Positions 1 to 64,000 of a DNA stretch of 64,000 nt are shown piece after piece. The notes beneath the pieces were generated by a model. The model saw only the letters and a list, made by a program, of their open reading frames with translations. It was not told the DNA's origin and ran no database searches. The stretch is from IMG/VR virus record IMGVR_UViG_3300045988_119557, positions 1-64,000 of that record, one strand, 5' to 3'. The stretch's first letter is position 1. The number at the start of each line of letters is the position of its first letter. This DNA comes from a virus. The position numbers and the translations under genes were made by a program.

Positions 1-1
1 G

Positions 2-67
2 GTATTCGGCGATGCGAATGTATCCGGCAATGCGCGGGTATTCGGCAATGCGTGGGTGTGCAAATAA
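2..67 (+). CDS. 3' end of a hexapeptide-repeat (beta-helix-like) protein, truncated by the window edge
   Basis: Frame 2 reads VFGDAN-VSGNAR-VFGNAW-VCK-stop (TAA 65-67). The DNA has 18-nt periodicity and looks more GC-rich than the following genes. Confidence 0.4.
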   Translation, partial: VFGDANVSGNARVFGNAWVCK

Positions 68-105
68 TAAGGTCAAGTTGTAATAACTGTATAAACAATA
101 AATCC

Positions 106-849
106 ATGAAAGCAATATATTTAAGGTGCTCAACCGATAAACAAGATTTTGCACAACAATTTGAATGTATAAGACAATATTTGAAGCGGATAAATGAATC
201 ATGTGATTTATACACTGTACAGGAAAAAATATCCGGTACAGTCAAGCACACAAAAAGAAAGTTGCATGAGTTATTAGAATCATGTGATAAAGGTTCTGTT
301 ATTTATGTCTCAGAATTATCTCGTTTGGGTAGAAGTATGTCGGATCTCTTTCAAATTGTTGGTTATGCCGGAGAAAAAGATATAACATTGATTCAATGCA
401 AAGACGGTACTGTAATAGAAAACAAATCAATAGGCGGAAAAGCCTTATTATTTGCCTTATCTTTAGCGGCTGAAATCGAGGTTGAGAACATAAGACAAAG
501 AACAAAAGCCGGGCTTGCTGCAAAAAAAGCAAGAAACGAAGCAATAGGCGGAACGGATGATCTTTGGGGGAAAAACACAGGAGCAGACAGGGAAACGTCC
601 CTAAATGAAATAAGAAACGAATCTGCGAACAAAAGGAAAGAGAATGCAAAAGCAAATGCAAATAACGCGTTCTTTTGGACTTTTATAAATCAATGGATAA
701 AAGATAAAGGAGAGCCTAAAAACTGCGAAGAATGGCAGGATATAGCGCAAAAACTCAATGCTTTGGGGCAAAAGACAGCTACAGGAATGCAGTATAATAA
801 CATTCGCGCGGCTGCAATGTATCGTAAATTAAAAAAATTAATGAAATGA
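106..849 (+). CDS. small serine recombinase (resolvase/invertase family)
   Basis: MKAIYLRCSTDKQ (catalytic Ser motif), VSELSRLGRS and ENIRQRTKAGL match the resolvase N-terminal catalytic domain. ATG 106 is preferred over the track start at 52. Confidence 0.8.
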   Translation: MKAIYLRCSTDKQDFAQQFECIRQYLKRINESCDLYTVQEKISGTVKHTKRKLHELLESCDKGSVIYVSELSRLGRSMSDLFQIVGYAGEKDITLIQCKDGTVIENKSIGGKALLFALSLAAEIEVENIRQRTKAGLAAKKARNEAIGGTDDLWGKNTGADRETSLNEIRNESANKRKENAKANANNAFFWTFINQWIKDKGEPKNCEEWQDIAQKLNALGQKTATGMQYNNIRAAAMYRKLKKLMK

Positions 850-1151
850 ACGAATTATCAAAATATACAGATAAAGAGTTGCGCCAAGAATTGTATAGGC
901 GTAATAAAAAGAATAAAATAAGTGAAAAAGACAAAGAGAAGTGCCTGAATTGTGTGCATAGAATATGCTATTCTAAAGCTATTAGACTTGAAAAAAAGCA
1001 TTTGCTTTCATTTAAATTGGATCATTTTATGTATAAAGCTATTTGCTTGAAAAGACATGGAACTGAAAGCTGGGATAAAGATTATCATTTGTCAGTAAGC
1101 AATAATACAAAAGGTTGCGATTTATTTAAAAATAAAAAGAATTATGAATAA
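846..1151 (+). CDS. hypothetical protein
   Basis: The start overlaps the recombinase stop (ATGA). It is same-strand, tightly packed and has a CLNC..C cysteine cluster. Confidence 0.5.
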   Translation: MNELSKYTDKELRQELYRRNKKNKISEKDKEKCLNCVHRICYSKAIRLEKKHLLSFKLDHFMYKAICLKRHGTESWDKDYHLSVSNNTKGCDLFKNKKNYE

Positions 1152-1359
1152 AGTAAATTTAGTGGAAAATTATTTTAGGATCAAATATCCCGAAAAAAGG
1201 TATCAAATCAAAACATATTATATCATAAAAGATATATTTGGCGTAAAAGAGAACAATCTCTATATAATAGAATTTATTGATACGCAAATGGGACATCCAA
1301 AAACACTTGAATTACAAGTAAAATCGAACGAATTAAATAAAGAAAGGAGCCAAAAATGA
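1144..1359 (+). CDS. hypothetical protein
   Basis: The ORF overlaps both neighbours by a few nt (operon packing). Confidence 0.45.
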   Translation: MNKVNLVENYFRIKYPEKRYQIKTYYIIKDIFGVKENNLYIIEFIDTQMGHPKTLELQVKSNELNKERSQK

Positions 1360-1826
1360 AATATATTACATACGCATTAATAACGGCTATCGGAATTATT
1401 ACTATTAGTCTTATAGTTACCATTGATTATTTTAACGGAGTTAACAAAGATCTAACCAGTAGAATAGAAGCATTAGAGACTCAGATAGAGGAGAGCCGAA
1501 TCTATAATATTAGATCAAATCATTTTCAAGCTAAAACAAATATTGCATTTGCGGTTAAAATAAATAGGCTTGAAAGATGTAATATTGACAATATTGATTT
1601 GAACCAACTTTATAATATTGACGCGAGTGATGTCAATGGATTTACAATGGTTAACGGAGATGTTTTGAATCCATTTAATGACGCCAATAACGCAGAGGAA
1701 GCTGCTGAACTATTCACAAAGGGAAGAATAGACTATACCAACAACTTTGCTATTGATGGTATAGTAAACAAGAATAAGGCGCTTATAGAAGTTTATAAAC
1801 CTGTTGTAGAAAACAACATAAATTAA
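1356..1826 (+). CDS. membrane-anchored hypothetical protein
   Basis: N-terminal hydrophobic helix ITYALITAIGIITISLIVTI, and an ATGA overlap with the upstream ORF. Confidence 0.55.
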   Translation: MKYITYALITAIGIITISLIVTIDYFNGVNKDLTSRIEALETQIEESRIYNIRSNHFQAKTNIAFAVKINRLERCNIDNIDLNQLYNIDASDVNGFTMVNGDVLNPFNDANNAEEAAELFTKGRIDYTNNFAIDGIVNKNKALIEVYKPVVENNIN

Positions 1827-1917
1827 AAAATAATGGGAAGTATTTTATTTGGTGCATGCGTAATTATATGGTTAGCATGTTTTAGTGGGAAAAATTTAAC
1901 GAGATAAGGAGGTTTAC

Positions 1918-2172
1918 ATGGCTAAAGTATATATAACAAAATATGCCTTATCTACAGGCATAGAAAAAGTTAATACCGAATTATGTAAATCTGCTATTGA
2001 TAATAGATATTATGTACAAATAGCTTATAATAAATATTATATCGGTATAGACGCTTTTACTATTGAATCACAAGCAATTAAAAAAGCTAAAGAAATGAGA
2101 GTTAAAAAGATCGCTTCTCTAAAAAAGCAGATCGAAAAGCTTGAAAAACTAAATTTTAAAAAGGAGGAGTAA
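1918..2172 (+). CDS. hypothetical protein
   Basis: A strong AAGGAGG lies 6 nt upstream of the ATG. The product is lysine-rich with a coiled C-terminus. Confidence 0.55.
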   Translation: MAKVYITKYALSTGIEKVNTELCKSAIDNRYYVQIAYNKYYIGIDAFTIESQAIKKAKEMRVKKIASLKKQIEKLEKLNFKKEE

Positions 2173-2528
2173 TGGTAGACTATCAAATATTATTAAAGTT
2201 GACTTCATTCAACAATGCCATTATCACAAGGGAAGAGATAAACGGAATAGAGGAAGAAGGAGTTTTTATTCCTCTTAAATATAATTCTATATTCCGTACC
2301 AGAGGCGGAGAGATAGCCGTAAATCTTTATGCTAAAGAGAAAAAACCAAATGCTTATGGTCAATCACATGTCATTTCTAACCAAATGAGTAAAAAGAAAT
2401 ATTTAGAATTGAAAGAACTTGGTTTTGAGACTGCTTTTATTGGTAATATGAAGATAGTTAGAAATGGCGGTTATAACTACCTAAAAATGCCCAACAAAGT
2501 TTCTTTGGATGAGGCATTGGAAAGATGA
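2172..2528 (+). CDS. hypothetical protein
   Basis: AAGGAGGAGTAATG start context overlapping the upstream stop. Confidence 0.55.
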   Translation: MVDYQILLKLTSFNNAIITREEINGIEEEGVFIPLKYNSIFRTRGGEIAVNLYAKEKKPNAYGQSHVISNQMSKKKYLELKELGFETAFIGNMKIVRNGGYNYLKMPNKVSLDEALER

Positions 2529-2544
2529 TAAAGAATAATTAGTT

Positions 2545-2868
2545 ATGAAAGAATGGATAAAGAATATTTGCGAGCAATTGGAATGTAGTGAGCAGCGTAA
2601 AAGGAAATTTATTCTTGAAATGTGCGATAAATATGTTGATCCAAAGTATAATAAACCTATTGGTATTACTGAAAAAAAGGAGGTTAATCAACTTTTGGGA
2701 TCTGCTATTGAAATATTTCTTTTTGTTACATGGTTGCATGAGAGGGGATATATTAAAATAACAAACAATGAATATATTGCAGTATCATCTATGATAGAGA
2801 ATCGAAAGGGCGATCTTTATGTATGTCCTGAACTTATAAACGCTTTTAGGCTTGATGTTGGACTATAA
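2545..2868 (+). CDS. hypothetical protein
   Basis: Same-strand ORF. The antisense ORF 2539..2739 is judged spurious. Confidence 0.5.
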   Translation: MKEWIKNICEQLECSEQRKRKFILEMCDKYVDPKYNKPIGITEKKEVNQLLGSAIEIFLFVTWLHERGYIKITNNEYIAVSSMIENRKGDLYVCPELINAFRLDVGL

Positions 2869-3239
2869 AAAATACTATTAATTCAAAAAAGTTAATTATG
2901 GAAGAGGAGATAATTGAGCTTAGAGCTTTAATCCATGAAATTATTGAAACTTTGGACGGTAGAGATGATTTCGTAAAAGAATGGATCGAAGAAAGATTGT
3001 CCAATATAGAAGATGAATTTAACTATCAAAATTAACAGAAATGGAAAAGAAAGAAGTATAATGTTGAAAATTACATTTGACTATGAGAACAATTATGCTA
3101 ATTTCCGCACATATAATAGCTACAAGCATACATCCTGATTACTTGGATAATATAAAGGTCACTTCTATTGTATTGGCTGTACTAATAGCAGTCGTTGGAG
3201 ATACAATAGATATGTTTAACAATAAAAAAAAGAGAAGTA

Positions 3240-3938
3240 ATGAATGAATTAATCAAAGTCCAAATTGAAACAAAAGACGGTATAAACATTGTAAGTAGCA
3301 GAGTAATTGCTAACCAACTTGGAAAGGAACATAAGCATGTTTTAGAGGGTATTAGAAGGATGGGTCTAAATCTCGACCCATGTAATTTTATTGAAAGTTC
3401 CTATTTAGATTCGTATAATAGAAGCAAGGCGGAATATCTTTTAACGAAAGACGGGTTTACTCTTTATATGTTCAACATACAAGGCTATAATGAATTTAAG
3501 AGGGCTTATATAAACCGCTTCAATGAAATGGAAAGGGCATTGAAAACTATGCAGCCAAAACTACCTCAGACTTATAAAGAGGCTTTAAAGGAACTCCTTG
3601 TACAAGTTGAGGAAAACGAACGGTTGCAGATTGAGAACAAAGACATGAAGCCTAAAGCCGAATATTTCGATGAAATAGTAGATAGAGGTGGTCTTACTAA
3701 TTTCAGAGACACAGCAAAGCTGTTAGGTGTATCGGAAAAGGCGTTTATCTTCTTTCTAATCGACAAAAAGTACATATATAGGGATCAAAAAGGAACTTTA
3801 AAACCAGTCGCCAAATATGTAGGGACTTACTTCGAGCTAAAAGAATGGGTAAGAGGAGAAAAGACCGGAACTCAAACATTAATAACGGCTAAAGGGAAAG
3901 AGCAGTTCTTAGAGCTAATCAATAGCATTAAACTATAA
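3240..3938 (+). CDS. phage antirepressor (Rha-like N-terminus + KilAC/ANT-like C-terminus)
   Basis: VSSRVIANQLGKEHKHVLEGIRR (Rha-like) and NFRDTAKLLGV...KPVAKYVGTYFELKEW (KilAC-like). The C-terminal half is a close paralogue of 24405..25154. Confidence 0.75.
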   Translation: MNELIKVQIETKDGINIVSSRVIANQLGKEHKHVLEGIRRMGLNLDPCNFIESSYLDSYNRSKAEYLLTKDGFTLYMFNIQGYNEFKRAYINRFNEMERALKTMQPKLPQTYKEALKELLVQVEENERLQIENKDMKPKAEYFDEIVDRGGLTNFRDTAKLLGVSEKAFIFFLIDKKYIYRDQKGTLKPVAKYVGTYFELKEWVRGEKTGTQTLITAKGKEQFLELINSIKL

Positions 3939-3942
3939 TCTT

Positions 3943-4716
3943 ATGAAAAACATATTTTTCGGTAAGGACATCAGTTTATACAACTATGATTGTTTGGAAG
4001 TAATGCCTCTCCTACAAAGTTCAAGTATTGATTTAATTCTATGCGATCCTCCTTTTGGTACAACAGCTTCTCAGTGGGACAAAATTATTTCTTTTGATGA
4101 AATGTGGAAGGAGGTTAAAAGAATAAGGAAAGAAAATGCGCCTACGGCTTTATTTGGCAGCGAACCATTTAGCAGCCTTCTTCGTTGTAGCAATTTAAAT
4201 GAATTTAAATATGATTGGGTCTGGGAGAAATCGAAAGCAAGCAACTTTCTGCTCGCTAAAAAACAACCCTTGAAAGCACACGAATTAATCAGTGTTTTTG
4301 GTAAAGGTAAAATCCCTTATTATCCAATTATGGAGGAAGGTGAACCTTATGGAAATCGCACTAAAAGAGGAAGCAATTGGACGGGAGTTAACAATGTGCC
4401 AAATCCTACTTTTAGAAACGAAAACAAAGGGACAAGGTATCCACGAAGTGTAAAATACTTCAAAACAGCAGAATCAGAGGGAAAAACAATTCATGTTAAT
4501 CAAAAACCCATCGCGCTGTTAATGTATCTTATACAAACATATACGAAAGAGGGAGACACAGTTCTTGATTTTGCTGCTGGAAGTATGAGTACGGCTATTG
4601 CTTGTCTTTATACAAATAGGAAATGTATCTGCATAGAAAAAGACGAAAATTACTTCTTACTTGGAGCAGACAGAGTTGAAAAAGAATATCAAAGTGTAAC
4701 AGGAATAAATTTTTGA
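3943..4716 (+). CDS. DNA N6-adenine/N4-cytosine methyltransferase (beta-class)
   Basis: Catalytic DPPF (ILCDPPFG) near the N-terminus and an AdoMet loop VLDFAAGSMST near the C-terminus. Confidence 0.85.
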   Translation: MKNIFFGKDISLYNYDCLEVMPLLQSSSIDLILCDPPFGTTASQWDKIISFDEMWKEVKRIRKENAPTALFGSEPFSSLLRCSNLNEFKYDWVWEKSKASNFLLAKKQPLKAHELISVFGKGKIPYYPIMEEGEPYGNRTKRGSNWTGVNNVPNPTFRNENKGTRYPRSVKYFKTAESEGKTIHVNQKPIALLMYLIQTYTKEGDTVLDFAAGSMSTAIACLYTNRKCICIEKDENYFLLGADRVEKEYQSVTGINF

Positions 4717-4740
4717 ATATTAAACGAAAAATATAAGATT

Positions 4741-5157
4741 ATGAAACAGGCAGTAGAAAAAGCAGCAAATGACTATCTCAACAGAATATTAGAGTTAACT
4801 GATTTTGAGATAAATTTTGAAGAAGATAATTACGATTCTGGTGCTCGTGATGCAATATTGGATGTTACCGAGAGGGCTTTTGTTTCTGGTGCCGAATGGC
4901 AGGCAAAGCAATCACCTTGGATAAGTGTGAAAGAGAAAGCTGGTTGTGATTCATCGAATGATTGTATTGTAATGAATACTGATGGTGAGGTATTCAGGGC
5001 ATATTTTTCACATAAAAATAAATGGCTGAAATATGGTTATGGGCGGTATGACGAAGTGATAGAAGATGTCACTCACTGGATGCCTATTCCTTCTTTCGAT
5101 GAAATACTGGAAGCAAACAGAGGTGTACTAAAACGAATTAAAGAGAAAGGAGACTAA
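4741..5157 (+). CDS. DUF551-like phage protein
   Basis: C-terminal WISVKEK...VTHWMPIP pattern typical of DUF551. The N-terminal GAEWQAKQ motif is shared with 17144..17371. Confidence 0.55.
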   Translation: MKQAVEKAANDYLNRILELTDFEINFEEDNYDSGARDAILDVTERAFVSGAEWQAKQSPWISVKEKAGCDSSNDCIVMNTDGEVFRAYFSHKNKWLKYGYGRYDEVIEDVTHWMPIPSFDEILEANRGVLKRIKEKGD

Positions 5158-5158
5158 T

Positions 5159-5380
5159 ATGGATAAAATCAAATGCATAACCTTCGACAAAGCAGCACAA
5201 GACGCTTTGCCAGAACACATCAAAGCTAAGATGAAGGCTGACAGAGAAAAAGCTAAACGAGAGGCATACAAGAAGCTATGTTATAACTTCGAGTATAAAT
5301 TTGACTCCAATATTGCCCATTGTGCAAAGAAGGGAATATGTGATGAAAAATGTGAATATATGAGAACTTTTAAAGGATAG
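5159..5380 (+). CDS. hypothetical protein
   Basis: Tightly packed same-strand ORF, Cys-rich at the C-terminus. Confidence 0.5.
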   Translation: MDKIKCITFDKAAQDALPEHIKAKMKADREKAKREAYKKLCYNFEYKFDSNIAHCAKKGICDEKCEYMRTFKG

Positions 5381-5384
5381 AGTA

Positions 5385-5762
5385 ATGAAAGGAAAAAATA
5401 ATATCGAAATTGAGCTTTCAAAAACAGAAACGCTTGACATAGGTGCAGAAGTTGAGATTTTAGATAGTTTGAACGGATATGATAGTGTCGTATACAGATG
5501 TAAACTCCCCAAAGGGAAACAAGTTATGATTAATTCTAATAAAGTTGATATTACGGATTATAGCCCTTATATTAATTGGGAACAGAGACGTTATGAAATA
5601 GCAAAGGAAACAGTTACTGCAATAATGTCAAATGAAGATTTCTATCATCAGGTTTTATGTGAGGGAGCAGAGCATGGTCAAAGACAAATTCAAACTAATA
5701 TTGCACGTGCCGCAGTTATATTTGCTGATGCTCTTATTAAAGAATTAAAGAAAGGAGAATGA
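5385..5762 (+). CDS. hypothetical protein
   Basis: Same-strand ORF. The antisense ORF 5276..5512 is judged spurious. Confidence 0.5.
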   Translation: MKGKNNIEIELSKTETLDIGAEVEILDSLNGYDSVVYRCKLPKGKQVMINSNKVDITDYSPYINWEQRRYEIAKETVTAIMSNEDFYHQVLCEGAEHGQRQIQTNIARAAVIFADALIKELKKGE

Positions 5763-5766
5763 CTAA

Positions 5767-6072
5767 ATGGATATAGTACCTATTCTAACAAAAGATAATC
5801 TTTCTAAGGAACAGATAGAATATCTGCAAAAGCAGCAAACAGAATATAAATTAGTAAATAAGATTAAGAGGAATCCAGGGCATATCTTATTCTCTTTTAA
5901 TCTAAAAACAGGGGAAATCAAGAGAGCTGCTATTATACACAAGGCTGCTATTGGCTTGAATGGGCTTCCTGTAACTAAAACTGAAACGGTTATAGAACCT
6001 GATTGCTATTACGACCAAGCCTTGAATGAAAAGAATTTTAGAAAGAAATTGAAGAGATTTGGTATTAAGTGA
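5767..6072 (+). CDS. hypothetical protein
   Basis: Same-strand ORF, 4 nt after the previous stop. Confidence 0.5.
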   Translation: MDIVPILTKDNLSKEQIEYLQKQQTEYKLVNKIKRNPGHILFSFNLKTGEIKRAAIIHKAAIGLNGLPVTKTETVIEPDCYYDQALNEKNFRKKLKRFGIK

Positions 6073-6268
6073 AACGTATGAAGAAAAGGATAAGAAATAA
6101 AATGCTGAATAATCCCGGAAGGTATAAACTACATCAATATTTAAAGTATGCCCATCAATGGGTTATTTCACTTGTGTATAAAGGACGTTATTATACAATT
6201 TTAGATAATGGGAAAGTAGTAAAATTTGAATAGTAACGATTTAAGACGCGTTAAAATCCAATAATATA

Positions 6269-6913
6269 ATGAAAAAGATAATGTTTAATGATGAATACGG
6301 CTTAACCCGAGCCGTACTGAATGGCAGAAAAAGCCAGACGAGGAGAATTTCAAAAGAACAGATGCAGATACGCCGTAGTGTCTTTTATAAAAGCGGACTC
6401 GAGAGTATTCATGGATATGAAGTAAAGCCCCCTTACGATGTTGGCGAAGTTGTCGCTATTGCACAAAACTATAAATCAATCAATGAATTTTATGAAATAG
6501 CTTATAAAAGACATCACTCAGCGGATGGTCAACTTGCGACAGAGTATAATATCCCGTTTAAAGAAATAATTAAATGGTTCGAATTAAGAGAGAGTTTAAA
6601 AAACACTGCTGGATGGGATAATAAGATGTTTGTGAAAGCTAACTTAATGCTACATCATATCAAAATAACCAAAATAAGGTTTGAACGCTTACAAGATATT
6701 AGCGATAAAGATTGTTTGGAAGAGGGTGTCGTACAAAGATTTGATGCGGATGGGACACCGAGATACTATGTTTCTTGGTGTAAACATACATGGGCATATA
6801 TTACTGACAGCGCAAAAGACGCATATCATTTCCTTATAGACAAAGTATCCAGTAAAGGTATATGGGAGTCTAATCCCTACGTATGGGTATATGATTTTCA
6901 TTTAATTGATTAA
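6269..6913 (+). CDS. ASCH-like domain protein (tentative)
   Basis: The N-terminal FNDEYGLTRAVLNGRKSQTRR resembles the ASCH-type beta-barrel signature (GrKtqTRR). Confidence 0.4.
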   Translation: MKKIMFNDEYGLTRAVLNGRKSQTRRISKEQMQIRRSVFYKSGLESIHGYEVKPPYDVGEVVAIAQNYKSINEFYEIAYKRHHSADGQLATEYNIPFKEIIKWFELRESLKNTAGWDNKMFVKANLMLHHIKITKIRFERLQDISDKDCLEEGVVQRFDADGTPRYYVSWCKHTWAYITDSAKDAYHFLIDKVSSKGIWESNPYVWVYDFHLID

Positions 6914-6930
6914 TATTTAATAACAATAAC

Positions 6931-8877
6931 ATGAAAGAGATTAAATTAAAAAAGTTAATTCTCCAAAATTGGAGAGGAAGAAATCTTGTTATTTCATTTA
7001 AATTAGATGGAGTAACCAACATTATGGGACGTAATAAAAGTGGTAAAAGCTCTTTGAAAGATGCTTTTTTGTGGTTAATGACAGGATTTGATTCAAGCAA
7101 TCGCGCAAATTACAATCTTTTTGACAACAACCATAATTATACAGCAGAAGATTCTCCTGTTGCATCTGTTGAAGCTCTTATTGCCATTGACGGGAATGAA
7201 TTTTATTTTAAAAAAGAAGCAAAAAAGGGATGGATAAGAAGAAGAGGAAATAAAGAATATGAATTAAAAGGATCTGATGATTACGTCTGCTATTTTGATG
7301 GAATCGAAGTATCAGCCGGAGAATACAAGAAGCGAGTTTCCGAATTATTGTGCGAGATAGAGCCATTAAAGGTTATGTTGAATACCGAATATTTCCTTAG
7401 TTTAGAATGGAAACAACAACGCGAAATGCTTTCTTTATTAGCCGGAGACATCCAGGAAAGTGACTTCAAATCCAATTACAGCGATTTATTTCTTCTTTTG
7501 AAAAAATACTCGATTGATGAATTGAAAGCGCAAGTCAAGACAAAGATAAGTCCGATGAAGCAGCAATTAAGTTCTTTCCCTTTAACAATACAGACACTTG
7601 AACAACATTTGCCTGATATATCTAATGTTTGCGAATTAGAAAAAGAAATAGGGGAATTGAAAAGCAAAATCGCAGAGATAGATAATGCAATATTATCAGC
7701 TTCAAAAATGGCCGAGCCTTATATTGAGATGAGGAACAAACAATTGCAAGAATTATCTAATATCAATTCGGAGATTAGAAATAAGAAAAATGACTTTGAA
7801 TATAATCAGAATGAAAAGCCGAACAAAATCAGGAGACAGATACAGGAAGCCAAAAAAGAAAACGAATATATTCAAAGACAATGGGATAAAACGCAAGAAG
7901 AAAGAAAGTCTAATGAAACTAAATTAGCTCGGTTAAAAGCAAAGGTAGAAGAACACGATGAATATCGCAAAAAGCTATTAATTGAAAAAGACGAGTTGTT
8001 AAAAAGGGAATTTAACAGCGAAAAATGCTCTTTCTGCGGACAAGATCTTCCTGAATCAATGCTTGAAGCAAATAAAAAAGATTTTTATGAAAAAAGAGAA
8101 AATGCAGTAAATGATATTATTAAAAAGGGAAAAGAAAACAATGAAAGGAAACAAGAAAAACTTGAAGAAATAGAACGCATAGAAGCTCTATTAGCTGAGG
8201 ATATTGAAAGTCCGATGTATATTGACATAGAGGATCTGAAAAAGGAACTGCAAGAAGCAGAGCAAGAGACTTTGAATTTTGAAGATTCTGATGAATATAA
8301 AAAGCTAAAAGATAAAGCTGATGCAATTCAAAATGGGTTAACAGAAGTCCCAGTAGTAGATAATACTAATCTGCTAAATATGAAAGAATCATTGACTCTG
8401 CAAATTGAAGAGAAAAGCCGCGCAATGGGACTTGTCGATGAAAGAGAAAGACAATTAAAAACAATTGCTTCTTTAAAAAGAGAAATGCGCGAAGTTGCCG
8501 ATAGCTTGGCCGTGCAAGAGCAAATAGAGGCAAATATTAAATCCTATGAAGAAGAGCGCGCCCAAATTGTTTCTAACAAAGTAAATAAATATTTTAGTAG
8601 ATGCAATATTTCTATGATGCAACAGGACAAGTCTGGGCAATGGATACCGAGCTGCACAATAACTGTATCTGATGGCAGTTTGGTGAGCACCTGCAATGGA
8701 GCTGAAAATATTTTAGTAGGACTTGATATTTCGAATGCTTTTGCTTCGTATTATGACATTAGCTTGCCTGTATTTGTAGATGATGTAAATCTTATAAATA
8801 GCGATGTAAATATCGAAACAAACCATCAACTTATTAAATTGGTAGTTAGCGAAGACGAAAACATTATTGTTCGTTAA
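6931..8877 (+). CDS. Rad50/SbcC-like SMC-type ATPase
   Basis: Walker A GRNKSGKSS at the N-terminus and a long E/K-rich coiled coil. A CxxC (CSFCGQ, nt 8026-8037) sits mid-coil like a zinc hook, with Walker B PVFVDDV at the C-terminus. Confidence 0.75.
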   Translation: MKEIKLKKLILQNWRGRNLVISFKLDGVTNIMGRNKSGKSSLKDAFLWLMTGFDSSNRANYNLFDNNHNYTAEDSPVASVEALIAIDGNEFYFKKEAKKGWIRRRGNKEYELKGSDDYVCYFDGIEVSAGEYKKRVSELLCEIEPLKVMLNTEYFLSLEWKQQREMLSLLAGDIQESDFKSNYSDLFLLLKKYSIDELKAQVKTKISPMKQQLSSFPLTIQTLEQHLPDISNVCELEKEIGELKSKIAEIDNAILSASKMAEPYIEMRNKQLQELSNINSEIRNKKNDFEYNQNEKPNKIRRQIQEAKKENEYIQRQWDKTQEERKSNETKLARLKAKVEEHDEYRKKLLIEKDELLKREFNSEKCSFCGQDLPESMLEANKKDFYEKRENAVNDIIKKGKENNERKQEKLEEIERIEALLAEDIESPMYIDIEDLKKELQEAEQETLNFEDSDEYKKLKDKADAIQNGLTEVPVVDNTNLLNMKESLTLQIEEKSRAMGLVDERERQLKTIASLKREMREVADSLAVQEQIEANIKSYEEERAQIVSNKVNKYFSRCNISMMQQDKSGQWIPSCTITVSDGSLVSTCNGAENILVGLDISNAFASYYDISLPVFVDDVNLINSDVNIETNHQLIKLVVSEDENIIVR

Positions 8878-8935
8878 AAACTTGCCTATTAGAGAAAAAA
8901 GTAGTATTTTTATAAACTAAAAAACAAATAAAGTT

Positions 8936-9385
8936 ATGCAAAATTGGTATGAAGGCGTAATACGCTATGAAAAAGTAACAGAAGAAGGTAAAGTAAAGAA
9001 AGTAAATGAATTATATTTAGTTGATGCACTTTCTGCTACAGAATGCGAAGCACGTCTAATCGAAGAAATGACTCCGTTTATTACAGGAGAATTTGCTGTA
9101 AAGTCAGTGAAAGAATCGAATTACTCTGAATTATTTCTAAGTGAAGAAGAAGCTGCTGACCGTTATTTTAAATGCAAATTGATTTTTATCACATTGGACG
9201 AAAAAAGTGGGAAGGAATCTAAAACATCTACTCTGATTTTGGTACAAGCTGCCGATTTACGAGATGCTGTAAAAAAACTGGATGAAGGCATGAAAGGTGT
9301 AATGGCTGATTATCAGATCGGTTCTGTTGCTGAAACAGCAATTATGGACGTATATTTATATAACAATAACAATAATAATCAATAA
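8936..9385 (+). CDS. DUF4494-like protein
   Basis: WYEGVIRYEKVTEEGKVKKVNELYLVDALSATECEARLIEE matches my recollection of the DUF4494 N-terminus. It ends in a poly-Asn run. Confidence 0.5.
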   Translation: MQNWYEGVIRYEKVTEEGKVKKVNELYLVDALSATECEARLIEEMTPFITGEFAVKSVKESNYSELFLSEEEAADRYFKCKLIFITLDEKSGKESKTSTLILVQAADLRDAVKKLDEGMKGVMADYQIGSVAETAIMDVYLYNNNNNNQ

Positions 9386-9386
9386 A

Positions 9387-9734
9387 ATGGCAAAGAAAGT
9401 AACAGACATAGATAGCGCTACCGATATTTTTTTATCATGCAGTATTTGCTTATCGGATATTCCTAAAGATGTCATATATACATCTAAGGGTGGAAAAAAA
9501 TACGTTCGGTTTTCAATAAGCAAACTAAAGGAGCTTGGTAAATTTGGAGACACCCATTATCTTAAATATTCGGCTTCACAAGAAGACAAAGCTCGCGGGC
9601 AATATGACATCTTTATTGGAGGAGGAACAGAATATCAAAGAGTAGAAGGGGCGGATGCAGAAGTAGGGTCTAATAAGAAACAAAATAAACCAAATGTTCA
9701 AACGACCGAACCAGCAGATGATTTGCCTTGGTAA
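9387..9734 (+). CDS. putative ssDNA-binding protein with acidic C-terminal tip
   Basis: The C-terminus EPADDLPW resembles the SSB tip (DDDIPF), and the gene sits in the recombination module. ATG 9387 is preferred over the track start 9327, which overlaps the upstream gene. Confidence 0.4.
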   Translation: MAKKVTDIDSATDIFLSCSICLSDIPKDVIYTSKGGKKYVRFSISKLKELGKFGDTHYLKYSASQEDKARGQYDIFIGGGTEYQRVEGADAEVGSNKKQNKPNVQTTEPADDLPW

Positions 9735-9759
9735 CATTGCATAATAATTAGAAATTTCT

Positions 9760-9767
9760 TATATTTG
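9760..9767 (+). promoter_or_regulatory. Bacteroidota-type -7 promoter box (TAtaTTTG)
   Basis: Exact TAnnTTTG match in the 137-nt gap upstream of the HNH gene. Confidence 0.5.
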
Positions 9768-9772
9768 CAACC

Positions 9773-9833
9773 GAAAGGGATAGTTGAGGGTCATGGCTCA
9801 ATGATAAGGCTAAGCTAACAGGCTTTCCCTTTC
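9773..9833 (+). ncRNA. stem-closed structured element (leader or terminator-like)
   Basis: GAAAGGGA (9773-9780) pairs perfectly with TCCCTTTC (9826-9833), and there is an inner TTGAG/CTCAA stem. It begins where the promoter above would start transcription. Confidence 0.3.
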
Positions 9834-9871
9834 TCCTTCAATCGTTAGCGTAATTAAATTGTTAGTAGTTT

Positions 9872-10630
9872 ATGGAAATATATCAAAATTTATCATTAGA
9901 AGATCTTCCTAATGAAGAGTGGCGAGATGTAGTCGGATACGAAGGATTGTATCAAGTATCTAATTTGGGAAGAGTGAAATCATTAGAAGTGAAATTCAAA
10001 AACTCTTTTTATAATAAAAAAAGAGAAAAGATAATGTCCCAACACGATAACGGGAAGGGATATTTGACCATATCTATTAGCATTAATGGAAAATCAAAGA
10101 AAGAATATGTTCATAGATTAGTAGCTAATTCCTTTATTTATAGGGATGAGGATAAGGTAGAAGTTAATCATAAAAATCTAAATAAAAAAGATAATAATAT
10201 AAACAACTTAGAATGGGTATCTAAAAAAGAAAATATGCGCCATGCACGCATTAATGGAGCTTTTGAAAATATAAAAATATACCAATATTCTATTGAAGGA
10301 TTTTATGAAAGAGAGTTTTCCTCATTGGTAGAAGCTGCTGAATTTCATAATTTATCCAGCAAGGGAGATATTTGTAGGTCATGTAAAAATGAAAGAGCTA
10401 TATGTCGAGGACATAGATTTAGATACTATAAAAAAGATAAAATTAATATTCCTAAGAAAAAATTTAAAGAAGTAGAAGCATATAAAGATGATATTTTAAT
10501 AACAAAGTACTTATCTTCAAAAGAGGCTTCAATTTCATTAGGTGTAAAAGAAAATACGATTGTAACATCATGTCTTAGAAATACTAAATGTAAAGGTTAT
10601 ACTCTTAAATATATAAATAATGGCAGATAA
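9872..10630 (+). CDS. free-standing HNH homing endonuclease (NUMOD4 + HNH_3 + C-terminal HTH modules)
   Basis: EEWRDVVGYEGLYQVSNLGRVKS (NUMOD4) and VHRLVANSF...VNHKNLNKKDNNINNLEW (HNH). It is a paralogue of 15826..16407. Confidence 0.8.
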   Translation: MEIYQNLSLEDLPNEEWRDVVGYEGLYQVSNLGRVKSLEVKFKNSFYNKKREKIMSQHDNGKGYLTISISINGKSKKEYVHRLVANSFIYRDEDKVEVNHKNLNKKDNNINNLEWVSKKENMRHARINGAFENIKIYQYSIEGFYEREFSSLVEAAEFHNLSSKGDICRSCKNERAICRGHRFRYYKKDKINIPKKKFKEVEAYKDDILITKYLSSKEASISLGVKENTIVTSCLRNTKCKGYTLKYINNGR

Positions 10631-11483
10631 AAAAGAATTAGCTGTATTGGCAGAAAGCATTGTCAGCAGCGTAACTAAAAAAGTAGATAGTTTAACTAAA
10701 TTAGGCATGAAATTTGCTCCTGATTTCTGTCCTACTAATGCGCTTAGAGCTTCAATGCTTATATTGCAAGATGCGAAAACAAAAGACGGGAAATTGGTAT
10801 TAGAATCCTGTTCCCCTGGAAGTATTGCAAGAGCTTTATTTAACATGCTATCTAAATCATTAGATGCAAGTAAAGGGCAAATGTATTTTATTCCATACGG
10901 GGATAATCTTACTTGCATAGAGTCCTATTTCGGTTCTGTAACAAGAGCTAAAAGAGCTGTTCCAGACTATATCCCAATCGTTAAAATAATACACGAAGGA
11001 GATGTTTTTGAATTTGAAAATGACCCTGAAACAGGAGAAACAAAAGTACTTAAACACGAAACTTCCTTTAAAAATTTAGACAAACCTATTATTGGAGCAT
11101 ATACATGGGCATATTATCCAAACGGAAAGAAAGATTTAGTTATAATGACCATGGAATCTATTCAAAAATCTTGGGCGCAAAGTTCCAATGGAGCTACCGT
11201 AGCAAAGAAGTTCCCGGAAGAGATGGTAAAGAGAACATTGCTTCGCAAAGCCTGCAAAATGATGATAAATACAGATATTAGCAATTCTTCTCCGATTGAT
11301 GGATTAGAAGAAGAATTGGGTGTAACAAATGACCTCGACCCTACAAAACAAATTGCTCCTGATTATGCGGAATATGAAGAAGTCGAAGAAGCAACGCCAG
11401 CAGAAGCCGCACCCGTACAAAAAGAGGAGGCTAAAAAAGAAGAAGCAGTTAAACAGCCAGCTTCGGAACCAGAGCCTTTTTAG
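10620..11483 (+). CDS. recT: RecT-family single-strand annealing protein
   Basis: The core ...GQMYFIPYGDNLTCIESYFG...IHEGDVFEF... is typical of RecT. It has a low-complexity E/A/K tail ending EPEPF. Confidence 0.75.
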   Translation: MADKKELAVLAESIVSSVTKKVDSLTKLGMKFAPDFCPTNALRASMLILQDAKTKDGKLVLESCSPGSIARALFNMLSKSLDASKGQMYFIPYGDNLTCIESYFGSVTRAKRAVPDYIPIVKIIHEGDVFEFENDPETGETKVLKHETSFKNLDKPIIGAYTWAYYPNGKKDLVIMTMESIQKSWAQSSNGATVAKKFPEEMVKRTLLRKACKMMINTDISNSSPIDGLEEELGVTNDLDPTKQIAPDYAEYEEVEEATPAEAAPVQKEEAKKEEAVKQPASEPEPF

Positions 11484-11572
11484 CATGGACGACGACGAAA
11501 TAGACATATCCTACGAGGAAATGTCCCCAGATTCATACGATTGCGGAGAAATTTGGTAATAAATAAACTTAG

Positions 11573-11616
11573 TCCCATCTTGTTTAGATAGTAATATCTA
11601 TTCGGATGGGATTTTT
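11573..11616 (+). terminator. Rho-independent terminator
   Basis: TCCCATC-ttgtt-TAGATA-gtaa-TATCTA-ttcg-GATGGGA followed by TTTTT. Confidence 0.7.
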
Positions 11617-11632
11617 AATAAGGAATTAATGG

Positions 11633-12361
11633 ATGGATAATAAAGCACCTATAATAAAAGTGATTGGTAGTAACAGTTCTGGAAATAGTTATATTTTAGA
11701 TTGTTTAGGCGAATATTTGCTAATAGAATTAGGCGTTAAATGGGACAATATATTAAATGGGCTAAATTATAAGACGGGAGATGTAGTTGGATGCTTAGTT
11801 AGCCATCGGCATTCAGATCATTCGAAATCAATATCAAAAGCCTTATATCGACGACTTTCTGTATATTCTTGTGTGGATGTATCAGAAAGATTTAATGGCG
11901 TATTCCCGTTAAAACCTAACAAGAAGTACAAAATAGGAAAATTTGAGATTCAATGTATACCAGTTCCGCATGGTGATTGCCCATGTTATAGCTTTATTAT
12001 CGACAATCCAGATATGGGGAGAATGCTATTTATAACTGATGCTTCAGATTTTCCCTATAAAGTAAAAGGCGTAAATCATTTGTTTATTGAAGCCAATTAT
12101 ATGGAGGACATAATCTTGGATAATGCCTGTAACAACAAATGGAACTCGTCAGCGAGCAATACCCACATGGGAATAGAAAAGAGCGCAGAAGTGATTAAAA
12201 GACATTATTCTGAAAAACTGCATACCGTTTGCTTGATTCATTTAAGCGATGGAAATAGTGATGTTAATAAATTCAAGGACATTGTTTTCGAAGAAGTCGG
12301 AATTAGGCCTTTTATAGCAGAAAGCGGATTGGAGATAGAGCTTAAAAAAGAAGAATTTTAA
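11633..12361 (+). CDS. metallo-beta-lactamase-fold hydrolase (candidate nuclease partner of RecT)
   Basis: HxHxDH motif (VSHRHSDHS) with later His/Asp ligands (VPHGD, ITDASD, IHLSD). Confidence 0.65.
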   Translation: MDNKAPIIKVIGSNSSGNSYILDCLGEYLLIELGVKWDNILNGLNYKTGDVVGCLVSHRHSDHSKSISKALYRRLSVYSCVDVSERFNGVFPLKPNKKYKIGKFEIQCIPVPHGDCPCYSFIIDNPDMGRMLFITDASDFPYKVKGVNHLFIEANYMEDIILDNACNNKWNSSASNTHMGIEKSAEVIKRHYSEKLHTVCLIHLSDGNSDVNKFKDIVFEEVGIRPFIAESGLEIELKKEEF

Positions 12362-12373
12362 AGAAAAAAAAGA

Positions 12374-12580
12374 ATGTATAAATTTAGAGATTATCTAAGA
12401 AGTGTTTGGGAGTGGACGCAGGAGAATGAAAATAAAAGTCCTGTCTTTTATTATTTCCCATTGACATCAAGAGATTTAGCAAGGCATAAAGACGTTATTG
12501 AATGGGGATTTAATAATAACGTTTGTGCGATTAAACTTCTTTGGAAAATTGTAGAACTTAAAAAGCAAGAAAATGAGTAA
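12374..12580 (+). CDS. hypothetical protein
   Basis: Same-strand ORF overlapping the next gene start. Confidence 0.45.
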   Translation: MYKFRDYLRSVWEWTQENENKSPVFYYFPLTSRDLARHKDVIEWGFNNNVCAIKLLWKIVELKKQENE

Positions 12581-13058
12581 AATATATTGTGGATGTGACA
12601 ATGGAGTAACTGGAACTATTGGCATCTTAGGTGAAGAAATAGAAATGTTTTGTAAAACACCTATTAAAAAAGAACAAGATTACACGAAGAAAAAGAAAAT
12701 TGTTTCAAGATTAGATGTTGTGAAATTTATTTCTCTATTTAATGGGATTAATAAAAATGACTTAGTATTCATTTTAGAACGTCCGATGATAAATGGAACT
12801 CGCTTTAATGCCTCAATGTCAGCCATTAGATGCCATGAAGCAATGCTGAATTGTATTGAAGTGATGGGATGCAAATTGATCTATGTGGACTCTAAAGAAT
12901 GGCAAAAAGAATTACTACCAAAAGGATGCGCAGGAGATGAACTTAAAAAAACTTCTCTTGATATAGGCAATAGATTATATCCTAAGTTCTGCGAGATAAA
13001 GCATCCTGATCGCGATGGATTACTAATAGCTGAATATGCACGAAGAAAAAATTTATAG
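12573..13058 (+). CDS. RuvC-like Holliday junction resolvase (tentative)
   Basis: N-terminal GCDNGVTGTIGIL (RuvC motif I-like Asp) and C-terminal DRDGLLIAEYARR (DAxxIA-like). About 160 aa. Confidence 0.5.
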   Translation: MSKIYCGCDNGVTGTIGILGEEIEMFCKTPIKKEQDYTKKKKIVSRLDVVKFISLFNGINKNDLVFILERPMINGTRFNASMSAIRCHEAMLNCIEVMGCKLIYVDSKEWQKELLPKGCAGDELKKTSLDIGNRLYPKFCEIKHPDRDGLLIAEYARRKNL

Positions 13059-13061
13059 AAT

Positions 13062-13277
13062 ATGGATACAATATTATTGGTTTATATTATAGGAGTAATA
13101 ATATCACTAAAAGCTTCTTGGGATATAATGAATTTTTCCAATGTTGAGTTCATTACTATTGGGGATATTCTATTATTTCTTTTCATGAGTTCTCTCTCTT
13201 GGCTTACTGTTACAATAGCCATATTTATTTGTTGGAGGGAAATACTCAATTACAAAATATGGAAAAGAAAGAGATAG
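13062..13277 (+). CDS. small two-helix membrane protein
   Basis: Two hydrophobic stretches (ILLVYIIGVIISL and ILLFLFMSSLSWLTVTIAIFICW). Confidence 0.5.
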   Translation: MDTILLVYIIGVIISLKASWDIMNFSNVEFITIGDILLFLFMSSLSWLTVTIAIFICWREILNYKIWKRKR

Positions 13278-13325
13278 TTTATGGTTTGTTAACGAAAAAC
13301 GTTTCGTTATCTATTTATTAACTGC

Positions 13326-13333
13326 TAACTTTG
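13326..13333 (+). promoter_or_regulatory. -7 promoter box (TAacTTTG)
   Basis: Exact TAnnTTTG match 23 nt upstream of ATG 13356. Confidence 0.5.
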
Positions 13334-13355
13334 CAGAAACAAAAAACAAATTATC

Positions 13356-13526
13356 ATGCTAATAGAAACAAAAGACTGGGTTAGCGTAACCGAATACGCA
13401 AAAAGAAACAACCTATCAACCGTATGGGTGTATAAGTTGATAAAAAGAGGAGATTTAAAAACGATGGAATTTGCGGATAAAACGCTAATTTTCATTGGAG
13501 ATAAAAAACAAAGTGTTAATTTATAA
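13356..13526 (+). CDS. excisionase/MerR-like HTH protein (56 aa, below the ORF-track cut-off)
   Basis: MLIETKDWVSVTEYAKRNNLSTVWVYKLIKRGDLK... is a paralogue of 60845..61045 (VKNYADMKGVTVPWIWRLIKREKL). It replaces the antisense track ORF 13325..13585. Confidence 0.6.
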   Translation: MLIETKDWVSVTEYAKRNNLSTVWVYKLIKRGDLKTMEFADKTLIFIGDKKQSVNL

Positions 13527-13538
13527 AATAAAATCATC

Positions 13539-13742
13539 ATGTGGTTAAGAATTGGAGATAAGGATTTTCCTAAAAGTAGTATCAAGGAAATATACAGAAT
13601 GGGTAAAACTATTCAGAGTGGAAAATGGTGCATCGGATACAGAGTTTACAATCAGTGGCGTTATGTTCACTATGACACCGAAGAGGATTATAATAAAGTG
13701 ATTGAGAATTTAACTAAAATATTGGAAATCGCGGAGGTTTAA
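13539..13742 (+). CDS. hypothetical protein
   Basis: Same-strand ORF directly upstream of the methyltransferase. Confidence 0.45.
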   Translation: MWLRIGDKDFPKSSIKEIYRMGKTIQSGKWCIGYRVYNQWRYVHYDTEEDYNKVIENLTKILEIAEV

Positions 13743-13744
13743 TC

Positions 13745-14480
13745 ATGGAAGAAGAACTAACGCATGGATCTTTGTTTAGTGGCGTAGAAGGATTTGGATT
13801 AGGCGCTGCTTTTGCTGGAATAAAAACTCTATGGAGTTGTGAATATGAAGACTATCAAGCGAATATAATTAAAAAGAATTTTGGAGAAGAGCATGAAATC
13901 AACAGAGATATTAAAACGTATTCAAAGCCAACATTTGTTGACATCATTAGCGGTGGATTCCCTTGTCAAGACATCAGCATTGCTGGAAAAGGTGTCGGAA
14001 TTGTCGGTGAACGAAGCGGATTATGGAATGAAATGTTCCGCATCATACGGGAAATTAGACCTAAATACATTATCATTGAAAACAGTCCTATGCTCTTGGT
14101 TCGAGGATTCGAACGAGTCTTATGCAACCTTTCCGAAATCGGGTATGATGCAGAATGGCAATGTTTATCGGGTACGGACTTTGGTATACAACAGGGTAGG
14201 GAGCGATTATATTGTATTGCCTACCCCCCACGAAATCGACAGCAAACGGAGCGTGCAAGAATCGGTATTTCGGAAGCCCTACCTATCGGGGCAATATACA
14301 CGAGTATATCCGGGATGGAGAACAAGACAGTCAATACCCTCACCCCGATTTGCTGGAAAGTCTAATGGGGTTCCCGATAGGATGGACAGAACGCATTGTA
14401 TAGGAAATGCGGTACAACCCATAATTGCGCATTATTTATTTGAATGTATAAAAAGCCATCATTTCACTAAAAGACCATGA
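13745..14480 (+). pseudogene. C5-cytosine DNA methyltransferase, disrupted by two frame changes
   Basis: Motif I LFSGVEGFGLG, IV GGFPCQDIS, VI IIENSP and VIII QQGRERLYCIAY are in frame 13745. LESLMGFPIGWTE is in frame 14212, and motif X IGNAVQP is in the frame ending at 14480. Confidence 0.8.
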
Positions 14481-15829
14481 CTGATAAACTACAAACCCTT
14501 ATTGAAAAATACAATAATAATTACTATTTCAAACAAGACCCGATCTCAATTGTAAAAAGATACAAAGAGCTAAGAGATATTGAAATAGCAGCTATTATCT
14601 GCTCTACATTAAGCTTCGGAAACAGACAGCAAATATATAAAGCATGTAAAAAGACAATGGATATGATGGGGACTTCGCCCTATAAATATCTAATGGATAG
14701 CAAGTATTTAGAATACAGAAATAGCGACGAATGTTGGTATCGTATGCTAAAGATGCGCGATTTTGCCATTTTATGTTTACGTTTAAAGAGTATATACGCA
14801 ACATATAATTCAATGGAATTGCTACTCTTAAATAGTAATGATTATGTGGAGACTCTAACCAATGTTTTTTATGGCTGTAATGGAATCCCTAAAGATAATA
14901 AATCGGCGTGCAAGCGAATTTGTCTGTTATTAAGGTGGCTTGTTAGACGAGATGGTAAAGTTGATATTGGCATATGGAGGAATTTAGATCAAAGCAAACT
15001 ACTATTACCTTTAGATGTACACAGCTTAAATACTTTACGCAAATTAGGCGTGTTAACGCGTAAAAGCAATGATATGAAAGCGGTAATAGAAGCTACTCAA
15101 TGGGCTAAATCCTTTTACCCTAATGACCCTGCCATTTTAGATTTTTTCCTTTTTGGAGAATCTTACGAAAGAGCGCATCCAGAGGAATTTAAAGAGCCAG
15201 AAAGGATTCCTATGACAAATGACCAAATATTGCTTGTCGCTACATATATTGTTATTTATGTCAACGAATTAGCCAATGTATGCGTCATGGACATTAAGCC
15301 ATCTATTACCAATAAGGACAAGGAGACTCAAAAGATTTATTTTGCAGCGCTTAAACGAGTTAAGGAGTATCAAAGTCGGATGGCTAAGATCGCAGGTGAT
15401 AATGCAATAGGTATCTATGCTTCTTACTGTGACGCTCTCGACCAAGAAGTATTACCTGTTATCGAGAAGTATCGAATGTCCATTGAGAAATATCTTTGTG
15501 AGATAGAAGGGGTTGAAAATCCCTATTTCCTATCAATGGTTGAATTAGCGCGAAGCATAACAAGTTATTCGGTTATTGCAATCTCAAAAAGAATAGCTGA
15601 ATGTTTGAAGTTTGATGAAAATGCAGTAGCTTTGCGAGGATATAAACAGTCCGAACTATTGAAGATCTTGGAAGAATTATGCAAATGGTGCTTTAGAAAA
15701 GCTTCTGATATAAATTACAATGAAAGTGAAGAATGCGTAAATGCCTATAGGGAATTTGACGCGATACTCACAAATCCGGATATTATTTCAACATGTATTA
15801 TTAACGCTAACGAATTAGAAAACAAATGA
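14477..15829 (+). CDS. DUF2400/TIGR02757-like protein with an extra ~200-aa C-terminal domain
   Basis: DPISIVKRYKELRDIEIAAIICSTLSFGNRQQI and LLLPLDVHSLNTLRKLGV...NDPAILDFFLFG match the TIGR02757 pattern as I recall it. ATGA overlap with the dcm C-terminal frame. Confidence 0.55.
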   Translation: MTDKLQTLIEKYNNNYYFKQDPISIVKRYKELRDIEIAAIICSTLSFGNRQQIYKACKKTMDMMGTSPYKYLMDSKYLEYRNSDECWYRMLKMRDFAILCLRLKSIYATYNSMELLLLNSNDYVETLTNVFYGCNGIPKDNKSACKRICLLLRWLVRRDGKVDIGIWRNLDQSKLLLPLDVHSLNTLRKLGVLTRKSNDMKAVIEATQWAKSFYPNDPAILDFFLFGESYERAHPEEFKEPERIPMTNDQILLVATYIVIYVNELANVCVMDIKPSITNKDKETQKIYFAALKRVKEYQSRMAKIAGDNAIGIYASYCDALDQEVLPVIEKYRMSIEKYLCEIEGVENPYFLSMVELARSITSYSVIAISKRIAECLKFDENAVALRGYKQSELLKILEELCKWCFRKASDINYNESEECVNAYREFDAILTNPDIISTCIINANELENK

Positions 15830-16407
15830 AAGTAAAAATTAAGAAAATACATAAAGACGAATTGTGGGAATTTTATCCATTAGACAATAGATACCTTATA
15901 TCAAATTACGGTAGAGTTTGGAGTACTATAAATAACAGGGAGCTTAAAAACAGTATAAATGGAGCAGGATATTTATGTTGTTTAGGAGAAAGTGTACATA
16001 GATTAGTGGCAGAAACATTTATCCCTAATGTGCATAATTATACAGAAGTAGACCATATTGATACAAATAGAAAAAATAATTTTGTTGGTAATCTAAAGTG
16101 GTGTAATCATCCCGAAAATTGCAAGAACCCCATAAGTATAAATAAAAGAAAATTAAAAGATGGTTTCCGAGTAAACTTAGGTGTAAGTTTTTCAGATGAG
16201 CATAAAAAGAAAATATCAGAAGCGCAAATCGGGAACAGAGGTATTCCAGTAATACAAATGTCATTAGATGGGGATTTTATTAAAGAGTATGTAAGCCTTA
16301 ATCAAGCTGCGAAACAGAATAATATATCCAGGAGGAATATATCAAGATGTTGCAATGGAATTTACAGTCAGGCAAATGGTTATAAATGGATATATAAAAA
16401 TAAATGA
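15826..16407 (+). CDS. free-standing HNH homing endonuclease (NUMOD4 + HNH_3 + NUMOD1-like)
   Basis: NRYLISNYGRVWS, and VHRLVAETF...VDHIDTNRKNNFVGNLKW. C-terminal LNQAAKQNNISRRNISRCC HTH-like repeat. Confidence 0.8.
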   Translation: MKVKIKKIHKDELWEFYPLDNRYLISNYGRVWSTINNRELKNSINGAGYLCCLGESVHRLVAETFIPNVHNYTEVDHIDTNRKNNFVGNLKWCNHPENCKNPISINKRKLKDGFRVNLGVSFSDEHKKKISEAQIGNRGIPVIQMSLDGDFIKEYVSLNQAAKQNNISRRNISRCCNGIYSQANGYKWIYKNK

Positions 16408-16802
16408 TAATTTTTAGAACTATGGAATTAAAAGAGTATCAAAATCAAGCAATGACTACTTGTATGCCAAGTAGTGAAAATTTTAGTTATATGTTCCTTA
16501 ACCTTATTGGCGAAGTAGGAGAATTTGCGAGTAAGGTGTCAAAGCAAATTCGCAAAAGCAATATGAACATTGAGGATTCTCAATTAGCATTTACAACTAA
16601 AGCAGATATTAATGATTTAGATTGTTTTTATGAGGAATTACAGAAAGAGGCAGGAGATATTTTATGGCAGTTGAGTGGTCTATGCACCGTAATGGGTTGG
16701 TCTTTAGAAGATATTGCTCAAATTAACTTAGATAAACTTGCTTCTCGTAAGGCTATTGGAACGATAGACGGTAATGGAGATGGGATAATTAGGGGGAAAT
16801 AA
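16404..16802 (+). CDS. MazG-like nucleotide pyrophosphohydrolase
   Basis: EYQNQAMTT...LIGEVGEFASKV...EAGDILWQLSGLC...DIAQINLDKLASR is typical of the all-alpha NTP-PPase fold. Confidence 0.7.
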   Translation: MIIFRTMELKEYQNQAMTTCMPSSENFSYMFLNLIGEVGEFASKVSKQIRKSNMNIEDSQLAFTTKADINDLDCFYEELQKEAGDILWQLSGLCTVMGWSLEDIAQINLDKLASRKAIGTIDGNGDGIIRGK

Positions 16803-16856
16803 TATAGGAGTAAAACAGTATAGGCATGACACCAAAAATAGACTTTATCGAAGTGG

Positions 16857-17126
16857 ATGAGTTGGAAGAAAGAGAGAGAAATTGTAATGGATACGGAAGC
16901 ACGGATGAGAAAATTAACCAATAAAGATATGAATAAGAAAGAAGTAATTAAAATGGCAAAGAAATACTCAAGTAAACGCCATATCCAAGATGGGTATTTA
17001 GCAGGGTTTCAGGCAGCGTGTAATATCATAAGGCAGAAATATCAAACATGCTATAACGAGGATTTTTGCGATGCGATGGAAGAGCTCGCACAAGTTTCAT
17101 ATATGGATTTAGATATTGATGATTAA
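16857..17126 (+). CDS. hypothetical protein (start uncertain)
   Basis: Same-strand ORF with several in-frame Met candidates. Confidence 0.4.
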   Translation: MSWKKEREIVMDTEARMRKLTNKDMNKKEVIKMAKKYSSKRHIQDGYLAGFQAACNIIRQKYQTCYNEDFCDAMEELAQVSYMDLDIDD

Positions 17127-17143
17127 CGTAAAACAATAAAGAA

Positions 17144-17371
17144 ATGAATATAAAAGAGGCGGTAAAAGACTATATAGAAGACTTCCCAGAGTGTTTTAGA
17201 TTTAAAAGATCCGACGTTGCGGATGCCTTTGAAGCAGGTGCAGAATGGCAAGCAAAGCAAGGAGATCTCGAATCCATGCTTAGGAAACTAAAGGGGAAAG
17301 CGTTAAAAGCTTTCCTCGAATGTGAAGGATACGATGAATTTGAACGTGAAATTAATTCTTTGACAGAATGA
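17144..17371 (+). CDS. hypothetical protein sharing the GAEWQAKQ motif
   Basis: AFEAGAEWQAKQ is identical in core to the motif in 4741..5157. Confidence 0.5.
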   Translation: MNIKEAVKDYIEDFPECFRFKRSDVADAFEAGAEWQAKQGDLESMLRKLKGKALKAFLECEGYDEFEREINSLTE

Positions 17372-17547
17372 GCAATACTGGGTACAAATACATTCATTTT
17401 AATAGAAGCAGTAAGAAGTTCCAAGTAAAAATATGGAATGGGGATAGAAACATATATTTCAAAGAATGGAAAACATTGGAAGAAGCTATTAAAGTGAGAG
17501 AAGAGAAAATGAAAGAATTAGGATTAACTTTATATTTGGATAAATAA
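17368..17547 (+). CDS. small AP2-like DNA-binding protein (59 aa, below the ORF-track cut-off)
   Basis: ATGA overlap with the upstream stop. GYKYIHFNRSSKKFQVKIWNGDRNIYFKEWKTLEEAIKVREEKMKEL resembles an AP2 domain. Confidence 0.4.
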   Translation: MSNTGYKYIHFNRSSKKFQVKIWNGDRNIYFKEWKTLEEAIKVREEKMKELGLTLYLDK

Positions 17548-17548
17548 A

Positions 17549-17767
17549 ATGAAGATAGAAATAGATATTCCAGATCCTTTTATTTCGGATGAAAATAGTT
17601 ATCTCTCCATTAGTGGCGATAATTTCGAATATTGCAGATTTGATAAAATTTATCGTGGTTTACAATGCAACCATGAAAAAGATTCTAAGGAATACTGTGT
17701 CCTTCAATCAAAATTAGATATTATATCTGATGAAATCATTAATTTAATAACAAATAAACTCTTATGA
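17549..17767 (+). CDS. hypothetical protein
   Basis: Same-strand ORF starting 2 nt after the previous stop. Confidence 0.45.
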   Translation: MKIEIDIPDPFISDENSYLSISGDNFEYCRFDKIYRGLQCNHEKDSKEYCVLQSKLDIISDEIINLITNKLL

Positions 17768-17865
17768 AGTATTTTACGATTGAAGAGCTAACGCGCTCAA
17801 CCACAGCAACGGCAAAAAGCAGGAAGAGAAAGAAAAAACAAGTTATTCACAAGGGGAAGGCATAA
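17764..17865 (+). pseudogene. N-terminal relic of an M15-family peptidase (endolysin-type)
   Basis: MKYFTIEELTRSTTATA matches the conserved start of D-Ala-D-Ala carboxypeptidase-family (Peptidase_M15_3) phage and Bacteroidota proteins. It then degenerates into a K/R-rich tail and a stop after 33 aa. Confidence 0.5.
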
Positions 17866-17882
17866 TACCCCTTAAAACATTT

Positions 17883-18659
17883 ATGAAAATGGAAAAGTTG
17901 AATATGAACCTGTTTGTGGAAAAATCAAACAATGTACATTCCAATAAATATGATTACTCGAAAGTAAGCTATATAAACAATAAAACAAAAATTTGTATTA
18001 TATGCCCGATTCATGGAGAGTTTTTTCAGACACCGAACTCTCACATAACTGGTCATGGTTGTCCAAAGTGTAAATCATGTAATAATAAGAAACTTATTTT
18101 TGGGGTTGGTATAAATGATTTAAACGATTACATATTTTCTGACTATAAGTTATCAAAATGTTATACCGTTTGGCATAGTATGCTTAGGAGATGTTATTCA
18201 AGCGTATATCAAAAACATAAGAAAAGTTATATAGGATGTAGCGTTTGTAGTGAATGGTTGTTTTTATCTAACTTTTATAAATGGTTTAATGAAAACCACG
18301 TGGACGGTTTTGAGCTTGATAAAGATATTCTATTTAAGGGTAATAAAATTTATAGTCCACAAACATGTAGTTTTATCCCTCGGAGGATAAACTGCTTATT
18401 AGTGTCATGTAAATCTAAAAGGGGTATTTATCCGATAGGAGTTAAGAGAAATGGAAAATTATACGAATCTTCATGCAAAATCAATGGGAAAGATGTGTAT
18501 TTGGGATTGTTTAAAAATGCAAATGACGCTTTTTTAGCGTATAAAAAATTTAAAGAATCTTATATAAAGGAATTGGCTACAAGTTACTATAACAATGGTA
18601 ATATTACAAAAGAGGTATATAACGCTTTGTTAAAATACGAAGTAGAAATAAATGATTAA
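17883..18659 (+). CDS. AP2-domain endonuclease-like protein (homing-endonuclease-associated architecture)
   Basis: N-terminal Zn-ribbon-like module (KICIICPIHGEFFQTPNSHITGHGCPKC). C-terminal AP2-like GVKRNGKLYESSCKINGKDVYLGLFKNANDAFLAYKKF. Confidence 0.55.
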   Translation: MKMEKLNMNLFVEKSNNVHSNKYDYSKVSYINNKTKICIICPIHGEFFQTPNSHITGHGCPKCKSCNNKKLIFGVGINDLNDYIFSDYKLSKCYTVWHSMLRRCYSSVYQKHKKSYIGCSVCSEWLFLSNFYKWFNENHVDGFELDKDILFKGNKIYSPQTCSFIPRRINCLLVSCKSKRGIYPIGVKRNGKLYESSCKINGKDVYLGLFKNANDAFLAYKKFKESYIKELATSYYNNGNITKEVYNALLKYEVEIND

Positions 18660-19122
18660 TATGGAATTAAAAGCAAAGAGAATTTTCAAAGGTAGTTTGT
18701 ATACTATCAGCAAGTTATATGTAGATGGTGTTTACGAATGTGATGTGTTAGAGGATACCGATAGAGATCTTTCGGATAGCATGGATATATCAGAGATAAA
18801 GAAAGTGAAACAGTACGGAAAGACAGCTATTCCCACAGGAACGTATGCCATTGATATGGATACTGTCAGCCCTAAATTCAAAGATCGTGGGTGGGCAAAG
18901 GTGTGTAGCGGTAAACTACCTCGACTCAGAAATGTAAAGGGTTTCGATGGCGTATTAATCCACGTAGGAAATAAATCGGAGGATACATTAGGATGCTTAT
19001 TGACAGGATACAACAAAGTGAAGGGGCAAGTCGTAAACAGTACAGTCGCTTTCACTAAGTTATATGAAAAGATGAAAGAAGCGCATGAAAGAGGCGAATG
19101 TATTAACTTAACTATCGAATAA
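18652..19122 (+). CDS. DUF5675-like protein (possible cell-wall enzyme, YkuD-like HxnGC signature)
   Basis: YTISKLYVDGVYECDVLED...GKTAIPTGTY...GVLIHVGNKSEDTLGCLLTG. Confidence 0.5.
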   Translation: MINMELKAKRIFKGSLYTISKLYVDGVYECDVLEDTDRDLSDSMDISEIKKVKQYGKTAIPTGTYAIDMDTVSPKFKDRGWAKVCSGKLPRLRNVKGFDGVLIHVGNKSEDTLGCLLTGYNKVKGQVVNSTVAFTKLYEKMKEAHERGECINLTIE

Positions 19123-19197
19123 CATGAGCGCGATTTTTCGTGGGTGCATGTATCTTACAATCCAAATAGACTAAGAAAGCAAGTGCTAAAAATGTGA
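19123..19197 (+). pseudogene. C-terminal relic of an M15-family peptidase
   Basis: Reads HERDFSWVHVSYNPNRLRKQVLKM-stop. WVHVSY...R.QVL is the conserved C-terminus of the same family as the relic at 17764. It is in frame with, and directly after, the DUF5675 TAA. Confidence 0.5.
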
Positions 19198-19226
19198 AAA
19201 AACTTTAGTGTTTAGTTTTTAACTAC

Positions 19227-19234
19227 TATATTTG
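19227..19234 (+). promoter_or_regulatory. -7 promoter box (TAtaTTTG)
   Basis: Exact TAnnTTTG match 109 nt upstream of ATG 19343. Confidence 0.5.
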
Positions 19235-19286
19235 CAGCGTCAGCCACCACTGACACAAAAAGAAGAAATAGTTTTATCTATATATT

Positions 19287-19330
19287 AATCGGGATTTAGA
19301 TGCGTGGTGGCTCTATTTCCCGATTTTTTT
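19287..19330 (+). terminator. intrinsic-terminator-like hairpin inside a 5' leader
   Basis: AATCGGGA-tt-TAGA-tgcgtggtggc-TCTA-tt-TCCCGATT followed by a T7 run, ending 12 nt before the antirepressor ATG. Confidence 0.55.
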
Positions 19331-19342
19331 ATAAAAAGCAAT

Positions 19343-20065
19343 ATGAAAGAATTAGTATTTAAAGGAGAATCAAATCAAGTTTTAACGAACAGTCTGCTGG
19401 TGGCAGAAAAGTTTGGGAAAGAACACAAAAGAGTAATGCAGGATATAAGAGAATTAAAATGCAGTAATCAATTTAAACAGCACAATTTCGTGCTTTCCTC
19501 TTATAAGAGTGAACAGAATCGAGAATTGCCTATGTATGTGATGAATAAAGACGGATTTACTCTTTTAGTTATGGGATATACTGGTGAAATAGCTATGAAA
19601 TTTAAGGAGGAATACATTAAGGCTTTCAATGAAATGGAGGAGATTATAAAAAATGGAAGCTATTGTGTGCCTAAATCATTCCGTGAAGCTCTTTTACTTG
19701 CAGCCGAACAACAGGCTCAGATTGAACAACAGCAAATGCGTATTGAAGAGATGAAACCTAAAGAAGAGTTTTTTGATCAAGTAACAGATAGTAAGGACGC
19801 ATGTGATATGGCAACAGTGGCTAAAGTACTAAACATGGGAGTTGGTAGAAACAAACTATTTGAAATATTGAGAGATAAGAAAGTCCTCCAAGAGAGAAAC
19901 GCACCATACCAGTCTTACATAGATAGAGGATGGTTTAGAGTCATAGAAAGCAAATACACCAAGCCCAATGGAGACATGTGTGTAAACTACAAAACCATAG
20001 TTTATCAAAAAGGCATAGATGGTATCAGAAAGCTATTATCAGAACTAAAGAATGCCGGGGAGTAA
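19343..20065 (+). CDS. phage antirepressor (Rha-like N-terminus + ANT-like C-terminus)
   Basis: VLTNSLLVAEKFGKEHKRVMQDIREL (Rha-like) and C-terminal DMATVAKVLNMGVGRNKLFEILRDKKVL. ATG 19343 is preferred over the track start 19304. Confidence 0.7.
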   Translation: MKELVFKGESNQVLTNSLLVAEKFGKEHKRVMQDIRELKCSNQFKQHNFVLSSYKSEQNRELPMYVMNKDGFTLLVMGYTGEIAMKFKEEYIKAFNEMEEIIKNGSYCVPKSFREALLLAAEQQAQIEQQQMRIEEMKPKEEFFDQVTDSKDACDMATVAKVLNMGVGRNKLFEILRDKKVLQERNAPYQSYIDRGWFRVIESKYTKPNGDMCVNYKTIVYQKGIDGIRKLLSELKNAGE

Positions 20066-20071
20066 TACTCC

Positions 20072-20254
20072 CTATTCTTTTAATCTTTTTAATTCCTCAA
20101 TTCTAAACAGAAGAAAGCCTTTTATCTTCTCAAATTCAAACTGTGGCATTTCACACATTAATTGATTTATAACAGAGTCTATTTCATACTTCTTGCGTAA
20201 AATCGCAAGCTTTACAGAGTCATATTTTACCTTGTTTAGCTTCATGGATTTCAT
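20072..20254 (-). CDS. hypothetical protein
   Basis: Last ORF of the minus-strand island, convergent with 19343..20065. Confidence 0.4.
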   Translation of the reverse strand: MKSMKLNKVKYDSVKLAILRKKYEIDSVINQLMCEMPQFEFEKIKGFLLFRIEELKRLKE

Positions 20255-20432
20255 TTTTTAACAAGTTATTAATCTTTTCTTCTGTGAATCCGAATTTCCC
20301 GGCAAAAGATAGGAAATTCTTCTTATTCTTTATTGGTATTAATGAAAATAGTGAATTAATAGGAGTATCACTTTCAATGGCTTTTTTAATTTCTTTTTTA
20401 TTCATAATAATTGTTTTTTGTTTTTGCAACAA
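20220..20432 (-). CDS. hypothetical protein
   Basis: Overlaps both neighbours on the same strand. Confidence 0.4.
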   Translation of the reverse strand: MLQKQKTIIMNKKEIKKAIESDTPINSLFSLIPIKNKKNFLSFAGKFGFTEEKINNLLKNEIHEAKQGKI

Positions 20433-20824
20433 TCACATAAATATTTCTTTGCCGAATCCCATGTCTTATCTATGATGTAATCACCTAAATATTGTATTTC
20501 CTCGCCATGAGGGCTTATATCATAAGTAAGGCATATATGGTCTGCTAAGTGTCCTGATTCATGAGACCAAGTTTTTTCAAACTCTTTTGCACTGCTCGTT
20601 CTACCTATAACAATTACACTTTTATGCGCTAAGTGATTAGAAAATGTGAGTCCGTTATTATATCCACATGTAGTTAGATTTTTATAAGCTCTTTTAAGAG
20701 ACTCCTCTCCACATTCGATATATTCTAATTCCTCTATTACATCTTCAAAATATTTGCAAGTATAATCATAAAAGATAGTGACAGTCCAATCGTATTTATA
20801 TAAATATATTGTTTCTATTTCCAT
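20402..20824 (-). CDS. putative zinc metallopeptidase (HExxH)
   Basis: WSHESGHLADH contains HExxH plus a downstream His. About 140 aa with a Cys-rich C-terminus. Confidence 0.45.
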   Translation of the reverse strand: MEIETIYLYKYDWTVTIFYDYTCKYFEDVIEELEYIECGEESLKRAYKNLTTCGYNNGLTFSNHLAHKSVIVIGRTSSAKEFEKTWSHESGHLADHICLTYDISPHGEEIQYLGDYIIDKTWDSAKKYLCDCCKNKKQLL

Positions 20825-20858
20825 AATATTTAAAAAGGCACATTTTAAGTGCCTAAAA

Positions 20859-21269
20859 TTAAAGCATATCTTCCCAATTAATGGCTATTCCAAAACCATA
20901 CATGTCTGCTAAAAAGTGCCTAAAAGCTTTTTCTGTAGATGGATAATCAGGGTCATCAATATACGCTTTAATAAATTTAGCCAGCTGATCTTCGGAGCTT
21001 ATTACTGTACCCCAATAATCTGCTTTAGCCATGTGTAGAACATACAACCCATTATAACCATTATCTTTTTCAAGTTCAATGCCATACAGTTTAAGCAATT
21101 CATCATACTTTTCTTTCGGTATTGGTGTGATTTTCCCTTCTTTAGTTTTCATCATAGATACTGCAAAATCACACATTTTTTTAGAAAAGTTGAATCCATA
21201 ATTTTGTAGATAAATCCGCATATCTTCCGGGATATTATCATATAAATCAAAACTTGCTCCTTTTTTCAT
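20859..21269 (-). CDS. hypothetical protein
   Basis: Well-formed ORF in the island with no motif I recognise. Confidence 0.5.
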   Translation of the reverse strand: MKKGASFDLYDNIPEDMRIYLQNYGFNFSKKMCDFAVSMMKTKEGKITPIPKEKYDELLKLYGIELEKDNGYNGLYVLHMAKADYWGTVISSEDQLAKFIKAYIDDPDYPSTEKAFRHFLADMYGFGIAINWEDML

Positions 21270-21315
21270 ATCTTTTAGTATTAAAGGGGGACTATTATAT
21301 CCCCCTTAGTTTATA

Positions 21316-21588
21316 TTAGCGACGACGACCACGACCAGAGCCTCTTACACCTCTGCGCTCTCCCATCATTTCGTCATCATCGTATTCATCGTATCTATTC
21401 CCGTAAGAACCACCACGACTACCACCACCATAAGAACCGCCTTGTCCGCTACGTTCTCCCATTGATTCCATTTCGTCCCAAAGGGTTTCGAAATCTTCTT
21501 TTAGGCATTCAAGACTCTCTTTGAAGTCCTTAAAGGCTTTTCCTAATCCACCTTTTCTTTCGCCTTCCATTATTTCAATCATTCCCAT
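21316..21588 (-). CDS. Gly/Arg-rich acidic-basic low-complexity protein
   Basis: Helical acidic N-terminus, then GQGGSYGGGSRGGSYGNRYDEYDDDEMMGERRGVRGSGRGRRR. Confidence 0.5.
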   Translation of the reverse strand: MGMIEIMEGERKGGLGKAFKDFKESLECLKEDFETLWDEMESMGERSGQGGSYGGGSRGGSYGNRYDEYDDDEMMGERRGVRGSGRGRRR

Positions 21589-21595
21589 AATATTA

Positions 21596-22126
21596 TTATT
21601 TAGAATTTGTTGTTTTGGGTTTATTAGACGTATTCATTTCCATCAAAAGAGATTTTATATCTCCCAATCCATCTTTTACGGATTTAACCTCTTGCTCCAA
21701 TGAATTAATCCTATCTTCTTGTTGCTTTTCTTTGGCAAATTGAGGATTTAGTTCTTTTAAAATACTATCACAAGATTCTATAACAGATTTATGATATGGA
21801 ACGCTTTCTACAATTTGCTTACTGGTTTGCATCATTGCTTCAACTTCCGAAATGATAGCCTCTTTCTTTTCGGAAACAATCACATTTGGATAAGCAAAAA
21901 TTTCACCATTTGCTGGTAATTTTTGAAAGTCTAAAACTTCCTCGCCACATCTTACCTTAATGTCAATAAGCATTTCTGGTTGAGGACTATAAGGTACTGA
22001 CGGATTATAAGTAGGATATTTAGGGACAGGTGAACTTACAGATTCAATCTGTCCTATCTTAACAGTTGGTCTTTCTCCTTTAGAAAGAACATATATAAAA
22101 CCACCTTGTCTACTTGATGAAAACAT
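21596..22126 (-). CDS. hypothetical protein (Pro/Tyr-rich linker + coiled C-terminus)
   Basis: PVPKYPTYNPSVPYSPQP segment, with a C-terminal EQEVKSVKDGLGDIKSLL coil. Confidence 0.5.
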   Translation of the reverse strand: MFSSSRQGGFIYVLSKGERPTVKIGQIESVSSPVPKYPTYNPSVPYSPQPEMLIDIKVRCGEEVLDFQKLPANGEIFAYPNVIVSEKKEAIISEVEAMMQTSKQIVESVPYHKSVIESCDSILKELNPQFAKEKQQEDRINSLEQEVKSVKDGLGDIKSLLMEMNTSNKPKTTNSK

Positions 22127-22181
22127 ATAATAAACTTTTAATTTGTTTTACATAGACGGGGTTTTACTCCCGTCTATAGAT

Positions 22182-22691
22182 TCACTTACTTGTTGCTAAT
22201 GTAGGTGCAGGAGTTGTTCCGCCTGTCTGAAAATTGACAAAACGTATAATCCCCTCTCTTTTATTGATAAAAGCAAAGACCTCTTTTGAGTTTGTTATAT
22301 CAGAACCAATAACATTTGAGCTGTTATGATCTATAACATTTACTTTACTTTCACCATTATTAGAAGAAGAACTCCCTACATTTGTACTATTATTGGACGT
22401 TGGAATAGCAATCGTTACAGGCAATGCTTCACCACCTGTTGGAACTGCTTGATTAACTTGCACAGTCACATAACATTCACAAGGAAGCTGATTATACAGA
22501 CATTTGTCAATCCCATAGTCTACACTCGTCTCTGATAAGGCTACGTTTGTTGTCGGCAACTCAAATATACAGAGTTGTTTCAAACAAGAACGTTGTCTCG
22601 TAGGAATAGCTGGACCGGGACCACCTACCCACCAATACGTATCAAAAGGATTTAATGGATTTCCATACATAGATACCTCCTTTCTTAACAA
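22182..22691 (-). CDS. Cys-containing beta-rich hypothetical protein
   Basis: The start overlaps the stop of 22685..23656. Contains YGNPLNPFDTYWWVGGPGP, several Cys and a Ser/Asn-rich stretch. Confidence 0.5.
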   Translation of the reverse strand: MLRKEVSMYGNPLNPFDTYWWVGGPGPAIPTRQRSCLKQLCIFELPTTNVALSETSVDYGIDKCLYNQLPCECYVTVQVNQAVPTGGEALPVTIAIPTSNNSTNVGSSSSNNGESKVNVIDHNSSNVIGSDITNSKEVFAFINKREGIIRFVNFQTGGTTPAPTLATSK

Positions 22692-23656
22692 CCACAGTTA
22701 CTATAAGGTGATACACTCATATTAACTGGTACGCTATAGTTAACAGGTATATAGTTACCAGCAGCTGGGATATAAGGAATTGTTATCGTTTCAGGTTGTT
22801 TACATTCAATTTTAGCCAATCGAGCACTCAAATCATTTAAAGCTGCACCAAGAGGAGCCGTTGCCTGTCCGACGATCTGAGAGGTCATGGCAGAACTTTT
22901 AAATGTGCTATTCTCCTCACGAAGTTTATCAATCTTGTTCTGCATTTCGCGCATTTCAGCCGCACGCTGACCGGCAAGAATCTGCTGTGTGCTATCCTTG
23001 ATGGAATTTTGCAGATCACAAGTCTGACGTTGAGTTTCATATGCAACAGAAGCAAAGCCTCTTTCCTGACCAGTCGCAACGCCGTTAATGGCATTTTGCA
23101 ATGTGTTCGTTTGCTGACAGATCGCCAGACGGTTTTCGCAGCAGCATGAAGCAATCTGTTGAGCGATCTGACAGTTACCCTGCTGGATAGCATTGATAAT
23201 CTGCATTGAGCTTTGACCAACCTGATTCCCTACCTGTTGCACCTGTGACATCACTCCATTGATAGCATTCTGAACCTGACCGATTGAACAGTTTAAATTA
23301 GTAGCCAGATTGTTGATTGCCTGTCCGTTCCCCTGAATAGCACTCATTAGTAATTCCCTTCCTGCATCATTGTTAATCAAATTTGGAATACCAGCGACAC
23401 CATATCCGCCACCATTTCCACCATCGTTACCCCAACCATTACGACCGAAAAGAGGAAAAAGGAAGAACAAGAAGATAATCCATAAGAACCATGAGCCATC
23501 TCCGCCAAACCCGTTTCCATTTCCTTTGCTATTCAAAGCCATTAACAAGTTAGGGTCAATACCTTTCTGCTGCAAAAGTGGAGCAAGCATAGCCATCATT
23601 CCACTTCCGCTTCCACTCCCTACATCAGGAGTATAAACAACTGTTTTTGATTCCAT
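22685..23656 (-). CDS. membrane-anchored Gly-rich / Gln-Asn-rich coiled protein with Cys clusters
   Basis: GSGSGSG, a TM helix WFLWIIFLFFLFPLFG flanked by G/N-rich runs, and a repeated QNAINGV motif. Also CCC and terminal CGC. Visibly higher GC than its surroundings. Confidence 0.6.
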   Translation of the reverse strand: MESKTVVYTPDVGSGSGSGMMAMLAPLLQQKGIDPNLLMALNSKGNGNGFGGDGSWFLWIIFLFFLFPLFGRNGWGNDGGNGGGYGVAGIPNLINNDAGRELLMSAIQGNGQAINNLATNLNCSIGQVQNAINGVMSQVQQVGNQVGQSSMQIINAIQQGNCQIAQQIASCCCENRLAICQQTNTLQNAINGVATGQERGFASVAYETQRQTCDLQNSIKDSTQQILAGQRAAEMREMQNKIDKLREENSTFKSSAMTSQIVGQATAPLGAALNDLSARLAKIECKQPETITIPYIPAAGNYIPVNYSVPVNMSVSPYSNCGC

Positions 23657-23814
23657 AAAAAATACATTTAATATAGTCCGACATTGAACTATGTTCTGAA
23701 TAAACTAAAAATAATGGAATCAAAATACACAGTATTTTTATATTTTTCGAGCGTTGTGTTTCAGCGTGTTATGATATATTATAGAATATATTTGGAGGGT
23801 AGTGATAAAACCAT

Positions 23815-23822
23815 TACATTTG
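23815..23822 (+). promoter_or_regulatory. -7 promoter box (TAcaTTTG), with a second box TAtaTTTG at 23787-23794
   Basis: Exact TAnnTTTG matches upstream of ATG 23841. Confidence 0.45.
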
Positions 23823-23840
23823 TGCCATATATTTATCACT

Positions 23841-24182
23841 ATGACGCTAACAACAGAACAACAACATAAAGTCGATCAGATAGCCAACGAAGTCTATAAA
23901 TACTTCGGAGTTACAGAGCAAGATATAATTAATCATAATATGAAAGAAAAGCCTTCTACTGCTCGGTATTTTCTTTATTATATATTGCACTATAGCTTAG
24001 GCTTATCTTCGGCAACAATCGCGAATATGTACTTTAGAGCACCGCGATGTGTTAAACGTGGTGTTGCTAAAATAAAATTGGGAGTCGTAAGGCACAAGTA
24101 TTACAATGCTATTTACACCGACTTGATGGAAAGAATCCAGCCTTTGATTCCCGAAGATATTGATAGATTCTTAAACAAATAA
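23841..24182 (+). CDS. DnaA-C-terminal-like HTH protein (tentative)
   Basis: KPSTARYFLYYILHYSLGLSSATIANMYFRAPRCVKRGVAKIK follows the DnaA domain IV pattern (R..aR...Y...g.s...Ia..f.r....V....ki). ATG 23841 is preferred. Confidence 0.4.
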   Translation: MTLTTEQQHKVDQIANEVYKYFGVTEQDIINHNMKEKPSTARYFLYYILHYSLGLSSATIANMYFRAPRCVKRGVAKIKLGVVRHKYYNAIYTDLMERIQPLIPEDIDRFLNK

Positions 24183-24189
24183 TAAAACA

Positions 24190-24390
24190 ATGAACGATTT
24201 GAAAATTAACAAGGGAGTAATGACTTCGAGAGAGATTGCGGATCTGACGGGGAAGGAACACAAAAACGTAATGCAAGATATTAGAAATCTTGTTGCCCAA
24301 CTGCCAGAAAAAGATAGGCTGAATTTTCAGCTCACCTCTTATACAGATGCGAAAGGTGAGAAACGTCCTATGTATGAGCTAACAAATTAA
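24190..24390 (+). CDS. Rha-family N-terminal domain protein (stand-alone)
   Basis: VMTSREIADLTGKEHKNVMQDIRNL. Confidence 0.55.
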   Translation: MNDLKINKGVMTSREIADLTGKEHKNVMQDIRNLVAQLPEKDRLNFQLTSYTDAKGEKRPMYELTN

Positions 24391-24404
24391 CTAAAAAAAG
24401 ACAT

Positions 24405-25154
24405 ATGAAAAATAGAATTAAAATTTTCGAGAACGCAGAGTTCGGGAAGGTTAGAGTTAATACAGTGAACAATGAACCAATGTTCTGCCTAAGTGATGTA
24501 TGTAGGGTGTTAGGATTAACGCAACCATCAAAAGTAAAAGAAAGATTAAATGAAAAGGGTGTGAATACTATTCCTACCCTTACCTCAGGAGGCACACAAG
24601 AACTTTTGTATATTAACGAAAGTAATCTTTATAAAACAATCTTTCAGAGTCGAAAGGAATGCGCAGAACGTTTTTCCGATTGGGTAACTTCGGAAGTCCT
24701 TCCGTCCATTAGAAAGAATGGAGGATATATCATGGAGAAACAAGATGAAACGCCCGAAGAGCTTATGGCGCGTGCGTTAATGATTGCACAAGAAACCTTA
24801 AAGCGCAAGGAGCAAAGGCTGCTCGAAGCTGAGACCAAAATCAAAGAGAATGCTCCAAAGGTTGAATACTTCAATGGGCTTGTCGAGAGAGGGAATAATC
24901 TTAATTTTCGTGATACAGCGAAGCTACTTGGGGTTAAAGAAAAAACTTTCATTTATATTTTTATTGATAAAGGGTATGTCTATCGTGATGCAAAAGGAAA
25001 ACTAAAACCGATAGCCAAATATGTAGGCAAATACTTTGAGTTGAAGGAATGGGTCACCAATGATAAATCTGGAACGCAAACTCTTATTACGGTGACAGGA
25101 AGAGAAAAGTTCGCCAGCATACTTAAGGAATACATTTCAGAGAGTTTTAATTGA
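24405..25154 (+). CDS. phage antirepressor (Bro-N + KilAC)
   Basis: FENAEFGKVRVNTVNNEPMFCLSDVCRVLGL (Bro-N). The C-terminus NFRDTAKLLGVKEKTF...KPIAKYVGKYFELKEW is paralogous to 3240..3938. Confidence 0.8.
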   Translation: MKNRIKIFENAEFGKVRVNTVNNEPMFCLSDVCRVLGLTQPSKVKERLNEKGVNTIPTLTSGGTQELLYINESNLYKTIFQSRKECAERFSDWVTSEVLPSIRKNGGYIMEKQDETPEELMARALMIAQETLKRKEQRLLEAETKIKENAPKVEYFNGLVERGNNLNFRDTAKLLGVKEKTFIYIFIDKGYVYRDAKGKLKPIAKYVGKYFELKEWVTNDKSGTQTLITVTGREKFASILKEYISESFN

Positions 25155-25180
25155 GCCATATTTAATAAAAACCAATAAAA

Positions 25181-25558
25181 ATGAAAAAGAACATTCTATT
25201 TTTAGTATTAGCATTAATGCTTGCATTTTCTTCTTGTTCTAAAGGAGAAGATAGTCATAACGATTTTCTTCTTGAAAACACAACATGGTTGTGCATCGAG
25301 AATCAAATCACCATGCAATTTACTTCTGCAAAAGATGTAAAAGTCGAATCAGATTTATGGGCTGACCGCTATGGAACTTATATTCAAAACGAAAAGTCTA
25401 TTAAATTCTTTGATCTATGGGCATTAATATCAATCACTCCTTATGATTTCAAATCTGCTACCTTGTCAGACTACGGAACAAATATGAAGGTAAAATGCGT
25501 AGATAAAAATAATGGAGAAGAAAAAGAGTTAACTTTTGTGAAAGAAGTAGCTAAGTAA
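25181..25558 (+). CDS. lipoprotein (moron-like)
   Basis: Signal peptide plus lipobox MKKNILFLVLALMLAFSSC, followed by its own terminator. Confidence 0.7.
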   Translation: MKKNILFLVLALMLAFSSCSKGEDSHNDFLLENTTWLCIENQITMQFTSAKDVKVESDLWADRYGTYIQNEKSIKFFDLWALISITPYDFKSATLSDYGTNMKVKCVDKNNGEEKELTFVKEVAK

Positions 25559-25663
25559 CATCCCTTTTACTGTCTTTGTAAACAAGAAATAGCAGCAACT
25601 TAAATTTCTTAACTCATATCATTTTTTTTAGTGTTAAACATAGAATATAGGTTTAAAGGGTTT

Positions 25664-25702
25664 ATCCCCAAGAGTATGTGAATATTCTTGGGGATGTTTT
25701 TT
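25664..25702 (+). terminator. Rho-independent terminator between convergent genes
   Basis: ATCCCCAAGA (25664-25673) pairs perfectly with TCTTGGGGAT (25686-25695), followed by GTTTTTT. Confidence 0.75.
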
Positions 25703-28700
25703 ATAGTACAGTTTTTATGCTATATCCTCCAACCGAATTATTTCCTCCGGCTGTAATAACACTTTCCAATTTGCTATTTATATCTCTTAATACTCTTGTT
25801 TGTGCGACTAATTCTCCTAATAATGGATTAGCCTCAACATCAAAGCTACCGATAGCAGAAAGCGTTTTTAATTGTACGTTTGAATCAGCTACAAAGAATC
25901 GCATGGAGTTTAAAAGTGCTTCAAGAGCTTGCGCTGTTTCTTCTGTAATACCTTTTATACCTGCATTCAAACCAGATAGCTCTTGATTGTTGCCTCCTGG
26001 CAAAACACCTAAGTTTTCTACGATGGATTTATACAATGCGTCTAAAGCTCCTTTGGTATCCGTATTAAATTTATCCATGATTCCAGAAAGTTCATCCTTA
26101 GTTAAGATGCTATCTTTAACTGCTTCGTCAATCATTCCCAATAGGGGTTTTAATATGGTCTCAGTTCCTCTAAACAACAATTGCTTTTTAACAACATTAT
26201 CCATAAAGTCTTGGAATGTAGTTTCCAACCCTTTCATTCCATCCCCTGTTTCTTTGAAGGCTTCATACCAAGCATTAGCAAATTCTTGTGCGGCAGATTT
26301 AAAGTTTTCTTCCGTTCCGAATCCTCCCATTTCCGCTAAAGCTTCTTCTTTTAATTGCAATTGCAGATCGTGTAGCTTTTCAATTTCTCCTTGCCATTCC
26401 TTTATTCGGTTCTTGTCGGTTTTCTTTTTCGCATCTTCGGCAGCTATCATTTGTTCGTATGCCTTTATTTGGGCTTTTACGTTTTCTTGGGCAAGCCTAT
26501 TTGATTCTTGAAATGTGTCTACAGAATAAGCCGCCTCTATTGACTTTTCAAGCTTTTTATATGCCTTATCCAGATTCTCTATCTTTTCTATTTCTCTCTG
26601 TATTTGACGCTCCTTCTTTTTGTCGCCAATATTAAAGAAAGCTCCAATTGTTTTTGCCAAACCAGTAATACCTTGTAGGTATCCGCCAATATCAGCAGGA
26701 TTTACCATGACTCTCGCGACACCCGATGCTGTATCTCCGACACCCGATAATATTTCTTGGAGAGAACCGATTGAGTCAGCAGCCTTAGCATCCATCTTGC
26801 CAAAGACATTTTCCATTGAAGTAGCTACATCAGATATAGTTTGTCCTACTTCATCGGCATATCTACCGATTAATAATAATACAGCTTGAAGTTTATCTTT
26901 TAATGTTTCGCCATATTTTATTTGCTTTATTAAGGCTTTTACAACTTCTCCTTGACTTTTCACATTGTTATTTGCAATGTCCAATGCTTGCTGTGCAATC
27001 CTTAAATTTTCCTTAGCTAAATTAGCTTCTTTAGAATTAAGGCCATATTTTTTAACCGCAACATCATATTGCTTTTGAGCAGAAAGAACATTATTTTCTG
27101 CTAATGTTTGCTGTTGTTTATATTGCTCTAATGTTTTGGATTCATCTGTATATTCAGCCTCTAAATTCTTTTTTTCTTTTAAGTAGCCGATATACTCTTT
27201 TATATTAGGCAATAGATCCTTAAACGGATTTCGCTTCTCTATTTGTTCGTCAATCTTTTGCATTTGAGAAGTTATCTCCTTTAATTCGGTTGGAGACAAA
27301 TCTTTTAAAGACTCTTTCAACGAAATCAATTTAGCTTTCATCTGCTCTAATACGGAAGAAGATACTCTATCAAGATCTTCAAACATCGTAATATAAAGAT
27401 CGCTTTCTTTGAATTCAGCAAAAGATTGCTTATCTAACTTCTGCCTTGTTTCTTTCTGTATGTTCTTTTTAATCTGTTCCTTCTGAGGTTTTGTAAATTC
27501 AGAAGGAATTTCCGCTATCTTCTTCTGCGCTTCAAGCTCAATCTTGATACGCTCCGACATGGATTTTTTTAGATATTGAGAATAATCCTTTAAACGTTCT
27601 TCCAAGGAGGCTTTTTCTGCGGCAGTTATTTTGTCCGACGCTTCGTTGTATGCTTTTAATTGCTCCTCGCTCAATGCCTCTATGTCTGGGTATAGAGATT
27701 TCAATTTAGCCTTAATATCATCAAGCGTAAATGTATCTATCCCAAATAACTGACTAATTAAGTCTTTATCAAGACCCAATTTCCCTAATTCAACAGTTAA
27801 TTCATAACCAGTGAAAAGCCCCTCTATTTCTTTTCTTGTCCTTTCTACATCTTTAGCTCTCACGTCTATTTCCACATCACCCCTAAGATCAGAAATTGCT
27901 TTTTCAAGTGTCAAGCGCATTTTGGGAGAAACAGAAGACATAAGCGATTCTAACCCTGCTATAATTCCGCTTGGATCAAAATTCATCGTTGTAATCAAAT
28001 TCCCTAATCCAGCTTCTTTAAAAGAATCCGTATAGTCTTTGCGAGTTTTCTCTAAAGCCGCAGCTTTATTATAATATTTTAGATTTTTCTGATATTCTTG
28101 ACCTACTTTCTTTAAAAGATCTATTTGTTGTTGTAACGTTTTATTTCTTTCATTTTCTCCTTTATTCGATTTAGGCATTTCACCAAATGCTGTCAATATC
28201 TGAGTAAGCTGCTTAACTCTCTCTTTATTGTATTTAAGAGCTTCTTCATTGGTCATCGAAGCATTTAACTGCTCTGTTGCTACATTTAATTTTTCTACAT
28301 TAGATTGCGAGTCTTTCAGTTCGGCTTTTAGCTTATCAAAATAATCTTTAGTTCCTTGATCTGGTTTTATAATATCAAGTTCAAGCTTATGATCTTCTAC
28401 ATATTTTTTAAGTCGAGCTTGCATCCCTTGATATTGATTTATAATAGGTTTAGATGCTATTTCTACTCCAAACTTAACTGTAAACTCCTGAGATACAAAT
28501 TTTTTTGTTTCCTCGTCAGCTATATTTAAAGAATTAATATAATCCCTAAGAGTTTCTTGTGCCGCTTTTCTCCCCTCTTCTGTAGCAATATTATAAGTCT
28601 TCTTAAAATCCGTAGCAAGTTTCTTTATATCTTCCGACATTTCAGTTCTTGTTTTAGTTAACTTGCTTAAAGCTTTATCGTAATCATTGAAATCAGAAGA

Positions 28701-31316
28701 ATAAGGACGCATTAATTCTCTCAATCCTCCACCACCAGTAGCAGCAGTTTTTCTACCGAGGACATCTAATGCTTTTAATTTTTCAACGGCTGTTCCTGCA
28801 CTATTTTGTATTGCAACAATCTGCTGTCGGACATCAGGGTCTAAATTTTTAGCTGTTTGAAGAAAAACATTAAGTTTTCCATTTGCATCAAGCCAAATAT
28901 TACCCATACTATTAGCTTGTTTATTATATTCGGCTTGAAGTTCCGATAACTCTGCTGCCCTTTCAATCATTCCTGTACTAAACCAAGATTCTTGCCTCTT
29001 TGCTAACCAATTTAAATAATTAGTTTGTTCTAACTTCTTATTAAACTCCTCTTGTGCTTTAGTCAAATCTACAGTACCATCTTTCTGTGTAATAATACTA
29101 TTATATACTGTCGGATGATTAATTCTCAATTCTTCTAACAAGGCATTTCGTTTTGCCGAAGATTCGTTGTTTTCTTTTTGAGCATCTGTGTATTCTTTAG
29201 TCCCTTCTTTAAACTGCTGCATTGCAGAAGCAGATTCTTTTATTTTTGCATTATATTCCTTAATTTTAGATGAGATAGAATCTATTTCATTCTTTTGTCT
29301 TGCTAAAGAATTTGTTAATATGTCATATTTAGCTTTTGCTTCTTCAACCTTACTGTTGTATTCTGTAGCTGCATATATTGCCGTAGCAATACCAGTTGCC
29401 AAAAGTAAATAAGGATTGCCTTTTGCAAAAGATAATAAGTTTTTAAGCCCTGTAACTGTTCCTCCGATAGCCTTGTTAACTCTTCCTGAATTGGCGATTA
29501 TTTCTCCCTGTGATGCCGCGAAAGCCTTATTAGCGATGGTAGCTAAAACTATTTTTCCAGTATATAAAACGAACCCAGTTGCTACGGATTTTAATAAAAC
29601 TGCAAAAACTTCCCAACTCTCTACAATGCCTCGAACAATCGCAACCAAATCTTTTAGAACACCGTCATTAGCTTTTCCAATCTCGTTAAACATAACATCG
29701 AAGCTATCTTGGAGGTTGGAAATTTGACCTTGCAAAGTTTCAGCTTGTATTTCTTGCATATTATAGAAGATTCCTCCGGCAGAAGTTATCCTCTTAAATA
29801 CTTCTTCGACATCCTCAAAGGCAACCATTCTATTAGATACCATATCGAAGACTTCTCCAACAGATACCATTCGTCCTTCTAATTCAGTGAAATATGTTGC
29901 CAATTCACCTAATATATTAATACCAGCTTCACTAAACTGTCTTAATTCCGTTCCACGTAGATAATTAGCTGCCTTAACTTGACCAAAGGCTAAAATCAAG
30001 CGATCCATTTCAACACCCAAGCCGCTTGATATATCAGCAAGCATTTTTGTTGTATCGTACAGTTTTTCTGTTTCGATACGATATGCTGCTAATTGCTTTG
30101 TATATGTAACCAATTCCTTAACTCTATATGGAGACCTAACAGCCAATTCGACAACTTGATTAAATAATTGGTCAGCTTGATCTTTGTTTTGAAGAATAGC
30201 TTGTAATGCGCGGTTCTGCAATTCAAATTCCCCTCGCACCTGTACTAATTTACCAATATACCCTTCAATTGCGGCCACACTGAAAAGAAGACCTAACTTA
30301 CGCTCCAATTGTGCAGAAGTATCGAGTATGCGACTTTGATTTTTCTTCAAATTGTTCATGCTGTTTGCTGTAGCATCATTAACCGCATTTAGTCTTTGGG
30401 TTTCAGCAGTTATTCTCTGTAATTGAGTCGTATAATTTCTGCCAGTAGCATTTAACTGTTCTTGGGCGCTTCTTAATTTGGCTAATTTATTAATACGTTG
30501 GGCGATGGTACCCTCAGATGCAGCCATAGCTCTATTATAAGCTTGCATGGCTTGTGCAGCTTGCTGATCTGATTTCCTATTTTGTTCTCTATTAAGTTTT
30601 TCTTGTGCTTTAGCTAATTTCTCTGCTTCTGCCGCAGCCTTCTCTTCAGCTTGCGCCATTTTATAAGCCTTCTCAAAAGCTGCATCCATCATCTTCTGTT
30701 GCTGTTGTAAAGCCGAACTTCCTGTTTTGAATGAAGAATTTAATTGGTCTAATGCAATAGAGGCGTTACCGATTGTTTTTTTGTAATTTTCCCAAGAAGC
30801 GGCTGTAGCAAGAATGCTTCTTCTTTCTTGCTCTAATACAGCTAATTCAGCTTGAATTTGAGGAGTAAGTGATTTCCCTGCTGAGGCTTCTTTCATTGTA
30901 GAACCACTGATAAATCCGCCTCCCTTATTCTTCAAATTAGCAATTTGAGAATCTAATTTAGATACTGCCGAAGTCGAATCATTTAACAAGTTTTTTAGCG
31001 ATTCTATTTTTTTATTGATAACATCGACGGGAGATTGGGACACTCTATTTAGTTGCTCTGCCACATTAGCCACACTTTTAGCTACTTTTTCTGTGCCAGA
31101 TGTATCAAGCTTAGGCATCAAATCTTTAATGCCTTTATTCGCTGTTTTTAATTGTTGTAATAATGGGTTAAGACCATCGGCCATTTCTTGAAAAGCCGAC
31201 TTCATTAGCTTTTTAGTGTTCTCACTCGTTTTAGCTAATGTCTCTATTTTCTTATCTGTTTGATCCAGTTGCTTTAATACATTTTCTGGTATCTCTAAAA
31301 TATATCCTTCTGCCAT
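25701..31316 (-). CDS. tail tape measure protein
   Basis: 1871 aa and A/K/E/Q-rich coiled-coil throughout. It lies immediately downstream of the G/G-T chaperone pair, with hydrophobic central segments. Confidence 0.85.
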   Translation of the reverse strand: MAEGYILEIPENVLKQLDQTDKKIETLAKTSENTKKLMKSAFQEMADGLNPLLQQLKTANKGIKDLMPKLDTSGTEKVAKSVANVAEQLNRVSQSPVDVINKKIESLKNLLNDSTSAVSKLDSQIANLKNKGGGFISGSTMKEASAGKSLTPQIQAELAVLEQERRSILATAASWENYKKTIGNASIALDQLNSSFKTGSSALQQQQKMMDAAFEKAYKMAQAEEKAAAEAEKLAKAQEKLNREQNRKSDQQAAQAMQAYNRAMAASEGTIAQRINKLAKLRSAQEQLNATGRNYTTQLQRITAETQRLNAVNDATANSMNNLKKNQSRILDTSAQLERKLGLLFSVAAIEGYIGKLVQVRGEFELQNRALQAILQNKDQADQLFNQVVELAVRSPYRVKELVTYTKQLAAYRIETEKLYDTTKMLADISSGLGVEMDRLILAFGQVKAANYLRGTELRQFSEAGINILGELATYFTELEGRMVSVGEVFDMVSNRMVAFEDVEEVFKRITSAGGIFYNMQEIQAETLQGQISNLQDSFDVMFNEIGKANDGVLKDLVAIVRGIVESWEVFAVLLKSVATGFVLYTGKIVLATIANKAFAASQGEIIANSGRVNKAIGGTVTGLKNLLSFAKGNPYLLLATGIATAIYAATEYNSKVEEAKAKYDILTNSLARQKNEIDSISSKIKEYNAKIKESASAMQQFKEGTKEYTDAQKENNESSAKRNALLEELRINHPTVYNSIITQKDGTVDLTKAQEEFNKKLEQTNYLNWLAKRQESWFSTGMIERAAELSELQAEYNKQANSMGNIWLDANGKLNVFLQTAKNLDPDVRQQIVAIQNSAGTAVEKLKALDVLGRKTAATGGGGLRELMRPYSSDFNDYDKALSKLTKTRTEMSEDIKKLATDFKKTYNIATEEGRKAAQETLRDYINSLNIADEETKKFVSQEFTVKFGVEIASKPIINQYQGMQARLKKYVEDHKLELDIIKPDQGTKDYFDKLKAELKDSQSNVEKLNVATEQLNASMTNEEALKYNKERVKQLTQILTAFGEMPKSNKGENERNKTLQQQIDLLKKVGQEYQKNLKYYNKAAALEKTRKDYTDSFKEAGLGNLITTMNFDPSGIIAGLESLMSSVSPKMRLTLEKAISDLRGDVEIDVRAKDVERTRKEIEGLFTGYELTVELGKLGLDKDLISQLFGIDTFTLDDIKAKLKSLYPDIEALSEEQLKAYNEASDKITAAEKASLEERLKDYSQYLKKSMSERIKIELEAQKKIAEIPSEFTKPQKEQIKKNIQKETRQKLDKQSFAEFKESDLYITMFEDLDRVSSSVLEQMKAKLISLKESLKDLSPTELKEITSQMQKIDEQIEKRNPFKDLLPNIKEYIGYLKEKKNLEAEYTDESKTLEQYKQQQTLAENNVLSAQKQYDVAVKKYGLNSKEANLAKENLRIAQQALDIANNNVKSQGEVVKALIKQIKYGETLKDKLQAVLLLIGRYADEVGQTISDVATSMENVFGKMDAKAADSIGSLQEILSGVGDTASGVARVMVNPADIGGYLQGITGLAKTIGAFFNIGDKKKERQIQREIEKIENLDKAYKKLEKSIEAAYSVDTFQESNRLAQENVKAQIKAYEQMIAAEDAKKKTDKNRIKEWQGEIEKLHDLQLQLKEEALAEMGGFGTEENFKSAAQEFANAWYEAFKETGDGMKGLETTFQDFMDNVVKKQLLFRGTETILKPLLGMIDEAVKDSILTKDELSGIMDKFNTDTKGALDALYKSIVENLGVLPGGNNQELSGLNAGIKGITEETAQALEALLNSMRFFVADSNVQLKTLSAIGSFDVEANPLLGELVAQTRVLRDINSKLESVITAGGNNSVGGYSIKTVL

Positions 31317-31321
31317 CGTTT

Positions 31322-32034
31322 TTATTCTTTAAATAATGGGAATCCTAAATCACTTAATAAATCTTCTGCGGAATTGATTACAGTTACATTGTCCTCGCTT
31401 TTATTTTCAGGTAAATAAACAACTTGCGTTGAATCATGGGACGCTAAAGCTATTTGAGCCATACTCATTTTCCACATGTATTCGTCTATGGTCACAGAAG
31501 GATAAGCTTTAAGAAAGTCAAACATCTGTCCATAGCTTGTCCTGGCTACTATTATTTTTGTTCGTTCATCCTTGTCTTCCTCTGTAGAGCCATCTCCTTG
31601 AATATCTGAGTCGAGTTGATAATGTAAAAAAAAACATCCACATTTATCAAATTCAGTATTTCAAATAACAACTGTCCCCATTCCTTTTCATCACATTCCC
31701 AAAAAAGGGTTTCGTATACTTTTTTATATGTTACTTCATCTTCAATATCTTCTTTCTTGTTAAGAATAGCCAATGTAATAATCCTACAAACAGAAGGTAA
31801 ATTAGACGCTAATCCTTTTAACACATCACTATACGATGCTTTTTCTGCTTTACTTATTTTAACTGCTTCTTCTGCAATCATCCACATTACGGCAGGCTTC
31901 AAAGACTTTATAGCGAACTCTGTTTTTGACAACTTAACTAAAGTTGGGCTATCTGTCATAATTTGCGCTAAACGCTCCATTGCTTCATCAGAAACAGGTT
32001 CGTTGATTGATTTTCTTTTTATATTTTCTTTCAT
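31322..32034 (-). CDS. tail assembly chaperone G-T fusion product via -1 frameshift
   Basis: ORF 31322..31525 is in the -1 frame of 31552..32034. The -1 frame has no stop from the T9 tract to ATG 31525 (34 codons checked by hand). Confidence 0.6.
31552..32034 (-). CDS. tail assembly chaperone (G-like)
   Basis: Sits between the tube gene and the tape measure. Contains the slippery tract near its 3' end. Confidence 0.65.
   Translation of the reverse strand: MKENIKRKSINEPVSDEAMERLAQIMTDSPTLVKLSKTEFAIKSLKPAVMWMIAEEAVKISKAEKASYSDVLKGLASNLPSVCRIITLAILNKKEDIEDEVTYKKVYETLFWECDEKEWGQLLFEILNLINVDVFFYIINSTQIFKEMALQRKTRMNEQK
31626..31634 (-). other. programmed -1 ribosomal frameshift slippery tract (T9 on the coding strand)
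   Basis: The coding strand reads GTT TTT TTT TAC (V134 F135 F136 Y137), and T TTT TTT fits X XXY YYZ. Confidence 0.55.
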
Positions 32035-32052
32035 GTTATTACTTATGAAATA

Positions 32053-32081
32053 GGGGGAAGGAGTTTAATTCTCCCACCCCC
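32053..32081 (-). promoter_or_regulatory. GC-rich hairpin just upstream of the chaperone start
   Basis: GGGGG-aa-GGAG-tttaatt-CTCC-ca-CCCCC, about 20 nt from ATG 32034. Confidence 0.4.
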
Positions 32082-32195
32082 TCCTATATAGTTAGATGAT
32101 ATTACTTTTTCTCGCTCTTGTTTTAGGAGACAATAAAATAGCGTCTTCTCCGTTCAGGATATTTAGGGAATTAGCCGGAGTTACCGATTCCCTCG

Positions 32196-32774
32196 TTACC
32201 CCCCCACAGTTGTAGGAATAGTATAATCGTAGTCGATCATAAATGGAGTCATAACTTTGCCAGAACCATTTGTCATCTCTAACAAAGAACCTGTACCAGC
32301 CAATGCAATTCGTCCAATCGAAGTACTCAAAGAGTCAATTGTTACTGTCGGACTCATTTGTACTTTAGGTAGAATACATGCGATGTATTTTCCATCTGTG
32401 CCCTGGAATACCAAAGCAAATTCAGCATATTTAGTGACGTAACCACTCGGAGCATATACTTTCTTAGTATCCGTACTAACTTCAAAGCCCAAAAGATCTT
32501 TCAATAAATCGGGCTGCAAGTCAGCAATCTCTGTAGCTACAGAATACTGTCCAGCTTGGATATTATTAATAATTGGTGCAGAAGACAATTCGTTTTCTAC
32601 AGGATTTTCAGTATTTTCCTCCTGTGTAATAGAGGTTGAATCTCGGATAATTTCCTCACATTGATATACATTCGTTCCTTTTGTTGTTTCATCTGTAAAA
32701 GGAGTAATAAAAATGTATTTCGGGTTAAAAACCTTCTTCGACTTTGCGGATGTTTTTACAACTGTTGTTGCCAT
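32196..32774 (-). CDS. major tail (tube) protein (positional call)
   Basis: 192 aa, immediately upstream of the chaperone pair, beta-rich, followed by a hairpin at 32166-32192. Confidence 0.55.
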   Translation of the reverse strand: MATTVVKTSAKSKKVFNPKYIFITPFTDETTKGTNVYQCEEIIRDSTSITQEENTENPVENELSSAPIINNIQAGQYSVATEIADLQPDLLKDLLGFEVSTDTKKVYAPSGYVTKYAEFALVFQGTDGKYIACILPKVQMSPTVTIDSLSTSIGRIALAGTGSLLEMTNGSGKVMTPFMIDYDYTIPTTVGG

Positions 32775-32786
32775 AATTTTTATTAT

Positions 32787-33179
32787 TTAAGCGGTTAAAA
32801 TTTGAATTTCTACAATATTGTAATGTAATTTAGCATTGGAATCATAGCCTGAACGCGTACCTCTCCTGATTAATTGATAAGCAGGATTTTCATTTGAAAA
32901 AAGTATTTCATTCAAGGTAGTTTCCATTTTAGAGAGTATGGGAACGTTTTTTGCGCCAGAGGACATTGGCTTGGCATATAACCAAATTGCTATTGTGCCA
33001 AAACCATAAGCCGACAAGTCGCGTATCAAATAAGAACAATCAACCAAAAGTAAATCTTTCCACGAGTCTTTTATAACTGGCGGCAATGTATCAAAGAAAA
33101 CATTTGCTGAAACCTTATTCCCCAACAAGGAATCAAGGTAAGCTTCTATATTTGATATGTTTAACTTATTTTTATCCAT
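32787..33179 (-). CDS. head-tail joining / tail terminator-like protein (positional)
   Basis: Small overlapping ORF between the capsid and tube genes. Confidence 0.4.
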   Translation of the reverse strand: MDKNKLNISNIEAYLDSLLGNKVSANVFFDTLPPVIKDSWKDLLLVDCSYLIRDLSAYGFGTIAIWLYAKPMSSGAKNVPILSKMETTLNEILFSNENPAYQLIRRGTRSGYDSNAKLHYNIVEIQILTA

Positions 33180-33627
33180 TTCCTATTGTCTTTACTTTTG
33201 AACCTTTTATCTTCGACGATAATAATGAAATATCATCTCCAATCATAAAGATCACTTTATATTTTCTTTTTAAAGGAGATTCGCCTGCCTCTAATATTCC
33301 CCCATAGAACAAAGCAACAGCAACTACTAATTGCATCCCTTTAGATGGTGGATTATATTTAGAGAAAAACTCCTCAATTGACTGTCTTCCTGTTATGTAA
33401 CGCCCATTAACTTTTACACCCTTATCCGTAGCTAAACGATCTAAAAATCTTGTTGTTTGCGGATATATTTTTCCGTTATAAAAGACTGCGCTACCGTAAC
33501 TATCATGGAGGTTTTGAGTTTCGTTTTTACTATAATCCGCTTCTTCAAAAGCCTGATGTATCAACTTATCTCCATCGGAAGCCAGTTTCATGGCTAATTG
33601 ATGTACATAATTAGAAGAAACCTTCAT
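33172..33627 (-). CDS. head-tail joining protein (positional)
   Basis: Small overlapping ORF between the capsid and tube genes. Confidence 0.4.
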   Translation of the reverse strand: MKVSSNYVHQLAMKLASDGDKLIHQAFEEADYSKNETQNLHDSYGSAVFYNGKIYPQTTRFLDRLATDKGVKVNGRYITGRQSIEEFFSKYNPPSKGMQLVVAVALFYGGILEAGESPLKRKYKVIFMIGDDISLLSSKIKGSKVKTIGNG

Positions 33628-33974
33628 TATTCTTCCTGTGTATAAGTTGTTATGTAAACCGAAACACCCCCTAATTGAGTTGGGAATAAACCAATTACTC
33701 GACCTTCGACTGACATTCCAAACATTTCCCCTCTGAATAGCATTCCTTTTTTTATGGTAATGCCTTGTTTTTTATCAAAAGGATAATATACTTCAAAAGC
33801 ATTTGAGATGATAGTATTATCACTTTTCTTTGCTTCTTGTATATCACATTTGGTTTCTAATACCAAGATTTCCTCTTCGACTCTTTCCGTCAACGGCTTA
33901 GTCATATCTATGTCGTATGTATAGAAAGAACCATTGAAAGGATATTCTTGTATTAAGTCTCTGTCAATAATCAT
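33627..33974 (-). CDS. head-tail joining protein (positional)
   Basis: Start and stop overlap the neighbouring genes. Confidence 0.4.
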   Translation of the reverse strand: MIIDRDLIQEYPFNGSFYTYDIDMTKPLTERVEEEILVLETKCDIQEAKKSDNTIISNAFEVYYPFDKKQGITIKKGMLFRGEMFGMSVEGRVIGLFPTQLGGVSVYITTYTQEE

Positions 33975-34336
33975 TAGTCATATTCATTAATCCATTGTAC
34001 ACCCAAGTTTGATAGCTCTGATAATTTAGGATCGTCCCATTTCTTATATAACCCAATTAAAATATTATAGACTTCTTTCTTTGTATCATAACGCTGGCTC
34101 CCAATCGTTTTCGTAAATGCGCCATGCTGCTGAGTTGAACTCGCAGTATAATTAGGGGCTGTATAAATCACGAACAATAAATCAGCAAGACAAAGATCTT
34201 TTTGTTTTTCTGTCAAAGATTTATAATCTGTAACGTCGATAACTTCTCTTTCTATTGCGATACGGGTTAAGACTGCCCTGTCAAAGACAAAGGCAGTCAA
34301 ACCAGAAAGATATTCTATAACATCAAATTGCGCCAT
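33974..34336 (-). CDS. head-tail connector / head completion protein (positional)
   Basis: First small ORF downstream of the capsid gene. Confidence 0.4.
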   Translation of the reverse strand: MAQFDVIEYLSGLTAFVFDRAVLTRIAIEREVIDVTDYKSLTEKQKDLCLADLLFVIYTAPNYTASSTQQHGAFTKTIGSQRYDTKKEVYNILIGLYKKWDDPKLSELSNLGVQWINEYD

Positions 34337-34337
34337 A

Positions 34338-35510
34338 TTAATTCGCTACTGTTGTGTCAACAATGACATGGTACGGGAACTCGTTCAATGACGGAACAGC
34401 CGACATAATCAAATCGGTATGCCATTCTTTATACATTCCATTAGGTACAGTTGTATTTACCAATGTATAAATACCACCTTCCATCTGAGCGAATGATTTA
34501 GTAATGGAATTATTACCGTATTTTTCAAACATTACTACGTCCAAAATATCAGTATACTGAATTTCCCCAGCAAATCCCGCAGGGCGTAGAACAGCAGCTT
34601 TCGAATCCCATCCATTAACAAACTTACCAGTCATATTATCCCAACTGATGTCCTTTTGTTTTTCAACAACAATCTCAATTGGAGACAAATCGGGATAATT
34701 AGCATAAACAACACTGTTGAAGATTTCCTCAGTAACAGGCATTGAGTCCAAGAAAACCTTATCATTTAGCGTATAGTATTGTTTCACCAGCTCGCGAACT
34801 TCTTTGTTCTTCAAAACGACATCCATATACATCTTATACGGAATCTGCCATTTCATTGGGCCATTATAACCTTTTGTATCGCGGAAGTCAACCTCAATAG
34901 TACGCATTTGGCTAAGCAAATTACAATCTGCGGCAGTCCAAACCTTAGCACCTGCTTTCTTGAAGTTTTCTGCCGGGATTTCTGCTTTCTGCAAAGCGCC
35001 CTTCATTCCACGTCCAAAATTATAAGAACACTGACCTTTTGAAATAAGCTGTGCGCCCAAATTAGTTAAGGTCTGGTCAGCAGCGTCGATCTGCATCTGA
35101 ACATCGTCCATCCATTCGCTAATCAAGAAAGCGTCATTCCCGAATTGAGCAAAAAGACGTTCTTTGTATTCACGCTGCGGAGCAGTTTCTACAATACCAG
35201 GAGCAATAAAATCAGGGATAGTAGCGGAATACCAAGAAATTCCCTTGTAATCCAAAGGTACAGAATCGCCAAGGGGTGCACGCATATCCATCATTGGAGT
35301 TGCGGTTCTGTCTTTAGCCTGTACTGTAAAGGTTGCAGTACCATCAGCTGCTACGGGGGTAGCATTGCTGGCTTTCGTAAATTGGGTTTTCCACCATCCG
35401 TAATTTGTGCGAAGCAAACCCGATTCGTCAATCAAAGAGCGCAAAAAACGCACATCAGAATCAGTCCACAAACGAGCATATCTATTATTATTAAAATCAA
35501 ACTTTGGCAT
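34338..35510 (-). CDS. major capsid protein (lambda gpE-like placement)
   Basis: 390 aa in the order scaffold, 240-aa protein, then this ORF, which mirrors the scaffold-decoration-capsid arrangement. Confidence 0.6.
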   Translation of the reverse strand: MPKFDFNNNRYARLWTDSDVRFLRSLIDESGLLRTNYGWWKTQFTKASNATPVAADGTATFTVQAKDRTATPMMDMRAPLGDSVPLDYKGISWYSATIPDFIAPGIVETAPQREYKERLFAQFGNDAFLISEWMDDVQMQIDAADQTLTNLGAQLISKGQCSYNFGRGMKGALQKAEIPAENFKKAGAKVWTAADCNLLSQMRTIEVDFRDTKGYNGPMKWQIPYKMYMDVVLKNKEVRELVKQYYTLNDKVFLDSMPVTEEIFNSVVYANYPDLSPIEIVVEKQKDISWDNMTGKFVNGWDSKAAVLRPAGFAGEIQYTDILDVVMFEKYGNNSITKSFAQMEGGIYTLVNTTVPNGMYKEWHTDLIMSAVPSLNEFPYHVIVDTTVAN

Positions 35511-35527
35511 TTTCTATTTCCTTTCTT

Positions 35528-36250
35528 TTAAAGTTCAAACCATCCGGTTACTAATGATTTATTTCTCGCGGCAAGTACACTTTTGGGAAGTGGAGACATC
35601 CTGTCAATATAAGCAATACCATGAAGCACAGGAGTCATAAAATATCTTGCTCCATCAAAATCATTATCGCCTGTTACTGGCTCATAAAGGAAATCATAAT
35701 CCGCAGGACACATTGCATTCGGATTTGTAACCATCGGTTTTTTGCCAGAACCTGCTTCAACTGCCTCAACAAGAATATCATCTACGACTAAATCAGCCAA
35801 TGTAGCAGAAAGAGTAACCTTCCATACATCCTTAGACGCTTCAACAGTCGGTTCTACTTTTGTTACCGTAACCGCAGTACCCGCTCCATCAATAGTAGCA
35901 GGAGCTTTCATCAAAACATCTCCTACAAAAGGGATATGTTTATATCCATCTCTTGTTAAATAGATAACGACGTCAGAGGATGTACTTGTCGCTTTGCTTA
36001 CAACATAAGTCTTCAAGATATAACCTGTAGCACCCTTTTCACCGTCCTTATAGCGATATTCAATCAAATCGCCTGCATACATTTTGGCTGTTCCCTTAAA
36101 CGGATTCATAATTTTACATCCGAAAGTAGGGAATACAAGTTCATTCTTGTTGCCTTGCAGCTTAACAAAAACGTATCTTGCGCCACCAATTTCACCTCTT
36201 CGTTGAAGAAGAGTCTTTCCTAAAAAGACACCTGCATCGGTAGAATACAT
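35528..36250 (-). CDS. capsid accessory/decoration-like protein (positional)
   Basis: 240 aa, between the scaffold and capsid genes. Confidence 0.35.
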   Translation of the reverse strand: MYSTDAGVFLGKTLLQRRGEIGGARYVFVKLQGNKNELVFPTFGCKIMNPFKGTAKMYAGDLIEYRYKDGEKGATGYILKTYVVSKATSTSSDVVIYLTRDGYKHIPFVGDVLMKAPATIDGAGTAVTVTKVEPTVEASKDVWKVTLSATLADLVVDDILVEAVEAGSGKKPMVTNPNAMCPADYDFLYEPVTGDNDFDGARYFMTPVLHGIAYIDRMSPLPKSVLAARNKSLVTGWFEL

Positions 36251-36265
36251 ATTTTCTCTTTTTTT

Positions 36266-36898
36266 TTAATTTAAAACTTCTTTTTTACGTTCTCTCATTT
36301 TCTTAATATCATCCCACGTATCGGTTGCGGCTGCACTTGGGGTTTCCAAAGATTGTGGGGACATTGAAGTCGTGAAATTAGCCTGAGATTGATTGTAAAT
36401 TTTCACATAAGAGTCAAGTTTTGCGTCTACGTCGAATTCTTCTGTAATATTAATCTCTTGAATGAAATCATTAATCCATGAATCGTTTTTAACGCCTTTA
36501 GTTTTTAATTTGCCTTTCAAATCTTGTTTCTTCTGAGAAATAACTTTCTCTCTCTTTTCAGCTTGCAATTCCTGTTCCAACTGTGCGAGTCTTTTTTCAA
36601 GTTCGCTTGTTCCTTCCGCAGGTTTCTGTGTAGTCTGCTGTGCGGCAGGTGATGTAGTTTGAGACTTGTAAGACTGTACGAAATCCGAATAATCTTTTTC
36701 CATGTTGCCATTTGCGGTTTTGAATAACGGCAATGCTTTTGACATAAAATCAGTCAATTCGGTTTCTTCTGTTGCTAATAATGGGGTTAGGGTTTCTAAC
36801 ATCTCATTAATACTTCTCTCTGTTAAACGTAGGGTTTTCCCACCTTCTGTCAGAGCACCTTTGAGGTTTTCAAAGGCTTGCTGTTTGGTAAATTTCAT
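36266..36898 (-). CDS. scaffolding protein
   Basis: Helical, E/K/Q-rich (LEKRLAQLEQELQAEKREK). First gene of the minus-strand head arm. Confidence 0.55.
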   Translation of the reverse strand: MKFTKQQAFENLKGALTEGGKTLRLTERSINEMLETLTPLLATEETELTDFMSKALPLFKTANGNMEKDYSDFVQSYKSQTTSPAAQQTTQKPAEGTSELEKRLAQLEQELQAEKREKVISQKKQDLKGKLKTKGVKNDSWINDFIQEINITEEFDVDAKLDSYVKIYNQSQANFTTSMSPQSLETPSAAATDTWDDIKKMRERKKEVLN

Positions 36899-37038
36899 AC
36901 TTCGTTAATCTTTTAATTTGCATACAAAATAAAGCTATATATTCAACAATATAGAAAGATATAGGACTAAACTTTATCACTGGTGACAACATTTATTCAT
37001 TAGTTCAAAATATTCGCAAATTTCTATAGTATTTTTGC

Positions 37039-39720
37039 ATGTATATGGAAACAACAGACAAAGATAAAGAATCAAAGACCAAAATAATTAAGCCACAACC
37101 AGGCTTTCAAGAAAAGTTTGTGTGCTCGAATGTGGATGTAGTGTTCGGAGGCGGTACGTTAAACCCGCAACCCAAGGACTGTCTTGTCTCTACTCCTAAT
37201 GGATTTGTAAAAATAGGAAGTCTAAAAGCAGGCGATGTTATTACAAATCCTCTTGGAGGGAATCAGACTGTTAATTTCGTGTTAGACAAAGGAGTACAAG
37301 AGTGTGTTGAATTTACTTTGCAGGACGGAAGAAAGGTAAGAAGTGCCCTATCCCATCATTGGATGGTAAAAGAAAGGCATGGTTATATTTGGGATATATC
37401 CGCCAAAGATATAATTGACTATATAGAAACAAGCAAACGGAGAGATAAAAGACATGTAAATAGGCTAAGGATTCCAATGTCCGAGCCAGTTGAATTTAGC
37501 GATATATATAAAAAGCAAAGGAAAATACATCCTTATTTATTAGGAGTGTTAATTGGAGATGGCTGCTTATCAGATAAAATATATAGAGCCGATATTGGGA
37601 CTAATGATATTGAAGTTATCGAAAGGGTTCGGTCTTTGGGGTATAATGTAGTTAAAGATAGTATCAATCCAAAAAGTTTGCATTATTGTGTAAGAGATAA
37701 ACATGTTGTATCAGACTTGAAAGAATTAGGGCTTTGGGGACATTTAGCTGGGAGTAAATTTATTCCAGATTGCTATAAATATGCGCCCATCGAAGATAGA
37801 ATGGAACTTTTAAGAGGGTTGTTTGATACAGACGGATGTTGTTCTATTAGCAAAATTAGGAAAAATGGGAAAGTTCAATACAATACTATCAGCAAGAGAC
37901 TGGCAAAGGATGTGCAAGAAGTCATTTGGTCTATTGGAGGCAAATGTAGGGTATTCTCAACAGCTCCTACTAAAAGAATGTTTTATGACAGAGAAATAAA
38001 CTGTGCAGAATACTATACATTGCGAATCTGGACAAAGGACGATAAAGAACTATTTCACTTAGAAAGAAAAAAAAGAAATACCACTTCGGAAGATAACAAG
38101 AAAGTAAAAACTTTCTTAAGTATAATGGATTATAAAATCCTCCCTCCGGCAGAAGTATGTTGTATAAATGTTTCAGGGGAAGAACATTTGTATTTAACTG
38201 ATAATTATGTTATTACAAGAAATTGCGGTAAAACATTTAGTGCGATTTTGTCAGTTGCAGAGCCAAGTTTAGACCCTTCTTTCCGCGCATGTTTTACTCG
38301 TAGGACATTTGGTGAGTTGAACATGGGTGGCGGACTTGTAGATGATTTTGAATCAGCATTCGGTAATGGAGCGCAAGTTAGGAAAACAAATCCGCCAAGA
38401 GTAACATTTCCATCGGGATCTTTTGTTGAAATGCGTCAAATCAATGATGAGAATATCAAAAAGATAACGGAGCAATGGAAAGGTGCGCAGTTTGACCTTA
38501 TATATATGGACGAGTTGACCTCTTATCAATTCTCTACTTTTAAATACCTTCTGACCAGAAATAGAGGTAAAGGTTCTTGGACAGGTAAGTTTAGAGGCAC
38601 TACGAATCCGAAGAAAGATTCTTGGATTAGAAAATTCCTTGATTGGTATATTAGTCCAGAAGGTCAGATTATTCCTGAACGAGATGGTGTAGTTAGATAT
38701 TTCTATATTGCTGGAGATACCATAGACGATGTTATTTGGGGAGATACCAAAAAAGAAGTATACCAGAAATGTAAGTTAGACATTGACAAGAAGATAAAAG
38801 CTGTAGGAGGAACGATTTCTTATGAAAACTTTATCAAGTCTTTTACATTTTATTTGGGTAGAATGTCCGAGAATAAAGCCATTCTCGATGGCAACATGGA
38901 CTACGTAGGTTCTGTTGCTGCATCAGGAGGTAGAATGGCTCAACAATTATTGGAAGGTAACTGGAATGTTGACTTGGAGGATGAATCAGACGCTCCTATT
39001 CCGTCCCATGTTGCAAGAAGTACATTTATGAATGACCCTCAAAGGAATGGAGACAGATGGATTACTTGCGACTTGGCAGACTTTGGAACGGATAACATGG
39101 TTGCTTTGGCTTGGGATGGATTTCATATAATGGATGCTCTAATCTTGGGTAAAACGACGCCGCGAATGAATGCGGATAAGCTTTCTTTATTTGCAGCAAA
39201 GTGGGATGTAGCAGATTGCCATATAATATATGATGGTATCAACGGACGTTACCTTTCTGATTATATTCCAGATGCAATTGCATTTCTTTCTTTTAAAGCG
39301 CCAAGAGGGATGTATGGACGTTCCGCAAGAAGCTTAAAAGACGAATGTTATTTACGACTCAAATACATTATTAATAATAGATATCTGTCTTGGGAAGAAG
39401 AAGTCTTACAAAGAAGATATACGCATAATAAGATGAAAGATGAAATCACTATTGGCGTTGAATTTGTAGAAGAATGTACTGTCGTTCGGTTTAAGACAGA
39501 AGCAAGCGGGAAACATAGACTGGCCACGAAGAAAGAGATGAATCAAATGTTGGGAAAGGGACGCTCTATGGACTTATTAGACCCATGTGCTATGCGAATG
39601 TATCCTGTTTTGGAATATCAATATGGCGATGAACTTATCGAGACAGCAGTCGATTTTGAAGAAAGAGAGAAGCAATATATTCCCAAAGACAATATATATA
39701 GAGATGATTTTTGGGCTTAA
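37039..39720 (+). CDS. terL: terminase large subunit, interrupted by an intein
   Basis: The exteins carry ...VVFGGG...//CGKTFSAIL (Walker A), LIYMDELT (Walker B) and a C-terminal nuclease-like region. 545 aa without the intein. Confidence 0.8.
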   Translation: MYMETTDKDKESKTKIIKPQPGFQEKFVCSNVDVVFGGGTLNPQPKDCLVSTPNGFVKIGSLKAGDVITNPLGGNQTVNFVLDKGVQECVEFTLQDGRKVRSALSHHWMVKERHGYIWDISAKDIIDYIETSKRRDKRHVNRLRIPMSEPVEFSDIYKKQRKIHPYLLGVLIGDGCLSDKIYRADIGTNDIEVIERVRSLGYNVVKDSINPKSLHYCVRDKHVVSDLKELGLWGHLAGSKFIPDCYKYAPIEDRMELLRGLFDTDGCCSISKIRKNGKVQYNTISKRLAKDVQEVIWSIGGKCRVFSTAPTKRMFYDREINCAEYYTLRIWTKDDKELFHLERKKRNTTSEDNKKVKTFLSIMDYKILPPAEVCCINVSGEEHLYLTDNYVITRNCGKTFSAILSVAEPSLDPSFRACFTRRTFGELNMGGGLVDDFESAFGNGAQVRKTNPPRVTFPSGSFVEMRQINDENIKKITEQWKGAQFDLIYMDELTSYQFSTFKYLLTRNRGKGSWTGKFRGTTNPKKDSWIRKFLDWYISPEGQIIPERDGVVRYFYIAGDTIDDVIWGDTKKEVYQKCKLDIDKKIKAVGGTISYENFIKSFTFYLGRMSENKAILDGNMDYVGSVAASGGRMAQQLLEGNWNVDLEDESDAPIPSHVARSTFMNDPQRNGDRWITCDLADFGTDNMVALAWDGFHIMDALILGKTTPRMNADKLSLFAAKWDVADCHIIYDGINGRYLSDYIPDAIAFLSFKAPRGMYGRSARSLKDECYLRLKYIINNRYLSWEEEVLQRRYTHNKMKDEITIGVEFVEECTVVRFKTEASGKHRLATKKEMNQMLGKGRSMDLLDPCAMRMYPVLEYQYGDELIETAVDFEEREKQYIPKDNIYRDDFWA
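37180..38223 (+). mobile_element. intein with LAGLIDADG homing endonuclease domain (348 aa)
   Basis: Block A CLVSTPNGFVKIGSLKAGDVI and block B ALSHHW. LAGLIDADG motifs YLLGVLIGDGCL and LLRGLFDTDGCC. C-terminal block EEHLYLTDNYVITRN followed by the +1 Cys (38224). Confidence 0.8.
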
Positions 39721-39745
39721 TTCATTGTAATTCAATTATTTTTAT

Positions 39746-39753
39746 TAACTTTG
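39746..39753 (+). promoter_or_regulatory. -7 promoter box (TAacTTTG)
   Basis: Exact TAnnTTTG match 18 nt upstream of ATG 39771. Confidence 0.45.
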
Positions 39754-39770
39754 CAATATAAAAAAGTAAC

Positions 39771-40328
39771 ATGGATACCAACGACTTTAAAAAAATAACT
39801 ACCGATGCTAAAAACTTGGGACATGATGTCTCGATGCAAGATATTGCATATGTGTTTCTCTGCGAAAGTTATGAAAACGCAGAGATTGCATATAAAGTGC
39901 TATTCGGGAAAGAGTCCATAGATGCGGAGGTGAATAAATATAAGAAATCAAAAAAGATTGTTTTTTTAACAGACTATATAAAAAGCAATTATATTAAGCC
40001 TTCTAAGAAAGCAGAAGTTGAATTTTCGACAGAAGAAGATATGGATCTTTCTTTTGAGGAAAACAAGAGCAAGATGATCTCTCTCTTAAATAAGATTGAG
40101 GAGTTGGTTGCTTCTGGCGACATGTCTGCGAAAGACGCTGTTAAATTAGAGGCTGAAATTAGAACCAAACTGAATGATAAATTCTCTGTTGATGATCAAT
40201 CGGAGCAAAGTAATGTTATCGTCGTTGAACCAAAATTTAATCTTATTTGTCCGCATACTAACAGGGAGTGCTATGTAAATAGCAAAGAGCAAGTAATGAA
40301 AAGATATAATTTGATCGAAAAAGAATAA
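39771..40328 (+). CDS. hypothetical protein between terminase and portal
   Basis: 185 aa with an acidic coiled centre. Function not recognisable. Confidence 0.5.
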   Translation: MDTNDFKKITTDAKNLGHDVSMQDIAYVFLCESYENAEIAYKVLFGKESIDAEVNKYKKSKKIVFLTDYIKSNYIKPSKKAEVEFSTEEDMDLSFEENKSKMISLLNKIEELVASGDMSAKDAVKLEAEIRTKLNDKFSVDDQSEQSNVIVVEPKFNLICPHTNRECYVNSKEQVMKRYNLIEKE

Positions 40329-40329
40329 T

Positions 40330-41847
40330 ATGGCAGAAGACAGAACAAAAATAGATCATTTGATTGCTAATCCGCAATTGTTATTACAGAAAAAGCCTTT
40401 CTTTAGAGGATTGCAGATAAATGCGCGTTATAATCCTCAAAACGTAGACTTGAATCAAACTATACAAGTAGACACTCCGAAGGTGAAGAAAATGGTTATT
40501 TCACAAGATGAATATCTTCAAGAATTAAACCCATACTGCCACAAAGTCTTATTTGATGATAACGTGCCAAGTATTACAATGAAGCTTTCAAAAGAACAAG
40601 GTGGAGGCTGGGCTACTATCGAATATAAAAAGATGGCAATCTCTTTTCAAGAAAATATAAAGAATAAGCAAGTATTGCATCTTTGCGGTAATCCTCTGAA
40701 TTTCACATTGATGGAAACTAATCCTACAACCAAACAGAGCGAAGACTTTATTACCTTTAAGCAGTATTGGGATTTAAGAAACCAAGATGGCATGAAGACA
40801 AAAATGGTTGATGCTCAAAAGTCGGTTGGAGATGCAGGACTTCTATATTATTTCGATAGGAAAGGAGAGATTAAATCGCGATTGCTATCCTACATGGATG
40901 GATATGTTCTCTGCCCGCATAATGACGATAACGGTGATAGACTATTAGAAAGCGTTTATTACAAAAAGGACGATATTGAATATATTGATTCTTATGATGA
41001 TAGATATATGTATCGTCACATGAATGATGGAAGCGGTGCGGATGAAAACGGCTGGAAATTAATATTTAAGAACGAACATGGATTTAGCGAAATTCCTCTG
41101 ATTACTAAAAGAGGCAAAGTCGCTTGGGATGATGCTCAAAGCTCAATTGAAGCCTATGAAGTGTTATATAACATATTCTTAGTGATTCAGAAAAGACATG
41201 GATGGGGTATATTATATATCAAAGGGCGTTTTGATAATGATGGTAGAAAGATTGCTGGTTCTGTTATCTTGAATGACAGAAGTGATGACGCTAATAGTGA
41301 TGCCAAGTTCCTTACTCCACCAACTCCGGAAGGAACTATTGAAACGCTGAATCTCTTAGAGGAAACAATACAGAAAGGATCAAAAACGACATTTATTCTT
41401 CCGAAAGATATTAAAATGTCAGGAGATATTTCTGGTATTGCCATCATGCTTACTCAATCATTGGATATAGAGAATGCTCTTCAAGGCGTTATTGAATGGC
41501 AGAATGTAGCTGATAAAATGTGTCGCTTATTCAAAGAGGGATTAGCTAAGGAATTGGTGAATAAAGACATTCAACCAACTGCTATTACAGACTTCAATAA
41601 TATTAAAATTAATGCCAAATTCAAAGTATGGAGACCTCAATCTGATACAGACTTTGCACAAATGTTGGTTACTTTAAAATCTAATGGCTTATTGTCAGAG
41701 GAAAGCGGCATTGAATTAAGTCCAGTATCTTCTCCTGATGAAAAGGCAAGAAGACAGAAAGAAAAAGATTTAGAGAGGAATTTAGAGATAGAAAAAGAAA
41801 CTATTATTAATAATTCTAACAATATTAAGGAGGAAGAAAATGTATAA
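40330..41847 (+). CDS. portal protein
   Basis: 505 aa, next to the terminase, with an acidic/basic C-terminal tail. ELNPYCHKVLFD resembles the SPP1 gp6-like portal N-terminal motif. Confidence 0.6.
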   Translation: MAEDRTKIDHLIANPQLLLQKKPFFRGLQINARYNPQNVDLNQTIQVDTPKVKKMVISQDEYLQELNPYCHKVLFDDNVPSITMKLSKEQGGGWATIEYKKMAISFQENIKNKQVLHLCGNPLNFTLMETNPTTKQSEDFITFKQYWDLRNQDGMKTKMVDAQKSVGDAGLLYYFDRKGEIKSRLLSYMDGYVLCPHNDDNGDRLLESVYYKKDDIEYIDSYDDRYMYRHMNDGSGADENGWKLIFKNEHGFSEIPLITKRGKVAWDDAQSSIEAYEVLYNIFLVIQKRHGWGILYIKGRFDNDGRKIAGSVILNDRSDDANSDAKFLTPPTPEGTIETLNLLEETIQKGSKTTFILPKDIKMSGDISGIAIMLTQSLDIENALQGVIEWQNVADKMCRLFKEGLAKELVNKDIQPTAITDFNNIKINAKFKVWRPQSDTDFAQMLVTLKSNGLLSEESGIELSPVSSPDEKARRQKEKDLERNLEIEKETIINNSNNIKEEENV

Positions 41848-42133
41848 CGACGTAATAAAACAAGTTTTAGAGATTCCAGAAAGCCCCGACCATTTTACTT
41901 TGTCTGATCGGAATCCATTTTATGTATTTCCACAAAAGAAAGATGATACTGCACCCGATGTTTTTAATATTCAGGCTGAATGTTCTGCGGCAAGAGCAAG
42001 TAGTGCACCTGTGAATATTCCTTTGGTTTGTAATCAGTGGAATGTTATTCTTCTGCAAGGCATACATTTAACCGCAGATTTAAAAACCAAGTATAAGTTA
42101 TTTGCAGGGGTAAACTATTCTTATGAGCCATGA
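41840..42133 (+). CDS. hypothetical protein
   Basis: Overlaps both neighbours (operon packing). Confidence 0.4.
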   Translation: MYNDVIKQVLEIPESPDHFTLSDRNPFYVFPQKKDDTAPDVFNIQAECSAARASSAPVNIPLVCNQWNVILLQGIHLTADLKTKYKLFAGVNYSYEP

Positions 42134-43602
42134 AAATAGGAGTTGGAATAGGATTGTCGTATCCTAAATATGCTACATTTGTAAATAAGGGAGGGCAAAC
42201 TTCTCCTTTTCACCCGTCCCTTGTAGATTATTGGAACTTTAAAGGTAAGAGCAATTTTGATAAAGATAGGAATACTATCAAGGGAATAAAAGGTGAATTA
42301 TTGACCGCGTATAACTTCGGTTGGAGCTTAGGCAGTGGTTATGGTAAATATACTATGAATTATTTAAATAATTTAAATAATTCTAAGAGCCCTGAAGACA
42401 TTATAATAACAGATTCTTCAATAACCAGATTAAAAGGTGAAGGAAAAATATCCTTTTGGGTTACAGGGAATAAACTTCCCACAGGTATAACAGTTATTCC
42501 TTCCTATAGAATCAATGTTACAGGAGAATGGGAAACTCCTCCGGAATTTACTTATTATGATGGAGATAACGCATCTATATCACATACAATTACTTTAACT
42601 CACGGCATTAACATCATCCCTGAGATAACAATAAATGTAATAACATCAATATCATCCACTATATATGGTTTTAGTACTTTTCAAAATGGAGATGTCACTA
42701 TTGAACAAATTCCAGAATATGAAGGGGCAATAGTTACAGATGGTGTTGATGATTATCTGAAACTTGATAAGGTAGGATATAAGATAGGAACTGTTATAGT
42801 TAAATTTGTTCCTATTAAGTTTAATGTTGGTTGGAATACAGTTTTTGATAATAATAAATACGATAGCCCTAATAGGAATTTTTTAGGTTATTCTTCTACC
42901 ATAGAAAATAGAGGTACTACTATGTTTGTTTCTAATTATGGCGATTATCTTGCATTATATCATAATACGCCTAAACAAGCTAATGACTCACTTTATATAA
43001 GTAGCTCTTATACAGAATCGTTTACAGCTAAGGAGTTTTTTTCTATGGCTCTATATGATATTGCTATATATCAAGACGTTCTGACCGCTGAAGAAATTCA
43101 GAAAGAAATCAACGTCATGGAATATGGTACTCCAAATCCAGTGTTCGCATTGAACTTTGATAATTTTGCCTATAAAGCCGTTGATTATCCTGAATTTGCT
43201 ACTGGCAAAGTTACAACAAACAAAATTGTAATAGATAGTACAACTACACAAATGAATGGATTTATTGTGGCTGCTTATAATCCAGAATTAACAACAGGAG
43301 ATGCAATTGAACTACCATCTTATAAAGTAAAAGTCACAGGAATTGACGCATATGGTAATCTGGGCGATGGTTATTGGGCAGTTGCGTTAATGGGAATGCC
43401 TATTAATGCGTCACAAGACCCTTGGGTTTATCTGTTTTACAAAGATGGAATTTATGATATACCAGCAATATCATTAAGTGAAAGTATCTATAATTTAGCA
43501 GTGATGTGTCAAATAATGGTTGACAAGCCTATTGAAATAGAAGTTCTTTATGATAGTAGTATAACTACTAATTTTCCGAGTGTTAAACAAATACTTCCTT
43601 AA
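42130..43602 (+). CDS. virion-associated protein with LamG/concanavalin-like domain (tentative)
   Basis: IVTDGVDDYLKLDKVGYKIGTVIVKF ... ALYDIAIYQDVLTAEEIQKEI follows the Laminin_G_3 pattern (..riYnraLsaeEi). Confidence 0.4.
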   Translation: MKIGVGIGLSYPKYATFVNKGGQTSPFHPSLVDYWNFKGKSNFDKDRNTIKGIKGELLTAYNFGWSLGSGYGKYTMNYLNNLNNSKSPEDIIITDSSITRLKGEGKISFWVTGNKLPTGITVIPSYRINVTGEWETPPEFTYYDGDNASISHTITLTHGINIIPEITINVITSISSTIYGFSTFQNGDVTIEQIPEYEGAIVTDGVDDYLKLDKVGYKIGTVIVKFVPIKFNVGWNTVFDNNKYDSPNRNFLGYSSTIENRGTTMFVSNYGDYLALYHNTPKQANDSLYISSSYTESFTAKEFFSMALYDIAIYQDVLTAEEIQKEINVMEYGTPNPVFALNFDNFAYKAVDYPEFATGKVTTNKIVIDSTTTQMNGFIVAAYNPELTTGDAIELPSYKVKVTGIDAYGNLGDGYWAVALMGMPINASQDPWVYLFYKDGIYDIPAISLSESIYNLAVMCQIMVDKPIEIEVLYDSSITTNFPSVKQILP

Positions 43603-43606
43603 GATT

Positions 43607-43855
43607 ATGAAATTTGCAATACTAACAAAAGAGTGGTTAAACAACAAAGGCGTTGTTATTCAACCAGAGTGGAGACATAATATAGCTGAAACTGAGTATA
43701 TTCTGCATCAAGAGATGATTAGTCCTTTGTTGAATGATACAGATAATATTACTTTTTACGAGTATGATAATACTGAGTTTATTAATATAATCAATAGTTC
43801 TTCTTGGGTATTGCCAGAAAGGGAAGAAATACTCCGCAGTTCGCGTCGTCGATAA
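43607..43855 (+). CDS. hypothetical protein
   Basis: ATG 43607 is preferred over the track start 43580. Confidence 0.4.
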   Translation: MKFAILTKEWLNNKGVVIQPEWRHNIAETEYILHQEMISPLLNDTDNITFYEYDNTEFINIINSSSWVLPEREEILRSSRRR

Positions 43856-43893
43856 AAAGTCGATTAGATAATTGGATATTGTTTTTAATTGAT

Positions 43894-43901
43894 TATCTTT
43901 G
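43894..43901 (+). promoter_or_regulatory. -7 promoter box (TAtcTTTG)
   Basis: Exact TAnnTTTG match, 160 nt upstream of the next ORF and followed by a hairpin-rich stretch. Confidence 0.4.
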
Positions 43902-43907
43902 CAATGT

Positions 43908-43985
43908 AGAAGCTGAAAGTCAGTCGGGAACTCTTAAAAATGGGAGTTTTCGGCTTATCTTATACTCACCAGTATCTTTTTAGTT
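43908..43985 (+). ncRNA. candidate small RNA / structured leader
   Basis: GGGAACTC (43926-33) pairs with GAGTTTTC (43944-51, two G-U pairs). Outer AAGCTG/CGGCTT stem, then a weak terminator ATACT-cacc-AGTAT-CTTTTT (43962-43981). Confidence 0.25.
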
Positions 43986-44026
43986 CACTTTTTCATTCTT
44001 TTCTTTATCAATATCTAACAAATTGC

Positions 44027-44034
44027 TATATTTG
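44027..44034 (+). promoter_or_regulatory. -7 promoter box (TAtaTTTG)
   Basis: Exact match 28 nt upstream of ATG 44062. Confidence 0.45.
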
Positions 44035-44061
44035 TATTTAAATTAAAAAACGTTTTTTAGA

Positions 44062-44439
44062 ATGGACTGGACAACTATATTAAATTATATTATCGGAGGA
44101 GGTGGATTACTAACGTTCACGCTTTCTGCATATAAAGCGAGGCCAGAAAAAGTTTCTTTCGAAATAAAAAATCTTAGAGAATTAGTCGAAGAGATAAAGA
44201 CTAATGCAAAAGAAGAAAAAATAGAGTATGAAGAAAAGATGTCTAAATTAGAGCGTAAAGTAGACGAATTAGAGCTTAAGGATGAAATAAAATCAAGAGG
44301 TATAGCTCAATATCTAAGATGCTCTTATCCTCCAACAGATAAAGAATGTCCAGTCGCAGTTTTTATTAATCGCTCCGAGGATATTATGAAACGTAAGACA
44401 AAAGAACTAAAAGAAAAAAGAGAGACAAATGAGCAATAA
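44062..44439 (+). CDS. membrane-anchored coiled-coil protein
   Basis: N-terminal TM ILNYIIGGGGLLTFTLSAY, then an E/K coil. Overlaps the fibre gene start by 11 nt. Confidence 0.5.
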   Translation: MDWTTILNYIIGGGGLLTFTLSAYKARPEKVSFEIKNLRELVEEIKTNAKEEKIEYEEKMSKLERKVDELELKDEIKSRGIAQYLRCSYPPTDKECPVAVFINRSEDIMKRKTKELKEKRETNEQ

Positions 44440-47400
44440 CATTTTACTGACAGTATACACTTATGTAGATGGGGTTTCTGATACTCCGTTTCCTAATGCG
44501 GAAAATCCGTTAAAAATCAAATATACTTATAATGCTCAACGAATGGGGAGCAGTTCTTTAACAGCTACGGCAATGTATCCGACTTGCCTTGATGATCTAT
44601 GGGTGAGTGGGAAACAATACGTAGATTTCAAAGGAGAACGATATTTCATTGTAAAAACGCCGTCTTCTTCAAAGAGTAACGACGATGTTAGATACAAACA
44701 TGAATTAGAGTTCTTGTCCGGCAGAAGTGTATTGGATAATGTGTATGTATATGACGTGGTTACTGGTGACGCAGGGAGCACAGACCGTTATGTAAGCAAT
44801 AGCACAAAAGTTCTTTTTTATGGCGATATTCAGGAATTTGTAGCAAGACTTAACTTCTCTCTTGAATATAGTAATTTAGCATATCGCATTGTTATTGATG
44901 AAGGTATTACTTCCGAAGCAAAACAAGTTTCTTTGGAGAATGTGTTTTTTAGTAATGCTTTACAAGAAATATTCAATATATTTGAATTGCCTTTTTACTT
45001 TGTCGGAACAACGATTCATGTCGGATTCACGAACAATGCAATCACGCATACATTCAAATACGGAAAAGATTTCGAACTCTTATCTGTAAGCAAAACTAAT
45101 GCTAACTATAAAATAACCAATAGAGTTACAGGTACAGGTAGTTCCGATAATATTCAATTCTATTATCCGAATCCGAGCAACGATAGAAAAGCCATAGAAG
45201 AAGCAGGAGGTACATGGATTACTCCTTCACAAGTATTAATGCCTCCAATATATAGACAGACAAATGGAGCAGAACGTTTTTATAATGCTTTAAATAATAA
45301 ATATATTAATCCTGATACAGGTGATTATTATACCTTTGAGAATCTTTATTTGCCGACAAATCCTAAAGAACAAATAGTCGATTTCTCTTATATCAAGCCA
45401 AGTATTAAAAATGCCTTAAACAAAGCTGGTGTAAGAATGGATATGATTAAAGCAATCGCCTTTGATCAGAACGACGACGATTCAATAAACAAAGACACTG
45501 GTGAATATGTTCACTCTTACTTTTATGTTAAACTAAATAAGTTTGACGGAGACTTTGGTTTTAACTTATTTGATCAAGCTTTAGTCGGCAGTGATGCAAC
45601 TGTCTCGATGACAAGTGGGGCTTGTGGGGCTTGTAATTTCCAAATTGGAGTAACAGAAATTACACAAGAAGGGAAACAAGTATTCAGGAATCCTGTTCAA
45701 GTCGATAGTAAAGGCGATATTGTTCCTGGTGATTATGCACAAAAGGTTAATGTAAACAATCTGCAACCACAGCAGCAAAATACAATGACCAATGAAGTGT
45801 GGATTGCCCTCAAAAAGGATAATACTACATTTGGTATCGTAATGCCTAATGCAGGTAATAATATAAAACCAAGTGTCGGAGATAGCTTTGTCTTTTTGAA
45901 TATTGATATGCCACAAGCCTATATAACGAAGGCTGAAAAGGAATTAGAAGAAGCTATCATTAAATATATGGCAAATAATAATAGGGAAAAGTTTACCTTC
46001 TCTATTAAATTGAGTCGTATTTTTTTAGCCGAAAATCCGAGCATTGGGAATCTGTTAAACGAGAATGCGCGTATAGATTTAGAATATAATGGGCAGTTCC
46101 ATCAATTGTATGTTTCTAACTATACACTTAAGGTTGATGAAAATGTATTGCCCGAAATTTCAATTCAGTTAACAGACACTCTGACCATTGGCAAGAACTC
46201 TCTTCAAACTGCTATTGATGGAGTAAAACAAGATATAATGAACTCTATCGGAAGTGTGGATTTCCTAAAACAAGGATTGAAATACTTTTTGAGAAAAGAC
46301 ACCAGTGATTACGCAAGAGACTTCATTACTTTTTTGCGCGGATTAAAAGTTGGTTCTTATACCGAAGGAGGCAATAGCGGAGGTATTTTCGCTGTTGATG
46401 CAAATGGAAAAACTTACATCGAAACAGACATGTTGAAAGTACGTGCCAAAGCGTATTTTGAGACATTGGAAATAATCAACACGAATAGTATCGGAGGCAG
46501 ACAGATAATCACTCCTGGCGGAAGTATAACCTGTAATAAAGTTGTTGAAGGAGATACTTATTACCGTTGTTATTTCGTGAACGATGCAGATAATACACCA
46601 ATTGAAAACAGGTTTAAGGTAGATGACCAAGCTCTATCGCAAGACTTCAACATCAAAGAGGGTATTTATGAAAATGTATCAAATCATTATTATTGGAGAA
46701 AGGTTGTAGCCATTGGTGATGATTATATTGATTTATCTAAGACGGATGCTGATGTAAGCAGTGATGTGCCCAAAGCAGGGGACGTTATTTGTCAATTAGG
46801 TAACAAGACAGATAAAACTCGCCAAAATGCTATTATATTCTCTGCTGTAGACTTTTATTCTCCAAGTATTACTTTATACGCTGGCATTGATAACTATTCC
46901 TACGTGAACAAAGAATATGTTTCTTATGGCGTTGACAAGACAACAAATGAAGCCTTCTTTAATGTTTACGGACGAATGTATGTAGGAGATAGGAACAAGA
47001 CTTCTTACATGCAATATAGCGAAAAGGACGGTTTGCAAATTAAGGGTAAATTGCAGATTGGAACAACCATTGGATCTGGGCAAACGGTAGAAGACGCATT
47101 AGAACAAACTAAAAATGACGCTATAGCTGGTGCAAAAGAAAATCTGGATGAATTTGCAACGATAGTCAATGGCAGCTTAGGAGATTTACAGGATCAAATA
47201 GATGGGGCTATTGAAACTTGGTTTTACGACCCAGTGCCAACACTAACAAATCAACCTGCTGTAAATTGGACTACTGATAAAGACAAAAATACGCATTTAG
47301 GAGACTTATATTATGATGGTAATGGGAAAGCCTATAGATTCCAATTAACAGGCACAACGTATGAATGGAAAGTACTTACAGATAGCGATATTACTAAAGC

Positions 47401-50400
47401 TTTAGCAGATGCCAAGAAAGCGCAAGACACAGCCGATAGTAAACGAAAAATCTTTGTACGTCAACCATTAGACACTGAAACGTATGAAGTCGGGGATCTT
47501 TGGGTGAATGCTACTTTTAGTACTACTTATTCCAATGATGTCCTTCGATGCAAAACAGCTAAAGCAGCAGGAATATCTTTTTCTATCAACCATTGGGAAA
47601 AGGCTTCTAAATATACTGATGATCAAGCGGCTTTAGAAGCACAAAGATTAGCTAAAGCGGCACAAGCAGATGTCGATCAAGCCAAGCGAGATATAAATGG
47701 ATTAGATGGAGAAGTAGACGGATTGCGCAACTTCACAGATCAAGCTTTTAAAGACGGAGTAATTGATAGAAGTGAAGCTACTGCAATAGCCAAATATCTT
47801 AATAATATCGAAACTTCGCAGAAAGATGTAAGCCAAAGTTTCGCGAAGGTGTACAATAATCCATTATTATCGGGAATAGCTAAGACGAATCTCAACAATG
47901 CAAATATTGCCTTTAATACTGCTGCAACAGATTTGATTTCAACGATTAGATCGGCTATTGCAGATGGCATAACTACAAATACAGAGAAAGCCGCAGTTGA
48001 TGATAAATATTCTGTATTTAATACTAAATATGGAGATTATATCGCGTATTTAAATGAAGCCAATAAGTTTATTCAAGACCAAATAAAGACTACGGCTGAT
48101 AATGCTTTACAAAAAGCGGTTGACTTAGATTATCTTAAACAAGCCTTTACAGAAAAGACTACGATTACTGATGGTATCGTTCAAACTTCTATTTTAGCAT
48201 TGGGGTATACCGATGGTAGCTCTTATAAGATAATGAGTGGATCGAATGGTATATATAATTCCTCTAAAATAGGCGGAGGTATCGCATCTTGGTGGGGTGG
48301 TTCAATGAAAGACCGCAATGATTACACTTCCGAGAATATGCCCGCTGATGTAGCCAAAGGACTTGTTCGATTTGACGGTACAGGATATTTCGCTAATGGC
48401 AATTTATGGTGGGATAATAATGGTAAGCTTCATGCAGATCCTTTATCCTTCTTTGTTGGCCCGGAAAATGTTGGTGACTTATTATCTATATTCCAAATTG
48501 TGAAATCGGGATCTTCCATAAGCTATGTAGTCCCTCGCTATCCATTTCAAAAGTTGTCAATTTCAAGTTACTTGGAATTAGGTAGTGGTTATCGTATAAA
48601 GGTAGATGAAGCCAATAATGCGATATATTTCGAAAAGGCAGATGGAGGTATTGTCAACTTCTATGCGACTGGCGGTATTACCGCTTTAGGCGTTGGGACT
48701 AAATCCCCACAAACAATATTAGATGCCCTCCCCATTGACACTAATACATTAAGTAAAGAAGGTGGTAAACTAACAGTGATTGGCGGAGGAAGTGGTGGCA
48801 ATACAGGGGCTATTTCTCTAAATGGACAGAGATACGAATCGGTGGATGGTGTAATTACTTTGCCTAATTTAGCTACTCCCGGGGATATTACTACTGCTTT
48901 AAGTAGCTATGCAACCCAGGCGTGGGTCAATAGTCAAGGTTTTTTAAGTTCTGCTGCTCTTGATAATTATGTTACATTAAATACAGTTCAGAATATCACT
49001 GGTGTTAAAACATTCTCTTCTGGCTTAATAGCTACAGATATTGTAGCTAATAAATTTAAGACATTATCAGGAACTGCTTCTCAGTTCCTTAAAGCAGATG
49101 GTTCAGTAGATAGTAATTTATATGCCTTAGCGTATGAAGGTAACCAGAATAAAACTCAGCATTCTCAATACTCAAGATTTACGAACTACTTTAATGTTAT
49201 AGATAGGAGAAGCGAAACACCTACGCCTAATTCATACGAGACTCACACTATTTCCGCATTTTTTAATGCAAGCAACGGCATGCCAGACGGTAACTGGTGG
49301 TCTGGCTTCCACGTTCGTGGTTGGGGAGATGGTTACTGTACTTGGGAATTAGTAGGACCTTCTTCTACTAATAATACCGCTAACAATCTTCGTTACCGCA
49401 CAGGTATTGGTGATACGTGGGGAGCGTGGAAGATGATTATGACTGATGTTGAAGCAGATGGTAAGTACGTTTTCAAGACAGGGGATACTATGACAGGTGC
49501 TCTTACTGCGCCAGATGTTTTTGCAACAACCTTATGGGCTATAAGTACGTTACGTTCTAATTTATTGCTTACTGTAGGCGCATCAAATGCAATCGTTGTT
49601 GCGAATAGAGCTGAACTACATCTAATTACCCCTTCAGATAATCCTTGTGATTTATGGATGGGAGCTAACAATAGTAGACGTTGGTCTATTACAGCCAGAG
49701 GTTCCGGAGAGAATTATCAATTAGGAATCTATAATAATACAAGATCCAATTGGAATGTTATCTTTAGAGACGACATAAATGATTTCTTTGTAAAAACTGA
49801 GGTACGTAGTACGTTTTTAGTCGTTCCTTCAGATATTGGTGGAGGATACAATGAAGGCATCCGTATCTGTAATGGATCAAACAATTGGTCTAATATCCAG
49901 TTTGGAGCACAGAACGCATGGAACGGTAAAATTGACGGTCAGTGGATAGTTGGTAAAGATCCGGTAAAAAATTTCCAGATTTGTCTTGCAGGAACAGAAA
50001 CGTCTAACGGTTCAAGACCCAGTAAAGGGATACATATTGATATAAATGGCTATCTTCATACGGGTTATGTATCTACGGAAATAAATCCGGATAATCAGGG
50101 AGATTATTTTTACTCTTCTGATGATACGTTTCTTAGAAGATCTACTTGGTATGCCGCTTTATCCCATTTAAGCAATAAACAGCGAACATTAGACCTTACA
50201 ACTTTAGACCAAAATAAGTGGTATCCATGTATTATTAATGCGCCTGCTTATGGAGGAACACCTTTAAGAATTACTCTATTTAATGGACTTAGAGGCAATA
50301 AGCCATCATGGGGTTCGCATCAGCAAGGGTTTTCTTTACTATTAGATTATGAAGTTATCGGCTCTGGTTGGGGAACACTTCGTGCTGTAGCAAAATTAAA

Positions 50401-52555
50401 TTGGTACTTTGGCTCTTATGGCGGAGAAACCGCTTTCGGAGGAAGGCAACAAAATACGATGGCTTCCAAAGAAATTATATATTTACGTGGTGGAGGCTTA
50501 TATTATTATAGAACTACAAATGCTGATAGTTTTACAGTTCACCCAAATGGTTATTCTTGGGTCAGTGGTCCACATCGTTATAGTGCTCCAGTAAAAACTT
50601 CACAAGATAATTCTCCGATGGAGAGAACCTTTGACCAAGTATACTGGCTACCTGCTACTTTGAGAGAGACAAGAACTTTCTGGGGACAACCTTTTAACGG
50701 TTCTCAAAATGTATCTGGCGCTTTATCAGGAGTAACTACAATAAATGCCTCAAATACGATATATACAGCCGGAGATATTAGTAATGGTGGTTATATATAC
50801 TGTAATGGTAGGTTATATGTGGATAGAGGTAGGTATTCTGTTACTTCCTCACCTGCTATATCATTAGCCATTGGTGATACAGATACCGGACTTCACTGGG
50901 TATCTAATGGAGCAGTAGACCTTTATGCAAATGCTGCTGCTGTAGGTGGCTGGACTGGAAGCCAATTTAGATATGGTCACGGCTATTTTAAACAAGCTAC
51001 TGGAAATGATTATTACACATTAGGGATAATGGTAAACGGTAACGGTACAGCTAACTCTATTAAACCCGGTATCGGTTTTCACCAACCGGGAGTTTATGCT
51101 AATTCAATAAGATCTGACGGACCCGGAGATTTTAGATTTTGTGTTCAAGGAGGTACGGTAGGTTGTACTGTTCAGGCTGCTAATTTCTACGCTAATGGCG
51201 GTTTTCTTTATTCATCTGCCAATGGCTGTGAACTAAAAATTGGCTCACAAAATGATTCTTATGTACACTTTACCACTAATCCTGCAAGAAGCTTATATTT
51301 TGATAATAGTTTATTTATAAGTGGTGGGGTTTTACCATATACAACTACTACTTATGATTTAGGAGACGCTGGTCATATATGGAGAAACATATATGCAAAT
51401 AGATTATTAGGAGGAGCAGATTGGGCTGATTATTTATCTAATCATTATATAGGTGGACGACAATTTAATCCTCAAACTTATTTTGGAAATAACAGCATGG
51501 GTCTTAGAGTTGCAATGACTGGAGTTTCTACTAATGGGGCTAATTGGTCAGATACTATATGGATTAATGGTTATTATGGAGCAGATGTGCCTTCCTGTAA
51601 TGCTTTACATTTTCCAAGAGATGGTTCTTCTGAAATGTATATAAGTTCTCAAACTTATAATGCTACAAGTTATGGTACAAGATATAGATTTTGGTCATCT
51701 AAGAATAGTAATAAATCAGATGTAGATTGGACTTGTAGAGGTCTTAGTGCACATGCAAGAATAAGTACTACTGCTGATATTTATTCAGCTTCTTGGGTGA
51801 GAACAGAAGGAAAAACTGGTTGGTATTCTCAGACTTATGGAGGTGGTATCTATATGGCAGACTCAGATCACGTCCAAGTATACAATAATAAAGTATTCTA
51901 TAATAGTGGCTATAGATCTTGGGGTATTGGTGGGCACTATTGCGGTATTAAGCTTTACCAAGGTAATCATATTGGCATTAATCTTGCCAATGATTCTTAT
52001 ACTTGGGGTATATATTCCAATCAAAATGGTAATATGTATATAGGTAGACGAGACGGAAATGTAAATAACACATCGGGTACCTATGTTGTAACAATTGGTC
52101 TATCAACATTTTCAATGTCTGGTAATATTGTTGCTACTGGTGGCATAACAGCGAAAACTTCTTCGGACGAACAGCTTAAAAATCTGCTTCCGAGATCTAA
52201 TTATGCGGAAAGATTATTATCTTTGGGAAACGTATTTGATTTTGTCTACAATGAAACGGCTAAACGTAGGGAGGGTAAACAGGTTGACGGTGCTGCACAT
52301 ACAGGTCTTAGTTACCAGAAAGTTAGTTCCATTATGCCTACTATATGTGGTAAAGATGATGATGGTTATGGTTATATCAATTACATAAGCCCTGATTTTA
52401 TTTCTTTGATTGCTGGTGCGACTCAATTAAATACATTAGGTATTAAGGAATTGTATAAAAAGACTAATAGTATTGAAGATGAAATAAAGAAATTGAAAAA
52501 GGAGAATGAATGCTTAAAGAAAGAGATTAATAAGTTGAAAAGGGAGTATAGATAA
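44429..52555 (+). CDS. giant tail fibre / antireceptor-like protein (2708 aa)
   Basis: Single uninterrupted ORF. The N-terminus resembles the siphovirus minor-structural/antireceptor N-region (RYKHELEFLS). Long beta-rich Gly/Asn/Thr repeats, then a C-terminal chaperone domain. Confidence 0.8.
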   Translation: MSNNILLTVYTYVDGVSDTPFPNAENPLKIKYTYNAQRMGSSSLTATAMYPTCLDDLWVSGKQYVDFKGERYFIVKTPSSSKSNDDVRYKHELEFLSGRSVLDNVYVYDVVTGDAGSTDRYVSNSTKVLFYGDIQEFVARLNFSLEYSNLAYRIVIDEGITSEAKQVSLENVFFSNALQEIFNIFELPFYFVGTTIHVGFTNNAITHTFKYGKDFELLSVSKTNANYKITNRVTGTGSSDNIQFYYPNPSNDRKAIEEAGGTWITPSQVLMPPIYRQTNGAERFYNALNNKYINPDTGDYYTFENLYLPTNPKEQIVDFSYIKPSIKNALNKAGVRMDMIKAIAFDQNDDDSINKDTGEYVHSYFYVKLNKFDGDFGFNLFDQALVGSDATVSMTSGACGACNFQIGVTEITQEGKQVFRNPVQVDSKGDIVPGDYAQKVNVNNLQPQQQNTMTNEVWIALKKDNTTFGIVMPNAGNNIKPSVGDSFVFLNIDMPQAYITKAEKELEEAIIKYMANNNREKFTFSIKLSRIFLAENPSIGNLLNENARIDLEYNGQFHQLYVSNYTLKVDENVLPEISIQLTDTLTIGKNSLQTAIDGVKQDIMNSIGSVDFLKQGLKYFLRKDTSDYARDFITFLRGLKVGSYTEGGNSGGIFAVDANGKTYIETDMLKVRAKAYFETLEIINTNSIGGRQIITPGGSITCNKVVEGDTYYRCYFVNDADNTPIENRFKVDDQALSQDFNIKEGIYENVSNHYYWRKVVAIGDDYIDLSKTDADVSSDVPKAGDVICQLGNKTDKTRQNAIIFSAVDFYSPSITLYAGIDNYSYVNKEYVSYGVDKTTNEAFFNVYGRMYVGDRNKTSYMQYSEKDGLQIKGKLQIGTTIGSGQTVEDALEQTKNDAIAGAKENLDEFATIVNGSLGDLQDQIDGAIETWFYDPVPTLTNQPAVNWTTDKDKNTHLGDLYYDGNGKAYRFQLTGTTYEWKVLTDSDITKALADAKKAQDTADSKRKIFVRQPLDTETYEVGDLWVNATFSTTYSNDVLRCKTAKAAGISFSINHWEKASKYTDDQAALEAQRLAKAAQADVDQAKRDINGLDGEVDGLRNFTDQAFKDGVIDRSEATAIAKYLNNIETSQKDVSQSFAKVYNNPLLSGIAKTNLNNANIAFNTAATDLISTIRSAIADGITTNTEKAAVDDKYSVFNTKYGDYIAYLNEANKFIQDQIKTTADNALQKAVDLDYLKQAFTEKTTITDGIVQTSILALGYTDGSSYKIMSGSNGIYNSSKIGGGIASWWGGSMKDRNDYTSENMPADVAKGLVRFDGTGYFANGNLWWDNNGKLHADPLSFFVGPENVGDLLSIFQIVKSGSSISYVVPRYPFQKLSISSYLELGSGYRIKVDEANNAIYFEKADGGIVNFYATGGITALGVGTKSPQTILDALPIDTNTLSKEGGKLTVIGGGSGGNTGAISLNGQRYESVDGVITLPNLATPGDITTALSSYATQAWVNSQGFLSSAALDNYVTLNTVQNITGVKTFSSGLIATDIVANKFKTLSGTASQFLKADGSVDSNLYALAYEGNQNKTQHSQYSRFTNYFNVIDRRSETPTPNSYETHTISAFFNASNGMPDGNWWSGFHVRGWGDGYCTWELVGPSSTNNTANNLRYRTGIGDTWGAWKMIMTDVEADGKYVFKTGDTMTGALTAPDVFATTLWAISTLRSNLLLTVGASNAIVVANRAELHLITPSDNPCDLWMGANNSRRWSITARGSGENYQLGIYNNTRSNWNVIFRDDINDFFVKTEVRSTFLVVPSDIGGGYNEGIRICNGSNNWSNIQFGAQNAWNGKIDGQWIVGKDPVKNFQICLAGTETSNGSRPSKGIHIDINGYLHTGYVSTEINPDNQGDYFYSSDDTFLRRSTWYAALSHLSNKQRTLDLTTLDQNKWYPCIINAPAYGGTPLRITLFNGLRGNKPSWGSHQQGFSLLLDYEVIGSGWGTLRAVAKLNWYFGSYGGETAFGGRQQNTMASKEIIYLRGGGLYYYRTTNADSFTVHPNGYSWVSGPHRYSAPVKTSQDNSPMERTFDQVYWLPATLRETRTFWGQPFNGSQNVSGALSGVTTINASNTIYTAGDISNGGYIYCNGRLYVDRGRYSVTSSPAISLAIGDTDTGLHWVSNGAVDLYANAAAVGGWTGSQFRYGHGYFKQATGNDYYTLGIMVNGNGTANSIKPGIGFHQPGVYANSIRSDGPGDFRFCVQGGTVGCTVQAANFYANGGFLYSSANGCELKIGSQNDSYVHFTTNPARSLYFDNSLFISGGVLPYTTTTYDLGDAGHIWRNIYANRLLGGADWADYLSNHYIGGRQFNPQTYFGNNSMGLRVAMTGVSTNGANWSDTIWINGYYGADVPSCNALHFPRDGSSEMYISSQTYNATSYGTRYRFWSSKNSNKSDVDWTCRGLSAHARISTTADIYSASWVRTEGKTGWYSQTYGGGIYMADSDHVQVYNNKVFYNSGYRSWGIGGHYCGIKLYQGNHIGINLANDSYTWGIYSNQNGNMYIGRRDGNVNNTSGTYVVTIGLSTFSMSGNIVATGGITAKTSSDEQLKNLLPRSNYAERLLSLGNVFDFVYNETAKRREGKQVDGAAHTGLSYQKVSSIMPTICGKDDDGYGYINYISPDFISLIAGATQLNTLGIKELYKKTNSIEDEIKKLKKENECLKKEINKLKREYR
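52159..52552 (+). other. C-terminal intramolecular chaperone auto-processing domain (Peptidase S74-like)
   Basis: TSSDEQLKNL...NVFDFVYNE...HTGLSYQKVSSIMPTICGKDDDGYGYINY...LIAGATQLN, then a KKLKKENECLKKEINKLK coil. Confidence 0.65.
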
Positions 52556-52590
52556 GTCTATGCTCCTTTGGAGGTTAAGAGATAAATTCT

Positions 52591-52598
52591 TATTTTTG
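52591..52598 (+). promoter_or_regulatory. -7 promoter box (TAttTTTG)
   Basis: Exact match 27 nt upstream of ATG 52625. Confidence 0.45.
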
Positions 52599-52624
52599 CA
52601 TTGAAACAATAACTAATAAAAAAA

Positions 52625-52852
52625 ATGACGAAGATGAAAAATCTATTTAAGGCTTACAAAGAATGGAGAGACAGAAAGTTTATTGAACGTATTGATCGAG
52701 TTTATTTCAAGAAGGACAAGGACAAAAATCTTTTTATAAAAGGCAATCTCATTGTCGAAGGCAAAGTTTTGTATTATGGAAATGCTCCCGAAGCAAACGA
52801 GGTAGAAGGATTCAAAACCAGACGTTCTGTTAGCAAAAAGAAGTCGAAATGA
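52625..52852 (+). CDS. small protein, module copy 1
   Basis: 75 aa with FIKGNLIVEGKVLYYG. The stop overlaps the ATG of the next gene (ATGA). Confidence 0.55.
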   Translation: MTKMKNLFKAYKEWRDRKFIERIDRVYFKKDKDKNLFIKGNLIVEGKVLYYGNAPEANEVEGFKTRRSVSKKKSK

Positions 52853-54081
52853 GCAATAGTAACGGAAAGATTACTGCGCCTGTTTCGATAGAAAGCGATA
52901 TAGTGCCAGTATTAGGCGAAACAACTTATAAGCTGGAAGACCTATGCCGTAGTAGTAAGATTAACAAATGGAGCTATATCAAACCGATACAAGATTCCAA
53001 TCCCGTAGAATGTTCTTTTTCTATTGCTAAATATAAAGAGTCCATTTCACGTGTTTTTGTATATGCCCCAAGTTCAACGATAAATTCTGCGGATTACGCA
53101 TATTTGCCTCCACATTCAAACTTTAGAGCGACTGATTTTAACGGATATGATCATAACAGTTTTGCAGCTAAATGTGATGTAGCTGGTGCTCTTCCATCAA
53201 ATATTGATTTTGATAATTGTTATTATAATATACCAATAGAATTAGGGTCAGGTGATTTATGGTCTAATCTATTAGTCTCAACACCCGGAGACAGATGGGA
53301 GAATGCTTTGTTGTTAGTATGCAAGAAAGGAAATATAACGCATACCTATAGAACATATAGGTTTAATAGATATGAGAATAAAGTAGTATTAAGTTTAGGA
53401 GGCCCAGAGTATACCGATAAATCGGCTTACGAAAAGTTTAAAGCTATAGGAATTGCTGATTATACGGTAGATATAATGGCTATCGCAATCCCGCAAACAC
53501 ATCCTGATAAGCCTGATGGTTTTATAGAGATAACTAATTCTACAAATTATCAAGTTTATCCATTGACAAATATGGGTGGTAGAATATGGAATCCTCTTAA
53601 AAAAGGAATTAGAATAAGTAATCCTAAACCAAGAACATTTTGGGAAGTTAGTGCTTATGATTTGGGAAATCAAACTGATGGTACTTATATACCCGATGAT
53701 GCTTTAATTGGAGGAGATCTAATGGGTATTAGAGCAGATGGAGGAGGTATAGACTTGTGGTATGAACCGAATGGTATTCCCTTCTCGGAGTTTATAAAAG
53801 GGCCTGGAAGTGGAATTGGTGGAATCGTTGCACAAGGATCAGTTGTTACAACAGGTGTATATACTAAAATGAAAGGCAATCTTAATATATATTATTATCA
53901 GTTTAGAAGTGGAGGATTAACAAGGCCTGTTATTGTGAGCCATGGGACAGGAGGAGTAGTCTCTTGGCTCTCAAGAAGTGTTAATATTAAATTTGACAAT
54001 TTATCTATGGGAACAGGAAGTACAACTAACAGTATAACTGCAAGTTTTTATTTTGTAGACCCAGACTTTAGACCGCAATAA
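52849..54081 (+). CDS. receptor-binding/tail-tip-like protein, module copy 1
   Basis: 410 aa. The N-terminus MSNSNGKITAPVSIESDIVPVLG and FRATDFNGYDHN are shared with 54357..55514. Confidence 0.55.
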   Translation: MSNSNGKITAPVSIESDIVPVLGETTYKLEDLCRSSKINKWSYIKPIQDSNPVECSFSIAKYKESISRVFVYAPSSTINSADYAYLPPHSNFRATDFNGYDHNSFAAKCDVAGALPSNIDFDNCYYNIPIELGSGDLWSNLLVSTPGDRWENALLLVCKKGNITHTYRTYRFNRYENKVVLSLGGPEYTDKSAYEKFKAIGIADYTVDIMAIAIPQTHPDKPDGFIEITNSTNYQVYPLTNMGGRIWNPLKKGIRISNPKPRTFWEVSAYDLGNQTDGTYIPDDALIGGDLMGIRADGGGIDLWYEPNGIPFSEFIKGPGSGIGGIVAQGSVVTTGVYTKMKGNLNIYYYQFRSGGLTRPVIVSHGTGGVVSWLSRSVNIKFDNLSMGTGSTTNSITASFYFVDPDFRPQ

Positions 54082-54084
54082 AAA

Positions 54085-54356
<272 letters not shown>

Positions 54357-54360
<4 letters not shown>

Positions 54361-55514
54361 GTATATCAAATGGATTAATAATAGCTCCCGTTGGAGTCCA
54401 TGATGATATTCCACAAACCTTAGGAATAAGTAGCACAGATGTAGGTACTCAATGTGTTTCTGATAATGTTAATATGTGGACTGACAGACATCCTGTCGCT
54501 TATGATAGCATAGCTCCACTTAGTGAAGAACAGTTTAAATCTGTACATTATGGTTTTGAAAATGTAGCAATAATACAGCCAACTCTTTCTAATTTAACAA
54601 CTAAATCTATGTATTATAGACAACCTATATCAGGAACCAATGCTTGGTATTATAGAGCTTCAGATTTTGATGGATATAATCATAATGCTAAACCTATATT
54701 TCAATTTTCTTTTCCTGCTAATATATCTCCAGATTCAGCAGTTATAATTAATATAAATGATTTAATATTTGAATCCTCTACTTCTGGACAATTATCTATT
54801 GATAAAATAATAGGTAATGGGAAGAAGAATCAGTTAGGTGTAGCTATATTTAGTAGAAGCAGGCAAAAAGGATATTATAAAATATTTGGTAGAACAATTA
54901 CTGGAGGTAAACTTCCTTTGTTCTTAGTAGATGATTCCTTAGATTGGGAAGGTAAATTAAGTAAAGATATAGCTATTTGTTTATTTATATCTGACAATAC
55001 TTATTCTAATGAAAGACTTAAATGGAGAGAGGCTCCTGAATATAATATGAACTTCTATCCTGGTATTTCTAATACAAGAAGGAATAATGTTCCTGCTATG
55101 AAATACTATAATTTGTCTCAGTTTCCTATTCAAGGATATCTTCAATATTCTGTTGTTGGTAGTACTACTCCAAGAGTTAATGATAATTCAGATAGTTATT
55201 ATAATTATAGATTTACTATACATGATAAAGCATCTGCTGGATTAGCTACTTTAAAAACTTATAGCGTATCTATGGAAACTATTGATTATAATGGAAACTT
55301 TAGAGTTGACCAATATGAAATAGGTAAAGGTATGGCTAATGTAATATCTGGTCCTGATGGTAGTGGGAATTACGTTATTAGTGTCCCATGTATGACCTTA
55401 GGTGGGAAATACTATATTGGCAAGACAGCTTATACTAATTGCTATATCTATAATACAACAACTGGGGCAAGTGCTGGAAAATTATTGGGAATAACGTTAA
55501 TTGGATCTGCTTAA
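54357..55514 (+). CDS. receptor-binding/tail-tip-like protein, module copy 2
   Basis: 385 aa. MSISNGLIIAPVGVHDDIPQTLG and YRASDFDGYNHN are paralogous to copy 1. Confidence 0.55.
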
Positions 55515-55568
55515 ACAGCTATACAAGCTACACAGCACGCTATTTAGGAGATGATTATAAGTCTGGAT

Positions 55569-55605
55569 CTATTTTGTTTAGAGCAAAATAGTTGTATATA
55601 TACAA
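55569..55605 (+). terminator. inverted repeats downstream of the fibre-module operon (terminator-like)
   Basis: CTATTTTG-tttagag-CAAAATAG (perfect 8 bp), then the 14-bp palindrome TTGTATATATACAA. Confidence 0.4.
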
Positions 55606-55646
55606 AAAAAGAAGTATCTTAGCAGCGAAATATTAAAAATATTAAG

Positions 55647-56006
55647 ATGACAACACCAGTAACAGTAACAGTAGAAAATGGAGATTTGGTTAGCGTTAAG
55701 CGAACTAATGCCGCAGTAAATAGCGAAACTCTTAAATTAGTAGGTTCAATATTAGTTGTAGCAACTAATAAGGTTCTCGAATTTAGTGGAAATGTTCAAT
55801 TAAAAGATTCACAAAACGTAATCGGAACTTTTCATTATAATAATAATGATGGTACAATGACTGCGCCTGCCCCTGCGGGAATGTATGAATCAGTAGTACG
55901 TATTACAAACGAAGCGTATGCCGATAAGCAAGTTGAGGCAACCGAGGCTTTGTTGGCTGGAATTAAGAAATGGGGTGAAGCAACAATTAATACAATATGT
56001 GAGTAA
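55647..56006 (+). CDS. hypothetical protein
   Basis: 119-aa beta-rich ORF. Confidence 0.5.
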   Translation: MTTPVTVTVENGDLVSVKRTNAAVNSETLKLVGSILVVATNKVLEFSGNVQLKDSQNVIGTFHYNNNDGTMTAPAPAGMYESVVRITNEAYADKQVEATEALLAGIKKWGEATINTICE

Positions 56007-56620
56007 TGGAAAATACAGAAACTAAAAAAAGCGAGAATAAACTCGATAAAATAAAAAATAGCGAGATAGTTAAAAAGACATCATTGATCAAGGCTTTATT
56101 GATCGCACATCAAGGAAAAGAACTTCCACGCGAATTGAAGACTAAAGTTATGATGACTCGAATCTATTATAATGGATTTTATAAAAAATTCGAGGATGCC
56201 ATTAAAGAAGCTACAGAAGGATTGAAGCCGGAGGGATTTGATAAAGAAAAAGAGGAAGTAAGTAAACTTCAAGAGAAAATCCAAAAACAATGTAAAGACC
56301 TATCTTCTCTTACAGAGGAAATGCTAAAAAACATCTTAACTGATGAAGAATTTGATAAGCATAAGGCATTTATGGACATGTACAATAAGCATTGGAGAGA
56401 TGTAGCGGATTTTAAGTCTAAGAAGCTGAACGAAGAGGTCGAGGTAGAACAAAAGACTTTTACGCAGAAAGAATATGAAGATTTAGTGAATGTAAATGTA
56501 GCTGATAAATATACTATTGAAGAGGTATTAACCGATTTTCAGGGAATGTCTATCACGACTGAAAAACAAATATCAACTACTGATTTTCTTGAAATGATAT
56601 ACGAGAACTTTGTTTGTTAA
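56006..56620 (+). CDS. hypothetical protein (E/K-rich helical)
   Basis: The start overlaps the upstream stop. Confidence 0.5.
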   Translation: MENTETKKSENKLDKIKNSEIVKKTSLIKALLIAHQGKELPRELKTKVMMTRIYYNGFYKKFEDAIKEATEGLKPEGFDKEKEEVSKLQEKIQKQCKDLSSLTEEMLKNILTDEEFDKHKAFMDMYNKHWRDVADFKSKKLNEEVEVEQKTFTQKEYEDLVNVNVADKYTIEEVLTDFQGMSITTEKQISTTDFLEMIYENFVC

Positions 56621-56666
56621 TTATCATGTAAGTTTGTTTTTAATTTTCAGGTATTAGTTGTTTTTC

Positions 56667-56699
56667 AAGGGGAAGTTTTCTTCCCCTTGTTTTGTTTTT
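56667..56699 (+). terminator. bidirectional Rho-independent terminator
   Basis: AAGGGGAAG-tttt-CTTCCCCTT (perfect 9 bp) followed by GTTTTGTTTTT, between convergent genes. Confidence 0.8.
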
Positions 56700-56955
56700 A
56701 TCTCTTTTTTAAGGTTTTCTTCTGGCGTTCTTCTTTCAACTTATCTTTGACAGCAAGAATATCAGAACGCTTAAATCCAATCTTATGGTTATTGAAACTT
56801 TGATTCTTAATACCATATTTATCCATCAATTTCTTGAATCCTGCTCGATTATTACCCATGCACAATATCTTCATTGCACCATCATAAGTAACATAATCTT
56901 TCGGATTAACATATTCTGAATTCATCTTGTCTATTGTATTAAGTGCTCCCGCCAA
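56698..56955 (-). CDS. small DNA-binding-like protein; may extend to ATG 57151 across a frame break
   Basis: The track start is a TTG. The same frame stays open upstream, but the only ATG (57151) is in another frame. Confidence 0.45.
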   Translation of the reverse strand: MAGALNTIDKMNSEYVNPKDYVTYDGAMKILCMGNNRAGFKKLMDKYGIKNQSFNNHKIGFKRSDILAVKDKLKEERQKKTLKKR

Positions 56956-57168
56956 TTCGTCTTCGTTACAGTCAGCGCTAAATATATCAAAGATTCTTCC
57001 AAAGATAGTACTAAATACAAGTTTCCTAATAGGAGAGAGTGCATCTACTTCTTCTTTTATAATATCGTATATGTCGCTCTTAATCTTATTGATTCTGTTT
57101 TGAATTTGTAAGTTTCACATTGTTTTCTTTTACTTCTTTCAGATTAGCCATAATAAAAAATGTTTTAA

Positions 57169-57477
57169 TTAGTTATTTTCTACATATTGGTAACACTTGG
57201 TAGTGTTCATTCCAGGTAACTTATAATTCACCTCCCTAATATATCCATGTTCAACGAGCCTATTAACGGCATTGTATATTTTCTTTGTAGAAAGGAAAGG
57301 AATTAATTCTTTTAGTTTTGCTATTGCAATAAATCCGGTATATTTCTCTCGTTTTACCATGCAGCCTTTAAACGATTCTTGATACATTTTAGTACATAGT
57401 ATCAATCGCATATAATAGTAGACGGCTGCGGCTTCTAAACCAACTTTAGAAGCCATTTCTTCATCAATACAAATCAT
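57169..57477 (-). CDS. winged-helix DNA-binding protein (tentative)
   Basis: LSTKKIYNAVNRLVEHGYIREVNY is wHTH-like. Confidence 0.4.
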   Translation of the reverse strand: MICIDEEMASKVGLEAAAVYYYMRLILCTKMYQESFKGCMVKREKYTGFIAIAKLKELIPFLSTKKIYNAVNRLVEHGYIREVNYKLPGMNTTKCYQYVENN

Positions 57478-57486
57478 GCAGCCTAT

Positions 57487-57879
57487 CTACTTTTTGAGTT
57501 TAAATTCTTCGTATCGTTGCTTGATATTCTTTAGCCTACGAACTTTTCTAAAATGATTAATACCTAAATGTACCGTAACAATAATGCTAATAGCCCATGT
57601 AGCTGATACAATAAGCAAATATACCTCTGCCGTAGGCATAATATTGAATGTATTGTCAATACAAGTAATAGTATCGGTAAACATAAGATTAAGTGGTATA
57701 GCTCTTGCATACTTGCAATGATATTTACCTTCGTCACAAGCAAGCCTATACAAACAATAATCTAATAAGACAACATAGCCATCAAATGTTATTAATACTC
57801 CACTCCATGCAAAACAAAATACAATTAACATATAAATAGCTAATCCAAAGATAGTTGCTCTAACTATTAACTTTTCCAT
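57487..57879 (-). CDS. integral membrane protein (about 4 TM helices)
   Basis: Four hydrophobic stretches and a basic C-terminal tail. Confidence 0.55.
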   Translation of the reverse strand: MEKLIVRATIFGLAIYMLIVFCFAWSGVLITFDGYVVLLDYCLYRLACDEGKYHCKYARAIPLNLMFTDTITCIDNTFNIMPTAEVYLLIVSATWAISIIVTVHLGINHFRKVRRLKNIKQRYEEFKLKK

Positions 57880-57960
57880 ATCTATATTTAATATAACCTT
57901 TACTTATTCTTTTTAGAATTGACTACGAATACAATTTTCTCTGTAAATAATCCAGGCGCT

Positions 57961-58437
57961 TTAGATCTTAGTTGCGGCTTCACTGGTGACTTTCTCCCAT
58001 TCTCCGTTACCTTCGTGCTCGCCTTTATCTGTACCTTTTTCTTTGCCATAGCCTAATTCGATTAATGTCATTATTGAATAAGAAGCCAAGTCCATTAATG
58101 TATCCGCGATAGATTCGTCATTAACTTTTTGATTCTTTTTAGTTGTTAAAGAGATAATGCGATTCATTTTATCGCTCATTCGCGTAATTGAGGATATAAT
58201 CCCAAGTTTTTTAAATGTTTCGCCAAATGAATCGCCATAATCACTGTTTTTTCTTTCATAAAGAGATGCAAGAGAATTTGCAATTGATTTGAACTGCGCA
58301 ACTTTATCTATTCTCTTTGTTCCAAAATATTCTGGGAATTCTATCATTCCAAATGGCTTTGTATCGTCAGTCATCCAATAAATAGGTTTTGCGCTACCTA
58401 CTACATGAACACAATTACTGTTATTCTCCTCTTTCAT
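57961..58437 (-). CDS. DUF1599-like (MazG-superfamily, nucleotide-modification-associated) protein
   Basis: YERKNSDYGDSFGETFKKLGI...RMSDKMNRIISL...ESIADTLMDLASYSIMTLIE. Confidence 0.55.
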   Translation of the reverse strand: MKEENNSNCVHVVGSAKPIYWMTDDTKPFGMIEFPEYFGTKRIDKVAQFKSIANSLASLYERKNSDYGDSFGETFKKLGIISSITRMSDKMNRIISLTTKKNQKVNDESIADTLMDLASYSIMTLIELGYGKEKGTDKGEHEGNGEWEKVTSEAATKI

Positions 58438-59029
58438 TTTCTCCTTCTTTTAAAACTTCTTGTTTAAATCTCTCTGCCGCCAAAATATTCTTTCTAAACT
58501 CTTCGTCTTCAATTGGGGTTTCTTCTTGAATAGGAGCGTCTAATTTGCTTTGGAAGAATTCTATTTGCTTTTTAGTTATATATGTAGCTAAATCAATCCA
58601 ATATTCGTCATTTGTAAAGCAAATAAGAGGATTTAGTATAATAGAGAAAGTTCCAGAGAACAGCAAATCATAATTCTCTTTTTCTTGTTCGGTTAAGAGG
58701 TCATAATTCCCCTTCAGTTCAATAAGAGACTTCAAATGTCCATAAAGGGAATGTAGCCACGGTCTTACATACATTCTAAAACCATTTGCGCTTACTATTA
58801 TCCCAGATTTTGTTTCGTACAGTTTAAAACTCTCAAAATCAAGTTCTTTTTGGGTTTCAGAACAAGGCACATGTATCAATGTAGGCTCAATACATAATTG
58901 TTCCTTTATTGATAAGATGTCATTAATTAATTTCTCACCATAATGTGCGTTATCGCAAAGCCCTTTCAGCTTTGCGATCTTAACGCGTAGTTCTTTGTTC
59001 AATTCTTCTTTAGTTTTAGTTTTCATCAT
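58421..59029 (-). CDS. hypothetical protein
   Basis: Overlapping operon packing on the minus strand. Confidence 0.5.
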   Translation of the reverse strand: MMKTKTKEELNKELRVKIAKLKGLCDNAHYGEKLINDILSIKEQLCIEPTLIHVPCSETQKELDFESFKLYETKSGIIVSANGFRMYVRPWLHSLYGHLKSLIELKGNYDLLTEQEKENYDLLFSGTFSIILNPLICFTNDEYWIDLATYITKKQIEFFQSKLDAPIQEETPIEDEEFRKNILAAERFKQEVLKEGENERGE

Positions 59030-59597
59030 TTTCAGTTTTAGGTTTGCGTCCTCTTCTTTTGGGTGATTCGTCTAATGTTTCAGTATCAACTTCGGAGGCA
59101 GCAGATTTATCTATTACTTTGCTTTCTGTAGGATTTTCAGGATCTTCTACGCCTAACATGTAATCAGTAGTAGTTTTTCTTCCGTTGAACCTACTAATTT
59201 TCTCTTTAATACAGATATTCAACAAACGTTTTTTTAGCGTATCGTTGTCAAGTCCGATTAGACTATCTCGTTCTACACGCTCTCTTTGGCTGATAAAGTT
59301 GATAATATCCTCTTTGGTTTCAACAGCCGGAGTATCAGAAGCACCGAGGCTTAAATAGGGATAAATAGCTACTACACTATGTGGAATGCCTCTGTTGGGA
59401 GATTCTTTCTTTACATTTATTTCCTCCCATGAAAAGAAATCATGTTCTGCTATAACATAATCCTCACAACCAGATTTACGTTTCAGTTTTACAATTGCCT
59501 GTGCCCATACTTTAGAGCCATCATATTCATCGGGAAGTTCCGATATTTTTGCATAAAGCAACATGTCTATCAAAGATTCATCTTCTCTTGTTACCAT
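59016..59597 (-). CDS. hypothetical protein with AT-hook-like C-terminus
   Basis: C-terminal PKRRGRKPKTE. Confidence 0.5.
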   Translation of the reverse strand: MVTREDESLIDMLLYAKISELPDEYDGSKVWAQAIVKLKRKSGCEDYVIAEHDFFSWEEINVKKESPNRGIPHSVVAIYPYLSLGASDTPAVETKEDIINFISQRERVERDSLIGLDNDTLKKRLLNICIKEKISRFNGRKTTTDYMLGVEDPENPTESKVIDKSAASEVDTETLDESPKRRGRKPKTENDEN

Positions 59598-59672
59598 GAT
59601 TTTTATATTTTAAATTATGAATTCGCCACAAATATAACTTTTTTAAGTCGTATTTACAACCGAGTAGTATTA

Positions 59673-60431
59673 TTAATTGCGACTCAACAACTTATTAACA
59701 AAGAACACTTGTCCAGCACCAGTCACTTTTGGAGTTTTATTTATGGTAATATGTCCATCACTGTGAGTTATAGCTGTTTCCTTAATCTCAAATAATTTCA
59801 TCTCCATGCTTTTTTGAGTTGGCATATTAAAATCAGATCCTTTTCTTTTTATTAGATAACCATTATCTCTTAACCAAGAAAACATCCTATTTTGTCCCAT
59901 TTCTACTCCATTCTGCTTGATAATTTTAGCCAAATCTCCAATTAGGATAGAAGTTTTGGAAGTAGTCACCGCTTCACTGAACAGAACTTTAGGTTTATCA
60001 ACCTCAATCTTAGCCTCAGCCTCAATCCTTTTCTTTTGTTCCTCTTTCAGATTTTGCAACAGACCAATCATAAAGTCTGGATTAGAGATAGCTTGTTCTA
60101 ATACATTATCTGTCATATATGCGCCATGCTTGCGAATTGAAGGGAGGATTTTGGTAGCTACGTTCATTTGGAAAGATTTGGCAGTTTCATTTGATGCTTT
60201 CATCGCAAGTAGATAGAATGCCTGTTCAGGGATAAAATCATCTTTTCCCAAGATGTTGGGAAAGCCAAAATCAGCCAAGTAGCGGTTGATTGTCTCCCAT
60301 CTTACATACTCCACTCCATTTTTGTTTTGTGTAAACCCTAATCCTCTTGCAATATCTTCTACATTTAGATATGCTACTTCATTTTTAATGTAACCTCTTA
60401 CGTTACTTACTGTGATAATTTCTTTTCCCAT
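59673..60431 (-). CDS. phage antirepressor (KilAC-domain)
   Basis: LIGDLAKIIKQNGVEMGQNRMFSWLRDNGYL...NMPTQKSMEMKLFEIKE...TPKVTGAGQVFF. Confidence 0.75.
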   Translation of the reverse strand: MGKEIITVSNVRGYIKNEVAYLNVEDIARGLGFTQNKNGVEYVRWETINRYLADFGFPNILGKDDFIPEQAFYLLAMKASNETAKSFQMNVATKILPSIRKHGAYMTDNVLEQAISNPDFMIGLLQNLKEEQKKRIEAEAKIEVDKPKVLFSEAVTTSKTSILIGDLAKIIKQNGVEMGQNRMFSWLRDNGYLIKRKGSDFNMPTQKSMEMKLFEIKETAITHSDGHITINKTPKVTGAGQVFFVNKLLSRN

Positions 60432-60448
60432 TTATAATCTATATTAAA

Positions 60449-60814
60449 TTATGCTACAAGTCGAAAGTTTGTATTTTCGATAGACTTATCTGTCATATAT
60501 GAGCCATTCTTGCGAATCGAAGGTAATACTTCGTTGCATACCCAATCTTGAAACTTTTCTGCATTAGGAAGATTTGATTTCATTGTTAATCTATATACTT
60601 CCCCTTCTTTCCCGTACTTTATAGGTTGCACACCACTTTGAGTAGGGGTTTCCAAAACGGTAACCCCCTTACAATGGTCTATAACAGCCTTTGCCGGATT
60701 TGAATAACCGAGAGATTTCGCCACATCAGCCAAACAAAATAAAGGCTCACCGTCAACGACTGATACTCTTACCTTTCCGAACTCTAAATTTTCAAATACC
60801 TTAATTTCTGACAT
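60449..60814 (-). CDS. Bro-N domain protein
   Basis: FENLEFGKVRVSVVDGEPLFCLADVAKSLGY...FQDWVCNEVLPSIRKNG. Confidence 0.75.
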   Translation of the reverse strand: MSEIKVFENLEFGKVRVSVVDGEPLFCLADVAKSLGYSNPAKAVIDHCKGVTVLETPTQSGVQPIKYGKEGEVYRLTMKSNLPNAEKFQDWVCNEVLPSIRKNGSYMTDKSIENTNFRLVA

Positions 60815-60844
60815 AATTTTGATTTTTAATGATTAGTACTATTA

Positions 60845-61045
60845 TTATTTGCTCAACAAAGAGTTAAGCGTCTCTCTAAACTTTTTGTAGTCTTTCAATT
60901 CTTCATCAGACAATACAATAAAGCACATTCCATCAATGTATGTACATTCTAATTTTTCTCTTTTGATTAATCTCCAAATCCATGGTACGGTAACACCTTT
61001 CATGTCAGCGTAATTTTTGACCTTAATAAGATTTTCTAACTTCAT
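60845..61045 (-). CDS. excisionase/MerR-like HTH protein
   Basis: VKNYADMKGVTVPWIWRLIKREKLECTYIDGMCFI. A -7 box (CAAAtaTA on the plus strand) lies at 61075-61082. Confidence 0.6.
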   Translation of the reverse strand: MKLENLIKVKNYADMKGVTVPWIWRLIKREKLECTYIDGMCFIVLSDEELKDYKKFRETLNSLLSK

Positions 61046-61144
61046 GTTATTTATTGTTTATTGGTTTAACAGTACAAATATAGCGTTAATTACCATATAC
61101 ATCCAAATAAAAAAATAATATTTTCAGAATTTAACATTGTTTTA

Positions 61145-61177
61145 TAAAAAAAGCGGCAAGAACTAAGTCTCACCGCT
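61145..61177 (-). terminator. Rho-independent terminator (minus strand)
   Basis: On the minus strand, AGCGG-16 nt-CCGCT is followed by T7. Confidence 0.5.
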
Positions 61178-61216
61178 CAAAACAATTATGAACAAAATTT
61201 AAACTAAAGATTTCTG

Positions 61217-61771
61217 TTACCAGATTTTATATCCTGCGCCAATATTATATACGGGCTTGTTCCCAAAGACTCCTATACCACCATTTAAATAAAATCCTTT
61301 TGGGAATGTAATAGCAACATTTAAAGTTGGTATATAGTTCTGATCAAAGTAAGAAACTTGTCCATAAAGATACCCTTGTGTTTTTTTAGGAGGATATATG
61401 GTTTTCGTTTCCGTATTTGTTATTGTCTTATATTCCGTTTTATTAAAGACATTTATTTTATCCAATGAAGGATTATACCCCGACACCCAAGCTTCATATC
61501 TACCATCTTCTTTATAATATTTCTGTTCTATTGGAAGTATTATTTTAGAAGAGTCAGAAGTATATATGTAAATAGTATCAATAATCTTTTTTTCTTTAAA
61601 TATTGGAGATACTAATTCAAGAGTATCGTATTTTACTACCCAAACCGTATCTGTCTGAAAAACCGTAGTAGGCTTCTCTAATGGTTTATTAAAATACGGG
61701 ACAATTGCTATTATCACTAATAATATGATGATAATATATGCAAGAGCATTACAACGCTTTAAGGCACTCAT
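61217..61771 (-). CDS. membrane-anchored beta-rich protein with OMP-like C-terminal signature
   Basis: N-terminal TM ALAYIIIILLVIIAIV, alternating beta-like C-terminal region, ends GAGYKIW (terminal aromatic). Confidence 0.55.
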   Translation of the reverse strand: MSALKRCNALAYIIIILLVIIAIVPYFNKPLEKPTTVFQTDTVWVVKYDTLELVSPIFKEKKIIDTIYIYTSDSSKIILPIEQKYYKEDGRYEAWVSGYNPSLDKINVFNKTEYKTITNTETKTIYPPKKTQGYLYGQVSYFDQNYIPTLNVAITFPKGFYLNGGIGVFGNKPVYNIGAGYKIW

Positions 61772-61930
61772 ATCAAATTTTACACTTGTCTATTTTGACG
61801 TTTCACTGAACCACTACTTCTTAGGTAACTTTCGCCACGTTCGTCCATAGTTGGGTTCTCACCGTCCAAACCCCAGTGTGCCACTGGTTCTGTTAATAAA
61901 TTCTGTTCTTGCAGTCCGAATCGTTTAATA
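61772..61930 (-). ncRNA. candidate omega-RNA (reRNA) scaffold overlapping the tnpB 3' end
   Basis: Locally GC-richer, with adjacent hairpins CCAGTG-tgc-CACTGG (61873-61887) and GGGTT/AACCC (61853-61873). Known TnpB guide RNAs overlap the 3' end of the ORF. Confidence 0.3.
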
Positions 61931-63000
61931 TTCTGTGCTGCATTTAAGTCTCTGTCATTTACTATTCCACACTTAGGGCAAGTCCATGTACGGTCAGATA
62001 GTTTCATCCCCCAGTTTACATATCCACATCCACACATTTTAGATGAAGGCTGAAATCTACCGATGCGAATCAAAGTCTTTCCATACCATTTGCACTTGTA
62101 TTCAAGCATAGAAAAGAAAGTAGACCAACCAACAGAACCTATTGAACGGGCTAAATGATGATTCTTCATCATACCCTTAACGTTCAAATCCTCTATGATA
62201 ATCGCTTGGTTTTCGCGAACAAGTTTAGTACTAATCTTGTGAAGATAGTCCGTCCGTTGGTTGGTTACTTTCTCATATTGTCTTGCTAACCGCTTTCTAA
62301 TTCTTTCACGTCTATTCCCTCCTTTTTTAGCCTTACTGAAACGTCTTTGCAGTTGTTTTAGTTTGACTGTTGATTTCTCCAAGTATTTTGGATTCTTATA
62401 CACATCACCATTGGAACATACTGCAAAGTCTTTAATTCCTACATCAATCCCAATAGTCCCGTCATACGTTATGTTTTCCTTAGCTGGAAAATCTTTATCA
62501 TCATCCACCAATACGCTAATATAGTATTTATCAGTAGGAGTTTTTGATACTACAACTGAAGTTGTTCTCCCTTCAAATGCACGGTTAGCTGCAAACTTCA
62601 CCCATCCTATCTTTGGGAGTCTTACTTTGTTGCTGTCTAAGTCAACCACTACTGAATTGATAGCTTTATACGACTGTCTATTATCATGCTTTGACTTGAA
62701 TTTAGGAAATCCTTTCTTTTCCCTAAAGAATCTCGTAAAAGCGGAATCAAGATTGCGAATTGACTGTTGCAGGCATTCGTTTGACAGCTCTTTTAGCCAC
62801 TCCATCCCCTCTTCCTTTTTCAAGCCTGTAAGCATCTTGCACAGATCAATAGAATTTATCCGCCTTTTTTCTGTCTGATATGCTTCAATGCGTTTGTTCA
62901 AAGCCCAATTATATACATACCTCGCGCACCCAAAAGACTTCGCAAAGAAAATCTTCTGTTCTTTTGTAGGATGTAATCTGTATTTGTAGGCTCGTAACAT
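61780..63000 (-). CDS. tnpB: TnpB RNA-guided endonuclease (OrfB)
   Basis: MLRAYKYRLHPTKEQ start. RuvC-I IGIDVGIKDF, RuvC-II IIIEDLNVKGM, zinc finger CGCG...CPKCG, RuvC-III NDRDLNAAQNI. Confidence 0.9.
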   Translation of the reverse strand: MLRAYKYRLHPTKEQKIFFAKSFGCARYVYNWALNKRIEAYQTEKRRINSIDLCKMLTGLKKEEGMEWLKELSNECLQQSIRNLDSAFTRFFREKKGFPKFKSKHDNRQSYKAINSVVVDLDSNKVRLPKIGWVKFAANRAFEGRTTSVVVSKTPTDKYYISVLVDDDKDFPAKENITYDGTIGIDVGIKDFAVCSNGDVYKNPKYLEKSTVKLKQLQRRFSKAKKGGNRRERIRKRLARQYEKVTNQRTDYLHKISTKLVRENQAIIIEDLNVKGMMKNHHLARSIGSVGWSTFFSMLEYKCKWYGKTLIRIGRFQPSSKMCGCGYVNWGMKLSDRTWTCPKCGIVNDRDLNAAQNIKRFGLQEQNLLTEPVAHWGLDGENPTMDERGESYLRSSGSVKRQNRQV

Positions 63001-63110
63001 AGCTTATTTCTATTGATTCAGTGCAAATATAGTAAACGGTAAACTAAAATGCAACTATATTAGTTTATTTAACTGTTTACTTGGTGTTGGGACGTATATA
63101 AGTGCCCTTG

Positions 63111-63557
63111 TTAATTTTTAATAGTCGTAAGACCGTTAATATTAGTAAATTTAAATGTTGCTAAAATATATGGGGAATTTCCATGCAGATAATCCGAAGA
63201 TGGTTCTACTTTATCGGAGAGAATAATCTCTGCTTGTCTTTTTCTGATAGTATCCCAATACAATATTTTTTTTCCAAGAACATAATTATAAAAGTTGTCG
63301 AAAGTATCACGACGATTGACTCCTATAAATGCAAACACGAATTCAATATCTGTAGCATCTACCGTTGGAGTATCTGGTATGTAGTAATTACTTCCATTGC
63401 TTTCAGGAAATACTTCTGAATAAATTCTTGGCTTACCCTTAGTGGATAGCCCTTTGCATGACACATACTTCATACCAGGGAAATCTACCTCTAAGTTTTT
63501 AACGGGTTGCGTTGTTGGCTTCCCTATCTCTTGCATATAAAAAACCGGATTACTCAT
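63111..63557 (-). CDS. hypothetical protein (weak resemblance to siphovirus distal-tail N-domain)
   Basis: 148-aa beta-rich ORF. The call rests only on my impression of the pattern. Confidence 0.4.
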   Translation of the reverse strand: MSNPVFYMQEIGKPTTQPVKNLEVDFPGMKYVSCKGLSTKGKPRIYSEVFPESNGSNYYIPDTPTVDATDIEFVFAFIGVNRRDTFDNFYNYVLGKKILYWDTIRKRQAEIILSDKVEPSSDYLHGNSPYILATFKFTNINGLTTIKN

Positions 63558-63936
63558 TATCTTTCGGCATTATTCGTTCAACTATAACGCGACTATTAAT
63601 AACATCTCCTGTAATTAAAGGCGAGCCGCCATATACATAGATAAAACATCTGCTATTTGCTCCAATGCTTATATCTATCCTACTATCACCAGCAATAAAG
63701 ATTTTGCAAAAATGATTGGGTTTTATTTTGAGATCTGTATTACTATCTAATACACACAAAAGAGTAGTAGAAACCTCAAAGTTGTCGTCGTTGTATTCAC
63801 ACAACATAGCCCCAGTGTATCCATGACCTTTATCATTTTTATATTCGCAAATATATTTTCCATTTACATAGGCTTTAAATTTCTTTGCAAAATATTCAGG
63901 AGACACTCCCCATCCCTCGGCAACAGAAGTAGCCAT
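63550..63936 (-). CDS. hypothetical protein
   Basis: Overlaps the downstream ORF by 8 nt. Confidence 0.45.
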   Translation of the reverse strand: MATSVAEGWGVSPEYFAKKFKAYVNGKYICEYKNDKGHGYTGAMLCEYNDDNFEVSTTLLCVLDSNTDLKIKPNHFCKIFIAGDSRIDISIGANSRCFIYVYGGSPLITGDVINSRVIVERIMPKDNE

Positions 63937-64000
63937 AAATTCTGCTCCATTAGCGTCACAAGCAATTTCAAATAATTCTCTATTGCTTTTTTCAGAAGTC

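Follow-up and report, generated by a model that had tools for sequence, protein, structure and literature searches.

Probable replacement of an M15 endolysin gene by an imported endonuclease-like gene and a DUF5675 gene in an uncultured Bacteroides-type gut phage

Background

Free-standing homing endonuclease genes (HEGs), and with them 'intronless homing', are known in phages from the seg and mob genes of T4. Both HEG-bounded exchange regions and HEGs of the IPA-HNH class have been described by Barth, Dunham & Seed (PMC10055350). The locus described here resembles these systems in some respects and departs from them in others (discussed below). It lies in the window, the whole stretch of DNA that was analysed (64,000 nucleotides; positions 1 to 64,000 of IMG/VR record IMGVR_UViG_3300045988_119557). 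It is highly probable that the middle of an M15 endolysin gene was replaced at this locus by a 1.3-kb segment of B124-14-like origin, and that the resulting cassette later spread within the phage family.

Results and Discussion

The phage and its ancestral endolysin gene

The locus is the endolysin locus of an uncultured Bacteroides-type gut phage of approximately 80 kb. Its neighbourhood (MazG, methylases and antirepressors) is not recognisable as a lysis cassette. The phage has no close cultured relative: in megablast searches against GenBank phages, the 4-kb locus was matched at the antirepressor alone, and 25 kb of the structural region over a 300-nt patch alone. The features of the locus are as follows:

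17549..17767, + strand: orf72, the upstream gene (context, outside the insert); its TGA overlaps the ATG of the relic (ATGA)
17764..17817, + strand: N-terminal relic, codons 1-18 of a Peptidase_M15_3 endolysin (MKYFTIEELTRSTTATAK), placed by tblastn to endolysin N-termini
17818..17882, + strand: imported non-coding leader, from alignment to contig L040 (blastn colinearity from 17815)
17883..18659, + strand: free-standing homing-endonuclease-like gene (HE), 258 aa; alternative start at 17889; PHROG 953
18661..19122, + strand: DUF5675 gene, 153 aa (Pfam PF18925), with its likely start; the ORF is also readable from 18652
19123..19127, + strand: right junction, C (19123) plus ATGA (19124-19127); last position aligned by blastn to L040 and L038 is 19127
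19124..19197, + strand: C-terminal relic, M15_3 codons ~108-131 plus stop (tblastn E = 2e-5; 3' part 100% identical to L019)

Ancestrally, the locus carried an intact Peptidase_M15_3 endolysin gene of 131-135 aa, a bona fide member of PF08291. The initial annotation, made from the letters of the window, implied such an ancestor, and it is present at the identical position in sister contigs L019-L023; the copy in L024 carries an intein. L019 is the closest match to the window flanks (99.4% upstream), and Pfam assigns its intact gene to Peptidase_M15_3 (PF08291) with E = 8.1e-23. No intact-M15 contigs of this family were found among the IMG/VR contigs with a close DUF5675. The cassette arrangement itself is seen in at least 14 independent assemblies and is therefore not an assembly artefact.

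The upstream gene orf72 precedes the intact M15 gene in L019-L021, L023, and L024, and is missing from L022 and from all other cassette loci. It is bordered by ATGAAG repeats and may have been lost recurrently. A four-gamete argument for the left side (presence or absence of orf72 against cassette or M15) was downgraded on account of these repeats.

Remnants of the M15 gene

The relic ORF at 17764..17865 encodes MKYFTIEELTRSTTATAK followed by SRKRKKKQVIHKGKA and a stop, while 19123..19197 encodes HERDFSWVHVSYNPNRLRKQVLKM and a stop, in frame directly after the DUF5675 TAA (19120..19122) as first described. In tblastn searches of 50,697 phage records, the first 20 aa of the N-terminal relic matched endolysin N-termini (E = 7e-3) and the C-terminal peptide matched endolysin C-termini (E down to 2e-5). 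The two peptides map to opposite ends of the same 131-aa genes in Bacteroides phages, which bears out their original reading as M15 termini. One such full-length relative is CCE45946 of B124-14 (131 aa, MKYFTLKELTRSTTATAKGIDN...ERDFSWVHVSYDPSNLKNQILKL), with which the N-terminal relic agrees at 16 of 18 residues; the relic ATG is also the start used by the intact genes in L019-L024. A tblastn search with the whole 33-aa N-terminal ORF gave no match, probably due to masking of its K-rich tail. Pfam was silent on each relic and on their concatenation, which are too short, and homology to M15_3 is founded on the tblastn matches to gene termini and on synteny with the intact L019 gene.

Approximately 89 residues (codons 19-107) are absent, including the SDH...D zinc-ligand motif, in close agreement with the roughly 90 aa estimated at the outset. 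Of the zinc ligands (SDH / A(A/V)D / WVHV), the last His (WVHVSY) alone is kept. The loss of two metal ligands out of three makes the M15 termini, which together comprise 42 of ~131 residues, dead pseudogene scars. There is no sign of readthrough into the C-terminal relic, and its frame is explained by the single shared junction. This relic is itself mosaic: 19124..19140 is of the L023/L024 allele type and linked to the junction, and 19141..19197 is identical to the resident L019-type allele. The ORFs and peptides of the initial annotation thus stand as described, with two boundaries moved: M15-derived sequence begins at 19124 (19123 is a donor base), and DUF5675 likely starts at 18661.

The imported segment and its junctions

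B124-14-like Bacteroides siphophages carry, in their endolysin slot, sequence that is colinear with the insert (17818..19123) and shares 84% nucleotide identity with it. Using blastn, window positions 17815..19127 align with L040 3930..5239 as one block (84.0% over 1314 columns) and with L038 at 80%. In these two contigs (47-89 kb), HE and DUF5675 lie between the genes that flank M15 in B124-14. From these alignments, the probable donor can be identified as the HE and DUF5675 endolysin slot of B124-like phages of the L040 / L038 type. The event is old (dS to L040 ~0.8-0.9), so that none of the sampled B124-like contigs is the donor itself; they are its relatives.

The leader includes the final ~47 nt of a donor gene for a 164-aa membrane protein, as well as an intergenic hairpin with arms AAGGGG (17851-17856) and CCCCTT (17868-17873). 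The upstream membrane-protein gene of L040 ends in EEQEEKEKQVIHKGV and a stop; in the window, this leader is read out of frame and then back in frame, which yields SRKRKKKQVIHKGKA and the relic ORF stop at 17863..17865. The K/R-rich tail of the relic ORF, initially taken for decayed M15 sequence, instead exists because the 3' end of this donor gene was imported and frame-shifted. The leader of contig L006 differs by a 1-nt indel in an A-run, and the leader is therefore without coding constraint. The possibility that the N-terminal relic arrived with the donor was rejected, as L038 and L040 have no M15 remnant.

The left joint (17817/17818) is essentially blunt, with little or no microhomology. 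At the right junction, ATGA not only belongs to the start codon region of the DUF6549 gene downstream in the donor but also occurs in the recipient M15 allele, giving 4 nt of microhomology: the window has TAAC followed by ATGAGCGCG, against TAACATGAaacgg in the donor and atcaATGAgcgcg in the L023 M15 allele. Three C-relic haplotypes follow one and the same right junction, and each agrees with a resident allele and with its own downstream module. This indicates that the cassette later recombined via the relic arm. Pattern scans of IMG/VR and JGI metagenomes for the junction of the DUF5675 stop with the M15 relic found none outside this phage family.

A second state of the locus lacks HE. In L028-L031, the right junction is the same as that of the cassette, and the left joint (TAA/TAGATTATGG) is that of HE-less B124-like phages. 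Simple deletion from the cassette state was considered and rejected, as the left joint is of this HE-less kind and DUF5675 is closer to the HE-less alleles throughout. Since the left joint came from an HE-less donor, the history of the locus includes more than one exchange.

The DUF5675 gene

The identification of this gene as DUF5675 is upheld by its match to PF18925 (84.8 bits against a gathering score cut-off of 26.7, E = 4.9e-24, profile positions 3-114 of 114). Residues H101, G103, N104, D108, G111, and C112 are invariant in 42 homologues (motif IHVGN...D.LGC). The His-Cys spacing of the YkuD motif is longer than the 11 residues of DUF5675. The gene is under purifying selection (dN/dS 0.03-0.07) and is internally mosaic between the window and L006. 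DUF5675 is not known to have an activity defined by experiment.

The position of DUF5675 elsewhere supports the proposed exchange of one lysin for another. The gene fills the exact M15 slot in the B124-14-like phages VA7, BF766P1, L032, and L044-L050; DUF5675 and M15_3 alternate in this one B124-like slot, and the swaps are clean, from ATG to stop, between conserved flanks. VA7 and BF766P1 fall outside the 60 best M15 matches, with other B124-like phages inside. In crAss-like phages, DUF5675 is annotated as the L,D-carboxypeptidase of the lysis module, beside a holin, and the window protein is 63-67% identical to crAss-like proteins.

The AF2 model of DUF5675 has a pLDDT of 88.4, and a Foldseek search of the PDB with it returned unrelated proteins (best E = 0.065, TM 0.19) and no L,D-transpeptidase. 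A profile search of PDB sequences found nothing, as did NCBIfam for both this protein and HE. Weak matches were obtained in BFVD to a Tlde1-domain protein (E = 9e-3) and to an endolysin (1e-2). A muralytic role is presumed from gene position, annotation, and these BFVD matches. Among the PHROG families listed for the window, none is a second endolysin; a further ~15-20 kb of the genome extends beyond the window. We infer that DUF5675 now supplies the lysis enzyme of this phage. The locus thereby offers positional evidence for DUF5675 as a true endolysin alternative in gut Bacteroides phages.

The endonuclease-like gene

The domain order of HE is a Zn-ribbon (DUF723/DUF4379-type), a divergent HNH-like core (LDKD...GN.IYSP.TC.F.P..IN), and a C-terminal AP2-like domain. 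Its first description as an AP2-endonuclease-like gene agrees with a profile match to PHROG 953, 'HNH endonuclease' (9.6e-72), and with the fold of the C-terminus. With the AF2 model (pLDDT 92), the top Foldseek matches in the PDB are plant AP2/ERF domains (7wq5 and 1gcc, probability 1.00; 7et5, 0.98; E-values ~0.08-0.09); the AP2 part alone was recovered, and no nuclease. Precomputed Pfam annotations include PF05265 and, on several homologues, PF00847 (AP2). In Pfam searches of HE itself, the Zn-ribbon matches DUF4379/DUF723 weakly and HNH_3 does not match. Throughout the family, an invariant Lys (LDKD) stands where the general-base His of the HNH D-H motif is expected. The target of HE could be the HE-less DUF5675 locus instead of M15.

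Proposed course of the replacement

In the reading that we prefer, the 1.3-kb segment would have been copied from the endolysin slot of a B124-14-like siphophage, displacing M15 codons 19 to ~107; both joints would be illegitimate, the left essentially blunt and the right at the 4-nt ATGA microhomology. The import would have comprised the tail of the membrane-protein gene, the hairpin, the HE gene, the DUF5675 gene (the putative alternative endolysin of the donor lineage), and the opening bases of the gene that follows in the donor. The cassette would then have spread among family members by homologous recombination, with the relics and flanks as arms.

As for the trigger, the putative endonuclease may have cut M15 in a mixed infection, the break being patched from the non-homologous donor; this would account for the two M15 ends that bracket the insert, and we hold it tentatively, at slightly less than even odds. 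It is rather unlikely that HE and DUF5675 form a two-gene 'lysin-replacement drive', in which the predicted endonuclease would cut the M15 genes of co-infecting Bacteroides phages. Such a drive would destroy an essential gene even in unrelated phages without flanking homology, and the non-homologous substitute endolysin would rescue the recipient. Should M15 prove to be the target of HE, the two genes would form a selfish element with its own rescue, with a bearing on phage engineering and lysis-module diversification.

Alternative explanations

The same structure could have arisen with HE as a mere passenger, through illegitimate recombination in a co-infection, the segment being kept because DUF5675 works as a lysin. 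We regard this as a serious possibility, if not quite a probable one. The joints, with little or no microhomology on the left and 4 nt on the right, are like those of classical phage mosaics; HE-less DUF5675 also entered the locus (L028-L031), by a left joint matching HE-less donors; and the canonical HNH His is missing. The HE gene, however, is under purifying selection (dN/dS 0.12-0.16), and its presence or absence is sporadic and at exact ORF boundaries, a distribution typical of free-standing HEGs: in L038, L040, and L034, it sits after the hairpin and ahead of the DUF5675 ATG, and it is missing from VA7, BF766P1, L032, and L044-L050. In sister genomes of the same phage family, a paralogue has overwritten a different gene over its 5' half, and the same M15 gene is also an intein target, which further argues against a passenger.

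It is improbable that the 258-aa protein has no nuclease activity and instead regulates the neighbouring lysis gene by sequence-specific DNA binding (through its Zn-ribbon and AP2 domains), forming a regulatory pair with DUF5675. Many DUF5675 lysis genes work without HE (VA7, BF766P1, L044-L050, L028), the profile matches to PHROGs annotated as HNH endonuclease are strong, and the architecture fits the IPA-HNH homing endonuclease class of Barth et al. (PMC10055350). A regulator would nonetheless suit the domains that are confidently recognised, all of DNA-binding type (the Zn-ribbon, a weak match, and the AP2 fold), as well as the DKD motif instead of DH and the HE stop 1 nt before the DUF5675 start.

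The reading that M15 still works, whether split, interrupted by an intron or intein, or recoded, with the fragments as exons, is effectively refuted, although the C-terminal fragment is in frame after the DUF5675 TAA and inteins occur in this gene (in L024 and BF766P4 only): the 42 residues lack the SDH...D zinc ligands, Rfam finds no intron or other RNA family in the window (an intron was rejected on these scans and on tRNA scans, both empty), the tail of the N-terminal fragment is frameshifted between the window and L006, and the intervening DNA is two intact, free-standing foreign genes colinear with another phage.

Comparison with known systems

The replacement of the middle of M15 by a B124-14-like segment adds a clear example of phage gene swapping; it is not fundamentally new and belongs with known HEG-associated phage mosaicism. 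Since sequence directly shows both joints, the lineage of the donor, and the ancestral allele in intact form, this is a rare, fully reconstructable swap of an essential lysis enzyme for an unrelated putative one. A single small endolysin gene here serves selfish or mobile DNA of three kinds: an intein, an endonuclease-like gene with cargo, and HE-less gene conversion. M15 endolysin genes are also nominated as a target for a very large, uncharacterised family of Zn-ribbon/HNH-like/AP2 proteins.

The relics correspond to residues 1-18 and 108-131 of Peptidase_M15_3 phage endolysins, such as the putative peptidase of B124-14 and those of crAss-like phages. DUF5675 belongs to the same Pfam family as the crAss001-like 'L,D-carboxypeptidase/transpeptidase', with His and Cys invariant, and has been called C82-like from the structural alignments of others (bioRxiv 10.64898/2026.04.11.717860). 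The alternation of M15_3 and DUF5675 in the B124-14-like slot is akin to the modular exchange of endolysins in lysis cassettes. In contrast to the clean B124-like swaps, the exchange in the window took place inside the resident gene and left both termini behind.

Like free-standing and IPA-HNH HEGs (PMC10055350), HE is an ORF-sized endonuclease-like gene of sporadic distribution, and it shares with the latter a divergent HNH-like core, a C-terminal AP2 domain, and Zn-finger (DUF723/CapR-like) modules. As in HEG-bounded exchange regions, it marks the edge of a recombinant stretch and is located within or next to an essential gene. Unlike HNH homing endonucleases, it has Lys in place of the catalytic His, and cleavage is putative. 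Neighbouring DNA is co-transferred here as with free-standing HEGs; unlike in those systems, the neighbour that moved with HE is non-homologous to the destroyed gene and its presumed functional substitute, and the founding event brought together DNA of two unrelated phage families in the absence of flanking homology.

Relics of an M15 endolysin gene

The N-side ORF (17764..17865) encodes MKYFTIEELTRSTTATAK, then SRKRKKKQVIHKGKA and a stop, and the C-side peptide (19123..19197) is HERDFSWVHVSYNPNRLRKQVLKM and a stop, in frame directly after the TAA (19120..19122) of the DUF5675 gene, all as described in the initial annotation, which took both peptides for termini of a Peptidase_M15_3 (M15; PF08291) endolysin. 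Neither short peptide scores in a Pfam profile search, but tblastn against 50,697 phage records matches them to both ends of the same endolysin genes: the C peptide to the last 23-24 codons in Bacteroides siphophages and crAss-like phages (best E = 2e-5), and the first 20 residues of the N-side ORF to the first codons (E = 7e-3). In B124-14, both matches fall on the ends of a single 131-aa gene, MKYFTLKELTRSTTATAKGIDNTP...LIDERDFSWVHVSYDPSNLKNQILKL, and the relics are therefore M15 residues 1-18 and 108-131. The lost middle, put at roughly 90 aa in the annotation, amounts to ~89 residues, among them the zinc-ligand motifs SDH and D.

In the crAss-like phage cr114_1 (L002, NC_055897.1), the annotated M15 ORF (2180..2575) has three in-frame stops under table 11, consistent with stop-codon recoding in that phage.

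States of the locus in related phages

Relatives were recovered from IMG/VR with the short upstream ORF 17368..17547 serving as anchor, and through exact-sequence matches of close DUF5675 and endonuclease-like homologues. Many contigs (~50-86 kb) of the window's uncultured phage family were obtained, with the locus in five states.

States of the locus
A, L019-L023: intact 131-135-aa M15 (L019: PF08291, E = 8.1e-23)
B, L024: M15 with an intein-like insertion after SDH|C; site identical to that in Bacteroides phage BF766P4
C, window and L006-L018: N relic, endonuclease-like gene, DUF5675, C relic
D, L028-L031: DUF5675 and C relic, without endonuclease-like gene or N relic
E, B124-14-like phages: donor-type arrangements

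The intact M15 gene sought in related phages thus lies at exactly the same position in the state A contigs, of which L019 is nearest to the window's flanks (99.4% upstream; 3' half of the C relic identical). At least 14 independent assemblies show the window's arrangement, which excludes an artefact.

In L024 (5397..6815) and BF766P4 (L003, OP172679.1; 1948..3366), M15 has an in-frame insertion of ~340 aa that follows SDH|C, ends ...GN|C, gives a weak LAGLIDADG_3 match and looks like an intein. The site is the same in both, of which L024 belongs to a sister of the window's phage and BF766P4 is a cultured phage of B. fragilis; in the latter, the gene is annotated just as 'hypothetical protein'.

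Donor, imported block and junctions

In B124-14, M15 is flanked by a 164-aa protein with multiple hydrophobic segments plus a hairpin, and by a 201-aa DUF6549 protein. In VA7, BF766P1 and the B124-14-like contigs L032 and L044-L050, DUF5675 occupies the place of M15 between the same flanks, a clean ATG-to-stop swap. In three others (L034, L040 and the 47,371-bp L038), an endonuclease-like gene is fitted precisely into the space from the hairpin to the DUF5675 ATG; its identity with the window gene is 79-82%, and the overlap of the endonuclease-like and DUF5675 genes, ...GAAATAAATGATTAA(C/T)ATGG, is common to these contigs and the window. Window 17815..19127 and L040 3930..5239 form one alignment block of 1314 columns, 84.0% identical.

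Imported block, in order
last ~47 nt of the donor 164-aa gene (L040 end ...EEQEEKEKQVIHKGV and stop)
hairpin
17883..18659, endonuclease-like gene
18661 (or 18652)..19122, DUF5675 gene
TAAC, then ATGA, with which the next donor gene starts

Both inserted ORFs of the annotation stand; its DUF5675 start at 18652 is possible, with 18661 more likely. Its reading of the K/R-rich tail of the N-side ORF as decayed M15 fails: since the block opens with a donor gene tail, the K/R-rich stretch is that tail, translated at first in a wrong frame and then in its own. In L006 (state C), one A differs in an A-run and the tail peptide changes, so the tail is without constraint.

The left junction separates ...ACGGCAAAA from AGCAGGAAG between 17817 and 17818, with an ambiguity of at most 1-2 nt; at the right, ...GAATAAC is followed by ATGAGCGCGATTTTTCG. 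Here the donor reads TAACATGAaacgg and the L023/L024-type M15 allele atcaATGAgcgcgatttttcg; both carry ATGA, hence a 4-nt microhomology. The two phage families share almost no nucleotide similarity, for which reason illegitimate joints are expected, and both joints are illegitimate. On these comparisons, the resident M15 core was replaced by a B124-like lysis-module segment via two illegitimate joints.

The donor start codon persisting at the junction opens a 16-codon out-of-frame ORF across the M15 relic (MSAIFRGCMYLTIQID and stop; 19124..19174), which may be translated and is probably meaningless.

Later recombination

One identical right junction carries three different C-relic 3' haplotypes.

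C-relic 3' haplotypes
NPNRLRKQVLKM: window and L010; matches the L019 allele
DPSNLKKQILKL: L006 type; matches a different downstream module
WIHVSYNPNRLRKQVLKM: L028 type; matches the L022 allele

Crossovers in the conserved WVHVSY block have therefore been repeated. As read from these haplotypes, the relic is a homology arm, and recombination through it came after the replacement. Between the window and L006, DUF5675 nt 67-198 (window 18727..18858) are only 83-89% identical, where the rest of the gene reaches at least 97%; nt 133-198 of the window gene have 95% identity with L045, a B124-like allele. This mosaicism suggests that gene conversion is still going on between the two families. The dS between the window and L040 is ~0.8-0.9, so the import is old.

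State D as a simple deletion of state C is ruled out by its left joint, where TAA followed by TAGATTATGG matches B124-like phages without the endonuclease-like gene (...CATT followed by TAGATTATGG), and by its DUF5675 allele, which is nearer to those of the same phages. The locus has thus undergone two or more exchanges with B124-like phages.

The endonuclease-like protein

The 258-aa protein belongs to PHROG family 953 'HNH endonuclease' (E = 9.6e-72) and is under purifying selection (dN/dS 0.12-0.16). It has an N-terminal Zn-ribbon (CPxHGxFxQ...GxGCxxC), repeated in longer homologues, a conserved core with invariant LDKD...GN.IYSP.TC.F.P..IN and Lys at the HNH His position, and an AP2-like C-terminus, for which the top Foldseek matches are plant AP2 domains (probability at least 0.98, E ~0.08). 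This architecture agrees with the 'IPA-HNH' class and DUF723/CapR-like modules of Barth et al. (PMC10055350), and the protein is a putative nuclease.

A second gene partly overwritten by this family encodes a 450-aa protein (window 14477..15829; L010 counterpart 1580..3016, with L012, L013, L019 and L020 likewise). In those sister genomes, its N-terminal DUF2400 part (221 residues) has given way to a paralogue 47% identical to the 258-aa endonuclease-like protein, which is joined in frame to the unaltered C-terminal 229 residues (97% identity).

The DUF5675 protein

The DUF5675 ORF (PF18925; 84.8 bits, E = 4.9e-24) is under purifying selection (dN/dS 0.03-0.07), and its His and Cys are invariant among homologues. 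With a confident AF2 model (pLDDT 88), Foldseek found no solved relative (best E = 0.065), and the sequence profile had no matches in the PDB. Against BFVD, the model gave matches to crAss 'L,D-carboxypeptidase/transpeptidase' proteins and to DUF5675 domains within 868-1251-aa viral proteins of unknown role; a 'tape measure domain protein' matched less strongly (E = 6.6e-4), and the matches to a Tlde1-domain protein and to an endolysin were weak. A 2026 preprint (bioRxiv 10.64898/2026.04.11.717860) terms the domain C82-like from structure. No other endolysin family is among the PHROG matches listed for the window's remaining proteins, no intact-M15 family contig is among the IMG/VR contigs holding close DUF5675, and VA7 and BF766P1 are not among the 60 best M15 matches. 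The lysin-for-lysin swap proposed in the annotation holds in that DUF5675 replaced the M15 core; that it is a replacement endolysin supplying lysis we infer from position and comparison, not biochemistry.

Neighbourhood of the locus

Immediately upstream, the 59-aa ORF 17368..17547 matches PHROG 'HNH endonuclease' families over no more than the AP2-like region of those families; the ORF may encode an AP2 domain on its own or be a remnant of another homing endonuclease gene. Within 2 kb of the relics is a further endonuclease-linked polymorphism (15826..16802): the window and L013 carry an HNH_3/NUMOD homing-endonuclease gene (15826..16407) and a MazG gene (16404..16802), in place of which L006 and the majority of the other relatives have a 155-aa ORF. 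In L008, L009, L014 and L015 (~5874..7007) and in L028 (5919..7052), the C relic is followed at a distance of a few hundred bases by a TnpB/IS605-OrfB (Cas12f-like) gene; it is not at that site in the window, where PHROG transposase families match a protein elsewhere.

The intergenic region 3' of the relic (19198..19345) is conserved and has no Rfam match. It contains TATATTTG (19227..19234), resembling a Bacteroides -7 promoter box, and nested inverted repeats: GCCACCAC (19243..19250) with GTGGTGGC (19304..19311), and AATCGGGA...TCCCGATT, the latter pair leading into a T-run.

Possible mechanism and comparison with known exchanges

The break that set off the exchange may have been cut in M15 by the endonuclease-like protein during co-infection; resection would then halt at the retained termini, and patch repair would copy the donor. 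Alternatively, the endonuclease-like gene may have been a passenger of ordinary illegitimate recombination. Four points indirectly favour its involvement: its sporadic, ORF-precise distribution, the purifying selection on it, the 450-aa protein whose N-terminal 221 residues a paralogue has overwritten in sister genomes, and the intein targeting the same M15 gene. That the two genes form a self-rescuing 'lysin-replacement drive' aimed at M15 endolysins seems doubtful.

The exchange of endolysins as modules, homing endonuclease genes standing free beside essential genes and nuclease genes bounding exchanged segments are already known, and the present locus is an unusually well-resolved further case. 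Less common are two of its features: the endonuclease-like gene carries along a non-homologous substitute for the destroyed gene, and the founding event crossed unrelated phage families.

Follow-up and report, generated by a model that had tools for sequence, protein, structure and literature searches.

Seven co-oriented genes (g1–g7) of the 64,000-nucleotide viral stretch analysed here (the window) form one copy of an accessory cassette that moves horizontally among Bacteroidales phages, a conclusion that is strongly supported, as is purifying selection on all seven genes. The cassette encodes, in a fixed order, a TM/helical protein of ~320 aa, a variable beta protein, a protein with a beta domain and a coiled coil, a charged RGG protein, a DUF7841 protein, an HExxH zincin and a protein of ~55 aa. 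A synteny survey across relatives, which an earlier note on this DNA had proposed, recovered the same gene order in 113 loci (103 distinct neighbourhoods) from temperate Bacteroides siphophages, the ~82-kb phage of the window, SU10-like podophages and Crassvirales, with Bacteroides phage C3_41T2LP as the sole cultured carrier found. PhiCrAss001 passes straight from gp30 to gp31/MCP and has no detectable cassette homologue in its genome, while cr116_1 has a cassette at exactly that spot, which marks the cassette as accessory. Moreover, IAS virus keeps a remnant consisting of the HTH and zincin genes alone, and homing endonucleases interrupt cassettes at differing points. The explanation that we find best, though we hold it tentatively, is that the cassette encodes a late membrane-anchored helical stalk with a swappable head, serving exit or exclusion at the level of the envelope; its close rival is a fibre or penetration device borne by the virion.

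An ORF check confirmed eight same-direction minus-strand ORFs between positions 20072 and 23656 (Table 1). Their earlier description as orphan genes proved wrong, since g1 has at least 6,937 matches among 8,000 scored candidates (its family alone exceeds 6,900 clusters at 90% identity), g1, g3 and g5 belong to PHROG families, and g5 is a member of Pfam DUF7841 (PF25223; 76 bits against a gathering cut-off of 25.2), a family without known function for which no mention was found in the papers searched. All eight proteins were found verbatim on many public contigs, and g8 is the sole lineage-restricted gene of the island. The view that none of the proteins has a recognised standard phage function was borne out: no match in Pfam, NCBIfam, PADLOC or PDB sequences assigns one, a remote-homology check for structural or lysis identity gave no significant homology to any characterised protein, no paper on the cassette proteins was found, and sources label them "hypothetical" throughout. 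The proposed undescribed module is coherent and has no assigned function, but it is a widespread accessory set and not an orphan one.

Table 1 Features of the island and its surroundings, in window coordinates
Feature	Position	Strand	Description
g1	22685..23656	-	323 aa; phrog_16490 match (2e-43)
g2	22182..22670	-	162 aa; beta-sandwich model; five Cys
g3	21596..22126	-	176 aa; N-terminal beta domain, Pro/Tyr-rich loop, C-terminal heptad coiled coil
g4	21316..21588	-	90 aa; helical N-terminus, mixed-charge RGG/DE/Arg-rich disordered tail
g5	20859..21269	-	136 aa; DUF7841 (PF25223, 3.5e-21); PHROG match
g6	20402..20824	-	140-aa minimal zincin; HExxH and a Glu ~16 residues on; Cys-rich C-terminus (CDCCKNK)
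g7	20220..20405	-	61-aa conserved small protein
g8	20072..20254	-	60-aa ORF; this phage lineage only (3 loci); outside the conserved cassette
Hairpin g4/g5	21284..21307		G+C-rich; may be a processing or attenuation site
Hairpin and T-run g5/g6	20836..20854	-	Terminator-like, on the coding strand
Hairpin between convergent Ant gene and g8	20057..20073		Likely bidirectional terminator closing the island
Spacer 5' of g1	23657..23840	-	AT-rich; probably holds the g1 promoter
Small HTH gene	23841..24182	+	DnaA-domain-IV-like; divergent from g1; context
DUF5675 protein	18652..19122	+	Homologue of crAss001 gp30, annotated "L,D-carboxypeptidase"; the likely endolysin

The GC-rich coding region singled out earlier is real (0.43–0.46 over 22750–23650, compared with 0.347 for the window), but the extra GC is largely set by amino acids: codon-position GC in g1 is 0.50, 0.43 and 0.37 (GC1 to GC3), and GC3 is 0.376 in the 390-aa ORF at 34338–35510, a putative capsid gene. 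The flanking genes are of the Ant type, as claimed, and at least five Ant/Bro-type genes lie in the window; as paralogues, however, the two flanks share only 28% identity over 93 aa (the KilAC region), and 24190–25154, taken for one antirepressor gene, holds two ORFs in different frames. In the spacer ahead of g1, the Bacteroides -7 box TAnnTTTG is matched only approximately, whereas in relatives 57 of 95 distinct upstream regions contain the exact box, 44–81 nt ahead of g1. Most relatives also have a small co-oriented HTH gene (Bac_DnaA_C-like or excisionase/HTH_17-like) directly upstream of g1, which the window lacks.

The g1 protein comprises a conserved N-terminal part of ~50 aa, a hydrophobic helix at residues ~55–72, a Q/N-rich helical region of ~155 aa and a variable C-terminal tail of ~30 aa. 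Its reported features were all verified (GSGSGSG at residue 13, one hydrophobic helix with Gly/Asn runs, QNAINGV at 129 and 187, CCC at 171 and a terminal CGC), CCC being invariant in the family and the tail in the window being of the Cys type (...NCGC). The hydrophobic segment, rich in Gly, Phe and Trp and set between uncharged Gly/Asn linkers, reaches a Kyte-Doolittle 19-residue mean of 1.71, is nearly invariant family-wide and is the only TM-grade segment among the island proteins; no positive-inside bias was seen around it (K/R 0.87 vs 0.87 in the 20-residue flanks). The supposed coil is indeed a Q/N-rich helical region (the protein is 11.5% G, 9.9% N and 9.6% Q), but its periodicity is 3.62–3.66 residues and not heptad. 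The structure model of g1 was poor (pLDDT 42), and g1 has no lipobox.

The overlap reported between the g2 start and the g1 stop holds only with a TTG start at 22691 (169 aa); homologues begin 15–18 nt past the g1 stop, which makes the ATG at 22670 (162 aa) the likely start. The g2 protein, in which neither signal peptide nor lipobox was found, is the fastest-evolving member of the cassette (dN/dS 0.36–0.48 vs 0.02–0.25 for g1 and g3–g6). Its structure model (pLDDT 73) had as nearest folds beyond its own family, in BFVD, the distal domains of tail-fibre, collagen-like and adhesin-stalk proteins, all weak (E 0.008–0.2), and a Foldseek search of the PDB gave nothing significant (best E 0.7). The type of the g1 tail agreed with the type of g2 in 50 of 55 distinct pairs, a share of which could reflect common ancestry, and g1::g2 fusion proteins occur. 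Between two loci (L010 and L043), identity was 0.98 for the g1 body and 0.91–0.98 for g4–g6, and only 0.23 for the g1 tail, 0.20 for g2 and 0.43 for g3. From such sequence comparisons, cassettes that are nearly identical elsewhere appear to swap the last ~30 residues of g1 along with g2 and often g3; this co-exchange, together with the fast evolution of g2, points to a complex of a stalk and an exchangeable head.

The PxY-rich linker described for g3 is present (PVPKYPTYNPSVPYSPQP), and its coiled coil carries a conserved LNPxFAKEK motif. In PHROG, g3 matches phrog_28898 (3e-29) and, through the coil only, phrog_473 ("virion structural protein"); the coil also weakly matches P22 gp26 and paramyxovirus F HRB. 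The RGG/acidic tail of g4 was found as described, with repeated MGER motifs. The HExxH of g6 reads HESGH and is conserved in the zincin family: among 22 diverse sequences, H88, E89 and H92 do not vary and E108 is kept in at least 90%, so that by its sequence g6 has the HExxH and third ligand of a generic zincin metallopeptidase. In this it resembles the ImmA/IrrE (M78), SprT-like and MPTase-PolyVal zincins, which are often accompanied by an HTH and likewise place HExxH and a downstream Glu within ~130 aa; as in ImmA/IrrE-type pairs, a small HTH gene heads the cassette, and the IAS virus remnant keeps just these two. It differs in that matches to PF18818, PF06114 and SprT-like families fell below the gathering threshold (best E 0.003–0.04, in 1–6 of the 22 members), and the HTH is DnaA-domain-IV-like or excisionase-like and not Xre-type. 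No significant PDB match was found for g6, which the depositors of C3_41T2LP labelled "PolyVal metallopeptidase". The g7 ATG overlaps the g6 TGA (ATGA), suggesting translational coupling. No signal peptide was found in g3–g7, and no lipobox in any island protein.

The cassette usually lies just after holin, endolysin and spanin-like lipoprotein genes. Within seven genes upstream, the 103 neighbourhoods held an HTH gene in 72 cases, a lipoprotein in 69 (lipobox and C-terminal TM, the u-spanin architecture, in 47; DUF6808 in 22) and, in many, holin and endolysins. In cr116_1, holin and then L,D-carboxypeptidase precede the cassette, and the window has a DUF6808 gene at 61217–61771. In temperate phages the cassette follows the lysis genes beside int/att, outside the morphogenesis block, and in recoded crAss-like contigs it sits between tail-fibre and scaffold/MCP genes. 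In recoded relatives, cassette genes contain in-frame stops (TAG in six loci, TGA in two) about as densely as the tail-fibre, scaffold and MCP genes next to them, suggesting late expression; from these stops and from gene position, the cassette is probably expressed late.

In the explanation that we favour, g1 would insert into the membrane and extend as a long helical stalk, its final ~30 residues docking g2 as a small beta-sandwich head. The tail and head, often with g3, would be swapped as a unit that probably sets the specificity of the complex, and g4 (charged and disordered), g5, g6 (the zincin peptidase) and g7 would be soluble helpers that may serve maturation, regulation or chaperoning. 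At the close of the cycle, the complex would sit in the infected cell's membrane, acting alongside holin, endolysin and spanin and not replacing them. Its role would lie in the exit phase, where with its variable recognition head it might, for example, block superinfection or wasteful re-adsorption, or tune release. Since g2–g7 have no signal peptides, a periplasmic stalk would meet them only after holin action; otherwise the stalk would be cytoplasmic. Of the other roles suggested earlier, exclusion is possible, and anti-defence, if early, fits poorly with the in-frame recoded stops. As a rule, exclusion systems are early genes or are expressed from the prophage, and this timing, set against the late translation suggested by recoding, is a point against our exit/exclusion guess, as is the weakness of the g2 matches to fibre-tip folds.

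The close rival, which we regard as possible if doubtful, is that g1–g3 assemble in the cytoplasm into an accessory fibre or penetration device that travels on or inside the particle, with a stalk and distal knob, a fibritin-like g3, g5–g7 as chaperones or maturation protease, and the hydrophobic segment as a fusion or insertion peptide acting on the membrane of the next host. The late-gene signature and the placement in recoded crAss-like contigs suit this reading, as does an evolution like that of receptor-binding proteins: as in tail fibres with separate tip adhesins or chaperones (T-even gp37/gp38 type), head fibres and fibritin, a conserved N-terminal body is combined with a block-exchanged tip and downstream gene, a fast-evolving head, helical or coiled-coil partners and a g2 fold nearest to fibre distal domains. 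The g3 coil matches, the absence of a partner with a signal peptide and the lack of a positive-inside signal, unusual for a co-translationally inserted bacterial membrane protein, point the same way. However, the matches by fold and in PHROG are weak or involve the coil only, and g1 has a genuine hydrophobic membrane helix that, with its N-terminus, is nearly invariant over siphophages, SU10-like podophages and crassviruses, virion types without a common docking site. Moreover, the cassette is dispensable in the PhiCrAss001 lineage and lies outside the morphogenesis block in temperate phages, and a search turned up no virion proteomics for any carrier phage.

With class I fusion proteins (coronavirus S2 HR1, paramyxovirus F HRB), g1 shares a hydrophobic segment of similar composition followed by a Q/N-rich helical region, which accounts for the public labels "spike protein/glycoprotein" and "outer capsid protein/viral fiber"; the matches (E 0.005–0.04) nonetheless involve low-complexity helices only and give no evidence of homology. 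A class I fusion glycoprotein was rejected as a candidate for g1 (best E 0.0083 for the single sequence and 0.035 for the profile, over only ~40 residues).

It is unlikely that the cassette is a lysis component in which a spanin-, fusogen- or class-III-holin-like g1 disrupts the envelope or sets lysis timing (antiholin or lysis-inhibition type) with the soluble proteins as regulators. The earlier suggestion of a lysis role agrees with the tight linkage to holin, endolysin and spanin-like genes, the late-gene signature and the sub-threshold likenesses of g1 to S2 HR1 and of g3 to F HRB, and the plan of g1 (an N-terminal segment and one TM ahead of a large, helical C-terminal domain with Cys) recalls that of Rz-type i-spanins and the T4 T holin. 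Against it, a complete lysis set (Phage_holin_4_1, endolysin, lipobox and C-terminal-TM protein) adjoins the cassette in many relatives, related phages lack the cassette, and a lysis function would not explain why the head is exchangeable and evolves fast. As in spanins (lambda Rz/Rz1, T1 gp11), g1 would be anchored in the membrane and has a long helical region with Cys, in an apparently late cassette adjoining holin/endolysin genes; of the topology indicators, TM, helical region and conserved Cys were seen, and flank charges were balanced. In contrast to an i-spanin, g1 is about twice as long, its periodicity is 3.65 and not heptad, and it has six soluble partners and no lipoprotein partner. 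Because the cassette usually follows a separate spanin-like lipoprotein gene, it is probably not a spanin, contrary to the spanin logic first invoked. Nor would g1 be the only envelope-spanning lysis component of its genome, given the upstream lipoproteins of relatives and the DUF6808 gene of the window; as a holin, g1 had no match in Pfam, NCBIfam or PHROG, and relatives have a Phage_holin_4_1 holin or other small multi-TM proteins besides the cassette.

We consider quite unlikely a moron-type system for defence, abortive infection or superinfection exclusion expressed from the prophage, with g1 as a membrane sensor with a helical tail, the zincin as effector and the upstream HTH protein as regulator. 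Like morons (lambda bor, lom), the cassette of temperate phages is optional and is inserted where the late region ends, close to att, with its own promoter-like box, a terminator and a slightly different composition; its sporadic, mobile distribution, its variable component and the survival of the HTH and zincin pair in IAS virus also fit. It comprises, however, seven co-evolving genes instead of one, and occurs in Crassvirales and recoded phages, where lysogenic expression is implausible and every protein would be cut short if translated before the late code switch; the window, besides, has no co-oriented HTH gene. No PADLOC-DB v2 family was significant, the matches being to ZorA tails at the coiled-coil level (E 0.007–0.04) and SduA (E 0.064).

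Least probable, and very unlikely in our judgement, is a capsid-loaded cargo ejected with the DNA and processed by the zincin, as proposed for polyvalent MPTase domains, with g1 as a conduit akin to the phiX174 H pilot protein. In its favour, a giant polyvalent protein (>2,200 to 5,588 aa; ddrB-ParB, AAA_34, Helicase_C_4 and LPD38 domains) immediately precedes the cassette in all SU10-like and Prevotella-type loci, and the g6 label, the size, N-terminal hydrophobic helix, Q/N-rich region and non-heptad periodicity of g1 and the Arg-rich g4 tail accord with it, but most cassette-bearing phages have no adjacent polyvalent protein, PF18818 was reached by only one of the 22 zincins (E 0.039), solved structures, pilot proteins included, show no sequence similarity, and the variable head is left unexplained.

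Whichever device it encodes, and we tentatively favour an exit or exclusion device with an exchangeable head, the cassette ranks with the more widespread sets of accessory genes in gut Bacteroidales phages.

Eight ORFs were called in the window at 20072-23656, all on the minus strand (g1 to g8; table). The g1 motifs listed in an earlier note on this DNA were all found (GSGSGSG, QNAINGV twice, CCC and a terminal CGC), as was the local rise in GC that it described (0.43-0.46 versus 0.347 for the window). Since this excess lies mainly in the first two codon positions (Gly, Ala, Gln and Arg codons), and the GC3 of g1 (0.37) is the same as that of a putative capsid ORF, composition alone is no proof of foreign origin, and we dropped that proposal. 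The overlap claimed between the g1 stop and the g2 start is probably an artefact, because in homologues g2 begins 15-18 nt past the g1 stop, which makes the ATG at 22670 the better start. An AT-rich spacer of 145-184 nt precedes the island start, and the hairpin at the island end is common to the convergent antirepressor gene. Inside the island, two G+C-rich hairpins are candidates for internal attenuation or processing sites. The flanking antirepressors have only a KilAC region in common, with 28% identity over 93 aa, and the stretch 24190-25154 proved to be two ORFs.

Positions in the window of the island genes and of neighbouring or related features
Feature	Position	Strand	Length	Remark
g1	22685-23656	-	323 aa	helical, membrane segment
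g2	22182-22670	-	162 aa from ATG; 169 aa from TTG at 22691	variable beta protein
g3	21596-22126	-	176 aa	beta domain and coiled coil
g4	21316-21588	-	90 aa	charged, RGG
g5	20859-21269	-	136 aa	DUF7841
g6	20402-20824	-	140 aa	HExxH zincin
g7	20220-20405	-	61 aa	ATG overlaps stop of g6 (ATGA)
g8	20072-20254	-	60 aa	restricted to the window's phage lineage
Hairpin	20057-20073			island end
G+C-rich hairpin	21284-21307			g4/g5 junction
G+C-rich hairpin	20836-20854			g5/g6 junction, then T-run on coding strand
HNH homing-endonuclease gene	17883-18659	+		phrog_953, 1e-71
DUF5675 gene	18652-19122	+		about 1 kb from island, opposite strand
Ant/Bro/KilAC-type genes (at least five)	3240-3938; 19343-20065; 24405-25154; 59673-60431; 60449-60814			
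Rha-type N-terminal fragment	24190-24390		66 aa	
Small predicted lipoprotein gene	25181-25558	+		LAFSSC lipobox; between tape-measure gene and antirepressor
Tape-measure-like protein	25701-31316	-	1,871 aa	
Putative capsid gene	34338-35510		390 aa	
Giant protein	44429-52555	+	2,708 aa	
DUF6808-family lipoprotein gene	61217-61771	-		adjoins transposase gene
IS-type transposase	61780-63000	-		phrog_506, 2e-130

The island genes had been described as orphans, a label that turned out to be wrong. In a protein collection clustered at 90%, g1 gave 6,937 significant matches among 8,000 scored candidates, and g1, g3 and g5 belong to PHROGs 16490, 28898 and 38431, none with an assigned function (g5 is Pfam DUF7841). 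Public assemblies contain each of the eight window proteins verbatim, typically on contigs of 78-86 kb; exact copies are on hundreds of contigs, and close variants on up to 623 (g3) and 942 (g4). Their public names are "hypothetical protein" and one spurious "RaiA". When loci were gathered via INPHARED, IMG/VR, GTDB genomes, ENA/Logan contigs and PLSDB and their ORFs clustered, the order [small HTH]-g1-g2-g3-g4-g5-g6-g7 recurred in 113 loci, representing 103 distinct neighbourhoods. We call g1-g7 the cassette.

Its carriers differ widely from one another and comprise temperate Bacteroides/Phocaeicola siphophages with an integrase, the window's own type of about 82 kb, with its long tape-measure protein, SU10-like podophages of Prevotella-type hosts, in which the cassette lies downstream of a giant polyvalent protein, and Crassvirales (e.g. 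cr271_1, cr116_1). In the SU10-like relatives the polyvalent gene is directly 5' of the cassette; the giant gene of the window is about 21 kb away from it. Hosts named in GTDB are Bacteroidales throughout, and the few other labels, all on MAG contigs of phage size, are probably due to mis-binning. The phage collection has a single cultured carrier, Bacteroides phage C3_41T2LP (host B. uniformis); its depositors named g1 "outer capsid protein/viral fiber" and g6 "PolyVal metallopeptidase". A non-phage mobile element as carrier was dropped: of the plasmid matches, the one examined was an episomal phage, the other two being records of about 2.3 kb. This phage was deposited as a circular 61.9-kb plasmid (NZ_CP103284.1, B. 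thetaiotaomicron BFG-119 "plasmid unnamed1"); it is temperate, encodes holin, GH108, the cassette and an integrase, and offers a tractable source of the cassette in a host open to genetics. Literature searches on DUF7841, C3_41T2LP, and crAss-like phages with spike glycoprotein found no paper discussing the cassette.

When all eight proteins were scanned against Pfam, NCBIfam, PADLOC and PHROG, the only matches were DUF7841 and function-less PHROGs. PDB sequence searches, with single sequences and with family profiles of g1, g2, g3, g5 and g6, yielded nothing above threshold, just coiled-coil or chance matches. Among the island proteins, g1 alone has a membrane-grade hydrophobic segment (residues ~55-72). 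Its N-terminal ~50 aa are conserved (LAPLLQxKGxDPNxL), the hydrophobic helix is nearly invariant (F-W-IFLFFL) and set in uncharged Gly/Asn linkers, and the helical region is Q/N-rich; its CCC is invariant, and further Cys are conserved. The hydrophobic periodicity of this region was 3.62-3.66 in 16/16 diverse homologues, above shuffles in most, so that it is not a classical heptad coil. The AlphaFold2 monomer model of g1 was poor (pLDDT 42). Topology from the positive-inside rule was dropped (K/R 0.87 versus 0.87 on the two sides of the helix), as was an internal duplication of ~58 aa, only an 8-residue motif being repeated (local alignment score 36, shuffle mean 30.5, SD 5.6). The PDB matches of g1 to coronavirus S2 HR1 (E 0.008-0.04) are sub-threshold and no evidence of homology; this resemblance accounts for the public "spike" labels.

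For g2 a beta-sandwich was predicted (pLDDT 73); the model had no match in the PDB, and its nearest relatives in BFVD, its own family aside, were domains at the C-termini of tail-fibre, collagen-like and adhesin-stalk proteins (E 0.008-0.2). In g3 a beta domain at the N-terminus is joined to a heptad coil (periodicity 3.45); the protein matched paramyxovirus F HRB and P22 gp26 weakly. By motif, g6 is a minimal zincin: its HExxH is invariant and a Glu is conserved. It fell below threshold for every Pfam peptidase family. A large-database search with g5 found stand-alone DUF7841 proteins only, with no informative fusions.

Within the cassette, the C-terminal tail of g1 has two forms, Cys-rich (...CGC) or Trp (...GFWG), and g2 is either long and Cys-bearing or short (~114 aa); the tail form matched the g2 form in 50/55 distinct pairs. 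Between two cassette loci, L010 and L043, identity was 0.98 over g1 residues 1-290, dropped to 0.23 in the g1 tail, 0.20 in g2 and 0.43 in g3, and returned to 0.92, 0.98 and 0.91 in g4, g5 and g6. In other mosaic pairs the g1 tail and g2 travel together while g3 differs. Fusion proteins among the representatives join g1 fragments to g2, DUF7841-RGG to g2, and g2 to the zincin, although assembly or gene calling may have created some of them. From these sequence patterns we infer that the g1 tail probably binds g2 and that the tail-g2 unit would carry specificity.

Within seven genes upstream of g1, a small HTH gene was present in 72 of the 103 distinct neighbourhoods (56 Bac_DnaA_C-like, 16 HTH_17/excisionase-like), a lipobox protein with a C-terminal TM, a u-spanin architecture as read from sequence, in 47, a DUF6808 lipoprotein in 22 and a Phage_holin_4_1 holin in 23. 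Endolysins of the Amidase_3, GH108, DUF5675 and M15 types were also frequent there; downstream, integrases occurred in 17 neighbourhoods and Ant genes in 16. The cassette therefore sits at the extreme end of the late region, next to an already complete lysis set. The window's divergent HTH has no BLASTP similarity to the HTH usually found upstream, and orthology between the two was rejected. The DUF5675 protein of the window is homologous to gp30 of PhiCrAss001 and cr116_1, annotated as "L,D-carboxypeptidase/transpeptidase", and is probably this phage's endolysin. The DUF6808 lipoprotein gene lies between the lysis genes and the cassette in temperate relatives. The small predicted lipoprotein of the window occurs in four loci only and had no family match. 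Related prophages also carry a ~130-aa family (L030:8961-9368; a 131-aa gene upstream of the HTH in L002) with an N-terminal lipobox, a C-terminal TM helix and no Pfam or NCBIfam match, which is a candidate for the spanin, as yet unannotated, of many temperate phages of Bacteroides. The available text of the BV01 papers speaks of a "holin-lysin-spanin operon" and does not identify its genes.

Against close and distant homologues, dN/dS was 0.02-0.25 for g1 and g3-g6 and consistently higher for g2 (0.36-0.48). These are genuine genes, and the cassette that they form is accessory. In PhiCrAss001 the order is holin, gp29, gp30 (L,D-carboxypeptidase), gp31 and gp32 (MCP); exactly between the gp30 and gp31 homologues, cr116_1 has an insert of an excisionase-like HTH, a 115-aa zincin, g1-g4 and g6, and IAS virus has at the equivalent spot an HTH and one hybrid zincin only. 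The paralogous small zincins of cr116_1 (L089, 5255-5602 and 7835-8230) bracket g1-g4, and the single hybrid zincin of IAS virus (L126, ~6214-6711) lies at the same site, so that IAS virus looks as if it had lost g1-g4 by recombination between zincin paralogues. HNH-type homing endonuclease genes were found inside the cassettes of other phages, at the g1/g2 and g5/g6 junctions; the cassette is therefore a recurrent homing target. The window's HNH gene is a homologue of a cassette-inserted one, and a second HNH family is likewise inserted within cassettes elsewhere.

In eight loci from stop-codon-recoded phages, cassette genes have in-frame stops in well-aligned regions (TAG in six, often opposite Gln; TGA in two, some opposite Trp), at a density about that of the adjoining tail-fibre, scaffold-like and capsid genes. 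Since recoded stops are reportedly concentrated in late genes, we infer that the cassette is probably expressed late. Recoded relatives are L096, L102, L105-L107, L114 and L115 (TAG) and L099 and L120 (TGA); L114 also encodes a reverse transcriptase, adjacent to a 597-aa tail protein with a C-terminus that, by its sequence, resembles a DGR target. Of 95 distinct upstream regions, 57, from several lineages, have a Bacteroides -7 box (TAnnTTTG) at 44-81 nt ahead of g1; the window's own region has a near-match only.

The best-supported part of our interpretation is structural: g1 would be a late-made, membrane-inserting helical stalk capped by g2 as an exchangeable head, a coiled-coil protein would join this complex, as would four soluble helpers, one a peptidase, and the whole gene set would be carried as a portable accessory operon. 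The site of action that we tentatively favour is the membrane of the infected cell, during exit, by exclusion, control of re-adsorption or tuning of release, because siphophages, podophages and crassviruses have no platform in common except the host membrane, and because the g1 N-terminus and helix hardly vary. A fibre or penetration device borne by the virion is a serious rival, if an unlikely one: late timing fits, the mosaicism is RBP-like, all g1 partners lack signal peptides, the g1 helix is fusion-peptide-like in composition, and the g2 fold is fibre-tip-like. That the cassette is a lysis component is distinctly unlikely, the complete lysis set beside it disfavouring g1 as a spanin, the parallel drawn in the earlier note. 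Prophage defence ranks slightly lower again, and cargo linked to the polyvalent protein is improbable.

The most far-reaching reading, given with reserve, is that the cassette could be a previously unrecognised portable machine, in which a membrane-inserting, non-heptad Q/N-rich helical stalk bears an exchangeable recognition head, is matured or regulated by its own zincin, and, placed after the lysis genes by phages of widely differing architecture, controls Bacteroidales envelope events at exit or entry. The proposal of an undescribed module agrees with our searches, in which no known system matched on any defining feature tested, and the observation behind it was largely right.

In the human gut virome the dominant phages are those of Bacteroidales, crAss-like ones included, and for most of their genes no function is known. 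The module is widespread and experimentally tractable. With g1 in more than 6,900 clusters at 90% identity, it is abundant; it spans virion types, homing endonucleases invade it, and its putative internal specificity module is swapped between phages. This is the typical behaviour of systems on which the outcome of phage-host or phage-phage encounters depends. It is directly testable, because the cultured C3_41T2LP and the BFG-119 episomal prophage carry it, and even a negative result would clear the misleading public labels "spike glycoprotein", "viral fiber" and "RaiA". If the portable-machine reading is true, the cassette would represent a new class of apparatus for exit, exclusion or penetration, separate from holins, spanins, fibres and the defence systems known so far.
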